Shown here piece after piece: positions 1 through 64,000 of a stretch of DNA of 64,000 bases (positions are counted from its first letter, which is position 1; each line of letters opens with the position of its first letter). Location of the stretch: positions 25,360,001-25,424,000 of the forward strand of contig NC_087245.1 of NCBI RefSeq assembly GCF_037042905.1, given 5' to 3'. A program made the translations under genes and the position numbers. Source of the DNA: Lytechinus pictus (taxonomy: Eukaryota). Under the pieces are notes generated by a model. That model was given only the letters and a program-made list of their open reading frames with translations. It did not search any database and was not told where the DNA came from.

Positions 1-295
1 GTATCATGTAAATGAAATGCAATGGGCATTATCTGTATGAACATGCGCACCTTCAAAACATTTCAATTTTTTAGATAAAGGTATAAAATGTTTTTGTTGT
101 AGTCCTCTTTGAGGGCGTAACATGGACTTCCAAGCTTATTGTAATATAATTTTTCAGTACTTTTCAGGTTATTCAGTGAAAAATTCAAAATGACTGAAAT
201 ACGGTGCTTATGATTATTGAATTTGTTTTTATTTATATTCCTGTGAAGCTAACTATGTTCTGTATATTCTGATTTTTGTCTATCATATTATAAAG

Positions 296-426
296 TCTTC
301 CACAAGAAGCGGGGCTATCAACCGATTGCAGCATCACATTAGAAGAGATGGAGGAAGGCAAAGAATCAGCTGCCTTCACCAAAGCTATGGGCAAAGATAG
401 GAATACATATGATAGTGCAATGAGTG
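296..426 (+). CDS. SVIL: Supervillin coding exon (gelsolin-like region; gene is 5'-truncated by the window edge)
   Basis: taaag| acceptor and |gtaagt donor. Translates LPQEAGLSTDCSITLEEMEEGKESAAFTKAMGKDRNTYDSAMS, similar to the supervillin PLEAGL...EG.E...F..ALG..DR..YD segment. Phase joins the next exon. Confidence 0.85.
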
Positions 427-776
427 GTAAGTCTCTTTTGCTTCTCTTCCATCAACTATTTATGAAGAACAGATTAAAGGTAAAACAAAAGTAAAGGACC
501 AGAATAATGTTAAAATGGTGCAGATAATTGTTTAATGCAAGGGAGATCCTAAGGTGCGCCACAACCGTTTTACACATTTTAGGATCATGGTAGATCATTT
601 ATAAAGCAATGGAATGAAAGAAGCTTTTGAATAGGCTCATATCAAAAAGAAATTGTATCAAAATATAATCATGAATTTTTCTGTGAAAATCTCATATTTT
701 TCTACCCAATATTTTTAATTTCAATGGTTATTCTGTGTACTAAATTTACATATGAAAATTTCATATGCCCTTTCAG

Positions 777-932
777 ATCCTCTCAAGTACGATTATACCC
801 CAAGATTGTTTAATCTGACCAGCGGCTCAGGAGTGTTTGTATCCAATGAAATTCTCTACCCTGCAAGGTCAGCAGAATACCCTTCTCCATACCCCTTCCT
901 CCAGTCAGACCTGTATTGCGGGGAACAACCAG
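777..932 (+). CDS. SVIL: Supervillin coding exon
   Basis: tttcag| acceptor and |gtaag donor. DPLKYDYTPRLFNLTSGSGVFVSNEILYPARSAEYPSPYPFLQSDLYCGEQP matches supervillin PRLF.L.S.SG.F...E..YPAR...PFLQ.DLY...QP. Confidence 0.92.
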
Positions 933-954
933 GTAAGATTCTTAAACTAGATAG

Positions 955-1182
955 ATAATGGTGGTGATAAGGATCATGATGATGTAGTCATAGACAGTGA
1001 TGTGAGTATATCGTGCTGATTTCTGGTGATGATGGTAGTGTTGATGGTGGTGGTGTTGATGATGATGATGATAATGATGATGTTGATGATGATGGTGGTG
1101 GTGGTGGTGGTGGTTATGATGATGATAATGATGATGATGGTGGTGGTGGTGGTGGTATTGGTGGTGGTGGTGGTGGTGATGG

Positions 1183-1213
<31 letters not shown>

Positions 1214-1226
1214 CATCATCATTATC
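955..1226. repeat. Compound (GAT)n/(GGT)n trinucleotide microsatellite in a supervillin intron
   Basis: Directly visible GAT and GGT runs between two spliced exons. Confidence 0.95.
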
Positions 1227-1399
1227 AATATAGGATATAAAAACAAGTCTTTTAGTGTAAAACATTGCAATAAGTTATTTGATTACTACTTTGTGAATAT
1301 ATTAGCAAGAGCTTTGTGATGTTATTGTTTCCAAGAAAATTATTTATTGAGTTGTAGTTATGTACCATCTCTATTCATTTTCCTTTCTTTCAAATTCAG

Positions 1400-1561
1400 C
1401 TCTCTATGCCTTAGACAACCACTATGAGATATACCTCTGGCAAGGTTGGTGGCCCGCTGATCACGAGTCGGCCTCAGGGACGACCAAGACCGGCTCAGCA
1501 AAGATCAGATGGGACATAGACAGGAAGCTCGCAATGGAGACGATCATGGCCTACTGCAAAG
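1400..1561 (+). CDS. SVIL: Supervillin coding exon
   Basis: ttcag| acceptor and |gtgtgt donor. [19 protein letters not shown]...[24 protein letters not shown] contains the supervillin-typical YLWQGWWP and TGSA.IRW..DRK.AMET motifs. Confidence 0.95.
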
Positions 1562-1782
1562 GTGTGTAGATTCCAAATGATTGTACTACCATATTTGAAA
1601 TAAAAAGTGTACACATCGCTCCAGAAATTCCGTGAGTTCTGCAGAATCAATGTTTAGTATTTTTTATAGTATTTACTGATATTTTATAGTGCTGGTGTGT
1701 ACAGTGTGTATTTGAAAAGCTGTCCTTATTATGTTCTGAATGTGAAGGTTTTTTTTAATCGATTTTCTTATTCTTATTGCAG

Positions 1783-1904
1783 AAAAGAGGCCGAAAAACC
1801 CACCCAAGGCTTACCTGGTGTATGCGGGGCTTGAACCTCTAACTTTCACAAACCTGTTTCCTTACTGGGAAGTCAGAGAAGATGTCATGAAACTCAACAA
1901 AGAG
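1783..1904 (+). CDS. SVIL: Supervillin coding exon
   Basis: ttgcag| acceptor and |gtaggt donor. [41 protein letters not shown] ([13 protein letters not shown] motif). Confidence 0.95.
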
Positions 1905-1931
1905 GTAGGTTCAATGCATTATGTAATCTTC

Positions 1932-2072
1932 CAGTGTCGGATCTAGACGGGGGCACAAGGGACGAGCACCCCTTTATTTTTTCTGAGACTTGAACATGCA
2001 CTTTCAATTGCTAAATCTAAGAAAGTTGTCATCGGCGCCCCCCTCTATTTCAAAATACTGGTTCTCCCACTG
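1932..2072. mobile_element. Small degenerate MITE with CAGTG...CACTG ends
   Basis: Left CAGTGTCGGATCTAG is an imperfect inverse of right CTGGTTCTCCCACTG. TTC flanks both sides. Confidence 0.4.
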
Positions 2073-3088
2073 TTCCTTGATCCCATATTCATCTACTACC
2101 CCTTAGGCCAATAATGGAAGATGGTGTACAAAGAAGAATTAGTCATGTGTTTATGGTGTGTTTCATGATAAAGTATTTGAAGTGAAACGTGGTGAATTCT
2201 TATCCCCTATTATCACAATGTATCCAGCTCTGTGTATGATAATTATGATGGTTATGTTACTCTTGCAGCGACGCATTCGGGTACTCTGCTTTATTTGTGA
2301 ATCATTTTCTATAATCATTCTTATGTTTTATTCTTAATTTCCCTTTTTTCAAGCCTTTGAGGCTTTTTAGGACACCTTTTTTTCATTATTTTTTTTTTTA
2401 ATCTCATCTTATTGTTTCATGATTATATTTGTATATATATTTTCAAATGTATGATATTTGTATGTTTTACATGTATATATTGTTGAAAGAAATAAATGAG
2501 AGTATTTTCATTCTCCCTCAACTCAAAATAAGTTTAGGTATAATTCAAGCTATATGAAGTAATGGCTAGTGGCTAAAAATAGTGCCCAAGGATGAGCATG
2601 CATGGGCGTTGTTATTGTTTGGAACTCGGTCAATCAATTACAGTTCTCATTGTCGGACTAGCTGCCCTCTTAATGAATTTCATATTGGATAAGGCAGCAT
2701 ACCTCTCTCCAATCATTTTACTTTCTCTCCTGTTCTATCCTTCATCAGTCCTCCTCTCTCCATCTTCCACTCCACCCCACCCACCCCTCCCTCTCCTGCC
2801 TGATTCCAATACTTGTCTGGTTTGGTATTCCAAGAATGTACATACAACAGCTGGTCACCTTGGCTAAGTAGATGATTTAAAGACAGGGTCCTCCCTGCAC
2901 GTCAGCAAATAGATGTATGGGTTTATTTTTTACCTGAAACAATGACCATAGGGAAATATGAGGGACTTTTTAATCTGATGAATTTCTACCCCCACCCCCT
3001 CATAGTGTATTCTTCTTCATTAAAATAACAATCAAGTGATGTAGTTACTCACTGCAAGCATACACTGTGAATTCAGTTTGAACATCTA

Positions 3089-3400
3089 GGCCCGTATTCT
3101 GAAGTCGGGTTTAACTTAAACTCAGGTTTAAAGTTGTGGTTTAAGTATGGACAGCCAATTGTTACATAAATCACTAACAGTAGAGATATCATATTTCAGC
3201 TCATTTGGCTCTCAAATCATTCATAATTGTCTAGGAAGTATATATAGATTATTGTCTTCACCATCGATGAATCAAGAAAGAGCACAGCAAACATAAGAAA
3301 CGTACAACTTAATAAAAAAAATTGATACTTTTGGCTGTCCATACTTAAACCACAACTTTAAACCTGAGTTGAACTTAAACCTGACTTCAGAATACGGGCC
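3089..3400. mobile_element. MITE, PIF/Harbinger-like (copy 1)
   Basis: TIR GGCCCGTATTCTGAAGTC...GACTTCAGAATACGGGCC with 3-bp CTA on both flanks. A second copy lies at 28757-29067. Confidence 0.85.
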
Positions 3401-3890
3401 CTAATAGTTTTCATTTGCATGCACACAAAAAAATGAGAGCACAACATTTTATGCACTATCTATAGATCTTTGAGGGCTCTCCCCAATTAAAGGCATGCAG
3501 TTTACAGTTAAAAACAATACACAATTGAGGAAATTACATGCATATAAAAATGAAATGCATATTTCTACTCCCATTATAAAAATTGCATCATCCATCTCTA
3601 CTTGCATATTCTCTCAAATTATAACATCTCAAGTAGCCCATGTAGTGAGGTAGAAATTGAGCAAACATAGGGGGAGGTGTCTGATGTGACTGTTTGTTGT
3701 AATCATTACTCTCATATTATCAGGTCTTAGAACTAAGGCATCCTTTTGATTTTGAAGCAGAATTATAAACTTATTATAGTTTGGTTTATTAAAGTTAACC
3801 TTTCTTTCCACACTGAGGAAAAATGCCCAAAATGTTTTTTTCAACTTTGTTATTTTCCTCTTTTCCTCTTTTTTTCTGATCATTCCATAG

Positions 3891-4046
3891 AGTGGGAAGA
3901 AAAGTGACAAAGCCATCTTGGTGAAGGATGTACTGGCTAAACTAACCAAAGCGACGTATACCATGGAGGAGATTAGTAAGAGGCCATTACCTGAGGGTGT
4001 TGATCCACTCAAACTGGAGACGTATCTATCAGATCAAGAATTCAAG
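3891..4046 (+). CDS. SVIL: Supervillin coding exon (start of villin headpiece)
   Basis: Polypyrimidine tract, ccatag| acceptor and |gtcagt donor. SGKKSDKAILVKDVLAKLTKATYTMEEISKRPLPEGVDPLKLETYLSDQEFK (RPLPEGVDPLKLE.YL headpiece motif). Confidence 0.95.
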
Positions 4047-4129
4047 GTCAGTAATTACACCACATTTAACATTTATAAATATTTGTATTAAGTGTTACTT
4101 AAATGTCGCATGTTATTAGAATCATTAAA

Positions 4130-4345
4130 TTATTATTATTTATGTTATTATTATCATCATCATCATCATTATTATAATATTATTTTTGTTAGTAGTAGTA
4201 GTAGTAGTAGTTAGTAGTAGTAGTATCATCACCATCCTCATTATCATCATTATCAATCATCATCAACCATCATCAACATCATCATCATCAACCTCATCAT
4301 CATCATCATCATCATCATCACCACCACCACCACCATCACCATCAA
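4130..4345. repeat. Compound (TAT)/(TAG)/(CAT)/(CAC) microsatellite
   Basis: Directly visible trinucleotide runs. Confidence 0.9.
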
Positions 4346-4842
4346 TTATATGAAGCATTCTATGATCACCTCTTAATCTTCAAATTGGCAATATCATCAT
4401 TTTTCTGCCATTATTTCATCTTTATTCTTAGGCTCCTTCATCTGAAAAAAAAACCTCAAACATTTTTACCATAAAACGATATATACATGCATTAATATAC
4501 TAATAACAGACACAGAATATGTAAAATTGTCAGTATTACTGAAGATTGACTGGTAATAAAAAAGTTTTTTCCCCAAAACACAGAATTTGTTCACTGTGTC
4601 TGGAATTAATCAGCTTGACACATTTGTTGTTTCAGAGTCAGCTTAACCTCTGGCATTCCCCTTTAGATTCTCCTTCTAATCTTGTAATACTTCCTATTGA
4701 AAGTGATAACATTTATTCTTTTAATTGGTGTAAAGTTTTCTAATTATATTTCATCAGTGCAAATGAGCATTTTTTTCAGATGCAATGATCTAAATATAAT
4801 TTCAGTTAATCAAATTGTAAAAGGAAAAAAAAATTGGTTTAA

Positions 4843-7800
4843 CTCTTACTATGCCATGCCCAATACCCCTATAGTGCCAGGGATATTCGAGGGAATCCTA
4901 AATTGACCGAAACGTAAGCAGAGACCGATTTTAAAACGGTCATATCTCTTTACCCGTACGTTGTATAATGAAACCTTCTACATATGAAATGATGCATGGT
5001 TCATGAACTTTATGATCATGTTATGACCTTTCATATTTGCAATCGGAAAAATTGAGAAAAGATGAAATATTTTACATAGTTTTTTTTCAATAAGTAAAAC
5101 CTAGAAAATTACGGTTTCATGAACATTTCAAAGAGTAAATAACCTGAGTAATTGTAGAGATACCAAAAAATTAAGAGGATAAAATTAAAGTTCAATGTTT
5201 ACCCTTTCAAATGACGTATCTATTGATGAAATTGAGCAAACAGAAATATGAAAAATAATGCTCTTTTTAATGAAATACTATTTTGCTATTCAAGTTATTT
5301 CCTCTGAAATGTGAGAGGGTTTATACACACGAAATAGAAACCGACCTTTCCAAAAAAGGGCATTGTCGTCGATCAAGTGACCAATCACAACACAGCTGCG
5401 ATCCCCACGCAAACACACACAATAATATATTAGAGCCATGTATCTTCACAGTGCAGCCAACCGTACCCTTACATTCGTGTAGTCTTCAAAACAAGACCCT
5501 GTAATTTTTCAGAATGCGCGGTATTCCGAAACAACCGCTATGGGGGAAACAAAATTATTAGCGCAGTGTAAATTTTATGTCATTTCAATTCTTGTCAATA
5601 TTGTCGTAATGCAAAACATGTTTTTAGAAAAATCGTAACCTGGATACGATTTGTGGTGTGCGATGCACTCAACTATATACTGTTTTGGATAATGTAGGCG
5701 ATTTCTATCCAGTGTCGGCAACAGACATTTGCGACCCTCTCAACTATCGATCAAAAGCATGAATCAGTGTAAAGTTTGGCCATATTTTGTCAGGGTCGAT
5801 TCGTCGTACATACTATACGGGCTTTCGTACTGTAACAAAGTTATTGCCAGTCAGAAGGAGACAAAATATAGAAAACTAAAGATGATATATTGAAATATAG
5901 ATAAAGAGGGATCGGACAGATTCAATACTAACGGGTTTGGGGTGTAAAATCCCACAAAATAATATGGGCGTTTTTGGCAAAGTACACAGAACTAAGAAAA
6001 AATGTTTATTTTTCGTGAATCAAGAAGAGGAAATACAGATCAGTTACAAACTAAAAATAAATTCAATACAAATTTTCAAAAAGAAATTTTAGTTCTATTT
6101 GTTCTGTATTTGTGGTCTGACCCCCCCCCCCCCCTCGCCTTACAAAAAAGTGAGGTCAGGTGGAAATGTTTATGTTGATTTTTAGCCCTTTTTGTGATGA
6201 CCAAGGTTGAATACACAATTAAATGTATTTATTACAAAACATAATTCTAGCATAATATTCATACGTTATCATTATTACGTAAATAACTGATCTCACATCT
6301 CTCTTTCTCTCTCTCTCTCTTTCCATCTATCTATCTATCCATCTCTCGTAATCTCTGATCTCTCTCTCCTTTCTTTTTCATGCCGTGTTTTTTTTTCACT
6401 TTTATTTTACTTTTATATCTTTGCATAGATTCTGTGCTTAAATGATAAACGATAATTTACAGTGAGCTAATGAATTATAATGAGAGTAACAAAACTACTA
6501 CTACTACTACTGCTACTACACTACAACTACTTTTTACAGCAGTACAAAAACTGGGTGTCCTGGTCGGACAAATGAATCGCTTAAAATATTATGAACGTTG
6601 ATATTTGTGAACACTCATTCTTAAACTGTCAAAAAATGTTAAGGTTGATCCGTTTTGAAGTAAGAGACCCCCCCCCCCCCCGGCTTCCAGGGTAACCAAA
6701 ATTAAGATAAATATAATGAATAATTACGCAATTAGAATTTTGTGATTACAGTCATTATAAGACTGGTATTCTGACAATTTACAGACTGTAATCTGGGCCA
6801 ACTATGCATCTCGTACATGCCAAGGAATGGACAATACATGCCGGATATTCTTTTTCGTGTGGATAATATCATGCAATATGAATATGAAAATATAATGGCA
6901 ATTTTAGACAAGAAAAGGGCCCCATTGCATATTATGTCTTTGAATAATTGATTATTTTCAAACTTTAGGCTTCATTCATTCCGCAAGCGAGCAAAGTAGC
7001 CACCTGTCTGATAGCGACTGCATTTTTATTGTTCATGCCACCAAGTCATGAACAATAGATGCCCAGACTCCCTTTCACGAGGAATGTCTAATCCGCACTC
7101 CCTCCTGACCTATTATCGAGGAGAGCAATTTAGCACAGGATGTTCATAGAAATCGGGCCACGCGCGCGTCTTTTGATTCGAATACTTTCAAAGGTTCCGA
7201 TACGCACAATAGCTTTTCTCTCCGTTGAGATCAAGATTAAGATTCCTCCGTCTCTTTCCCCAACACCTTCCATTGACTTATTGCCATTAAAGTACATAAT
7301 TTTTATTCAAATATTTGTTTAGACTTTAAGACATTTAGCATCGACAATATACGTCAAATTTCCTGTAATCTAAATGATGATGATGATAATGATAGGGATG
7401 ATGGTAAAGATGGCATGGATAATGTCGAGAATGAGAACAAGAAATCACGGGGAAACAGCACACCTTGTAGCTGAAGCCTATTTTGCATATTTAGAAATAA
7501 AGGATAAAGATAAGATTTATGATTGAAGAAATGTATAGGCTATATAATCCTTGACAAATCAAAAATACAGGAAATTGAAAGATAAAAGATGGAACATAAA
7601 TAACGAAGCAATGGGGTTTGAAGGTAGAAATTACTAACAATTTGGAGAAATTTAGATCTTTATAATTTGTTGAACCTTACGATTGTTTATTCAAATAATA
7701 TGTTTGTAATGGATCATCTATCAGAAAAGTAAGATATTGCTTTCGACAATATCAGAAATTATATTTTCTACACCTCTTTATTTGTGATATTTATAATTAC

Positions 7801-10614
7801 CCCGTCATTAAAAATATCAATCTAGTAAGGATTAATTTTACTTCCCCTTCCCTGAAATAAAAATTAAATGGACATTATTTGCTGTTCAAATGATATATAA
7901 GTGACACCACTAAGTTTCTTTATACCGTGCATTGTCAATATTCATGCAGTAGGACTTATGCACAATCAACATACTCGATATGTTAGTACAATTTACATTT
8001 CCAATTATTAAATTTGCTTGATATATTATTTTTTTTCCATTTAGTAGTAATCCAGTTTATGCTTCCCGATTTGCCATATGAGCTCAGCGTGTAGGGGAAT
8101 ATACCCATTATATTTTTGCTGGCAAAAAGGGAGAAACAAAAGAAAGTGGAACATCGGAAGAAATTATGCATTGATTGATATAAATTATTTCTCGCTAATA
8201 AAACAAATGAGGAAGAATAAAAAAAAACGCATTACGGAAAATGCATGACATTCACAGAATTTTGTAAATAAAAGATTATGAAAAGTGCGTTTACTCGCTT
8301 GATTCGCTCACTCACACTTTTCTTTTTTTTTTAATCTTCCTTACACCCATCATATTTTTATTTCACCCTTGTCACATTGACAACATATATTTTGTTGATG
8401 ATCAAAATAATATTTAGGTTTCTTACCGTAACCGATGCAAATTTGATGTTTATTTTTTCCACCAAAATTGGTACGTAATTTGGTGTTGTTATCAAATTTT
8501 CCTGATCCATTTTTTTTTTCATTTAGTAGTATATGATATCAGATTTGACATATGAGCTCAGCGTGTAGGGGAATTTACCCATCATCGTTTTGCTGGCAAA
8601 AAGGGAGAAACAAAAGAAAGCGGATCATCGGAAGAAATGATACATTGATTAATATAAATTATATCCCGCTAATAAAACAAATGATGAAGAATGGGGGAAA
8701 AAACGCATTGCGGAAAATGCATGACATTCACAGAATTTTGTAAATAAAAGATCATGAAAAGTGCGTTTACTCGCTTGATTTGCTCACTCCCATTTTCTCT
8801 TTTTTTTCTTCCTTACACACATCATACTTTTTATTTCGCCCTTGCCACATTGACATCATATATTTTGTTGATGATCAAAATAATATTTAGGTTTCTTTCC
8901 GTAACCGATGCAAATTTGATGCTTATTTTTTCCACCAAACTTGGTACATTATTTGGTGTTGTTATCAATTTTGCTTGATTCATTTTTTTCGTTTAGTAGT
9001 ATATGATATCACATTTGACATAAGAGCTCAGCGTGTAGGGGAATTTACCCATCATCTTTTTGCTGGCATTGATTGCCCTTACACATTTTTGTACACATTG
9101 CCTATTGACTTGGGGAAAAGCGAAGATTTTACAAAATAACACGACTTTTTCCTCGTAAATTTCTTAACTATTCTGTTGATTTGAGAAGCGATACCTTTGT
9201 TTCTAGAAAGAAAAAATGTCTGCTCTTTCATATTTACATTTACTAAAAATCCTGAAAACACTTCAGTTTGGCGCAATTAGCAATTGATTCGGAAAACACC
9301 GCCACAGATCCAAATACCAGCAATGTACCAAAACGGCTCCGCCGCAGGGAGAGGTTAATTATCACTTTTTTTTGCTTCGTCCTATTTTATTCGAGGAGAA
9401 AATTGAACAATTCATATTTTTGTGAGAAGTTTGAATATGATATTAATAAGCGTAACAATATCAATAATTCTTTTTTTATAATGGTAGGGCTATAAAAACA
9501 CAAACGAATATGAACCATTATTTACCTGATCTTAAGTTTATAAAGAGAGAGTTTTGCTGCAGGAGAAATGCAATTAATATGATTACAATCATTTTTATGA
9601 CATAATATGTAATTATAATATTTATGACTGTTTTCACAAAATATTACTAAACTTTGAAATTCAATAACTTTGTTATTTGTTATCCGATTTTGATGAAATT
9701 TTCGGTATTTTGCTCAGTGAATTCTGCTTTGTATATAAAACTATAAATACTTTCAGCCGGGACCATCCCTTTTATACTAAAAAAGAAGGTGAAAGAGAAG
9801 AATAATGATAATAATAATTATAATAACAATAACAATAACAATAATGATAATAATAATTATAATAATAGTAATACTAATAATGATAATATTAATAACAATA
9901 AGAAACGAATAAATAAATAATGAGTGTGATGATTGCAGTGCGCAGACGAGAGTTGGAAATGACAGGCTTCTTTACTCATATATTTATAACGAGAACAATT
10001 TTGTGACAATGCTAAAAACAATGTATAAGACCTTTCCCCCGCCCCCCCCCCCCCAAAAAAAAAATCCCCAAACAGTGCACATTTGCAGGCAGAAAAAAGC
10101 CTTGACACAAGAATACTACCATACTGGCCTGCAAAAGACCCGATCGATAGCTCATGAATATTCATGTAACAATAGCGAATGGGCGAGTAGTGTTGGGTGA
10201 GGAACATCGTACCGCTCGGTCATTGGTCAATTCCGAGCTGAATGTCTTCACACATTCGCCGTTGCTCTGCCCATAGAAGTACGTGTATTGCTACACACAA
10301 CCGTTACTAGTATATCACACGTGTCAATAGGGGAAATCTTGATTCAGATCGCGGCAATATCCGAAATCAACTCTTGAAAATAATGATGCAAAAATACAAT
10401 TTTACTCAAAAAATGTCTATGTAAACCACTATTTTTTATATGATAAAATGAATGGTGAATTCCTGGCCAGTATAACAACATAAAAAACAGAAAATATGGT
10501 GTTGATTTTCTGGCTGTAAAATTGGTTTAAAAAAAAAAGTTCTCTGGGCACGCATACGTGCCAATGGCATTAGAGGGCTAAGGGCACGTATAGCTGCCAA
10601 CGGCATTTAAAGAG
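4843..10614. mobile_element. Putative piggyBac-like non-autonomous or composite insertion filling most of the last supervillin intron
   Basis: TTAA at 4839-4842 and 10615-10618 flank imperfect TIRs (CTCTTACTATGCC versus reverse complement CTCTTTAAATGCC). Extra terminus-like motifs at about 9340-9358 and 10546-10581. No transposase ORF. Confidence 0.45.
8040..9068. repeat. Tandem duplication, unit about 472 bp (two full copies plus a partial third)
   Basis: GAGCTCAGCGTGTAGGGGAAT recurs at about 8080, 8554 and 9025, with the intervening sequence nearly identical. Confidence 0.9.
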
Positions 10615-10680
10615 TTAACTGAACTTTTTATGCACAATTCACTATTCTAATATTACAATTTCATTTCTCTTCAATTTCAG

Positions 10681-10767
10681 TCTGTCCTGAGTATGACCAA
10701 AGATGAGTTCTACAAACTGCCAATGTGGAAACAGAAGAACCTCAAGAAAAACAACGCCCTTTTCTAA
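10681..10767 (+). CDS. SVIL: Supervillin terminal coding exon (villin headpiece end, stop codon)
   Basis: atttcag| acceptor. SVLSMTKDEFYKLPMWKQKNLKKNNALF* fits the headpiece F..LP.WKQ.NLKK...LF pattern. In phase 0 with the previous exon. Confidence 0.95.
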   Translation, partial: SVLSMTKDEFYKLPMWKQKNLKKNNALF

Positions 10768-13700
10768 GCAAACTGTTGCTATGCCAGGCAATATTTCAAA
10801 GACTTATGTTACATGTTCATCTGTGACGGATGGGACTCCTGCAACTGTCTTCAAACAAACCCAATATTTCAATCTGGGTATTTTTTGAGAGGTTTGAATG
10901 AGTGAGAATTATTCTTTGGAAGGATTTGTGTGGATGTACATGCTGTCTGCTTCCCTGTGAGAGGGCAGTTGCCGAATAGCCTTCCTGAAGACATCAACAC
11001 TTAAATCTCGTTTGAATTTTTCAAAAAATTCTTTGAACCTTAATATTTACTTCTTAATTCTTTATTGGTATTGAGCCTCTACAGTGGAATTGGCACTCAC
11101 AATGTTATAATAATTATGATGATGATAGTAATAGTATATATAATTATTATTATTATAATTATTTTGATGATGATCAGAGAGAATGCAGTCAATGGAAATG
11201 GAATGGAATGCATATCTAATTAAGGAGTACCTCGTCCTCTGTATTTTCCAACAATAAAATATCCCTTTCAAACCCCTTTTTTAAGCAATCTCAAGATTAT
11301 GATTAATAGTATTTGTTTTAAGGAATTGTTTTAAGGAGCTTCCTGTGATTAATTCTCAATGAATAAAATGTCTTCCATCTTATTAGCTGAAATTTATTTC
11401 AATTGTGACTTATCATTTGTAGCAAATTAAGCAATAAAACTGATTCCTTTCGTTTCATTAAGATAAGAAGACGTGCAAGAGTATCACTATTTGTTTATCA
11501 AAATTATTACGGGCATTCTTATTTCGCTCTGACATACTGCTTCTGAATTGTATTTGCTTTTTGGGGAGCCTGCCAGCCATACTCAATAATAAAGTAAATT
11601 TTTGGAAACTTTTTTTAGGTGATTGAACTTAGTTCCTAAGTAATTTTGAGCTTGAACTAATCAATACAAATTCAAGATTTAGTTGGGCTATATACACGAA
11701 GTGCGAGATTCTTCTCTCAAAGCAGGAAACTTCTGTCTTGCTTTCATAGAAGTTTACTCTAAGGGTAGTACCAGCAGAATGGATTCTTTTTTCATGAGAT
11801 GGGGAAAGGGTAGAAATGTCTAAATATGAGAGGTAAATGGCTATATATTGTGGGAAGTAAAGTGTCAAGAAATTGACTGAACTAGATCAAACAAATGTTG
11901 CAGATCTGACCAGATGATCATGTACACATACAAGCATCTGAGGCAGGGTCATCGTGTGAAATTGCCGAGATCAGTGTGATCATGATAACAATGATTATGA
12001 TGTAAACAAGTCCAATCATGATGGAAACAAAATGATTGTGAACAAAAAAATTGTTGTGAACCAAAAAAAAAAAAACGATTGTGAATAAAAATGATCGTGG
12101 TTGAAAATGTTTTCATGTCAGTCTGCCAATGAAAAACACCTTGTGTGAGTGAAATGAATGAATGTAAACTGAAAGAAATCTGTTATATATTCTGCTCATT
12201 GTAACCCGGGGCTCTGTTACACTGTTCAGAATGATGCGAAGAGAATTGTAAATAGAAATGGCCAGAACTCCTTGAATTGACCTGGATATTCACATTAATC
12301 ATTCAGTATCATTTCTGTGTCTTTGTGAAAAAGGAAAAAAAATATTTTCTTGCAGATGAATTTCTGTATATTCATTAATCAGAATTTTTCTTATATCTAT
12401 CCTTATCACTGTCCTGAAAGAAAGTCTACTTACTAATTATAGTATTTATATATATTTACCATTACACGAGGGCAGGAAAAGGAATAGATTCATGATGGTG
12501 GTGGTGGTGGTGCTTTTTATATATCAGTGTATAGATGACGTGATGTGGCTACTCTCCTAATGCCCAAATAATAAAGAATGTTTTATTGTAACCTAAAGTG
12601 CAATCTGGCTTTGTATGGGTGCTTCATTACTTTATGAAATGTAAGGAACAGACAGATGGTGATATTTGATTTCAATCTTGGTAGTAATGTGTGTCTGATA
12701 CATATCAGAGACTGGCATCTCACTCTTTTTATGATTTTGATATTGATTATCATGGTGTGCTTCCGACTAGCAAATCAAAGTTTGTGCATTTTATTTGTTT
12801 GTTATTGTAAATATATAATATTGAGTAGTTGCAGTTGATTCAGTACACATGTAGTGATATTGCAGTACAAGATATAATGTTATTTAGTCCTAATAATCAA
12901 CACCAATCAATCGACAAGTTAGAGAATCGGAACTATTTTGATAAAATCCAGCAATTGGAGATACATTGTCTTAATACTTGGTGTGTATGACAAATCGGGA
13001 GTTGGAAGTATGAACAAAGCCTTGTTACATTCACCGATAATCATTTGAAGTTAGACAATTTTTCATGCAAACTAGTGCTGTATTCACATTTGTCAGGTGA
13101 CGACTGCAGGAATGTTAAATCATGCATACATACATTTGTAAGCAAGTTATATATACGACTTGCTGATAGATTGAATTATAGACAATATCTTATCGAGAAC
13201 AATCCAAATATGAATGCATTTATAAAAATATATATTATCATACATTTGTCAATGAATTTCTATTCCTTATATCGCAAATCCATTACTGAAACACAAAATA
13301 GGACTACATATTTGTAAAAACGAGTGTATACAGTATGAATCTTTTATTATAGATTTTTGAGATAGCATCACTGCCTATGATAATTATAGAATTTGCTTGA
13401 ATGTTATTTGAATAGAGCAACCCTTTAATCCTGTTGATTGACCAATGGCAAATCAATCGTATTTATATATTTATTTTAACGTCTTTTAGCTTATTTATTT
13501 TGAATTATTACAGTGTATCTATGTCTATTGAAGAGCGTGGGAACAGGAAGGGTATTAATTTGTATATTTCACTACCAACTTTATGCTCTTCTAGTTTCTG
13601 ATGAATGAGGGCGCCATTCATCAACCTCGATGATAGCTTTAACAAATCGACAAATACTTTATTACTTAATGTCAACAATGAATAGAACAAACTGAATCAA

Positions 13701-16459
13701 ATCTTCTCGTAATATTTTTTATTATGCAACTCAGTGAAATGTTTTATACAAGATCATGCCTTGTCTTATTATTGATTACTGCTTTATGTAACATAGTTTG
13801 ATTTTATCCGAAGACTTTGAAGCTTTATTGTGTTTAATGAATATATCTTGAGTTGTGCTATCTCTCGTGTTGAGGGAGACAGAGGGAGAATGTTTGTATT
13901 TACTGATAATAAAGTGATGTTTGTATTTTCTTGACTATTTTCCTGTGTCATGAATGCCGCATTTTTAGTAGGGCTTCTTGTATAGAGTTGTCTTCTTTCA
14001 ATAAAAACTAGGAATTGTCTTTGAAAAGAACAAAGCTTGATTTTGTTATATCTTTTTTATTTTGTTTCGAGAGTATTGTGATGATATTTTGATATGCATC
14101 TTTCACCTTCCATTTTGGTTTTCATTTATTCATGAATATATACAGGCCAAACTAATGGTTTGGAGGTTGATTTCAACATTGATTCGTTTAACTCTTCTCT
14201 CCTTCCATTCTGGTACATGCACACTAATTTGGTCCACTTCAGTTCTTGACAATCGCTTCCTAGTTACTTCTCACTATATCTCTACTTCATCTTTTGAAAA
14301 CTGCAGCGAATTTTTAGACCAAATTCGCGGTTTGCGGGTAGTGCATCGCGACGCCGATTACTTTTCATGAACTAATGTCATGGTAAAAAAATGGCTCAAT
14401 TTCACTGTAAATATGGGGGTCCCTCTTTCACAATTATAACGGGGGAAAAGGGTGAAATGAGATGGAAAGATCCAGTAGACATAAAAATTGTGAAGGTGAA
14501 TCAGTTTTAAAGCACGGGTTGGAAGAGCAAAGAAAGTTCATGGAATGATAATGTGATCGAGGCAAGAAATGATAGCTAGCTATTGATCTATGCATACCTC
14601 CTCCCCTCAGACATACCCTGGTATTACGCCGCAAGTAAAAAGCTCGTACGATGACGTTTCGTGACTTTTCTTTCTCGCGCAACTTTTTTTAAAGACTATT
14701 TTGCGACGCCTGCGGGTAGCATTCCCGAAATTGCCCAACAATTTTAGATTTTTTTTTGAAGGGGAAGGGGTGGGGGGTGGGATAAGCCACTCAAGGTTGT
14801 TTTAATATTAGCTCTTGAATTATTCAATTAGGAAAAAGTAAAGAATTCATATTCTTTTTCTTTTCTTCCTTCCTTTTTATTTTGTTTTCTTGGATGCAAA
14901 ACCAGTTTAAAGGTGCTTCAACCAATCAAGCTTTAAGCTTATGTTGCAACACCTTTGTATTTCATTATTTACTTGTGTTTTATATATATTTATATATTAT
15001 CTGTGTATTATTTTACATTGTACATTGTGAACATGCATGCATGAATAAATAAATAAATAAATAACTTATACCAGTTAATAAATAGAGGAATAGCTTTAGT
15101 TAAATGAGATGAAATGAAATGAAATAGTTATTAAAAATGGAAAACCATGGTGAGATTGCCGTTCCACGTCTTTCGTTGCGTTCTGACTAGTTGCCCTAGT
15201 TTTTTTCTAATCCCCTTGGATTAACGGCCATGAGTGATGTCGTAATTCTGCTACAAGGGTCCAGCTGATTATTCTGTGTATTCCCTGTGAGATCGTAAAT
15301 TAGCTTCTGCAGACATTGAGCGCTGACGATTCAATACCTTGATACATTTAAAGGAATTCGCAATTAAAGCATCTAGCAGAGTAAACAAAGTTATAAATTA
15401 ATTTCAGATTTGTCCTCGGTTACTTTATATAGCCTACTAGTACCAAAGAAGTGTAGTCGGTGAATTTAGAGATCGGGATTATTTCTTATATGAAAGTTTT
15501 CGAGTAGTAAAAAGATAAATAAATAAGAAGGAAAATGATGTAGGCCCGTTTAACTTGTTTTTTGCTTCATTGTGAATTTGAAGATTTCCCCTCGGGTTTA
15601 GTGCTTCTTGCCTTTCTTCATTTAAAATTTACCCACCCCTCTCCGATTCGCTCTCTCCTCAATTCTTCTTGGCTCGGTGTTCTTTGGTGTGTGTTTTTTC
15701 TAGTCCTTTTTGACCTCATATGGCCCTGTTTGGGTGTGAACGTTCAAGACCACATGTCACCAGCCTCACGCTCTGAGGGATGAGATAACTGATTGTTTCA
15801 TTTCAACATTAACGATCAAAAATACGTTTCGAGCTTGATTACATACACCGCTCACTTCATTCGAGTAACCTTTTTTTGCTCTGCTACTTCGGCACAGATG
15901 AGATCAGATGATCAATATAGGCTGTCCGAATCAACGATTTCTGTCTGGAAATTTGAATGATTTGATGATTCAACTTTGTCACGTGTGTATTTGGGATTTC
16001 CCCTAAACCATTCAAGAAAAGATCACGGGAGGAAAACTTCAACTCTTTCTTGAGAATTTGTTAATATTACTGTTTGTCTGTTCAATGGAGAAATAGATTT
16101 CAGACATTGACGTGGTATAATGTGTCTACGGTCGACGTCATATGGCATTAGGCATTACAGTCAGTATTTGATTATCGACAGAAACTGTTTGCGAGAGTGT
16201 GTTGTCAAGCTTCGTTGAATGTGTACTTCTTTAAAGGTTTACGTAAAAAAGTCAAACTCTTACTTAGCAGGTCTTAGTATTACATGCATCATAATTATTT
16301 CGCAAAGGGTTATTTTACATTTTACTGTCATTGACGATGAAAGTGACATCAAGAATCAAGCGCGGTTTTTAATTCATTCAGTGACGCAAATGGTAATCTT
16401 TAGCGTCAAGTAGAAAAAAAAACTTTGATTACTAGCTTCGAAATTAATAACAATGCGAT

Positions 16460-16783
16460 ATGTCGGTTACAGTCAAACTGTTCGCCACAATCGCAACCTT
16501 GTGTCTCCTCCATCGCTGTTACCGTTGCGTCAGAAGATGGTCCCGTCTGTATCAACGCGCCAAGTACATGAACCAAAACGTCCCCTCTGTCCAACCTCAT
16601 TGGTTGTGGGGCAATGTTTTTGACAACCCGGGAATCTTCCAAGCAGGTCTAGATTGGCACATCAAAGCAGTGTCGAGATGCAGACGTATGCTTGTCTATT
16701 GGGGGTTCTGGACGCCATGTTTAATTCTCAACCATCCGGACACGATGAAGGAAATCTTAAAGAGCTCCACCATTTCTCGACGG
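16460..16783 (+). CDS. Cytochrome P450, clan-4-like, exon 1
   Basis: ATG, hydrophobic anchor, basic stretch, then VPSVQPHWLWGN (CYP4-type P.HWL.G) and LNHPDTMKEIL. Donor cgg|gtgag. Confidence 0.85.
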
Positions 16784-17247
16784 GTGAGAGGTGTTCTTCT
16801 CATAATTCTCGTTTTTATATCTCAATTATCATTTATCATTGTATAGGCATACTTTACCTCAATCGAAGAAGGGAGAAAATGACAGCTATTTTATACGAAT
16901 TAAAAATAGTCTAAATGATCTATCGAAATTATGTTGAGAATATACTGAAATGGAACAGGAATGACAGGGTAAGGCATAAGAAAACAATTGTAATGAAAAT
17001 GAGAAACGAGAGTTTATATAGGGCTACCTCAAAATTAATACGGAATTAGACGTAATCCATTATATAAACCATTTTTAAGAATTAGATTTATCATAGTGTT
17101 TATTGAACTCAGGTCCCGGCATATATACAGACCTGTTTTATGTTGACACTGAATCTCACTCTTTCGTTTTATCCATTCAAGCATTTACGAATTGTACTAT
17201 TTTTGCAGTAATTTTCTGGTTTTACCAAATTCATCTTGATTTGATAG

Positions 17248-17403
17248 CCAGCTGGCCGGACTGGTTACCATATTCTCGGGGAATGGCTAGGCCAAGGTAT
17301 CGCTACCTCTGATGGATCTCATTGGAGACGGAATCGTAAACTTGTGATGCCGTTTTTCCAGTCGAATTGTATAAGGAAACATCATGTGCCAGTTATTAAT
17401 AAG
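17248..17403 (+). CDS. Cytochrome P450 exon 2
   Basis: gatag| acceptor and |gtatgg donor. PAGRTGYHILGEWLGQGIATSDGSHWRRNRKLVMPFF includes WLG.G..TS.G..W and the C-helix WxxxR. Confidence 0.9.
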
Positions 17404-17660
17404 GTATGGAACAATTTCTTCTTAGGGGCTGGGAAATGTAGTTGGGGGTCAATGTTTCATTTAGATAGTCAATGAGTTTCATCATAACAACAGGAGATAA
17501 CACATATGGTAAAGATATATAATCTATATTTCAATTACATTCGTCATTGGAGGAGTCATTGAACCCGGGCATTGTCGGAATAGTGTTTGCTTCCAGTTAT
17601 GCACACTTTCTCCGGCTCTCCATTTTTTTTGTATGTATCATCCTTTTTCCTTTTCCTTTT

Positions 17661-17922
17661 TACTGGCATATAATAAGAATGAAGAAGAAGTTAATATGTA
17701 TTAGTTCCGTATGTTAACTTTTAGAGTCAGTGGTCTGGGTTTTTTTTTATTCAACGTAATCGAATAAAGTTTAAAATCAGAATAACGATACTGGCATACA
17801 TGTATAAAAAGAATGAAGAAGAAGCTAATATGTATTAGCTCCGTATGTTAACTTTTAGAGTCAGTGGTCTGGGTTTTTTTTATTCAACGTAATCGAATAA
17901 AGTTTAAAATCAGAATAGCGAT
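17661..17922. repeat. Tandem duplication, unit about 130 bp, in CYP intron 2
   Basis: TACTGGCATA...GAATAAAGTTTAAAATCAGAATA occurs twice head-to-tail. Confidence 0.9.
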
Positions 17923-18080
17923 ATGTGTTAGGGCATTTCATATGTAGGAAAGGGGGGGGGGGCGCAAAGGACGTATTGGTGACGAGACCCTTTTTTTCTC
18001 AATGGCCGCACCATGGTAATACATTTACCCGACCTATATGCCTATCTTTTTTATTCTCTTCTTTTTGTTCCCCCCCCCCC

Positions 18081-18916
18081 TTTTGTCTCACCTGCATAGC
18101 AGAGTGATACTATAGGCGCCGCTTTTCCGACGGCGGCGCGGCGGCGTCAACAACAAATCTTAACCGAAGATAACGTTTTTGAAATAACAGCATAACTTAT
18201 ATAGACCTAGTTCATGAAACTAAGACACAAGGTTAATCAAGTATTACTTAACATCCTGCTTGAGTTTCAGGTCACATGACCAAGATCAAAGGTCATTTAG
18301 GGTCAATGAACTTTGGCCAAGTTGGGGGTATCTGTCGAATTACCATCATAACTTTAAAAGTTTATGAATCTGATTCATGAAAATTAAGCATAAGCTTAAT
18401 CAAGTATCACTGAACTGCCTGTGCGAGTTTCAGGTCACATGATCAAGGTCAAATTTCCTTTAAGGTCAATGAACTTTGGCCATGTTGGGGGTATTTGTTG
18501 AAAAGCCATCATAACTCTGAAAGTGTATGGATCTTGTTCATAAAACTTGAACGTACGAGTAATCAATTATCACTGAACATCTCATGCGAGTTTCAGGTCA
18601 CATGACCAAAGTCAAAGGTCATTTAAGGTTAATGAACTTTGGCCATTTTGGAGGTAATTATTAGATTGCTGTCATAACTTTCAAAGTTTATAGATATAGT
18701 TTATAAAATGTGGACATAGGGGTAATCAAGTATCACTGACAAGTCTTGGGTCGCATGATCAAGGTCAAATGTCATTTATTGTCAGTGAACATATTAATGT
18801 ATCTTTATATGAATGGTGTTTTTTGTGAATTATTTTATAGTAGTTTTCAAAATCAGCACTGTTGCTATATTGAATCGTGTGATGCAGGTGAGACTGCCAA
18901 AGGCGCTACACTTGTT
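18081..18916 (+). mobile_element. Helentron/HINE (DINE-1-like) non-autonomous element with about 163-bp internal tandem repeats
   Basis: Subterminal inverted repeat GTCTCACCTGCAT (18085) / ATGCAGGTGAGAC (18882). T-rich ends, short 3' tail ending CTTGTT, no TSD. Units begin GAGTTTCAGGTCACATGA at about 18262, 18425 and 18588. Confidence 0.65.
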
Positions 18917-18980
18917 TTCTTTTCACTATAACGCCGGCCCTTGATGTACTCACAATTAAACTAATTTCATTTTTTCCCAG

Positions 18981-19174
18981 GCTACTGACATTCTCCTAGA
19001 TAAGCTTGCAATCAAAGCAGACTCTGCCACACCCTTTGACTTCAGTCACATGATGTTCAATTTATCAGGTGACATCATATACCGCGTGGCGCTCTCTCAT
19101 GAGCTTGGTTGCCAGCAAGGTGGTTCCCCGGTTCTTGATTCACTCAATGTACTTACCGAGATCGGGACTTCCAG
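18981..19174 (+). CDS. Cytochrome P450 exon 3
   Basis: ttcccag| acceptor and |gtgaga donor. ATDILLDKLAIKADSATPFDFSHMMFNLSGDIIYRVALSHELGCQQGGSPVLDSLNVLTEIGTS. Phases are consistent. Confidence 0.85.
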
Positions 19175-19747
19175 GTGAGAAAAAAATAAAACAGCTATGA
19201 ACATACTTATTTTATTCTTTTTTCTTACTATTTATTTTCGGAAAGTTTCGTTTCATTAAAAAAAAAAGAAACATTTGTCATTTTCATTTAAAGGAAAATG
19301 GAAATAAGAGAAATAATGATATTATTGCTCTGTCAAAGAAGCCCGTGGGATCTTATCGGTGAAAAAAATGTTCCCAAGCTGATTTTAGTGGTATCATCTT
19401 TTACGCCGGTTTTAATAGGACACAAGCTTGGTTGCCAGCAAGCTGGTTCCCCGGTTCTTGATTCACTCAATGTACTTACCGAGATCGGGACTTCCAGGTG
19501 AGAAAAAAATAAAACAGCTATGAACATACTTATTTTATTCTTTTTTCTTACTATTTATTTTCGGAAAGTTTCGTTTCATTAAAAAAAAAGAAACATTTGT
19601 CATTTTCATTTAAAGGAAAATGGAAATAAGAGAAATAATGATATTATTGCTCTGTCAAAGAAGCCCATGGGATCTTATCGGTGAAAAAAAGGTTCCCAAG
19701 CTGATTTTAGTGGTATTATCTTTCACGCCGGTTTTAATAGGACACAA
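19102..19747 (+). repeat. 323-bp tandem duplication covering the 3' part of CYP exon 3 and its splice donor
   Basis: 19102-19424 is nearly identical to 19425-19747. Confidence 0.95.
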
Positions 19748-19843
19748 GAAAAAGTGATCAAACTTAGGTATAGGTCCCATGAAAATACTTAGGCCTACTT
19801 TTCCATTTCCATAATCGTTGATTATCTTTTTTATAATTCAAAG

Positions 19844-19991
19844 AATCTTGAATCCAATCATGGCGAATGACTTTCTTTTTCGGATGACATCGAAATACAA
19901 CATGTGGATTGAAGCGTTGGAAGTGGTGAACAAACTTTCAGAACAACTTATACAAGAGAGGAGGCGACAACACACGCAGGAATCGTGCGAG
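19844..19991 (+). CDS. Cytochrome P450 exon 4
   Basis: tcaaag| acceptor and |gtgagg donor. RILNPIMANDFLFRMTSKYNMWIEALEVVNKLSEQLIQERRRQ (F-G region, CYP4-like D.LF and I.ERR). Confidence 0.85.
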
Positions 19992-20094
19992 GTGAGGGCC
20001 TTCTCATACACCTGTCATATTTTGGTTCCTAGTATGATATGAATCTATGCATAGGAAAAATTATACAGGACTTTCCAGAAAAGGGAAATCCATT

Positions 20095-20667
20095 TGGTCA
20101 GATGCATAAAAAGTATCTTTCGCTTTTGCTAGGCTTTTGCTTGATTCTGTATGCATAAAATGAGCGAGCAACTGCTTTTTTTCTAGTAAGTTCAAACAAT
20201 CGCTAATTGACTGCTAGCATTTCTTTGACTGTTAAGCTATTGCTAAAAAGCATATGCATAAAGCGAATATTTCGTTTGTGCTTTTAAGCACTTGCTTGTG
20301 TTTTTCAAGCTCCGTCAGAGCAGCTTGAGCGTTTGCTTGATCAGGGCGTTCGCGGTTTGTAATCATGTTTATGCACCTGAGAGAGAACCCCAATGTGTAC
20401 TGTAGCCTACATGTACATGTTTAATTCCTAAGTGCAATCCAAATGCCAAATATATAAATTTGTCAAAAAGAAACAAGTTGCCTTTTCTGTAAGTCGTGTT
20501 CGTACCGTGACGTCGCTATTGCTCAAACCGGCTTTGCTTTCTGAAGGCAAGAAAAGGATTCCAGCACTAGCAAAGTGTTATGCATATGATATTTGTATGA
20601 AATAAAGCAATTGCTGATGCATGATCTATTGCTTGCCAGCATTTGCTACTTTTTATGCATCTGACCC
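20095..20667. mobile_element. MITE (Harbinger-like) in CYP intron 4
   Basis: TIR GGTCAGATGCATAAAAAGTA...TACTTTTTATGCATCTGACC. Truncated relatives at 20836-20946 and ending at 28660. Confidence 0.8.
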
Positions 20668-21493
20668 ATACTCAGACCTCTCATACTTCTCTTATTTCTT
20701 ACCTTTTCATCCTCTTGTTTTGTTTTGTTTTTTAACCCTTTAACCTTTTTTTTCTTTAAATTTCTTGAAATATCACAAAACTGGTCGCCCCTCCCCTGTC
20801 CTGTGGCGCCGCTCTCGAGATCTGTCCTTGACAATGGGTCAGATGCATAAAAAGTAGCAATTGCTTCAAGCAATAGCTAGTCAAGCACAAGCAATAGCTA
20901 GCCAAGCAAAGAATCATGCATCAGCATTTGCTTTATTTCATACAAACACTCGCGTTTGAATCTGCATCCAATCCCATTTAAAGATTTAGTGAAAGAAAAA
21001 TCACAATAGAAATGTTAAAAATGAGCCATCTTTTTTCTTTCTTTTAAGCGTAATCTCATCCTTTCCAAATCTTGACCACTTTCACTGTGCTGCTAGATGT
21101 TGACAGTGAAATTTCTAGCTATTCTTGCTCATCGATGCGTATAATTTCAATATCATTATCATTATATCAAATAGAAAGTAAAACTAGACTTCATGATAGC
21201 GTAAATGAAATATCATAAAATCATTTTCATGGGTAATGGTGGGGAAAATAACTGAGATCCTCTGTTTTATTTTGTTTTGTTTTGGGTTGACCTTCTAAAA
21301 TCTAAATCCTTTGAAATATATGGAATTGTGAATACTTTCCCTTTTAATGAAATGACAAATAAGATGCTGATACCCGGCAAGCTTTTGGCATAAGACAGAT
21401 TAGTACGTTGAATTTCACTTCACACTTTATTATTACACCTCTCCACGAGAGATATGAAAAATAATATTCTATTTTAAATTCTCTTTCAATTAG

Positions 21494-21586
21494 GCAGCGA
21501 CGAAATCAAGTGACCTGCTTGACACTCTTCTTCTCTCGACCTACTCTGATGGAAAACGACTAACGCATCGAGAAATCCGAGACGAG
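21494..21586 (+). CDS. Cytochrome P450 exon 5
   Basis: attag| acceptor and |gtaacg donor. AATKSSDLLDTLLLSTYSDGKRLTHREIRDE (D.LD.LL....DG..L...EIR.E). Confidence 0.9.
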
Positions 21587-21664
21587 GTAACGGTCAATGA
21601 ATATTCTTGACAATATTGTTTTCTACGGAGCCCGGGAGGGGACATGCATGACAATTTTTTTTTA

Positions 21665-21966
21665 ATAAGTCGTTCCCACCACTTATAAGTCGTTCCCACC
21701 ACTTATAAGTCGTTCCCACCACTTATAAGTCGTTCCCACCACTTATAAGTCGTTCCCACCACTTATAAGTCGTTCCCACCACTTATAAGTCGTTCCCACC
21801 ACTTATAAGTCGTTCCCACCACTTATAAGTCGTTACCACCACTTATAAGTCGTTCCCACCACTTATAAGTCGTTCCCACCACTTATAAGTCGTTCCCGCC
21901 ACTTATAAGTCGTTCCCACCACTTATAAGTCGTTCCCACCACTTATAAGTCATTCCCACCACTTAT
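21665..21966 (+). repeat. Minisatellite, 15 x 20 bp (ACTTATAAGTCGTTCCCACC), left TIR
   Basis: Counted directly. No spacers. Confidence 0.97.
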
Positions 21967-24900
21967 TTATAACTACCACGTGATGTCATATAATTATGAA
22001 GAAGGGAGCAGTACGCCGCGCCCGCTAACTCCGGGAAGCTCCGACGCCGACGCCGAAGCTCTCAAACCAAGCCTGGCGAAAATCATCGAAATCGATGGAT
22101 ATAGCGCCAACGTCAACAGACCCGGGTACCCAACATTATAACAACAACAAGAAGAAGACCGGCAGGAAGTTGGTTGGATATTCGATATTCGATATTAAAA
22201 AATTAGGGGTCTTGAAAGCTAACTAGGGGGTTAAACAGGTGCAGCACGTCTCGGGCAACCATAACAACACTGTCACTGGCCTGCCCTAGTAAGAGGACAT
22301 TCAGGGGACAAACGTCAGTGAATAAAAGGGCAGAAAATTGTTATTTTTTTAATTTTTCTTTTCAAGGGGCCCCCAGGGATATCCCGACGGCCTAGCCAGG
22401 GTAACCATGTATCCTATCTTGTATAACTGGACTCGGGCAACAAGATATGCACTAGTTTAACCCGGCGCATGCACATTTAGGGGGCTCAAATTAAATAAAT
22501 TAAAGGAATAAAGGGCTATTTATCGCATCTTTTCAATTTAAAAAAGTATTTTTTGCAAGGGGCCCCCAGGGATATCCCGACGGCCTAGCAATGGTAACCA
22601 CGTATCCTATCTTGTAGAACTGGACTCGGGCAACAAGATAAGCACTAGTTTAACCCGGTGCATGCACATTTAGGGGGCTCAAATTAACAAAATTAAAGGA
22701 ATAAAGGGCTTTTTATCGCATTTTTTCAATTAAAAAAAACATTTTTTTTTTCAAGGGGCCTCCAGGGATATCCCGACGGCCTAGCAAGGGTAACCACGTA
22801 TCCTATCTTCTAGAACAGGACTTGGGCAACAATATACACACTAGCTTGACCCAGCGCATGCACATTTGGGGGGGGGGTAAATTAACAAGGAATACGGGCT
22901 ATTTCAAGCATGGGGAACCACGGTCCCCCCATCCGTTAGGGTTGCCGCCAATGGGTAGAGTAAAAAACAACAAAGAAAGAGAGAAGACAAAAATAAAAGA
23001 GAGAGAAGCGAAAGGGAGAGATAGGAAAGAAAAGGAGGGGGAAAGGGAGAGAAAGAGAATGGAGGGGTCATATTATTGTATGACCAGGATATTTTATGAT
23101 TATGCCCTGAACATTAGGGCGAAGCTCAATGCGAGATTAGAACAAAAAAGAGGGGGCACACCATGGCGCACGCAGCAAATATTTGCTTAATAATAAGTCT
23201 CGAGCGAGCGAAGTGAGCGAAAAAAATCACCTGTAATTTTGAGATTGATTTTGACATGAAATGCAGAAAATGACATCATATCTTTCATCTTCCTTTTCTT
23301 TCTTTCCTTTTATTATTTCTTTTTTGTTCTCGGTTGTAGAACTTTTTTTTTTTGGGGGGGGGGCAGTGCTATGCGGTTCGGGTCCGGGGCAATGACGACA
23401 CCAGGGTTTTTAACCTAGGATGAGGCAAACAAACATTTTGGGGCCGGGGGGATGACACACATTTTTAAAAAAATCGAGCGAGAGTTGCGAGTTAATTTTA
23501 TTTTTATATGCAGTCCCTACTGAATGAAAAAGGGACCTGTTAAGGATCAGCTGTTTCCATTAATTGGGTTATGAAGATGATATCTCACCAAATAAATAGT
23601 GCGAGCGCGAAGCGCGAGCCGAAAATTTTTGATATCCGGGATGATACCTGGCCGTTCTAAGCTTTTTTTTAAATTATGAACTGAATGGCTATCTAATTCG
23701 CTGAAAATATATCATTTTTGAAAATTATGAATTCGCAGGATAATGTATCTTGCTAAAACGAATAATGAAAACTCTAATAATATTGGATTTTTAAGCCCCA
23801 TGTGAAAAGATAATCATTAATAACTGCGAGCGCGTAGCGCGAGCTACATTTTGAATTTTATATAATGGCCTGAAAGATTTATGTTAGTGACTAAAATTGT
23901 TGGGAGCTAAATGCTGTGACGGTGAATGGATGAGAAAATTGTTAAAATTTAAAGAACTAAAAACATTTTTGGAGAATTATATACATTTTTTTTCCTTCAA
24001 ATTTCGGGGGGGGGGCTCAATGGGGCCTCCCCATTCGGTGGCGCCATGCACTGTTCTGGGGCGGAGCCCCCGGAACCTCGTGATATTTTTAAACATTGCA
24101 GATGGCCATTTTTTATCAAATCGCGGGTACATACACCACATATTATATTAAGTTCAACGCAGTTGCGGATAATAAACAAAATATGTTGAGGCAGCACACC
24201 AAAGCAAATGTGGAATAATTAATTTTGAAAAAGTAGCCAGCGAGCGAAGCAAGCCAGAAAATTTTGGCCTTTAAAATGATTTTGAAATCAAATTCTAATT
24301 ATGTGATAGTAGCTTTGGAAATTTAGTCGATCAATCAATCAATAGATTTGGAATTAGTCACGCGATATCGTCTAAAAGAGACATTTTAGTTCATTAAAAT
24401 TTATTGGAGGGGTATAACTCCTTGCTAACTAAATAAATTGAAGGCTAAACATGCAAAATAAAATGTCTCATGAGAATCATTCGAAGATCATAGGAGCTTT
24501 ATACTCATATTTTATATCATGACAATACGTTTTGTATCGATATACGCCCCCATCTTTTCTCCAAGAGATGACGATCTACAACAGAAAGCTAAAGATATTC
24601 ATTCGACCCAACCCATTCTCATTTTTTTTTTTGGTAAGTTGATTACAAAAAAGAGTATGTATAATGATTAGACTGATTATATAAACAAAGAATGAGCAAC
24701 CACTGAACAAATTTTGTGCAAATGAAAGAAAAATACAGGTGTCACTAAGATTTCGGAACTATTTTATTGGCGGAGGAATTAGGACTTAGTATAATACTAG
24801 TAGATGAATAAGATCTGCTCATGAGATGCTTTAACGAGTTGCCCCCTAAATGTGCATGCGCCGGGTCAAGCTAGTGTTTATCTGGTTGCCCGAGTCGAGT

Positions 24901-25820
24901 TCTACAAGTTAGGATACGTGGTTACCCTGGCTAGGCCGTCGGGATATCCCTGGGGGCCCCTTGAAAAAATACTTTATTTTAATTATAAAAAATGCGATAA
25001 ATAGCCCTTTATTCCCTTTAATTTTGTTAATTTGAGCCCCCTAAATGTGCATGCGCCGGGTCAAGCTAGTGTTTATCTGGTTGCCCGAGTCCAGTTCTAC
25101 AAGATAGGATACGTGGTTACCCTTGCTAGGCCGTCGGGATATCCCTGGGGGCCCCTTGAAGAAATACTTTTTAAATTAAAAAAATGCAATAAATAGCCCT
25201 TTATTCCTTTAATTTTGTTAATTTGAGCCCCCTAAATGTGTATGCGCCGGGTCAAACTAGTGTTTATCTGGTTGCCCGAGTCCAGTTCTACAAGATAGGA
25301 TACATGGTTGCCCTGGGTAGGCCGTCGGGATGTGGGGGCCCCTCGAAAAGAAAAATAAAAAAAATAACAATTTTCTGCCCTTTTATTCACTGACGTTTGT
25401 CCCCTGAATGTCCTCTTACTAGGGCAGGCCAGTGACAGTGTTGTTATGGTTGCCCGAGACGTGCTGCATCTGTTTAACCCCCTAGTTAGCTTTCAAGACC
25501 CCTAATTTTTGAATATCGAATATCGAATATTGGTCCAACTTCACACGCGTTTGAATATCGAACCTGAATATCAAACCAACTTCACAGTTTGAATATCGAA
25601 TATCGAATATCCAACCAACTTCCTGCCGGTCTTCTTCTTGTTGTTGTTATAATGTTGGGTACCCGGGTCTGTTGACGTTGGCGCTATATCCATCGATTTC
25701 GATGATTTTCGCCAGGCTTGGTTTGAGAGCTTCGGCGTCGGCGTCGGAGCTTCCTGGAGTTAGCGGGCGCGGCGTACTGCTCCCTTCTTCATAATTATAT
25801 GCCATCACGTGGTAGTTATA

Positions 25821-26123
25821 AATAAGTGGTGGGAACGACTTATAAGTGGTGGGAACGACTTATAAGTGGTGGTAACGACTTATAAGTGGTGGGAACGACT
25901 TATAAGTGGTGGGAACGACTTATAAGTGGTGGGAACGACTTATAAGTGGTGGGAACGACTTATAAGTGGTGGGAACGACTTATAAGTGGTGGTAACGACT
26001 TATAAGTGGTGGGAACGACTTATAAGTGGTGGTAACGACTTATAAGTGGTGGGAACGACTTATAAGTGGTGGGAACGACTTATAAGTGGTGGGAACGACT
26101 TATAAGTGGTGGGAACGACTTAT
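25821..26123 (-). repeat. Minisatellite, 15 x 20 bp, right TIR (reverse complement of the left array)
   Basis: TATAAGTGGTGGGAACGACT units counted directly. Confidence 0.97.
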
Positions 26124-27020
26124 TAAAAAAAAATGTTCATGCATGTCCCCTCTCGGGCTCCGTACTTATCTGCTTCTTCAAATGATACCTCATTCAAAGA
26201 AAACACCCAAGGAAGAACAAAAAAATGCAATCTTTTCCATGAAACTATTATTTTTAGTATTCAGATATGCCTACCGCTCGGCAAAAGACTTTTCGGTATA
26301 CATATCGTGATATTGTTTATGTATCAAAATAAAAAAAATTTAGATGAAAGAAAAAAGATCCAAGCTTCGTTTCTTTCTCGGACATGTTGGATGCGCTGTA
26401 TATCAATTGACCCATTTTTCTTGTTACGTGTTTCATCATGAATCCTTCCCGAACTCTTTTTTTTTAGGGTGTTGCAACCGCAGATGCAATGAATGATCTA
26501 CTTGTTGAGCTGTTAAAAGCTCTTAGGATGAGGCGGATAGGTGGAGATGAAATTAATAATACAGTGACAATCTTGTGATTTTCTTTCAAGATTCTTTCCA
26601 CGAATTTCGTATTATTCCCCTAACCAATACGTCACGTGTTGTCTCCCCTCAAGTAGACCAACTAACCTTACAAGAAAGCCTTCTTGTGGGGGTACACTGG
26701 CACACACACATGTATCACATACACCCTCATGCACACGCCCTTAAGTACACGCACATGCACACCCTCACACACAAACAATCACCCTAACACACACCGAACA
26801 CAACATCACGAACCGCACACCCTCGCACATGGAAATACATTCTCATCCACACACGCACACCCCCACACACGCATCACACATATACCCTCACGTTCAAAAT
26901 TTCACACTCCCGATGAAACATTCTCGCATTAATACACATCCATCCACCTCTCTTTACTCCACTGGCGTAGATGCATTACGTCGCAGTATTTAAGGGGGGT
27001 TGGAATGACAATATAAAAAA

Positions 27021-27256
27021 TAAATAATATAGGATTTGTATAGCGCACTATCCACCTTGCTAGGTGCTCAAGGCGCTCCTATATTACTCCGGCTAAGTTA
27101 GTCTACCGTTCCCAGTGCGCACAGCTTTTTTGAGGAATAACTTACTGCTGGTGCCCATTTACCTCGCCTGGGTTGAGTGCAGCACAATGTGGGTAAATTT
27201 CTTGCTGAAGGAAAACACACCATGGCTTGGAATCGAACCCAAGTCCTTCAGATTGA
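27021..27256 (-). mobile_element. tRNA-derived SINE (degenerate)
   Basis: Minus-strand B-box-like GGGTTCGATTCC near 27230, a core similar to the 54860-55168 copy (GGTGCCCATTT...CTGGGTTGAG), and an AT-rich tail. Confidence 0.65.
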
Positions 27257-27745
27257 AAATAACCCCTCCCCTCCCCGAGCAAAAGAGTCCGCTGCCAGAA
27301 TCTACGCCTGAGTGTGCTTGACTTACTTCTTCCATAACCACATTTTCTCACTTTCTCAGTTTCGTGTCATCTTATACCCTCCTTATCGTCGTATTTTTAT
27401 TTCCATCTTTATGTATATCATTATCATGTACAGTCAAACTTGGAGGATGGAGCTGAACAGTTAAAAATAACTACCGTCTATATAAACACACGGAAAACAT
27501 AACCGGTTTGAAACTGTGTAAACCGTTCAAACCCCAAACTTCTCGAAAATTCACTTTTCATATATTTCCTTCATGAAATGCCCCTCTTCAATTTGTAATT
27601 CCTTGAAAGCAGTTTTATTTAGTACATAAGGGTTGTGCGTTTTATTTCTAGGAAGGGATGATCTTTCTATTCCGTTCAATTTCACCCTCTTATGAGAAAA
27701 AAGCGAAACAACATGAATTATTTGATTTCCTTCATAACTTTTCAG

Positions 27746-27897
27746 GTAAATACATGCATTTTCGGAGGCGTTGATACAACGGGAAGCGCCCTCACATGGT
27801 TCTTTATGGACATTGCAAAGCATCCTGACCATCAGACACAGGTACAGGAAGAGATAGACAATGCTCTCCGTGATCATTCAGAGGATGGCACTGACTG
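27746..27897 (+). CDS. Cytochrome P450 exon 6 (I-helix)
   Basis: tttcag| acceptor and |gtaggt donor. VNTCIFGGVDTTGSALTWFFMDIAKHPDHQTQVQEEID. Confidence 0.92.
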
Positions 27898-28756
27898 GTA
27901 GGTCCTTGAGAGACATTATTACAATTAAAATAATACCTATTATATCAGAAATAGGTTAGATTCGCCATTCTTTCATCGAATACTTGTCTTCCATCTTACG
28001 TTTGCATTGATAAGATTGGGTAATAAATGGATATCTGAATAACTGATACTAGATCATTCGGGTAAATCATGATTAAAGCGAATTATGATTAAACTTATTT
28101 GATATCAGTTGATAAGACTCGGAGGAAATAATTTTCCCGTTTCCAATTATGATAGGAGTATTACGTGCCTGACCAAATAATATTAAACGTGACTTGTTCT
28201 ATGTTTTGTAATTATGGCTCGGTGACACATTGTAAAAGATGACAAAAGACAAGGTCATTTGAGATTATGATGAAAAATACGTGACTCTTTTTTATCTGAG
28301 GCTCGTTGTATTGAATGAAGTTCCTTGCATGGCTCACTGAAATTGATAATATATTGTCAATATCATTTGTTATTCGACATGTCAAAATGTTGTACATGTT
28401 ACAAGTAAACGTCGTTCTTCATGTTCTTGTTGCCCTTTTGCCCTAATGGCTGAGGGTACAATTTAGTTATGCCGTTTTCAGGATTGTGAAATTAAGCATT
28501 TGCTTCAGTATATTATTTTGTAGCCTTCAACAAGCATTTGCTTTTGAAAATATATATGCCTCTGTGACTTAAAACCCTGGAAAAAATTGTTTTCCTACAA
28601 GCAATAATCATTTGGGATTCAAGCAAAATGCTAAGAAAGATACTTTTTGTGCATTTGGCCGATTATCGAAAATGGTCGAAATTATGTTATTTAAAGAAAA
28701 GTTTTTTTCTTATCTTTGTAATCATACAAACAGCACTATACCTATCAAGATGCTAA

Positions 28757-29067
28757 GGTCCGTATGCTGAAGTCGGGTTTAACTTAAACTCAGGTTTAAA
28801 GTTGTGGTTTAAGTACGGAAAGCCAATTGTTACATAAATCACTAACAGTAGAGATATCATATTTCAGCTCATTTGGCTCTCAAATCATTCATAATTGTCT
28901 AGGAAGTATAAATAGATGATTGTCTTCACCATCGATGATTCGGGAAAGAGCTCAGCAAACATAAGAAACATACAACTTAATAAAAATTTTGACACTTTTG
29001 GCTTCCCATAGTTTTAGCACAGAGTTAGACCATGGTCTAAGTTAAACCTGACTTCAGAATACGGGCC
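28757..29067. mobile_element. MITE, PIF/Harbinger-like (copy 2 of the 3089 family), CYP intron 6
   Basis: Body nearly identical to 3089-3400, with the same terminal motif. Confidence 0.85.
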
Positions 29068-29458
29068 TAGGTAACCAAATTAATTCATGTATCATAGGTC
29101 CTACAATAATACAAGGTACAAACGAAATGCTTGTTTTATACGATGGCTGGATTGTAATGACAAGTGTGAATAGAAAATGGTACAGAATGAAGCAGGTTAA
29201 CGGTCTTCTGCAACTTTATTAACTGGCATGGACATAGCGTGGAGACGTATAGAGATTCTCAGGTTCACTGTATCGTTCGGGGGCCAAGTTTAGCCTCTCC
29301 CTCCGATCAGAGACGAATTTCTTTGGATATTATATCCAAAGAAATAATTGCCTTTCAGAAATAAAAACAAATCGAAAACGGGCAATCGTTTCATGCAAAT
29401 GAATTAGATAAAATATTTATAGATATGTCTTATTGTCATTATGCTTATGTCTTTCCAG

Positions 29459-29912
29459 TTATGATGAACACAAGCTCCCATACCTGATGCAGTGCGTCCG
29501 AGAGTCTCTACGTCTCCACGCCATGCTCATGCCAGCAAGGGCTCTGCTGGGACCACTCACCGTAGAGGGCGTCACAATTCCTCCGAAGACCGGCGTCATG
29601 ATAGATTTTTACCAACTACATCACAATCCCGACATATGGGGTGAAGATCACATGGAGTTCCACCCTGAGCGCTTCGACCAGGAGATATCCGCTAAGCGCG
29701 ACCCCCATGCCTTTCTTCCGTTTTCCATTGGTCCACACCAGTGTATCGGGCAGAAGATCGCAATGCAGGAGCTAAAGATAATTGCCATTCGAGTTCTGAG
29801 AAGATTCAGTCTCCGTCTTGTCAAGGAAGCTAAGACAAAGTTTCGGATTGTTGGTAAACCGGCTAGTGAAGTCGTATTAGCAATCAGACATAGAAAAGGT
29901 CCCGATATTTAG
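29459..29912 (+). CDS. Cytochrome P450 exon 7 (K-helix, PERF, heme-binding Cys, stop codon)
   Basis: ttccag| acceptor. Contains ESLR (ExxR), HHNPDIW, PERF and PFSIGPHQCIG. The seven exons total 1521 nt, or 506 aa plus stop, with no frameshift. Confidence 0.95.
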
Positions 29913-32900
29913 ATTTCATCTGGAGCCGTGGAACGAATTTGAAGGGGGGGGGGGGGGCTGAACATGAAAAAACAAAAAAGTGCGTACGTGTATGAATACA
30001 TGAACTCTGAATTAAGGTATATCCTCTTCTAATAATTTTTTTTTAGTTTGCCCCGACTAAAGTGAGTTGTTAAGTCTTTCAGTTTCCATACATGTTAAGT
30101 GATAAAGAAGATGCACGCGAAGATAAATTCATTTCAATTTTCAGTCAACGGCAGTAATCACTCTTAGCAGCGGATTCAGTGACATTGTAGTTGAGGAAAA
30201 TAGGAAGATTTTTTTTTTCATAGAAATTTGCTTAATATCTCAAATGGTTATCCACATGGTGTCTGTGAATCAGTTCTCGTTAAATTTCCAATACGTGACG
30301 ACGATTGAGAAGTTTTAATGTTAAACTCGGGAAGCTTTGATTATGTATTCTACACGATTTAAAACATTTTTTGCCACAATTGCGAATCAAACAAGTAAGA
30401 ATTTAATGAATCTTCACATAGCTTATTTGAAGAATACAATGCAAATCATTTGTTTCCATTGCAAAGACAGGTGCAATATGTTTAAGTGGGGTTTATATTA
30501 CTAACAGCAGGTTCAAATTAGGTGTCGTTTTCCTTATTTTGTAACGCGAGTATATAGGTTCCCCCTCTCCTAATTCCTATCGAGCGAAATGCGATGTCAG
30601 CAACTATCTTGATCTCTCTGCATCATTCTATACATGATTTAATCACCCGTAGGCCCCAATTTAGGTATTGTCAGGAATGGACAGAAGACGACACTCGGTT
30701 TCAAGTTCTTCATTTGAATAAATATTGTTGACCGCAATATATTCTGTTCAATAATTAGTGACATAATATTCGTTGCGAAATAGAATAACTTTCCCCAAAG
30801 TACACTATAGGCAATGACATGACGTACATTATGATCATTATCATTAAATCCCCGTAATATTGCATTTCCTCTTATATTCACTATTTTCCTCTCTATTCGC
30901 TTTAAGATGAAATATAAACCCAACGATGCAATATCAATTTTTAAACGTTTGTTGTTAGTAAAGTCCGTGGAATGTCTTTCGCGTTGGAAGGGGTCGATTT
31001 CTTTGAAATTTTGCGTTCGTTTGTTTTAATCAAGTTTAATCCCTCGAAAACGAGAACATTATTTCTCCCTGAGTCCCTCCCTGTCATAAGGGTGTCTGAA
31101 CAAATAAAAGCTCCTGGTCAAAATGTCTTCTCTGTCGACTAACAACTAAATAAAAACGGAGTATCCGCCCTTAATATCCAGAGAGATTGCTTGTTATTAC
31201 ACCTTCCTCGCCTTGTTTTGAGTTTTTCCCTCTACTTTTTTTTTCCACTCGTACAGTAAAAGCCGGAAGGGTTCGTGGCAAGAGCTAAGGTAAACCAGTT
31301 ACCTCACTTCTCTCCCCGCTCAAAATTATTCTTCAGAAGATCACTGCTTGTTATTTCAGTCATGTTTCACGATACGGCGAGACTGTACAATTTGCAGTCA
31401 CCTGTTTAGCCCATTCCATGCCAGTACTCGCTAATTGCAGCATAATCACCCAATAAAAACGCAATTCTGCCGAGCAAATTGTAGACCCTTCAACCTGGAT
31501 TTGATAGTGAAGCCATATTTGATTTTCCTCTCTTCTACATTAAACATTTTGCTTTTTTTCATGTGGCGACACCATTTTCTCCACATGTCATACTGCAATG
31601 GCGCCGCTATCGACGTGCGCCCCGCCTCGCATTTTCATTCAAAAATCAATTGTTATGAGCAAACAGACGATGTCGTACGGGCAAACGTCATACATTATTA
31701 AGATGCATTGTCAGAAACACCTGGATAGCATTTCAACTGATCACTGGCATACAACCAGGGGCCCTTTTCAATGATCAGGGGTCTTCTATGAGGGGGAAAA
31801 CAAATTATTTCGCATTTGTAACTTTCTAATTCATTTTTCGAAATGCTGTTTCCAACAAAAGAGTGTAAATGTATGCTGAACCGTTTCTCTGTCTACTTCA
31901 TGTCCTCAGGCATTGGCTTGTGCATTTAAATAACTTAATACTCTCATAGATGAGATGATACTGATAGTTCTTGAAAGATGGGCCATTATTCTGAGATATC
32001 GTTGAAAAGAATCAAATTACAAATTAATAAACAAATGTCAATAGATATGTAAATAAAAAAAATGAGTAAACATTAAAAATGAATAAATAAAATAGCTGAA
32101 TATATATGAACAAATGAATAAAAAGTTACCTCACTCCAATTCAGTGAAATTCTGTTCGATACCATTGCAAAGTATTACAGGTAAACTTATAGAAGACAGC
32201 GAGTACACACTAAAATCGAAGCATCTGTGCAAATTAAGTGATGATTTGTTACGATGGGTCTATGGCAATCATATTATATATGGCTTGGGGTATATACAGA
32301 TTTATTCGTTTAAGTATCAGCTGATGTGCAATTAGAATAAAACATAATAATAAAAAATGGCAGTATACATATTGATCGTCACGAACCCCTGGAACCGTTC
32401 GTGAAAATCCCCTTTCTCTGAACTTGAGGGAGATGGTGGGTTGTTCTCTTCGAAGTACTCAATGTAAGTGCCGTTTGAAAACCTGTTTTTTAAATAGGAC
32501 AACTCGTTTTTCCAATTTTAAATCGTTTGAAAGGTTCACAACTTTGATAGGCAGGACCTTAACAAAAAGTTCAAACAGACAAAGAGCAAACCGATTAAAA
32601 ACATGCTCTTAGGGTATTAAGACGCTTTCAGAAACAACATCGGCCAAAATAACCCTTAACAAATAGCCCTTTTGTCTTGATTTAAACTTCGTATACGGAA
32701 ACAGACATTTGCAGCAGGTTTGTATCGTCTATTTGATTCCACCACAATCATCAGTGACTGCAAGGATAGTAAAGAAGAATTGTTTTGATTTTTAAGTTAA
32801 AAAAAGATGGTGAAAGGTTGAACAAAATTGGACAACTATTGGGAAAAAATGTATTTTCAAAAGTTGTAAAAAGTTGCAATCACTCTCCCTCCGGGGATTT

Positions 32901-33685
32901 GAATTCGGATGTATAAATAACCGGATTCTGGTGAGGGGGAAAATGAATTATTGAATAATTGAATCATTTTATTATCAAGGTTGAATTATTTTTATACATT
33001 TATCTCGTTAGCACTTTTTATGATGAACATCTGTCTTAAGAATATTTCATCAATTAAAATATGTGTTGGTTTAATATTACAAAATATGTTTGTTTACACT
33101 GAATGAATACATGCTTAGAATTCTGGACTCTTGACTTTCAAAGTAGAACACACGATTGATCAGGAAACAAAATGGAAATAAATAAAATGGAAGCTGAAAG
33201 TCAGTTTGATCCGTGGTACCGTACATCTTTCCGGGTTTTTTTCTTAGCAATTATTAGCGAGTTTTCTCATAACTATGCAGAACAAATTTTAGAACACAGT
33301 AAATGTATTGAAAATGCCTGTCAAATGACAATTAACAGCTTGGAGGTCTTTGGCATTAATAATTTATGAGTCGGCACAACATTTCGTGCTTAGTTTTGAA
33401 CCTGGCGAAAAATTACAGATATGTCGTTTGTCCAAAGTCCAGGAAAAAAATTCTGTTTTGATTTACCAATTTTCGACAAAGATTTATTGGTTGCTCATTG
33501 TCATGAAGGTAATTTGACAATACATTTTCTATATTCGTAAACGCGTTCTGCGTGGCGGTGCGATAACTCGCTTCTGTTTTATTCTGCGAGCACAGACCCC
33601 GATTGGAAATAGTGTCAATTAAAGAATTGTAAGACGATTGCGCAGATTTCCATAAAACAATTTCTAGGACGTCCTATCAGCCCTG

Positions 33686-34183
33686 GACCCCGTCTTACAA
33701 AGATTATTTTACGATTGATCCGATCAACCTCAAGTGTATGGAAATCCATCAATATCATAATTTTTTCTTCAGGAACGTTGTACAATATCCTTTGTAAACA
33801 AAGAGAAGCACACTGGATTATCAAGTAAAATGTGAATATAATATATACATCATATCTAGAAATTATTCTAAATAAACATGTATTTAAGATGTTGACATTG
33901 TTCGCTTTCCATAGATGTGGTTGATTGGATCAATCGTAACTCTTAAGGGATGTTGCAAGAAAACATTTGCGATCAATTGCAAATATTCTGTTGCAATTTT
34001 ACAACTGATAGATCAACGTTAGCTGTAGCAAATCAGATTAAACTTCTTGTTTCAAGGAGCAAATTAGCAATCAATCACTAATTTGCAATAAACTGCAAGA
34101 CATTTAATTGATTTAGGGACCAAAAATTGACTTGCAATTGATCGCAAGTTTCTTGCAACACCCCATTAGTGTAAGACGGGGCA
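33686..34183. mobile_element. MITE containing a nested second MITE (33947-34164)
   Basis: Outer TIR CCCCGTCTTACA / TGTAAGACGGGG flanked by CTG. Inner TIR GGGATGTTGCAAGAAA / TTTCTTGCAACACCCC interrupts the outer right TIR. Confidence 0.7.
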
Positions 34184-36484
34184 CTGGTATGCATGCACGT
34201 AAAAATATGTCCCTATTTTGCTTTATACAGCGGAAGGTGTAATGGAGTGCTGAAGAGCGATTACTATTTATCTGAAGCTATTTATCTGAATAACAATAAA
34301 CACACAATGACAGGCAATTTTGTAAATAAACGACGTCTTTTTCAATTTATTTGTGGGGAATTCTAAGGAAATATGAATATACAGCATTTATGAAATGTAC
34401 AACCATTTACAATATTTGATCCTTCTTGGAATTTACTAGCAGCAGATTGCATGTGGTTTATTCTGCTACATGAATGCGATATAATTACACAATTATAGGC
34501 ATTGTTACATAAATCCAGATCGTTGTTTTTTTTACTTCTTCTTTTTTTTTTATTCTAGACTTACTAAAGAAAGGCCTGAAGAATAAAGCGAGTATACCTT
34601 GATGAAATTAATGGATGTAATCAAATGAACTAGAAATAACGTTCCATTATACATAATGAAATTTGCATTCTTATCATGATTACAGATTAATACGTTTGGA
34701 AAAGGAATACCCGTTTAGATTAATTCTAAAATTTACCGGGTGACAGGCGCTAATTCTGGGGGAAAAAGGGACCAATGCCGAATGAGTAGGGCTTGTTCAT
34801 TGAATGGTATTAAACATTTTCTTGTTTGGTTGGCTATCGACAATTACGACATTCATGCACTATAGTATTTAAAAATTATCTCGGATTATACATGTTGACC
34901 AACAATTATACATTACATAGTCATCTGATGCAAGCAACATCCATAAAGAAAATTCTTTTGTCAAATATACATTGAACTTTCCTTTAAAAGAACAGTATTG
35001 TAATTTACATATTTTGCATTTACTCCCACCCCAATCGGACATGCATCTTGAAATGGTACTCTCGAACTTTTTCCTCCAAAGAAATATGATATTGTATTTA
35101 TCTTCATAATACACTTTATCGCCATTGCCTACATTCATTCAGTAATATAGATCTGTATTTTGTAGGGGGCACCTCTTTATAAACATACTTAGTTTTATTT
35201 GAAATAAAAAAAAATGAATGTCAAACTTTTTAACGAATTTTCGAATATATATATATTTTTTATTTATTTATATCTTGAAGAGTCATTTAGATTGTTCTTA
35301 CCTATGCATGACTTGTTTTACTGATTCCTCACTTTTACACAAAAGTTAATTAGTGTATAAACACGTCAATTTATTAAAGATAGGAATATTAATTACTTTG
35401 GAGAACATACTTTCTGCATTATACAAAGCCCACCTTTAACAGTGGCAAGGCAAACACATCAAGACAAGGAATTTTGTTTTAACTCTCGGTGTTTCGGTAT
35501 CGTTTTCCTGATTCCTCGGCGTTTTGTAATAATTCTTACCTTACTATATTTCTAATAAAGGCCTATTAAAACAAGAAGTATATACATATATTGTTGCTTC
35601 ATCCAAAGATCGAAATGTTCAGTACTTATGCATGACTACAGCACACACCAAATCTTGAGTTATAATTTTTCTCCATTTCATATACATCTTTGCTCCAGTG
35701 CATCAATTCCTTTTCCAATCTGATAATTGACCAGAAATATCGTTTTTTTTTTTATTTGAACTGTTGTGATATAATTAAATCATACCAAATGTTATGATTT
35801 CCTTTTTGTTTGGTGCCTAACATCGAGATGAGATGAATATTATTGAAATGAAAATACATACTATTTCGCATTTTAGTTTTACTTTTAGTCCTTCTGAAAG
35901 ATGCATTCATACATATATCATACTGACAAACATTTTAGTTACAGATAATTATAGATTTACAATATACTTTGAAATCGATTTATACTAAATTAATTCTACT
36001 CCTACTAACATGATTGATAGGGACAATGTGTGGGCAGAAAGGAACAAAGGCTTTACTACGCAATATAATACAGTATTATATGAGTGATATAATCAGCAAA
36101 ATAGTTAAACATGACAATATTACAAATTGATAATGAAAAAAAAAAGAAATTCCAAGGAAAAAAAGGGCTAACGCTATCGATCTAATGACTGTGATTTCTT
36201 GGAACCTCTAATGCCGTAGTTGAAAAGAAAATTTTTATACATTATTTGTAGTAATAGATGACATTTGTACACTAAATGAGGGACGATTGTTCGTTTAACA
36301 GTATTTGAGAAATTATAAAGGTGAAGTACTTATGGACGTTAAGCTGCAGTATACAATGATCCTGCCACCTAGGGTAGTAAAAGTTACCCCAAACGAAAAT
36401 GAAAATACGAAAGATAAGTAATTACAATATCATTTAATTTCACAAGGCCTTTTTCTGTGCACTTTCTTATTCAACGAAATGTCA

Positions 36485-36787
36485 TCAATCTGTGTTCTCG
36501 AAGAGGTCAGCGAAGTCGGTAAACCTCTGCCTGGCAGGAAGTAGGTTGCCCTCTGACGGTGACCTCCTGCTAAAGATGGACCATCCGTAATCTGTCTTGT
36601 CCTTGGGTTTATCCGCTAATGACGCAAGGAGTCGCTGACGCGTTTCCGGCCTTGGTTTGAGCTCGAATGCCTCCTCCAGCGTCTGTCGTAGGTCATCGTA
36701 ACCCTCGCGACCAAGGGGTGTGGCCGTGACTACCAAGAGTAGTGTGCATGCGCAGTAGAGGAAGGCTACGACCACGTGTGACTTCAT
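36485..36787 (-). CDS. Secreted neuropeptide precursor, gastrin/cholecystokinin(sulfakinin)-like, 100 aa, single coding exon
   Basis: Splice acceptor ttttacatcag| at 36803, 16 nt before an AACAACATG start. Signal peptide MKSHVVVAFLYCACTLLLVVTA. Motif KTDYGWSIF-SRRS. GC-rich island in AT-rich flanks. Minus-strand AATAAA near 34346-34351. Confidence 0.75.
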   Translation of the reverse strand: MKSHVVVAFLYCACTLLLVVTATPLGREGYDDLRQTLEEAFELKPRPETRQRLLASLADKPKDKTDYGWSIFSRRSPSEGNLLPARQRFTDFADLFENTD

Positions 36788-38411
36788 GTTGTTGGTATAG
36801 TCCCTGATGTAAAAACACATACAAGTTAAAATGAGTGAGAACACCATTAGAACTTAACCTACTCCAAATTACAACATATACCGCATAAGGTCATGCGCAC
36901 AAGAGCATGCATTTAAAACTGACCAATGAAGTTGCATTGAACTGGAAATGACAACTTGAGGTAACATCGATCAGTGGATTAGTGGTCCGAGATGCAGTGA
37001 TACGCGTCCGGTGAGAACTAACCGAATACATTTGACATCAGATTGCGCTCCCCCTTTCGTGAGAGTAATGGCCGGGGGTATGACATAAATTTTAGCAATT
37101 GATTTTGGAATTGATTTCAAAATTTGATTACATTGATTATTGTGTATCATCAATCGTAAAATTCACGCATCATTCGCCGAGCTTTGAGTTGCAAAATGGT
37201 TTGCGTAAAGCAGGCCCATAAGTTTAAACATTTCATACGATAACTCACATTAGTACGTTTATCCTCCGTTTCAGAAACTACTATGACTTTCACGCACATT
37301 AACGCTAGCATGGGGTTCAACACATTTCCGTAATTATTTTCATTTTAATATCATGGTCCTATACGACTATGTGTCAGGACAATTTGTGCCATTATATCTA
37401 GATATTTTGCCAGATGTGATCATTCTATCAAATCAACATACATGACCTGTTGCTTATGAAGAGTTAGCTAATGAAAATCAATTAAATGAAACTTTGAACA
37501 TAATTTCTAGTAAAAATAAGGAAATGGGCCTTATATAAGAATAATAAAATTGGGCAAATATACCATAAACACAAACGCAAATATAGACATATCATAACAT
37601 TAGCGTTTTTAAAGATTTGTGCATTTTATTCCCCCAATGATATCTAAAGAAATACTTGTTTCTGCACGTGACAATTTTTTTGTTATTTAACTTTTACAGG
37701 GATTTCTTTTTACATAAGTAGCGAAATAAGTCATTTGAATAAAAAAAATGGCAATGGGTAAAATCGAAATGCATTTAACAGTAGACTGGCCGTTCGAAAA
37801 TTTACTTCATGTTGATAATAACAAAAATACAGAGCAGTTTTGAGATAATTTATTTTTAAAATTCAATTTACTAGGAATCGAAAATTAATCTAACCGCAGA
37901 AAAGACTAGAAATATCAAGCTGCGGAGAACAAAACGAAATATGAGATGAACTTGAGAAGAGTTTGTGGATATAAGATAAGCCATTGTGTTCTCACTTTTT
38001 ACCACAACCACTTAACATTAAATCCTTTGCCTAAGATCTGATGTTAAAAAAACGAGTAAAATTTGTGAGAGTCTAGTAGAGAGAGAGAGAGAGAGAAAGA
38101 GAGAAAGTATGTGGAGAGTAATGTAGAGAGAGAGAGAACAGAGAGAGTAGTTTTTCATCAGAAAATGAAAACAAGTAATGAGAACGAAAAAGCTGGATAC
38201 TTATGTTGGTAAAGGTAGGCCTGGGTGAGGGTGTGGGTGTATGTGTGTGCGTGTGCGGATGTGTGTGTAAGTTAGTAGATATGATTGTAGGTGTTCCTGT
38301 GAGTGCGCTCGTGTGCGTGCTCGTTGTTATGCTCGTGGGTGTACGCGTGGGTATGCTCGTGTGTGTATCGGGTTGGTATGATCGTGTGTGTGCGCGAGGG
38401 TGTGCTAGAGG

Positions 38412-41110
38412 GTAGTAGTAGTAGTAGTAGTAGTAGTAGTATTTATTTCCGTATTAAAAGCATAATTATATACAATAGAATACGGTGGATAGCCCACATT
38501 CAGCTTGACTGTGCCAGTCACGCTGGTCTTCCGTGGGGTCCAAAAACATTCAACATTAACATAGCAGTTAGTCACAATAAAACCAGATTAAAATAACAGA
38601 TGTATAGAAAATAAATGAAAACAGTGACGAACATAAATGATTAAAAATACAAATATCAACAGAAAACATATTTAGATAAAACACAGCAAATAGAAGAAAA
38701 AAAATGAAGGGGTGCAAACCTAACGGGGAAGGAAGAAGGGGTACCGGGGTCCATGTGCTACAGATCAACCATCCTAGATTTAAAAATAATAACACTATGG
38801 GATGATTTAATATGAGGAAGAAGGGAATTATAAGCCATGGCGCTTTTATACTTGAAGGATCTTTTGAAGTAATTTGTTTTTGGTTTGGGTAATTTAAATT
38901 TGGTTCCAAAACGGGAGGGATACGCGTGTGATACAAACTCAAATTCATTTCTTAACTATTTTGGGGATAGATTATTCATGATTTTATACATGAGAATAAG
39001 GGAATGATCGCTTCTTCTTTTGTCCAGCGATTGCCAATTAAGTGTATTATGCATTTCTAAAATAGATATATGGGATTCGGGTTTAATCTGAAGTATGATA
39101 CGGCCTGCTGTTTTGTAGTTTTTTAAGGCGGTCTGTGTATTTCCTGAAGGATGCATCGTAAACAACACCACCATAATCATAGTAGGGGGATCAATGATCT
39201 ATACATTAATTTTAGAATCGATTCACTTAGGGATCGCCGCAATCTTCCCAGAAAGCCGACTAATTGACCTATTTTTTGCAACATTAAAATTCAAATAATC
39301 ATCATTTATCATGCCTAGGTATATGACATGATGAACTTGTTCTAAAAGGGTATTATTTAAGGACACATGAAGGATATTTTGTTTAGAAATCATATTCTTG
39401 CTTCCAATGAGCATACAGACCGTTTTTATTTGGACAGTTAACACTTAACTTGTTCTGGCACATCCATTGGTACATATTTTCTAAATCTGAGTTCAGGGCC
39501 TCGTTGATTCTATCAATGGAGGGGTGTGAAAATTCAAATCCGCATCCGCACACAATAGGATATGGCAGGTCTTTAATACATTTCACTAAATCATTGACAT
39601 ATAATGTAAAGAGCAGTGGCCCCAGGAGTGATCCCTGGGGCACACCGCAATTCATAACTGATTCATAAGAGAGTTCCGAATTAGTAAGAGTCCTAAGATC
39701 CCGGTTTGACTTGTAACTCCGAAACCATAAGGATGGTAAGCCCAAAATACCTAAGTTATTCATTCTTTTCATAAGAATATCACAATTCACGGTGTCGAAT
39801 GCCTTTTTTTAAATCGACGAAGACGGCCCCAATGTAATGTTTCACATCGATTGGGTGAAACCAGTCATCAGTAACCTTTAGGAGAGTAGTAATGGTTGAG
39901 TGCCGTGGCCGAAAACCGGATTGGGCAGGTGTCAAAATGTAATTCTTTCGCAAAAAATCTAAAACTTGCCGTTGGACAGCCCTTTCGAGTGTTTTTAGAT
40001 ACGCAGGGCAAAATCGAGATGGGCCAATAATTCGAAGGAGAATTTTTATCGCCACCTTTGTAAATTGGGATAATCTTGGCTTTTTTCCATTGTTGCGGAA
40101 ATATACCACTTAACAAAGATAAATTGACCAACTTAGTAATACTCATTGGTATCTCCATAGCGCATGCCTTCAAAACAAAGACAGACGTAGTGTTCCTAAG
40201 ATTTCTGATGATTTTCAAGACATCATGTTTGTTCACCTGAGTAAATGCAAAAGTCTCATTTGTATGATTATCATTTTCTGTATGGGGGTTTATATCAGGT
40301 ATTTCACTGACTAATTGTCTCCATACATTTGTAAAGTAAGTGTTGAATAGGTTAGCAGTTACAGTATCACAATCCGATTTAGACGAAACTGTAGGTATTT
40401 CACTTTTTTTATTTGGAATAATGGTCTTTAAGGTTTTCCATGTCTGTTTTGGGTTTACCGTAAAATTTGTAAATTAATTTAAATAATACCGTTTCTTTGG
40501 TTTCCTTACTTCATTTGTTAACTTATTTCGTAATATTCTATACTCGCGCATAAGTTTTTCATCTTTCAGCTTGCAGGCTTTTAAAAAAAAGTTTGTCACA
40601 TTTTTTTCACGAGTTTGTAAATATTTGCATTCATCCAAGGGAAACCTTTTGTACTTATTCTTTTCGAACGATTTGGCATGTGTTTGTCAACAACTTGTAA
40701 AAACATATTTTGCCACAATTCGACAGCATCATCAACTGAATTACATTGATCTTTACTTTCCCAATTCTAGTTACGAATATCACTTCTAAAGTCATCACCA
40801 TTGAGCTTGCTGCAACATCTGAAAGTGATAAATTTTTGGCTGAGCACAAATTTTAGAGTTCCAGGTCAGCATGGTCAGGAAGCTAATCGAATAGTCACTC
40901 ATTCCGTTATGAATTACACCATGATTCACTATGTTTTGGGTGTTGATTTTTGAGATGTGTCGTTGTTGGTGATTGTGCAGTTATTAGATAAGCAATGTTG
41001 GTAATTTTTAATTGTTCAAACGACATTAAAAATAGCTCCCAGCTATGGTTAATCTTGCATTTGAAATGCCACTACATTGGTCGCATGTCCTATTTCAATA
41101 TTTAAATCCG
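38412..41110 (-). mobile_element. Decayed L2/CR1-group non-LTR retrotransposon (ORF2 with frameshifts and stops)
   Basis: RT fragments WKKAKIIPIYKGGDKNSPSNYWPISILP, QSGFRPRHST and GVPQGSLLGPLLFTLYVNDL. YADD has decayed to CADA. 3' end is AATAAA plus a (TAC)n tail at 38412-38447. The 5' boundary is approximate. Confidence 0.9.
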
Positions 41111-44100
41111 AGTATTCTACTTTTGAACTTTAAATATCTTCTCATCCATAACCGGGGGCAAGAATAAACCCAATTGTCATAGGAAATGAGATCAATGCTT
41201 AAAAAAAGGCACCTTCAAATACACCTTTGCCTTTTTCTAAATCCTAAGATTCGAAACGACCAAGGAGTGTGTTAACCTCACGATCCTGAGGCTACAGAGA
41301 AATCAATGACTGGTAACGAGGCTCATTGACTCCAAGCGCCAAAGGAAATCATATAAGAAAACAGTGGAATCTAGGTTTCTGTATTTATCCAACCGTTGAA
41401 CGATCCCTGTCGAACTTAGGTGAGAAAGACAAATTGTGAAGGTATCTGTCTCATATTGTATCATCGCTGCAGCTTGCAGGATGGACGTGATACCTGTACT
41501 AGGACAGTGCATCGTAGAATTAGGCGTGACTGGAATACGAAATACCAATATATATACATAACTGAAGCCTTGATACCAAAGTCTAAACCATTCAGAAATA
41601 CATTACTTCTTTTCGTTTAAAAATATAATTATGGTCATCCGATCTTTGTTTCAAATAAGATAATAATACAAATTTTGTTTTCTGTCATAAACAGTATAGT
41701 GGAAGAAAAACGGCGGACAATATTTATCAATCTAATGGGAATAAATTGAAAGACTACATGATCGAAATGTTTCATCCTTGGTAAGAATCAAGGAACTGTT
41801 TGAACGGGTTTGGTCTTGAGCTGATGCTGTTCAAAGCATCTGTCGTATGGTAGCCTTAAATAATGGAAAAATTTAATTTTCTTACCACTGTGATTTATCA
41901 GCCTCAGCATAATTCAACTTTTGTCAATAATGTTACGCATTATTGAGAAACCTATGTACTTTACCCTATTCCATTCGGTCGTTGGTCTTCATGTGTAGAA
42001 CAGCTTTGTAGAACTGGCACCGTGTATGATCTTAAGTAAAAGGGGATTTTTTAAATCTTTTTTTTGCTGGGGTTTCTAGTATTCATATTCCCAAATTGTA
42101 TCCTTTTCTATTTAACACTAAATAATGAATATCATAATAAGGAATAGAGATGCTGGAGATGCTGGATAATGTCGAAGCAGGAGGTCTTGGATCCCATCGA
42201 CAACTACTCACAGTTTGCAATGAGCTACCCAGATGCTGTTCTCAAGATTTCGAATTTCCAGAAAATGGGGACGTGTCTCTTATGATGGTTAAAAAGTGCA
42301 TTGGGTTCCTGGAGACCTGAAAAAATCGTATAAAATCGAATGAAGATTGGGAGGGGCTGGAGCTGAGTGACATGTGAACGATTGACCGCGGGCATCCACC
42401 GAAATGAAGCCACCATCTGATTCGATTATCGCGAGAAACTGACTCCATAGTGAGCTTAAACGCCACCGTGGTAGGGCAGTAGCTGAAGGGTAAGGCTGAA
42501 TCCCTTATAAGACCCAATTCATTATGTAGGCTTCTCCCAAGCTCATACCACTAATCAAGATGGATATGATGTAAGATGACGTCGCAATCAACACTCTGAT
42601 TTGGGGATCATCGTTCTCTGTCAACATGGTCAAGCCGTGAAATATCTTAATCTTGACATGCTATTAAAGGCCTATGGATAACGATGATATTGGCTACTAA
42701 AGACACAGGTCTACTTTCTACTACCAATGATGCTTTTAATGGGGGAAAATAAATACAATCATTTACAGGGGCCAACAAAAACGTGATAAAGAAAGTAACG
42801 GACAAAGTAGCATCGAACCCAAAATGATATTGATCCAATAAGTAGATTGATAACCAGGAAAAAAAGTGGAAAAGACGCAAGATATCATAAATGGACATAA
42901 CATAAACTCTAAAATTGTTAAAATATACAGCTGAGATGCTGATAATTAAACTTTACGAACAGTCTAAGGAACATTTAAACCCGTAGTTTGAAAAAAATGA
43001 ACTACAGTGACCTTTCTTCAGCACATACAAAACGGTTTATTAGAAACCATTCACTTGTATAAAACCAGGTTCAACCTTTCCCCAATGAAACTTTCCATAC
43101 CGTGAAAAGTATAAGCGTGCATCACCTCAAATAAACATAATTTTCTCCCTTGACTGCATTGTATTTCTCAAAATTATTTATCTTAGAACAAGTCTGATAC
43201 TGTATGCCTACAGCATTTTGAATGCAAAACTGTGTGTTTTGTTTTTAATATGTATCACCCAAAAAAGAATACATAAATAAAACAAAATGAAAAACCAGAA
43301 GTTGATTATCGACTGTTTCTAAATGGTATTTTACCGTTTTGCATCAATGTTTTGCATCAATGATTCTACGTCCCCAACGTTGTTTTGCTGCAACGATAGA
43401 ACCAGAAATGTCCTTTTTTCTAATTCATATAACGTTTTCAATTTCATGTTTTAAAAACACCTCACTTCCCTTTCTGAATATAGACCGAATGAAATTATTT
43501 TTTCCCTCGAACTTTACCAAAATAACATCCCAAGAAAATGTATTTCAAGGGCAGGGGCGCCACTTAGCATTACTGTGTCAAGTGAAACCTGAGAGAGCGT
43601 AGGATAGTTCATGTTCGCATGCATAAGCTTTAAAGTGCTTTAGTGAATTCTTGATATTGGTTACGTTGTGGTTATGGGTGAAAGTGCATCAGTGGAAAGT
43701 AACGTGGTTAGACGTTTCGTGATGCTTTTCTCAAGAAATCAAAGAAAGAAAGGATGAAAACTTGTTCCGCATGACTATCTCTGCATGGCTTTAAAATGAT
43801 GAGAGCGAGCTGGCAAACGGTTTGGATAAAAGTGCTCGTGCTTCTCCTCTTTTCTAGCCAATTAACTCCATGTGACGCAACCGTTGGCAATTCGAATTAA
43901 TTGGAAACAACGGAACTGTGGGAATCAATTGATATTACACGTGGGCAGGAAACATTCTACAGACTGCAATCGAAGCCGAATTGAAAATGTGTAAAGATGG
44001 TTATTCGTTTATACACTCACCTATTGCCCTGTAAAGTAAAAGGGGGAATCACATGTAGTCATGAACTAAATTGTCTTTGAACAGACAACATCGTCTCAAA

Positions 44101-46129
44101 ACAGAATTGTATGATGACTGGTTATTGCTGACGGGGACTTTGATGATGGAGATTCCCCTTTTTTTAGGAGGGGGGGGGGTCGTAAGATCATTTTGTTTTA
44201 AACTGACTTCTGAATTCTGAAATCTTTTTATACTTTGTCCAAAGACCACCCTGTTCCAGTAGACAAGGGACCAATATTAGCATAAAGTTCCTTTGAAGAT
44301 CATGTCGCTTGGTTCATATTTGTTCTCTGTTATTTTTTTTTTACTCCTGCGATTCTTCCTGTCCCCTAATTTTTCTTAGTCGATGAGAGCATGAAATGAA
44401 ATAATCTACAAAACAATTTTGTTTTACAAAAAAAATTTAGTCAATTTTAGGATGCTCACTGGCTTCACTCGCTTACTGCATATGCATTGTGGCGTGCACT
44501 CGTATTCTAAGCTACACAGGGGAAGCTACGAAAAGATGCAGATGATCGAGCCTAAGTCACGTCTTTCGGAAGTCTAGAAAAAGATATTTCAGATGCGTAC
44601 ATGCCTATAGCTGATAAATAAATGGTGCCGTGAATATTTCTTAAGCTATATTTCACTTAAGCTATAGTCCAGTTGGTGCCTGAATGATATTTTGGAATGT
44701 TCACATCCCCCTAATAATACTTTGTTGTCAATTTCTAATGGGATGGGTTTTGATTCGCTTTGTTGATATCCAATTTATTGTTCTTCTGTTCAGGAAGGCT
44801 GATATTAAAATATCGGCCTTACATCCTTCCCCTACGATTCACGGTTCGTCATTCCACTTCAACAAATATCAATCTTGTTCGAGCGAACACCTTTATGGCG
44901 TAATAATTCCCGATGTAAATGATGATCCTGTATGCTCGGAGATTGATATCCCTTATGCCGGAATATCGGTGATCAGTCTTTTGGTGCTGGACAACCACGT
45001 CCCCAATATTTATCTTTCTTCTTCACACAACCTGATACATGATCTAAAAATCAATGACTCTGTCGACAAAACGCCCTCAAACGTGTCATGTGAAACCCGT
45101 CTCGTGCAGCGAGCCAATTTTTGTGTTGTTTGTCGTCTGCAATAACGCCCAGGACAAACAATCACGCTCCCCTATCGATTACTAAACATAAATATGTTCT
45201 AGGATTATCCGCGAGGAACCTGTGTTTGTCCTTATTGACCCACCAACATCGAATCCCCCTACCCCACTTTTCTCTATCGGTCATCCCTTTTTTGCGGGGG
45301 ATCTTATTCAGACTCCCCCCAATTCTCAATTCTTATGTGCGTCTTCTAAGAATGTTTATAAATCCCATTAGAGACAAAATATGTCACTAAAAAGATTGCA
45401 GAGAGAGAGAGAGAGAGAGATTTTCTATTATTAGTGCAACGGCGCCATTGAAAAAAAAATGATTATGCAATTTTCTTGTGGATCATATTTGAATGAAAAA
45501 TTTCGACACAAATTGTTTTGTAAAATTTCATTCACTGAAAATTGTGCTTTCAACCCACAAACATGCTTGCAGAATGCTACTTTTATCATGTATACGGCTT
45601 CTAAGAGGATACTTAATACGGTTATCCTACACTTGAGGGAAAATACCTGTTGCCAAGTCTTAATGAAAACAAGTTTGGTCATCTTCTTTTTCGGATTATT
45701 GCGAACATTCATGATTACCATAGAATGTGTATTGCTCATTGGTGTAATGATCATCTTTTTGAGAAATAAATGATGTGGACCCCCCCCCCCAATTTCCATA
45801 CACTTTATTTTATCTTTGTTTCCTTGAAAGTGTCCTCATATCTGATTTATATTTCTTTGTATGATGTTTAAATGGAAATGAAATAGAAAATTGAAGGAAA
45901 AAAAGAGTTCGTACAGGGATCGCAAGGGGATCTTAAGGAGATCGTATGATTCTCGCCCAGAGACTATGTGTATAAGGTTTTAGCTCTAAAGCCGCCACAC
46001 GGGCTCTTTCTATGGGGACTTTAATCGTCGTAGGCCCCCTCAGAGTTATCCTACAATGAGAGGGAAACGATAAGCTGACGGCCATGCTATGATGATTATA
46101 GGCCAATGTAATAACGGGGCATGAACTTA

Positions 46130-46755
46130 AGCCCCTTTCACAATTGACGTGCGACCTGTTTACGACCGCCTGCAACAGTTTTTTCTTGTTGTTGCACGAT
46201 CGATCTCTTGGTGTCTTGCGAGCACTCTCAGTGGTTGTAGACGAACGCACGAATTTGAGGTGGTCGGAGGTGGTCGTGACTGGTCGCATCTGAATTTGAA
46301 CATGTTCAAAATCCAAACGCGATCAAATACGATTGATTTACTCGCATCAGGTCGTACCATCGGTCGGGCGATCATCGTGTGAGTGTTGTTCAACGTTGTA
46401 CGACTTGGTGCGAGAGGTGACACAACTACGTATAGTCGCATATAGTCGACTGGAGGTCGTACAACACTTGCACATGCGCTAGATACCTACAGAGACCAGT
46501 CTTGCGACTGGTTGCGATAATATAAGACTGTTGCAAGACCGATCGAAATTACGGCTTACAACATTCCAATACCGTTGCATTCGCATGTATGCGACCGTAC
46601 AGCCCCTTTCACAATTGACATCCGACCAGTTTACGACCGCCTGCAACAGTTTTTTCCTGCTGTTGCACGATCGATCTCTTGGTGACTTGCGAGCACTCGC
46701 AGTCGTTGTAGACGGTCGCACGAACTCAAGGTGGTCGTGACTGGTCACATCTGGA
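46130..46755. mobile_element. Two tandem truncated copies of a DNA-transposon end (Harbinger-like)
   Basis: AGCCCCTTTCACAATTGAC...TTTACGACCGCCTGCAACAG starts at both 46130 and 46601. No matching opposite end was seen. Confidence 0.6.
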
Positions 46756-48628
46756 GGCTCTGAAAAACAGTCGATCGCACACGTGACACACGATGTTAGT
46801 CGTAAAAATCGCAATTTTCGTTGCAAACTCTGCAATTTCAGTCGTGAATTTCACGCTTTTTGTGGCAAACTTTGCACTTACATTTGTAAATTTCGCGACT
46901 TTCGTTGCAAAATAAATTTGCAAAGTTCACGAGAGTCACTGAAGTCGTGTGTGATCGACCGTAATTCAGAGCCACCCTCATGTCCTCATTGGCGACACCA
47001 TGCAGAACCAACATGGTGATTGTGTTACCGCTCAAAAAATCGGAACTGTAAACATGGTAAATACGCTTGACCGGTAGACGAAATATTTTAGCTGATCATG
47101 CTTATGGTGTATCTCTGGGCTCATATTGGATGGGTGGGTTCGGTTTCATTAAGTGAAATTGGTAGTATGACAATGCACCGTTGCCCACGTGAACGGAAGG
47201 TGAAGGACCTACGTCATTCTTGAAGCTTTTTATCTTTATCACCCAAAGATCGGATGTTTCGTGTTGCTAACCCAGTGCCTGAAAACGGGTAAATGTTTTT
47301 TACATGTTCTAAATGTTATTGAAATATTTTTAATACTAAGCATAATGGCGTATTCGCAGCGAAATACGGGTAAACATCTCGGTAGAATATGATTTTATGA
47401 TTTTTTACAATTATAATACTGTAATATTACAAGTTCGATACATTACAATTGGACGCAAACCATTCAAATGCTTGCTATATTCATACTAAGGTCTCTACTG
47501 CAACCAGTATAAGGTTGGATTTACATAACAAGTCCTTGGAACGATGGTAAAGCAAGCAATATTTGTAAATGAAAGATAAATTACGCAAAGCGGTCCGTTT
47601 GGACTATTTTAATAGAATTGTATACCGATGTATTTTCGACCATTGTTTCAAGAAGATGAAGATGAAGATGAAGGGGAAGAATATCATATCATTGTCCTGT
47701 ATTGGGAAGGGGAACGATTCCTGGACTGAGGTACATTTCGTATCCTTGGTCTCAGTTTTCTTCAGTCTAGCTAGTGTCGCTTCTTAAGTATACATGTGAT
47801 TAAAAAAAGAACGATAGTAAACTTATGTCCGCAATTCCGAGTCTCCAAGTGTCTGATGGAAGCTTCCTATGAAGTACAAATACTAGTCAAGGTCAATGAC
47901 ACTTATCCAATTCAATACTGCTACGTGATACCCTTAATCAATATCGCTGAATGCTATAAGCGAGTTTACTGAATGTGACGTTCTGATTGCTTTCGCCCAT
48001 GAAAGATTTAGTCCGACCAGGGTTTCATCAAGGTACATAGTAGTATTTTCATTTTATGGCGGGGAAATAAGGATAAGTTTATGTGGCCTTCTTAAGGCGC
48101 GATCTGACTGGCGTCCTATGTCAGATAGGCATTTGTATCCATCAGGTCCTTCGAAAATCCAGAATAGTTTAATACGTTGATCAACTTAAATGTATGTACT
48201 CGTGCAACAACGGGACCAAGGAAATGACCGATAAAATATACTTCCGAGAAGATGACGTACTTCTGAAATGATCTGTCGACTGCAGTTATGAGAGTGTAAC
48301 GTAACAGTGAAAGTGATCCAACAAACTGATGCAAAATAGTACATTCCATTTACCTTTCTTGAGGCGGAATCGGATTGATGTGTATCAGATTAACATTGAT
48401 CGTCTTTGTTTGGACATCCGAGGTCCTGTCACCTACGGTGAACAAAGAACCGATCGTCTTCTGATTGTTTGTCACACTGAATTAATATTCTCAGAGCTTC
48501 CCCATTTCAGAAAGACTGGTTGATTGAAAAAAGGAGACAATGATTGGGAAGCGTTTCATAAATTCAATGATCGTTCAAGTCGAATCGATTTTCACTCAAT
48601 CAGATTCAAAGGGATCCAGTAGCCAATA

Positions 48629-51262
48629 TAGTCTGGTCTGTTAGCGGAATTATGTGGACACGGTGGACAAAAGCATGATTTTTTCTCCAGACCTCTGTTT
48701 ATGTATGAGAATTAAAAATGGGGTATGCTCCAAAAAATCTGGCTGCAGGAACAGTGAAAAAATGGGTGAAAATGTCAGAATTTATGAGTTTAGATTGGTC
48801 TGATATATAGACTAGCGCTAGTGCAAAACTCAATAGCAGTGCATTATTTTGCATTGGTTTAGTTCTTGAATTCAGACCCTTTTTGAACAGATATTCTGTT
48901 TGTCCTCACATCTCAATGCACTAAATATCTGAATGCAGATGCTAAACAAGCCGAAGGGTGGTGGTGGAGGGGGTTGAATGTTGGTGTGTATGTACATATT
49001 TTGGTCTTGGGGTAAAGATGTGCAAGACACATTTTTTTGCATGTGTTGGAAATTGTGTTGCCATGGTAACAGTGTATTATGGCAAAAATAAGGTACAAAT
49101 CTTGCAGTTAGAACTACTTCCTCTGTTGTCACCCGATTCTCATGAAATTTGGCACACACATTGGTCTTGAGGTGAAGATGTCTAAGGCACATTTTGTGTG
49201 TCTTTCAAAAATCTTGTTACCATGGTAACAACATATTATTTGGTGAAAATTGGGGAAAAAATTACAATTCAAACTGCTTCATCAGTTTTAAATCAATTCT
49301 CATGAAATTTGACACACACATTGGTATTAGAGTAAAGATGTACAAGGCACTTTTTGTGATTGTTTCAGAAATTGTGTTGCCATGGTAACAACATGTTATA
49401 TGGCAAAATTTAGGTAAAAACCTTGCAATTTGAAAAGTTGGAAGAAATATTCATCTTTGGGTAAAGATTCATATTAAATTCTAAACTGCATTAAAATATA
49501 TGAGTGTGGGGGTATTAATCACCTTCAGTAATATTTCTAGGTTTTGGGGGAGGAGCGGGATTGGTCCTTAAAATCTGACCTCAAAATAAAGGTTAAAGGC
49601 GGTGTCCATTAGCACTCTTGAAATAAGCATCCCCTCAAGGGCATAGGCTGGGGGTACACTGGGTGAATGTGAAACCTTCCGCTCTGGCAAAGGAGTTCCA
49701 ACACTGGCAAGCAAAACAAAATGTGTACCCCTTCTACTTTCAACGGCTGATTTTCCGAACCTTAGTTCCACCTTCCCAAGATGTGCACCCCTCCCCATAC
49801 CACTTCTATCTCCCTATGCTCAACCAGTCTACACCTTTGCCCCTCAGGGGTCTTTGTATTTTAAAGCGAGACATTACTCCCTTTTTTTTTGGGGGGGGTC
49901 TTTAGAAAATGACCTCATAAAAGTAAAAGTTAAAGGATTATGACTAAGAACTTAACCCCCCCCCCCCGCAAACAAATGGGGCTGATATATTTTTTGAGCA
50001 GAAAAATGCCCCCCCCCCCATTAAAAGGTAAGAAGATTCATTTGCACTTCAGAGTTCAGACCATTCATTTGATGTTTAATGCATTCTGCTTTGGTAAAAA
50101 ATTGTTTACAGTAGCCAATTAATCATTGTTTATTTATATTCTCATACTCAGTCTTTTATTCATATTCCATTCCTACTCTTTCTTTTTAACTATATCACAT
50201 CACTCTTGATTTTGAGCTTCACCATACCATCTTATGTTTCCTCTCTCCTTTTTTTACCCTCTCTTCTCTCCAAGTATATTTTTTCTGACATATTATAAAG
50301 TGAACCTTTAATCATGCAACTAATTATAGAAATATATATATATATATACAAAAATCTCTGCACTTGTTTTAGAAATTCACTTGCAAATCCATGACTCAAT
50401 AGCATACCATATCAAAAATATGCATATGTGCACAATAATTTTTTGCCTTCAATTTTATTTCATTTAATTTTTTCAGTTTAATTGTCAAAAAATGAATATT
50501 ATGTTTCAGTAGCAAAATTGTTGGATGCAAGATCTGACTGTCACAAAAAATGCAAATAATTTTGCATTGGAGTAAGGACGAACGTATTCACTGTTCATTG
50601 AGCAAATGATGACTTTTATTTCTCTACATATATTCTAGTCATATCCCTTTCAGATGGTGGTAACTGCAGGAATGGGAAAACTCTGTGATATAACTAAAAT
50701 TTTCACAGAGGATTTTCGGAAAACAACTAAATCCATTTTTTTTTCAAGCAACAGTTATTCCATTCTGAATGCTGCAACTATGAATTTGATGCACCTTTAC
50801 CGAAATATAATATCATGACAGCCATTTCTTCAATTCTTTAAACTAGACATTAAATATAGCTAATAGTATTATTTAGGACAGAGTGTAGCCAAAATAGAGT
50901 TTAGAAGATTATGAAGAAAAGAATAAATGTCATGGTATTATATTTCAGTGTAGGTGTAAGCATTCAAAATGGAATAATTGTTGCTAGATAATAATGAATT
51001 AAAATAGCCAAAAAAATGTACTTAGAGAGGGAGAAAAAGAGGGGGGGAGGAGGAAACAAAACAAGAAGGTATGGTAAAGCTCTAAAGTGCAAAAAGTGCA
51101 AAAAGTGATGTAAGAAAGTCAGAGTAAACACTGAAATGAACAAAGACTGAGTAGAAGGAGATAAATAAAACGTTGATTAATTGGGCACCGGAAATGATCT
51201 TTTATCAAACCAGAATGTTTTAGGCTTTAAATTAATACGCTGAAGTGTAAAGGATTTTTCTT

Positions 51263-51293
<31 letters not shown>

Positions 51294-53225
51294 TTGGGGG
51301 GGGGGGGGTCAGTTCCTAGTTGTAATTATTTCCTTTTACTCTTTATGTGGCAATTTTCTAAAGGCCCCCCCCCAAAAAAAAAAAAAATAAATAATAAATA
51401 AATAAAAAATGGAAGGGGTGCTTTCTTTAAGAGTGTTTAAGTTCCTAATGGCCATGTCCTTTAACCTTCTATATTTTTATATTGTAAGTTTTTAAGGACC
51501 TCCTCCGCCCCCCCCAAAAAAAAGAACCTATAAATATTATTGAAGGTGATTAATACCATGAATACCCTGTGCTATTTTATGATGTTAAAGGGGAATCCAA
51601 ACCAAATAAACACTTGTTTTTATGAGGAAAAGAAAAAATCAGACAATAGGTCAAGGTTTGAACAATATCGGACAAACCATAAGTAAGTTGTGAATATATA
51701 AAAGTTGTAAACATTGGTAATCACTATATACCCATGAAGACTTCAAATTGGCCGCACATGTAATGTCATAATGATGTAAGGGAAGGACCACTCTTCCATG
51801 TACAGAAATAATTAATTGACTAAAATGTCTTTTTCAAAAGTTTTACTTCAAATTGTATCTTTCTTTCATGAGGACATTAAAGCATTATACTAACAGGTTT
51901 ATATTACGGCCCCAATGAAATTTAGGAGAAAAACAAAAATCAAAGTACAAGGCCAATGGGAAAGTTGTCCTTGCGGCCTCACCCCTTGTCATAATTTACT
52001 TACCCATTATCAATTTGAAATCTACATACTAGTAGCCTTAGGGATCTTAATTTTAAAGCAGCCATAACTTTATTTTGCTTGTCCGATTGCTTTCAAACTT
52101 TCACCATTCTTATTTTTCTCCTTTTCCACACAACATTTTATGACCAAGGCTGGATTCCCCTTTAACACTGAATGTGAATCTTTACCCAAAATGAATATTT
52201 GTGTAAACTTTTCTGAGCACAGGCTGAAAACTGAGAAGTAGATTGATCCACAATTGATGAGTTTTCCCTGCATTTCTGGCTATATGTGGTTATCAAGGCA
52301 ATGCACTCTCTGACAAATGAAAAAAAAAGGTTCTTGCACATCTTTATCTCAAGGCCAATGTGTGAGCCATATCATGCATGAGAATTGGTTTGAAACTGAT
52401 GAAGTAGTTCAAATTGCAAGGTTTTTACCTAAATTTTGCCATATAACATGTTGTTACCATGGCAACACAATTTCTGAAACAATCACAAAAAGTGCCTTGT
52501 ACATCTTTACTTTAATACCAATGTGTGTGCCAAATTTCATGAGAATTGATTTAAAACTGATGAAGCAGTTTGAATTGTAAGGTTTTTTCCCCAATTTTCA
52601 CCAAATGTTATGTTGTTACCATGGCAACAAAATTTCCGAAAGACACACAAAATGTGTCTTAGTCATCTTCACCTCAAGACCAATGTGTGTGCCAAATTTC
52701 ATGAGAATCGGGTGACAACAGAGGAAGAAGTTCTAACTGCAAGATTTGTACCTTATTTTTGCCATAATACACTGTTACCATGGCAACACAATTTCCAACA
52801 CATGCAAAAAAATGTGTCTTGCACATCTTTACCCCAAGACCAAAATATGTACATACACACCAACATTCAACCCCCTCCACCACCACCCTTCGGCTTGTTT
52901 AGCATCTGCATTCAGATATTTAGTGCATTGAGATGTGAGGACAAACAGAATATCTGTTCAAAAAGGGTCTGAATTCAAGAACTAAACCAATGCAAAATAA
53001 TGCACTGCTATTGAGTTTTGCACTAGCGCTAGTCTATATATCAGACCAATCTAAACTCATAAATTCTGACATTTTCACCCATTTTTTCACTGTTCCTGCA
53101 GCCAGATTTTTTGGAGCATACCCCATTTTTAATTCTTATACATAAACAAAGGTCTGGAGAAAAAATCATGCTTTTGTCCACTGTGTCCACAAGTAGGGTG
53201 TTTTTGACGCTAACAGACCGGACTA
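48629..53225. mobile_element. Large palindromic non-autonomous DNA transposon, Academ-like
   Basis: ATA|TAGTCTGGTCTGTTAGCG ... CGCTAACAGACCGGACTA|ATA (3-bp TSD, TAG/CTA termini). Near-identical TIRs at 48629-49434 and 52408-53225. Confidence 0.85.
51589..52161. mobile_element. Kolobok-like non-autonomous element nested in the Academ-like element
   Basis: TTAA|AGGGGAATCCA ... TGGATTCCCCT|TTAA. Confidence 0.8.
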
Positions 53226-54576
53226 ATAGGCTGAAAGTTATCAGCAAATTTCAATAGCAAAGATGGTTCTTCAACCGCGATTACCACTCTATCTTACGAC
53301 GTGTGCATTAGACGCAATGGCTATTGGAGGAAAAAAGTCCTATGTTCGTGTCAATACCAAAAATCATGTTGCCTGAATGAGATATACATGTAAGATATTT
53401 CTATATGGGCCGACAAATAAGTTTGTAAATTTCTATAGCTGATTTGCATATCAAGTGACATCTTCTCCCCTTTTTTTTGCACCCAGAAAGGTTTGAGGAC
53501 TTTAGGCGGACTTCCTCAACAAAATCCCAATCATGGATTTATTTAACACGGGATTACAAAATCAGATGTTGATTTTTTTTTGTAGTCCTTATTCTTTTTT
53601 CAGTAATTGTTTATCAGGTAATGGTTTTAGTGCTTCATTTTCCCACTCCGTACACCCACCTATCTTGCATGATTCAGTAGCTAAAGAGATTTTAAAGGGT
53701 TGTCCATTTTGTCCAGAGATGTTTCAATGTTCCACGTGGGGGATACCTCCCTGCGTAAGGAAAACGTATTCAACAAGCGTCACTTTCTTCGTAGATGTAA
53801 TTAATTCCTTGATAAACATTGCTGGAACATGCAGTTCATTTAGCTCTGACTGCTAAAATTAAAGTAATTGCCAACACACACAAGCAATTTCGTGTCGAAA
53901 ACATAGCAATCGACTCGGTTGAAAAACAACATTTCATGAGTTCACCAGAAGATGAAACTTGTCTCTCCTCACTGTTCGGTTGATGAAGTTTATCCTATAC
54001 ATTCTACCTACATGCTGTGGGGCTGTGACAGGTTTTATCTGATAATTGGTCGTAAAGTGGATTTCGATGAGTCGGTCGTAGCCGGTAGGATACCCGACCC
54101 TTGCTATACGAGATGTAATTAGTCGGTTGTATCAGCTGCTTGCTATGACATGTTAACGAGGGTCTCCAACTCCATCATCTCACTTTGTAAAACTTCACTT
54201 CTTTCTCATGAAGATATTTCTAGAGATAATAAGCTTCTCTTTTCAAGTAAATAGCACTTAATCGTGCTTTTGTGTTTTTATCTTAACTATTTTATCTTTT
54301 ATTATTATAATGCGCAGTTGAGTATATACAAATATAGAAATTGCGCAATATAAATGTACAATTATTATTATCATTTTAATTAAATTAAATATTTAATTCT
54401 TTTGGAATCAGAAAACGTATTCAAAGAAATTAAGACAACAGATTGTTAACTCTACTGTAAAGAATTTACAGTATAGAAGGTGTGGGTGCTTGATAGTGGT
54501 TCAAAGAGAGAATGGTTTCGGCCTTGTCCTTCGAGGAAATGATGGCGCCCCTTCCTTCCATCTCATAGAGTACCAA

Positions 54577-54757
54577 GGGGCCGTTTTACAGAGCTGTTCG
54601 TAAGTTAAGAGCGACCTAAAGAACGACCGGTGCTCCCTTCTTGTGGTAAATGATATTCACCATTAAACGTTCATCGGTGATTATTAAGCGCGTAAGAAAG
54701 GTTCACCAGACGTTCTTAAATTTTCTCTTAACTTTCGAACAGTTTGATAAAACACCC
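54577..54757. mobile_element. Degenerate MITE
   Basis: GGGGCCGTTTTACAGAGCTGTTCGTAAGTTAAGAG is an imperfect inverse of CTCTTAACTTTCGAACAGTTTGATAAAACACCC. Confidence 0.6.
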
Positions 54758-54859
54758 ACCTTAATGCTCAGCAGTCTATATCATTTCTTAACACTCTCGT
54801 GTATAGACACAGATCAAACATTTTGCGGGACGGAATCTTTATCATAACATTGATATTCA

Positions 54860-55168
54860 TAATGCGCTTAAGGACGTTCAAGATGTATGATTACTCTGGT
54901 CAGCGGGTTCAATCAGTCATTCCCACACACAATGTGTGACATCCTCCACTCCCTGGGGAGTATTTCAGCCAGTCGCCACTGAGGCACACACAGTACTGGA
55001 CAAACTACAATGAATTTCACATCCTACCGGGTACCCATTAAGCTTCTGGGTGGAGAGTGGCAAAGTGTGGATTAGCGCCTTGTCAAAGCACACTATATAG
55101 GCTGTGGTGGGATTCGAACACACGACCTCTGATTACAATGCGAATGTCAGAACCAACTGCGTACCACA
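54860..55168 (-). mobile_element. tRNA-derived SINE
   Basis: Minus-strand B-box GTGTTCGAATCCC near 55110-55122, and a core GGTACCCATT...CTGGGTGGAGAG shared with 27021-27256. Confidence 0.65.
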
Positions 55169-55336
55169 TGGAAAGCTCACGAATAAGAATAACGAATAAG
55201 AACTACATTATTTAATCCCACTGTCACGGCATCAATAAATACAATCTAATTTGATGCTTGAATTGTTGTAAACACCCTATACTTGTTTTCTCTTTGTATT
55301 TTTCGTGTATACTTCTTTTGTCGAAATACCGAATGA

Positions 55337-55500
55337 AATAATAATAATGATAATACTAATAATAACAATAATAACAACAACAACAATAATGATAAGAGCA
55401 ATGATAACAACAACAATAATATTAATAGCAACAATGAAAAAGAAGTTGTTGTAGTAGTAGAAGAAGTAGAAGATGAAGATGAAGAAGAAGATGAAGAAGA
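55337..55500. repeat. Compound (AAT)/(AAC)/(GAA) microsatellite
   Basis: Directly visible. Confidence 0.9.
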
Positions 55501-58500
55501 AAAAAAGAATGTCTTCCTCTTGGAGATAAGCATTGCAGTTAGGAATTACATTGAAGTCTGACAATGATGAAACAAGCCAATCAATAATACGATGGAAAAA
55601 GACAAAGACCTAATGCCCACTCCTTATTTATCATACAAGAAATCGACATGCTATATGAAATGCTGCAACCAGATACTACTTATTTGACCACGGTCTGTCA
55701 TGTTAAATTCATACAAATAAACACACTACACCGAAAAATGCTCTTAGGAGGTATCTCAAGCATCTTATTGGTATACTTGATATTGCATTTCTTGGTATAA
55801 AAATATTATATTTTAAATTTGATTGTGATGTTGTGCATGCTGTCATATATTTTTGCCAGATATATTACACAATGAATTCGAATAAGTAATAACATAATGA
55901 ATTCCGGGTGAAGGGGGCAAGGTATATCACCCACTTTTCGGAGGGGACATAGCAAGTACAGATACCCCCTTAAACAAATTCCGGGAAGAAATATTTATTT
56001 TCATCAAATTATTATAATATAATTGTTTAAGCCGTGTCGATCGACCTTTCTCATGTTAATATGCCGTCAAAATGCTTGAATGAGCTCAATTTTGCAATCG
56101 TAATTTTTTTTATATCTCACTTGGTCGCTCCATTCACTCGCTGAATCTTGTCACAATAATTTGAGCATAATTTGGACCTACTAAGTACCCAATATGGTTT
56201 TGTTGCGAAGGGTGCAAGCATTGCGTCACGAGATAATGAATATTACTAAAATATGCAGTGGCGCAATGGACTATAGGTCACAGCATGGCGCATGACTATG
56301 GCAAAATTTCATCCTTTAATCATCCACCAAAGATTTAAATTGTGTCACTATCATGATTTTTGGGGCATCTCATTTTGACACATAATCTGTGACAGTAGAT
56401 TTGGCTTTTCTTCCTTTCAACATTTCCGACAATTCTTATTTGGTGAAATGCACCCCTGGCAAATTTGCATTTAAAAATATGTTTAAAATATCGGTTGTAA
56501 GTAAGGTATTGATCTTAAGGTTTACTTTTATTCCTCTTGGTCTAGTAATATCTAGAACAACGTATTCATGGTATTAGCACAATAAGCGACACTGATGTGC
56601 TGCCAGTATGGGGCATCGACATATTGTCATCCATTAGATTAAGCTCAATCAATCACAAACTCGTCCAGTACTAAATTCTTCCAGCATAAATCCAGCGGAT
56701 AGAGCCTCACATGAAATGAATTTATTTCCCAATATTCATTCATCTTAAGTATCTCAAATCAATCACAAAAGTGTAGTGGTGGCTCGGTGCAAGATTTTTT
56801 TACCGAAATTTAAATGGTAAAGCTGCTGCAGGTGGTTATATTACTACTACTGCTACTACTACTTCTACTATACTATTACTACTGCTATCACTATTCCCCC
56901 CCCCCCGTTTCTCCCTCTCCTTCTCATCCAAAACGAAGCCACTATTGTTTTAATTATTGCATAATTTTCAGCAACATGCATATCGAGATAGAGTAACTTG
57001 AAATACACAGTGACGAGAGCACATCAAATATAACACTGTGATCAAAAGATACCTCATCATATAATTTTCGGGAACATTCTATAAAAAGAACTCTGATCAG
57101 CAATAATCATGAATACAAATAATTCTATATAAAGATTTTGTGAATAATTAAGATATTTTTTGCTTGTAAATAGTGTAATGTTCACTAAAAATGATCGAAA
57201 TTTTCTGCAACAGCAATAAATAGAATTAGTTCTGAATTTGATGTACAATATTGAGATTTAGTTAAAATTATTGTTTAAACTATGATAATGACATTATTTG
57301 GGGCTAACCTCGATTAGCATCTTGCTATTATGTTAGCTCCAATTACCAAATGTTTTGTTTATATGTGATGTACTATTCCTTGTAATTGTACCTGACAGTG
57401 ATATTAGGTAATTAATAAATTCAAACTGTGTGATATGAAACCCACTGCGAGTTTATTAGAACCCATGTCGGACCATCATTCAACACGATCAGACTCCACA
57501 AACTTGCCAACGATAGCAACATGTTTTCTTCATGTAATTAAAGATTAGGAACATGTACATGTTGATCTTAATTCTATTCTTAACTGTCAATCGCTGGACG
57601 ATTTCTTGAATAACTGCTGACATTGCCTCGAGAAGTGTACATGTGACACATTTGCAACCATTTCTTCCAGAGATACAGATCTTTCTCGCTTCGATTACAT
57701 ACTACGTGATCCACCTTTCTAGCGATTTATTTGTTGAATTATTGGACACATCGAATCCATTATTTCGAATCCGTATGAAGTTAAGTATTGAAATTCCCCC
57801 GAGGGCAGGTGTTTTAAACATCGATTTTGATGTAATCCAGTTACAGTGACGTCTAATTGAAATACTTGATATACTAGGAATCGTGAAATTTCGACAAACA
57901 CGACGTGTCATACGGTAAACAAATAGCACATACAATCATTCACCTTCCCATCATGCAAAGTTCTAAAATGAGTCTTCATCAGCATTTTTGCCACTTGGGG
58001 AGTTCCAGAGAAGCCTTTGGGGATGAAAAATGTTATTTGGGGTTTGAAATGAATTTAGGGATTTTCGTTTATTATGGGGGTTTTGAAGGTTTTGGTTATG
58101 ATCATTGAGATTCGATATTTATCAGTTGGGGGCCTTATATAACGCTAATAGTTTACAATCTACTGTAGATAGTTAATGGTTTAATGCATATAATGTACAT
58201 CAGCGCATGTCTTAGGCAATTCAACTGATTAATTCAGTACACTGAACTTAGTTTTACGATAGTGGTGTGAACAAACGAGCACACTGAACTAGTTGTGGGT
58301 AATAACCGTAATAATTAAAAGTCCTCACTTATTCAGAAATTATTGTGATTTGAAAAAAATGAAAATTTGGGGTCCAATTTGGGGAAATTCAAGTGCCTTT
58401 TGGGGAAATTCTTTAGCACGGACCTGGTAACACTGGTTTTTATTCGTATGTAATATAAATATATTATTCTTTGGGAAAGTATAGTGGGGATTTTTTATCC

Positions 58501-58879
58501 GAGATTTATTATTTACGTCTGGGACCGACCTTTAACGTCACCATCCGAAAGACGTGACCAGGGCTCGAACCTCTGCATCATTTTGTAACTTCCCCACATA
58601 GCTTGTAACTTCCCCACATAGCTTCCCCTACTGGACCTCTAGGAAGAACAGAGCCATTATATCAATGGCTCTGAATAGAGTGATCCATCCGTACATTTTT
58701 ATGTGCATGTTTATATGTTTATATTTAATATAATATCTTGTGAAATGTATTTTATTGTGATTTTTATACGGTAAATAAAACCAAACCAAACCAAAAAGCT
58801 TGGATTACATGCGCATGCCACAACGCCCAGTTCTGAACGCCCAGGTCTGAATGGCACCTTTGTTGTATATATAGAGGTT

Positions 58880-58995
58880 ATAATAATAATAATAAAGGTA
58901 TATTTACCCAGGGTAGCCACTTCAGTTCCGAAACTGTTCTCCCAGCGGGCCCTGCTATTATTACCCGGCTAAGCTAGGCTACCTATTCGGTGCAT
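58880..58995 (-). mobile_element. SINE 3' fragment
   Basis: TTTACCCAGGGTAGCCACTTCAG...CTCCCAGCGGGCCCTGC is the reverse complement of the tail at 62707-62763. (AAT)n tail. Confidence 0.6.
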
Positions 58996-61789
58996 TAGGT
59001 TTAACCTAATTCTAGAACGCTTTCGGAAAAGAGTAACTTTGTAGATTTAATTGGTTTCAAAATTTTGTAATTCATTATCTCTTTCTCCATCTGTATTAAT
59101 ACTGATTTTTAATCACGTATTCTACTCATGTGTTAATTACGCTTATTTAAAATGTTTGGACACAAAGTATTTGTGTAAAACTAACCGGTTTCAACCCCGC
59201 TGTCCCCTTCGAACAGGGGTGCGTCCAACCTGCTAGAGGTAATAAAGCAACAGAAATCCAATGACTTGGCTGCCGTGTAATGATATGTTGTTGGTGTCTA
59301 CCCTTCGTACCCTTCAGGTCCATATTACCCTCATTCTTAGTGTGCGGATCATTTGTTAAATACTGAGAAAATATGCTAGACATAATTCTTCAATGGACAT
59401 TCTTTAAGATTGTAGAAAAAGATCCCTGCCGAAATACAGGCATAATAGCCGCTTACATAAAGGAAATATGTCTTTGATCTTGTGATAATTACTTTTCGCT
59501 GCCTCTTGTGGGATAATATGAACAGACACATTGCTCATTTTAATAGGGTTTAATAGGGAAAAGGACAAATAAATGTTGCAATATTTCTTGAAATATTATT
59601 TAAAATTCCTCAAGTGGTCGCACGTGTCGAAAAATCTCAAATGAATATATTCCAATTTTTTTTTAATGTTGGAAGTTAATAATGAAATAAAAAATTGTCG
59701 AACTCTGATTTTTAAAACATTTTACAGACTCGCACTTGGAAACCAAAGGAAGGGGGGGGGGATGAAGTGAGGGAAACATTCTCTACTATGATGCAGAACA
59801 GTCAATAGGGGCCTTACATAACGATATATTATATACATGGAACGAAGGGGAACAATGCAGTTCACATTTGGATGAACGAAATTCTAAGGTACGGTAAATG
59901 TAACTCATTCTACATTGTATTTATATTATCGTGTTAAGTGTGAGCATTATAATTTAGACAATTAACCCAAGGTTTTGCAAACATGCTACATTTTCCTGCA
60001 CCAAATGTGAATTGAAATAACCCGATTCAAAGTAAGCTTAACAATTCAAATTTTTATCAGTAAGCTGGTGTGTTATCGCTCAAATATCAGAACTCCTTGT
60101 TAGTATTGATGCAATCAATTTTAAAAGCATAACAAAATCAATTAGGCCATTACGATATTTCAGGAAAGGAAGAAGAAAAAATACCATTAACAAGTTAATT
60201 CAATGATTCAAGTACATTTCTCGTTATTAATTGGAATAACACTTCTTGAAATAAAATACACAAAATAGTAAAAAGAGATGGTCGCAGAACCATTCCAAAA
60301 AAAAGGGCGTGAACTTATATTCCGGGCAGAAATAAAGGAGTACACAAAATGGAATAAAAAAATCATTATTTACCGAGTGACGGGAAGAGTATCACATGGT
60401 GGCGAATTGTTAGCAAAAGAAGGAAAGTGGCCACATAATAGTGGCCAGTATAGATTGAATTCGATCATGAACTACGGTCTGTTCGCATTACCAAGGAAGA
60501 CCAACTCATCTTAAAAACATAAATCAATGACTAAATTGCAAGACTGGCTCATTGTTGAACATCATCTCACATTGTTTTCTTGTCTCCGATAATGCCCTAA
60601 CTAAAGTAATGACACTTCAAGCACTTGTTTTATTATCAATTTGGGTATATGTATTGCTTGAAGTTTATGACCGTGATTCTGTATATTTTGGGTAATGGTG
60701 GAAATCTGGAAATCTGCGATTGTGAGGAAATGAACCAGATGGTTCTCAAAGCTCGCCTATGAATGACTGCTTCTATAACAGAATTTCGTGTTACATGATA
60801 CAGTGATATGTCAGGTCATCAGGTATTTGCTTGACACGACGAGGCTCAAAGTGCACCAGTGGGAACGATCATCACGAAAGTCTTGAGGCAGATGGGAGAA
60901 AGTGTTATGAAGATGCCTCGATCTATGTAACGTGAGATGGGCAGGGAATCGATGGGGTTGCCTCACTTTTGAAACCGAACTCTTGTTTCCTGAAATAATA
61001 GATGGTATCAGCCTTACAGATGATGGCGTGGCAATAGCCCAAGGCATCCTGCATCATCCTCATTGATACCTACTTATAATTGGTGTAGCTAAGAAGGTGT
61101 CGGCAGATTGGACCTTTCTACCACCTCTCGACACCAACAAGAAAGCCACAATCCGCGGTGGATGCCCTTAAGCTTTTCGACGGTTGTTTAACGTGTCATA
61201 ACCGTAATATCTAACTGACGTACTGGGTTAATGCAATGAAGCATGATAGAACCAAATAAATTGATAAATGTATTCTGTCTGTTATATATTTTGTATGAGA
61301 TATTAAAGACAACAGACTAAAATTATGAACGTCGTCGATACGCTTTGGGAGTCGGCGGTCCCGCGAATATTCCGAACTTTTCGCATTTACCACGGAGACA
61401 CTTTCTACAACGCACCAATTCCTTTGAAAATGCAAGTCAAATTACAATGGAGAGCTGAGAGGCTTTTGTCGAAAGTCGGTGGACCGGGATAGCATTGGAA
61501 TCTCTTGAATCTGGACAACGACATATTTGCAATTGTTCGTCCGGTGCAAATCTTCGGATGGTCTGCTGGTCCAGTCCACCAACTTTCGACAAAAGCCTCT
61601 AAGCTCTCTATTCTGATTTTGATTATATAATCAAAGGAATCGACACGTTGTGATTTTGATCACAATAATCAAAGGAATCGATGCGTTGTAGAGAGTATCT
61701 CCGTAGTAAATGCGAAAACTCTTAAATGCAACCTGTTTGTAATTTGTTGCGTCGGGAGTCATTTTGAATTTATTCTCCTAATGATTACT

Positions 61790-62268
61790 TCTAACATTGG
61801 CAATGAAAATCTACTTGAAAAGGTACAACAGAGAGCAACCAGACTTCTGCCTCATTTCCGTCATCTAGACTATCCTGAAAGGCTGAAGGCTTTAAAACTG
61901 CCTATTCTATCATATAGGAGACAAAGAGCTGAACTGATCCAAATATACCAAATTTCAAGAGGACTTGATCCAATTGACCTAAACAACTTCTTTGAGATTG
62001 ATGTTTATTGTAGAACCAGAGGTCATAGCATGAAATTAAGAAAACACAGATGGAAATTGAAAATTAGGCAAAATGCCTTTTCAATTAGGAGTGTAAAAAA
62101 ATTGGAATGCTTTATCCGAGGCCGGAAGCAGTGTCAATATGTTCAAGTCAGCTATTGAGAGGCACTGGAAAAACCATCCACTAAAGTTTGTACCCTACCA
62201 GAGACTATTTAAAGTGACGAGGGGCAAATAAGCTACAAGCTTTACATCCAAGTAAATCCAAGTAAATA
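61790..62268 (+). mobile_element. CR1 LINE 3' fragment
   Basis: LEKVQQRATRL...Y.ERLKAL.L..L..RR.R..LI...RTRGHSMKL is typical of the CR1 ORF2 C-terminus. Tandem tail TCCAAGTAAA occurs twice. Confidence 0.9.
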
Positions 62269-62552
62269 CTGTTCCCCCCTTTTACATGGAGGAACATTGG
62301 CCTTTGTCATGAGCTCTACATAATTACATGCATTCCATAAACATCATCATATATGTACATCATTGACTAAACAAGTTGAGCTTTGCAAACATTTCTTTTG
62401 CGCGCAATAACAAGAATAATGGAATAAACAATGGTAAAGAAAAAAAAATCAGAGAGCAATTCCTTCGTAGTATTTTGTTCGGGGTCACTTCACCCCTTTA
62501 TGGCAGGATAAAAAATGTCACGTGTCCTCCAGAAAATGAAAATATTGGTTTT

Positions 62553-62780
62553 CTCATGATGGTTTAGTGGTAGAGCGTCCCCCTCATGAACGGGAGATCG
62601 TGGCTTCGATCCCAGGCCGTGTCATGCAAAAGACGTACAAAAATCTGCATTCCTGTCAGGCGCTCGACATATTTAAATTGAGAGGGGTAATGATAAAATG
62701 ATGTTATGCAGGGTCCGCTGGGAGAGCAGTTGATAAGAGCTGAAGTGGCTACTCTTGGTAAATAACTATTATTTCTATTA
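62553..62780 (+). mobile_element. tRNA-derived SINE
   Basis: A-box-like TGGTTTAGTGGTAGAGCG and B-box-like GCTTCGATCCC. Tail shared with 58880-58995. Confidence 0.7.
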
Positions 62781-63656
62781 TTTCCCTCTTTTTCAAGATA
62801 TATTGAACAATAAATTTAAAGAAACCTTTATTTGCCTTTGTATGATATGTTTTGTTTCCCAATTAAATAAGTACAATTCTATGATGGTTTGAGATCTCAC
62901 CGAAAATAGTGAAACATTGGGGGAAAAAGAAATTTGTTTGAAAGACCTTCATGATTTTTTAACATCTAGTTGGTGATGAATCGACGAATTCACAGATGAG
63001 GCACATTTTTCTGGTTGTTTTTCTTGTTCAACAACCTATGGAATATCGAGTGAATCTATGGGCTTCTAGACGCCGAGAAAAAATATCCCTCTCTGGGCCA
63101 AATCTGAACGATGCACCAAATTATCCCTCAGCAAAATGAACTTGAAAGCTTATCCACATACTCGGGTATCCAACTCTATCGCATCATTTTCATTTCCGAG
63201 AGTGACGTTGCCACGGGGAAAAAGACGTTCGTGGCCTGCAAGCGCGAAATTTGTCACTGAGCACTTAAAATAATAACGCATACCCCTCTCCCTTTCTTAC
63301 ATTTTGCATAGTTTCTCAGATATCAAAACTGGGTTGAATATATTTAACCCGACAGGTACGACTCTGGGTGATACTAATACCCTCGTGCAACGAGTTCAAA
63401 ACCTCCGGAAATGGTTAATGGTGATATAGGTAGCTTTAATAGACCATTTTGCTGAAAGATATGAGTGTAATTACAATGATTCCTCCAGTTTTTAATAAAA
63501 ACATCGTTGTCAAGTGGTCTTATGCACTTGTATTCACACATGAAAGCCCAGGGTTTGATTCCCGGCATGACACTTTTGCCCTTGAGCGATCTCTATCCGT
63601 TACTGCTCTTTAATTGTACATTGTACATTGTGGCGGTGCCGTGGCCGATTGGTCTA

Positions 63657-63942
63657 CACTGTTAGAAAATTTATCCTTAAAATAAAAGATGTTCCTTCAG
63701 CAGAGTCTCGAGAACACCTGTAATCTTACCAGATTGCGTAATCTTACAGGAAATTGGTATTTGGTGTATGGAACCTTACAAATTTCCTTAAATAAAACAC
63801 CCTTTTCCCCTTTTTAAACAGACCTGTTCTGTTAAATTGCAGAAAAATTCCTGTTTTATGAATTTACAGAATGATTCTGATTCTGTTATTGCTTCCTGCA
63901 AAATCTTCTTTTTTCTGTAAAATCAGGTTTTTTTTAACAGTT
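63657..63942. mobile_element. Small MITE (CACT terminus, TA-flanked) inserted in a tRNA-like SINE head
   Basis: TA|CACTGTTAGAAAA ... TTTTTTAACAGTT|TA. The flanks rejoin into a tRNA-like fold at 63635-63996. Confidence 0.7.
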
Positions 63943-64000
63943 TAGGTCGCCTGACTGTACATTGAAAGTTTGGGGTTTGATCCCGGCCGCGGCACCTATG

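Follow-up and report, generated by a model that had tools for sequence, protein, structure and literature searches.

Peptides of the sulfakinin/cholecystokinin (SK/CCK) class carry a conserved Tyr, typically within the sequence DYG, which stands six residues from the C-terminal amide in Ambulacraria and five to seven in Bilateria at large (PMC8428848). The same paper treats C-terminal amidation as conserved in these peptides across Bilateria, and the SK/CCK receptors of starfish and sea cucumbers need sulfated peptides (PMC8428848 among other sources). Echinoderm SK/CCK genes have a single coding exon, and recent work treats sea cucumbers as having one SK/CCK precursor (PMC13548532). In this first precursor (CCK1; for example ArSK/CCKP and AjSK/CCKP), two or three amidated peptides, each with six residues after Tyr, are proven receptor agonists.

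A second CCK-type precursor is known from brittle stars. Three ‘Cholecystokinin 2’ precursors (O. victoriae, O. aranea and A. filiformis; files 4-6) are printed in the supplement of PMC5627052, where the label was given from sequence alone. Their peptide follows the CCK1 pattern, DYG-x-G-M-x-F-GKR, as does that of a crinoid single-peptide precursor ending in F-GKR-SP (PMC9793003 supplement). For S. purpuratus, PMC5627052 lists a ‘CCKP2’ with an F-amide, credited to Menschaert et al. The sea-urchin and sea-cucumber peptides previously annotated as cholecystokinin-related (citing Menschaert) were reassigned to kisspeptin precursor 2 (KPP2), also a single-exon gene (PMC9400282). A further family, HOLleu_41384 of sea cucumbers (H. 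leucospilota KAJ8019697.1; S. cf. horrens), is catalogued as hypothetical or as a putatively novel precursor, with no link to CCK drawn in the accessible text of PMC11868395.

The window analysed here, a 64,000-nucleotide stretch of the Lytechinus pictus genome (G000:C1:25,360,001-25,424,000), very probably holds the sea-urchin orthologue of the brittle-star gene, a transcribed, spliced, single-copy neuropeptide precursor. In every sea-urchin-type sequence recovered, Ser has become fixed at the place of the amide-donor Gly.

The gene and its transcripts

The minus strand from 36787 to 36485 encodes 100 residues with a hydrophobic N-terminus (hydropathy 1.2-2.6 in 11-residue windows starting at residues 1-16); the plus strand of the same interval is closed. 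The earlier note, which did not state the strand, had read here a signal peptide and a single KDKTDYGWSIF-S-RR-S with codons at 36563-36592, and hydropathy and translation agree with it. D66 starts at 36592, the AGC codon at the Gly position occupies 36571-36569, and R75 ends at 36563. A change at base 36571 separates this codon by one transition from GGC, as had been claimed. The features of the gene are as follows.

36485..36787, minus strand: whole coding sequence of the CCKP2-type precursor (100 aa, one exon), from translation; single copy, with one match at E<=10 in the 812-Mb genome, a search in which distant paralogues may be missed
36722..36787, minus strand: predicted signal peptide, residues 1-22, from hydropathy; probable cleavage before T23, TATP being invariant in 6/6 aligned sequences
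36620..36640, minus strand: RQRLLAS, residues 50-56; probably cleaved at a monobasic site to give the mature N-terminus; 7/7 in the five other rows of alignment A3, RLLASL in brittle-star CCKP2, and sea-cucumber mass spectrometry (MS)
36569..36637, minus strand: predicted mature peptide, residues 51-73, a 23-mer with a free C-terminal Ser; unmodified mass 2638.375; pyroGlu and sulfo-Tyr expected
36569..36592, minus strand: CCK-like core DYGWSIFS, residues 66-73; 8/8 identical in a relative at 79% identity
36569..36571, minus strand: Ser73 codon AGC at the amide-donor Gly position; Ser in 6/6 sea-urchin-type and Gly in 6/6 sea-cucumber-type sequences
36563..36568, minus strand: dibasic cleavage site RR; invariant, and cleaved in the sea-cucumber orthologue
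36488..36562, minus strand: C-terminal flanking peptide of 25 aa with R-x-x-D-F, mass 2839.341; its equivalent was found by MS in sea-cucumber nerve cord
36788..36805, minus strand: acceptor site with its AG at 36805-36804, followed by 16 nt of 5′ UTR, from contig ends and the AG position
34690..36484, minus strand: minimum extent of the 3′ UTR, from contigs (∼1.8 kb); candidate AATAAA signals lie beyond, at 34554 and 34462

The peptide motif by itself is not proof of a gene. The pattern [DE]YG[WF]xxFx[KR]R occurs once in the window's 127,996 six-frame residues, against an expected 0.0004 per window, but ∼5 chance occurrences are expected per genome; orthologues and splicing supply the proof. 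Transcription, for which the earlier note had asked, was examined in four of 23 sequencing runs and is supported by contigs of X2 and X7, which are presumed to be RNA. They cover the 3′ UTR, stop matching at the AG acceptor (36804) and continue with 231 and 133 bases, respectively, that do not match there. They also have zero depth over 40938-43205, as expected of spliced RNA. Judged by the junction and their size, the run-on bases would be the upstream non-coding exon, which lies ∼55 kb away outside the window with its GT donor at G000:C1:25451820. Two raw RNA runs, X21 and X22, gave zero depth over the gene in the ∼6% of each that was covered.

The S. purpuratus orthologue (XP_011661412, LOC105436997; annotated ‘uncharacterized’) is 91% identical to this protein over 105 residues and is modelled at 165 aa. 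Its extra N-terminus maps to the exon 55 kb upstream, and because two TAA stops interrupt the S. purpuratus-type extension here, that exon is read as 5′ UTR. The 165-aa model start was therefore rejected in favour of M1, and a 120-aa ORF was rejected as reading through the intron. Just upstream of the non-coding first exon, outside the window, lies a perfect cAMP-response-element palindrome, TGACGTCA (L071:1830-1837; G000:C1, ∼25,452,150), with ATTGG boxes nearby.

Several other features were seen in the window. A cytochrome P450 gene spans 16460-29912 on the plus strand (last exon PF00067, E 5e-33); the ORF at 16460 looks like a P450 membrane-anchor exon and has no Pfam match. Broken pieces of non-LTR retrotransposons lie in the intron of the precursor gene at 39383-40473 (minus) and 61631-62158 (plus). 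The first holds an RVT_1 match (39386-39808, E 5.5e-10), and the second, with no Pfam match, looks by eye like the C-terminal part of a LINE. Reads pile up heavily on high-copy repeats at 33709-33944, 46295-46753, 48872-49500 and 52317-52972; the first of these is MITE-like with inverted ends (an opposite-strand joint), and near-identical ORFs occur at 48872 and 52610. Long trinucleotide simple repeats at 942-1319 and 55246-55609 give poly-His, poly-Met/Val and poly-Leu/Ser ORFs that are not genes.

Relatives of the precursor

Relatives were sought by word-based and exhaustive sequence searches, widened by cluster look-ups, and fell into two groups that share the same layout. The first is sea-urchin-type: this protein and P0002-P0006, with orthologues at 93% and down to 79% identity, all six reading DYGWSIF-S-RR. 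The second is sea-cucumber-type: P0009-P0014, at 37-40% identity (E 1e-14 pairwise) and including H. leucospilota HOLleu_41384, all six reading [DN]YG-x-x-x-F-G-RR. These 12 sequences represent this genome plus five 90% clusters, and the number of independent species is hence below 12. The counts leave out P0008, which reads the P0003 gene with a frameshift (43 consistent codons in a run). Chance matches without the peptide were dropped, namely the repeat protein P0007 and L024/L025, two of 194 pattern matches in metagenome contigs.

The Ser is thus no accident of one assembly. Its presence in 6/6 sea-urchin-type sequences, S. purpuratus XP_011661412 among them, excludes an assembly error or a private allele; the earlier note had listed the former as a way in which its reading might fail and had itself raised a loss-of-function allele. 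Its main proposal, a divergent CCK/sulfakinin-type paralogue, is supported, and the genomic sequence cannot yield an amidated peptide. The expectation that orthologues would conserve DYGWxxF held in all six sea-urchin-type sequences, but the sea-cucumber type shows [DN]YG-x-x-x-F with Met, Ile or Leu in place of Trp. The five-residue Tyr spacing is common to the sea-urchin and all six sea-cucumber-type sequences. After the peptide, P0011-P0014 (Holothuria-type) have a tetrabasic G-RRRR without the Ser, and P0009 and P0010 have G-RR-S.

Conservation is uneven along the precursor. Between this protein and its 79% relative, the core is identical at 8/8 positions and RQRLLAS at 7/7, with 5/9 in the linker, 17/25 in the tail and 20/27 in the pro-region. 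A perfect core is to be set against 77-79% identity over the whole protein, and its chance probability is ∼0.1 at a background of 0.77. Across classes, RQRLLAS is conserved at 7/7 positions versus 3-4/8 for the CCK-like core, and R-x-x-D-F of the tail is invariant in the alignment. The RQRLLAS DNA pattern occurs genome-wide at chance level (47 matches versus 37 in the control); of 30 such loci examined, four had the exact motif, and Y-G...F followed it only in this gene. Pfam gave no meaningful match for this protein or its relatives, and none for the CCK1 and KPP2 controls. The nearest ESM Atlas clusters, which serve as a lead only, are assorted small secreted proteins and neuropeptide precursors at 0.87-0.92, with Gastrin at rank 17 (0.87).

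Judged by sequence, the orthologue of this gene in brittle stars is very probably CCK-type precursor 2, and the gene is filed in that orthologue group (CCKP2). Both precursors are ∼100 aa long with a single peptide. By eye, both show KP-x-P, then RLLASL and DYG...F, next S-P or S-S-P behind a dibasic site, and R-x-R in the tail. The O. victoriae precursor printed in PMC5627052 is collinear with this protein, again by eye, through KPRP, RQ, RLLASL, DYG, F, RSPS and RQR. The brittle-star peptide differs in having six residues after Tyr and G-KR, and is thus amidated, whereas here there are five, then Ser and RR. Sequence searches for relatives returned no ophiuroid protein or genome. The HOLleu_41384 family is 37% identical over 95 columns (E 1e-14), shares RQRLLAS, Y-G-x-x-x-F, RR and R-x-x-D-F, and is processed in the radial nerve cord (PMC11868395). 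It keeps the Gly where the sea-urchin gene has Ser, and has an extra RK site in the linker.

Canonical CCK1 is intact in this genome. It lies at G000:C1:20.21 Mb on the same strand, 5.2 Mb from CCKP2 on the same 44.3-Mb contig, and encodes three Gly-Lys-Arg peptides. A genome-wide search for the six-residue CCK pattern gave 18 matches (control 30), and only the three CCK1 peptides stood in a precursor-like frame. CCK1 and CCKP2 both have one coding exon, with 9 and 16 nt, respectively, from acceptor to ATG. The peptides share acidic-Tyr-Gly and an aromatic residue at Tyr+2, and the flanking-peptide motif F-x-D-F-A (F-T-D-F-A here) resembles the Y-E-D-F-V end of CCK1. Multiple amidated peptides, six-residue spacing and proven agonism are features of SK/CCK precursor 1 that CCKP2 here lacks. 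The DYG core, D-F tail, exon layout, linkage and the crinoid single-peptide precursor argue for paralogy of CCKP2 and CCK1. Against it, when the A3 family profile was compared with the CCK1 of this genome, no match over the whole length reached significance (hhalign probability 1.3, E 0.04).

Membership of the canonical SK/CCK class is another matter. D66-Y67-G68 is the DYG of the class, and a secreted precursor is indicated by the hydrophobic N-terminus, the invariant RR and MS evidence of processing in the orthologue. The peptide has five residues from Tyr to Phe72, which is outside the ambulacrarian rule and within the bilaterian range only. No C-terminal Phe or Trp amide is encoded, Ser taking the place of its Gly in 6/6 sea-urchin-type sequences, and because of this missing amide the peptide is kept out of the canonical class.

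Two other identities were considered. The gastrin relation that the earlier note had drawn stands as far as the Tyr-Gly-Trp-x-x-Phe spacing goes (the gastrin Tyr is position 6 from the end; PMC8428848). However, the nearest relatives are brittle-star CCKP2 and the unnamed sea-cucumber precursor, and the peptide reads W-S-I-F-S, with neither the Met-Asp nor the amide of chordate Trp-Met-Asp-Phe-amide (PMC9899899). Pfam Gastrin does not match this protein, and the CCK1 control also misses. On the sequences compared, the likeness is convergent, because the spacing is shared with sea cucumbers that have Met, Ile or Leu at the place of Trp, and because the Asp of WMDF is absent. The note had also allowed for a match to an already described, unrelated precursor. 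Kisspeptin-type precursor 2, a class marked by G-x-F or G-x-x-F amide peptides, was rejected, being a separate locus (G000:C9:20.32 Mb) with no similarity to this protein (E 1.1). SpKPP2 (XP_011683115.1) shares only the old name and a Y-G...F ending with this gene, and the S. purpuratus CCKP2 of PMC5627052 does not fit it either, because an F-amide is stated. The KPP2 orthologue of this genome (L023:1323-1925) lacks the short KR-bounded spacer that precedes the first peptide in S. purpuratus.

Predicted processing and action of the Ser-ended peptide

The earlier note had let the peptide start at KDK. Conservation of RQRLLAS and the sea-cucumber MS data point instead to Q51 as the probable start, and no dibasic site separates R50 from the core in the sea-urchin protein. 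The S. cf. horrens precursor (‘Hypothetical protein HOLleu_41384’, Table 2 of PMC11868395) is letter-identical to P0010, and four of its peptides were sequenced by MS from radial nerve cord. Two end ahead of RQRLLAS, one of them directly before its first Arg, and two begin directly after G-RR; the CCK-like amidated peptide itself is absent from the four listed in that paper. In brittle-star CCK2, a run of basic residues precedes RLLASL (PMC5627052 supplement). RQRLLAS would then not be a spacer but the beginning of the hormone itself. Peptidylglycine α-amidating monooxygenase (PAM) requires a Gly for C-terminal amidation, and the product Q51-S73 would therefore have a free C-terminus; this Ser-acid form would weigh 88.02 Da more than the Phe-amide form. 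Tyr67, which adjoins an acidic residue, is probably sulfated.

One SK/CCK receptor gene is detectable in the genome. A CCK-receptor TM7 pattern gave one genomic match, whose best PDB matches are human CCK-A and then CCK-B, and a paralogue search with a 36-residue exon query scored 75 bits for self and 33 bits for the next genomic matches. The gene lies at L026:1441-1701 and L027-L030 (G000:C5:47.866-47.894 Mb), with four upstream exon frames within 30 kb. In the numbering of bioRxiv 2021.05.19.444887, the receptor keeps Asn6.55 and Tyr7.43, is without Arg6.58, and has Arg at 7.39 where human CCK-A has Leu356.

In an ungapped reading, agreement between the core and the CCK1 peptides extends as far as their penultimate aromatic residue; the final Phe-amide is absent. 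CCK fragments without the last Phe or its amide are antagonists or partial agonists on mammalian receptors. Mammalian non-amidated gastrins are almost inactive (PMC9899899), and the CCK amide is hydrogen-bonded in the CCK-A pocket (bioRxiv 2021.05.19.444887). These likenesses suggest a modulator or antagonist with its ‘address kept, message lost’. Our preferred explanation, tentatively held for the whole chain including history and processing, is that the predicted non-amidated 23-mer acts as a weak or partial agonist, or as an antagonist, at the single SK/CCK receptor. CCKP2 would have split off from the multi-peptide CCK1 gene; one residue would then have been lost between Tyr and Phe in the line of sea urchins and sea cucumbers, and GGC would have become AGC in sea urchins. 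The precursor would be cleaved after R50 and R75 and the RR trimmed, with no amidation, to leave residues 51-73, which would begin with pyroGlu, end in a free Ser and probably bear a sulfated Tyr67. This peptide would keep the sulfo-Tyr-Gly-Trp ‘address’ without the Phe-amide ‘message’, still dock on the receptor and, once docked, damp the signal by which the three CCK1 peptides inhibit feeding. The sulfated-address argument is weakened by Asn, not Asp, before the Tyr in two of the six sea-cucumber-type sequences (P0009 and P0010).

An unlikely but serious alternative holds that the same non-amidated product signals through an orphan GPCR that reads the N-terminal RLLAS, freedom from the CCK receptor having allowed the loss of residue and amide. 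RQRLLAS has stayed unchanged between sea urchins and sea cucumbers, in contrast to the drifting core. The sole CCK receptor seen (besides five other GPCR-like or unrelated matches) already has three canonical ligands, and the peptide has made two successive departures from the six-residue amidated ambulacrarian pattern (PMC8428848). However, a receptor blind to the C-terminal end would not require the exact DYGW found in 6/6 sea-urchin-type sequences, and no candidate receptor was identified.

Rather less likely is that the CCK-like core is vestigial in sea urchins, with selection acting on what flanks it, either the N-terminal pro-peptide or the peptide that follows RR. All four MS peptides of the sea-cucumber orthologue are flanking peptides (PMC11868395), and the tail R-x-x-D-F is invariant. 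Mutation of the Gly is, moreover, the usual route by which peptide copies are lost in echinoderm precursors (PMC5627052), which also counts against our preferred explanation. Yet the 79% relative, which has diverged in tail (17/25) and pro-region (20/27), keeps the core complete (8/8). Sulfated and hydrophobic peptides are also readily missed by MS.

Adenosine-to-inosine editing of base 36571, an improbable reading, would turn AGC into IGC, read as Gly, so that part or all of the mRNA would give an amidated peptide as in sea cucumbers. The A stands in the U-A-G context that ADAR prefers, and AGC is also present at the Ser site in the 79% relative, as the frameshifted P0008 shows. Synonymous third bases of codons 66-80 match at 12/13 positions, versus 14/26 elsewhere (Fisher one-sided p 0.017; longest-run permutation p 0.033, for a region picked post hoc). 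A short local hairpin can put the A opposite a C, but it is gone in windows of at least 121 nt, and the 79% relative departs from its 3′ arm at three third bases. The X2 contig has one unlisted, unlocated difference in 551 bases, and four UTR contigs have none in 1265. In the 64 kb, however, no complementary element stood out: the best reached −40.7 kcal/mol, against −33.7 to −39.9 for seven other CDS 42-mers and −34.9 to −43.5 for eight shuffles. Among 17 sites, the top-ranked partner in the 3′ UTR carries a change in organism B at 35438, where it faces the A. P0005, which starts at Met without the intronic extension, is carried by five contigs and is probably spliced RNA, reads Ser.

The AGC kept in its U-A-G context, together with the surplus of conserved synonymous bases around it, nonetheless keeps alive, as a similarly long shot, an editing switch. 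The genome would hard-wire the inactive or antagonist Ser form and neuron-specific editing would recreate Gly, so that amidation is turned on or off and one gene gives an agonist or a blocker of the same CCK receptor. A literature search, at the level of titles and listings, found no paper on editing as an amidation switch. As an observation in its own right, third-base conservation in codons 66-80 (36548-36592, minus strand) exceeds that of the rest of the gene between this species and its 79% relative.

It is very unlikely that the Ser-acid form acts on the CCK receptor as a full agonist, with Ser restoring six residues after Tyr and the TM7 Arg neutralising the free carboxylate. The receptor does have Arg at 7.39 with Arg missing at 6.58, and the core aligns ungapped with the three CCK1 peptides to its last residue, but Ser would then stand in for the terminal aromatic residue. 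The TM7 Arg need not be an adaptation to a Ser-acid ligand, because the sea-cucumber receptor also has Arg residues there, modelled as binding Asp residues of its ligand (PMC13548532). Least likely of all, the CCKP2 group would not descend from CCK and DYG...F would be convergent, as with the mis-assigned kisspeptin precursor 2: whole-precursor similarity to CCK1 is lacking and echinoderm ‘CCK2’ assignments have been wrong before (PMC9400282), but the brittle-star peptide is the CCK1 pattern residue by residue, the crinoid single-peptide precursor has the same pattern and then GKR-SP (PMC9793003), and tail motif, exon layout and linkage are common to CCKP2 and CCK1.

Novelty and meaning

The gene is seemingly undescribed in sea urchins, as the earlier note had supposed. 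DYGWSIF was absent from the literature searched, although S. purpuratus peptidomics (Menschaert 2010, Monroe 2018) and some supplements and figures might list peptides of the gene. Neither LOC105436997 nor XP_011661412 was found in the papers listed for them, and among the searched papers only PMC11868395 contains any of six family motifs. The family is known from brittle stars; what appears new is its presence in sea urchins and sea cucumbers, the change in steps, and the fixation of a CCK-like peptide that cannot be amidated.

The catalogue of echinoderm precursors is corrected in two places. Sea cucumbers would gain a second precursor, and the sea-urchin ‘CCKP2’ slot had been filled by a kisspeptin gene. 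There is also a modest applied angle in the control of feeding in farmed urchins and sea cucumbers.

The sea-urchin lineage has fixed and kept a genetically non-amidatable version of CCK beside a CCK1 system that is intact and has one receptor. Few GPCR antagonists of natural origin are known. The three classes form a natural three-step series, with six residues and an amide in the brittle star, five and an amide in the sea cucumber, and five and a Ser acid in the sea urchin. From such a series it would emerge how a paralogous peptide parts from its receptor or comes to oppose it.
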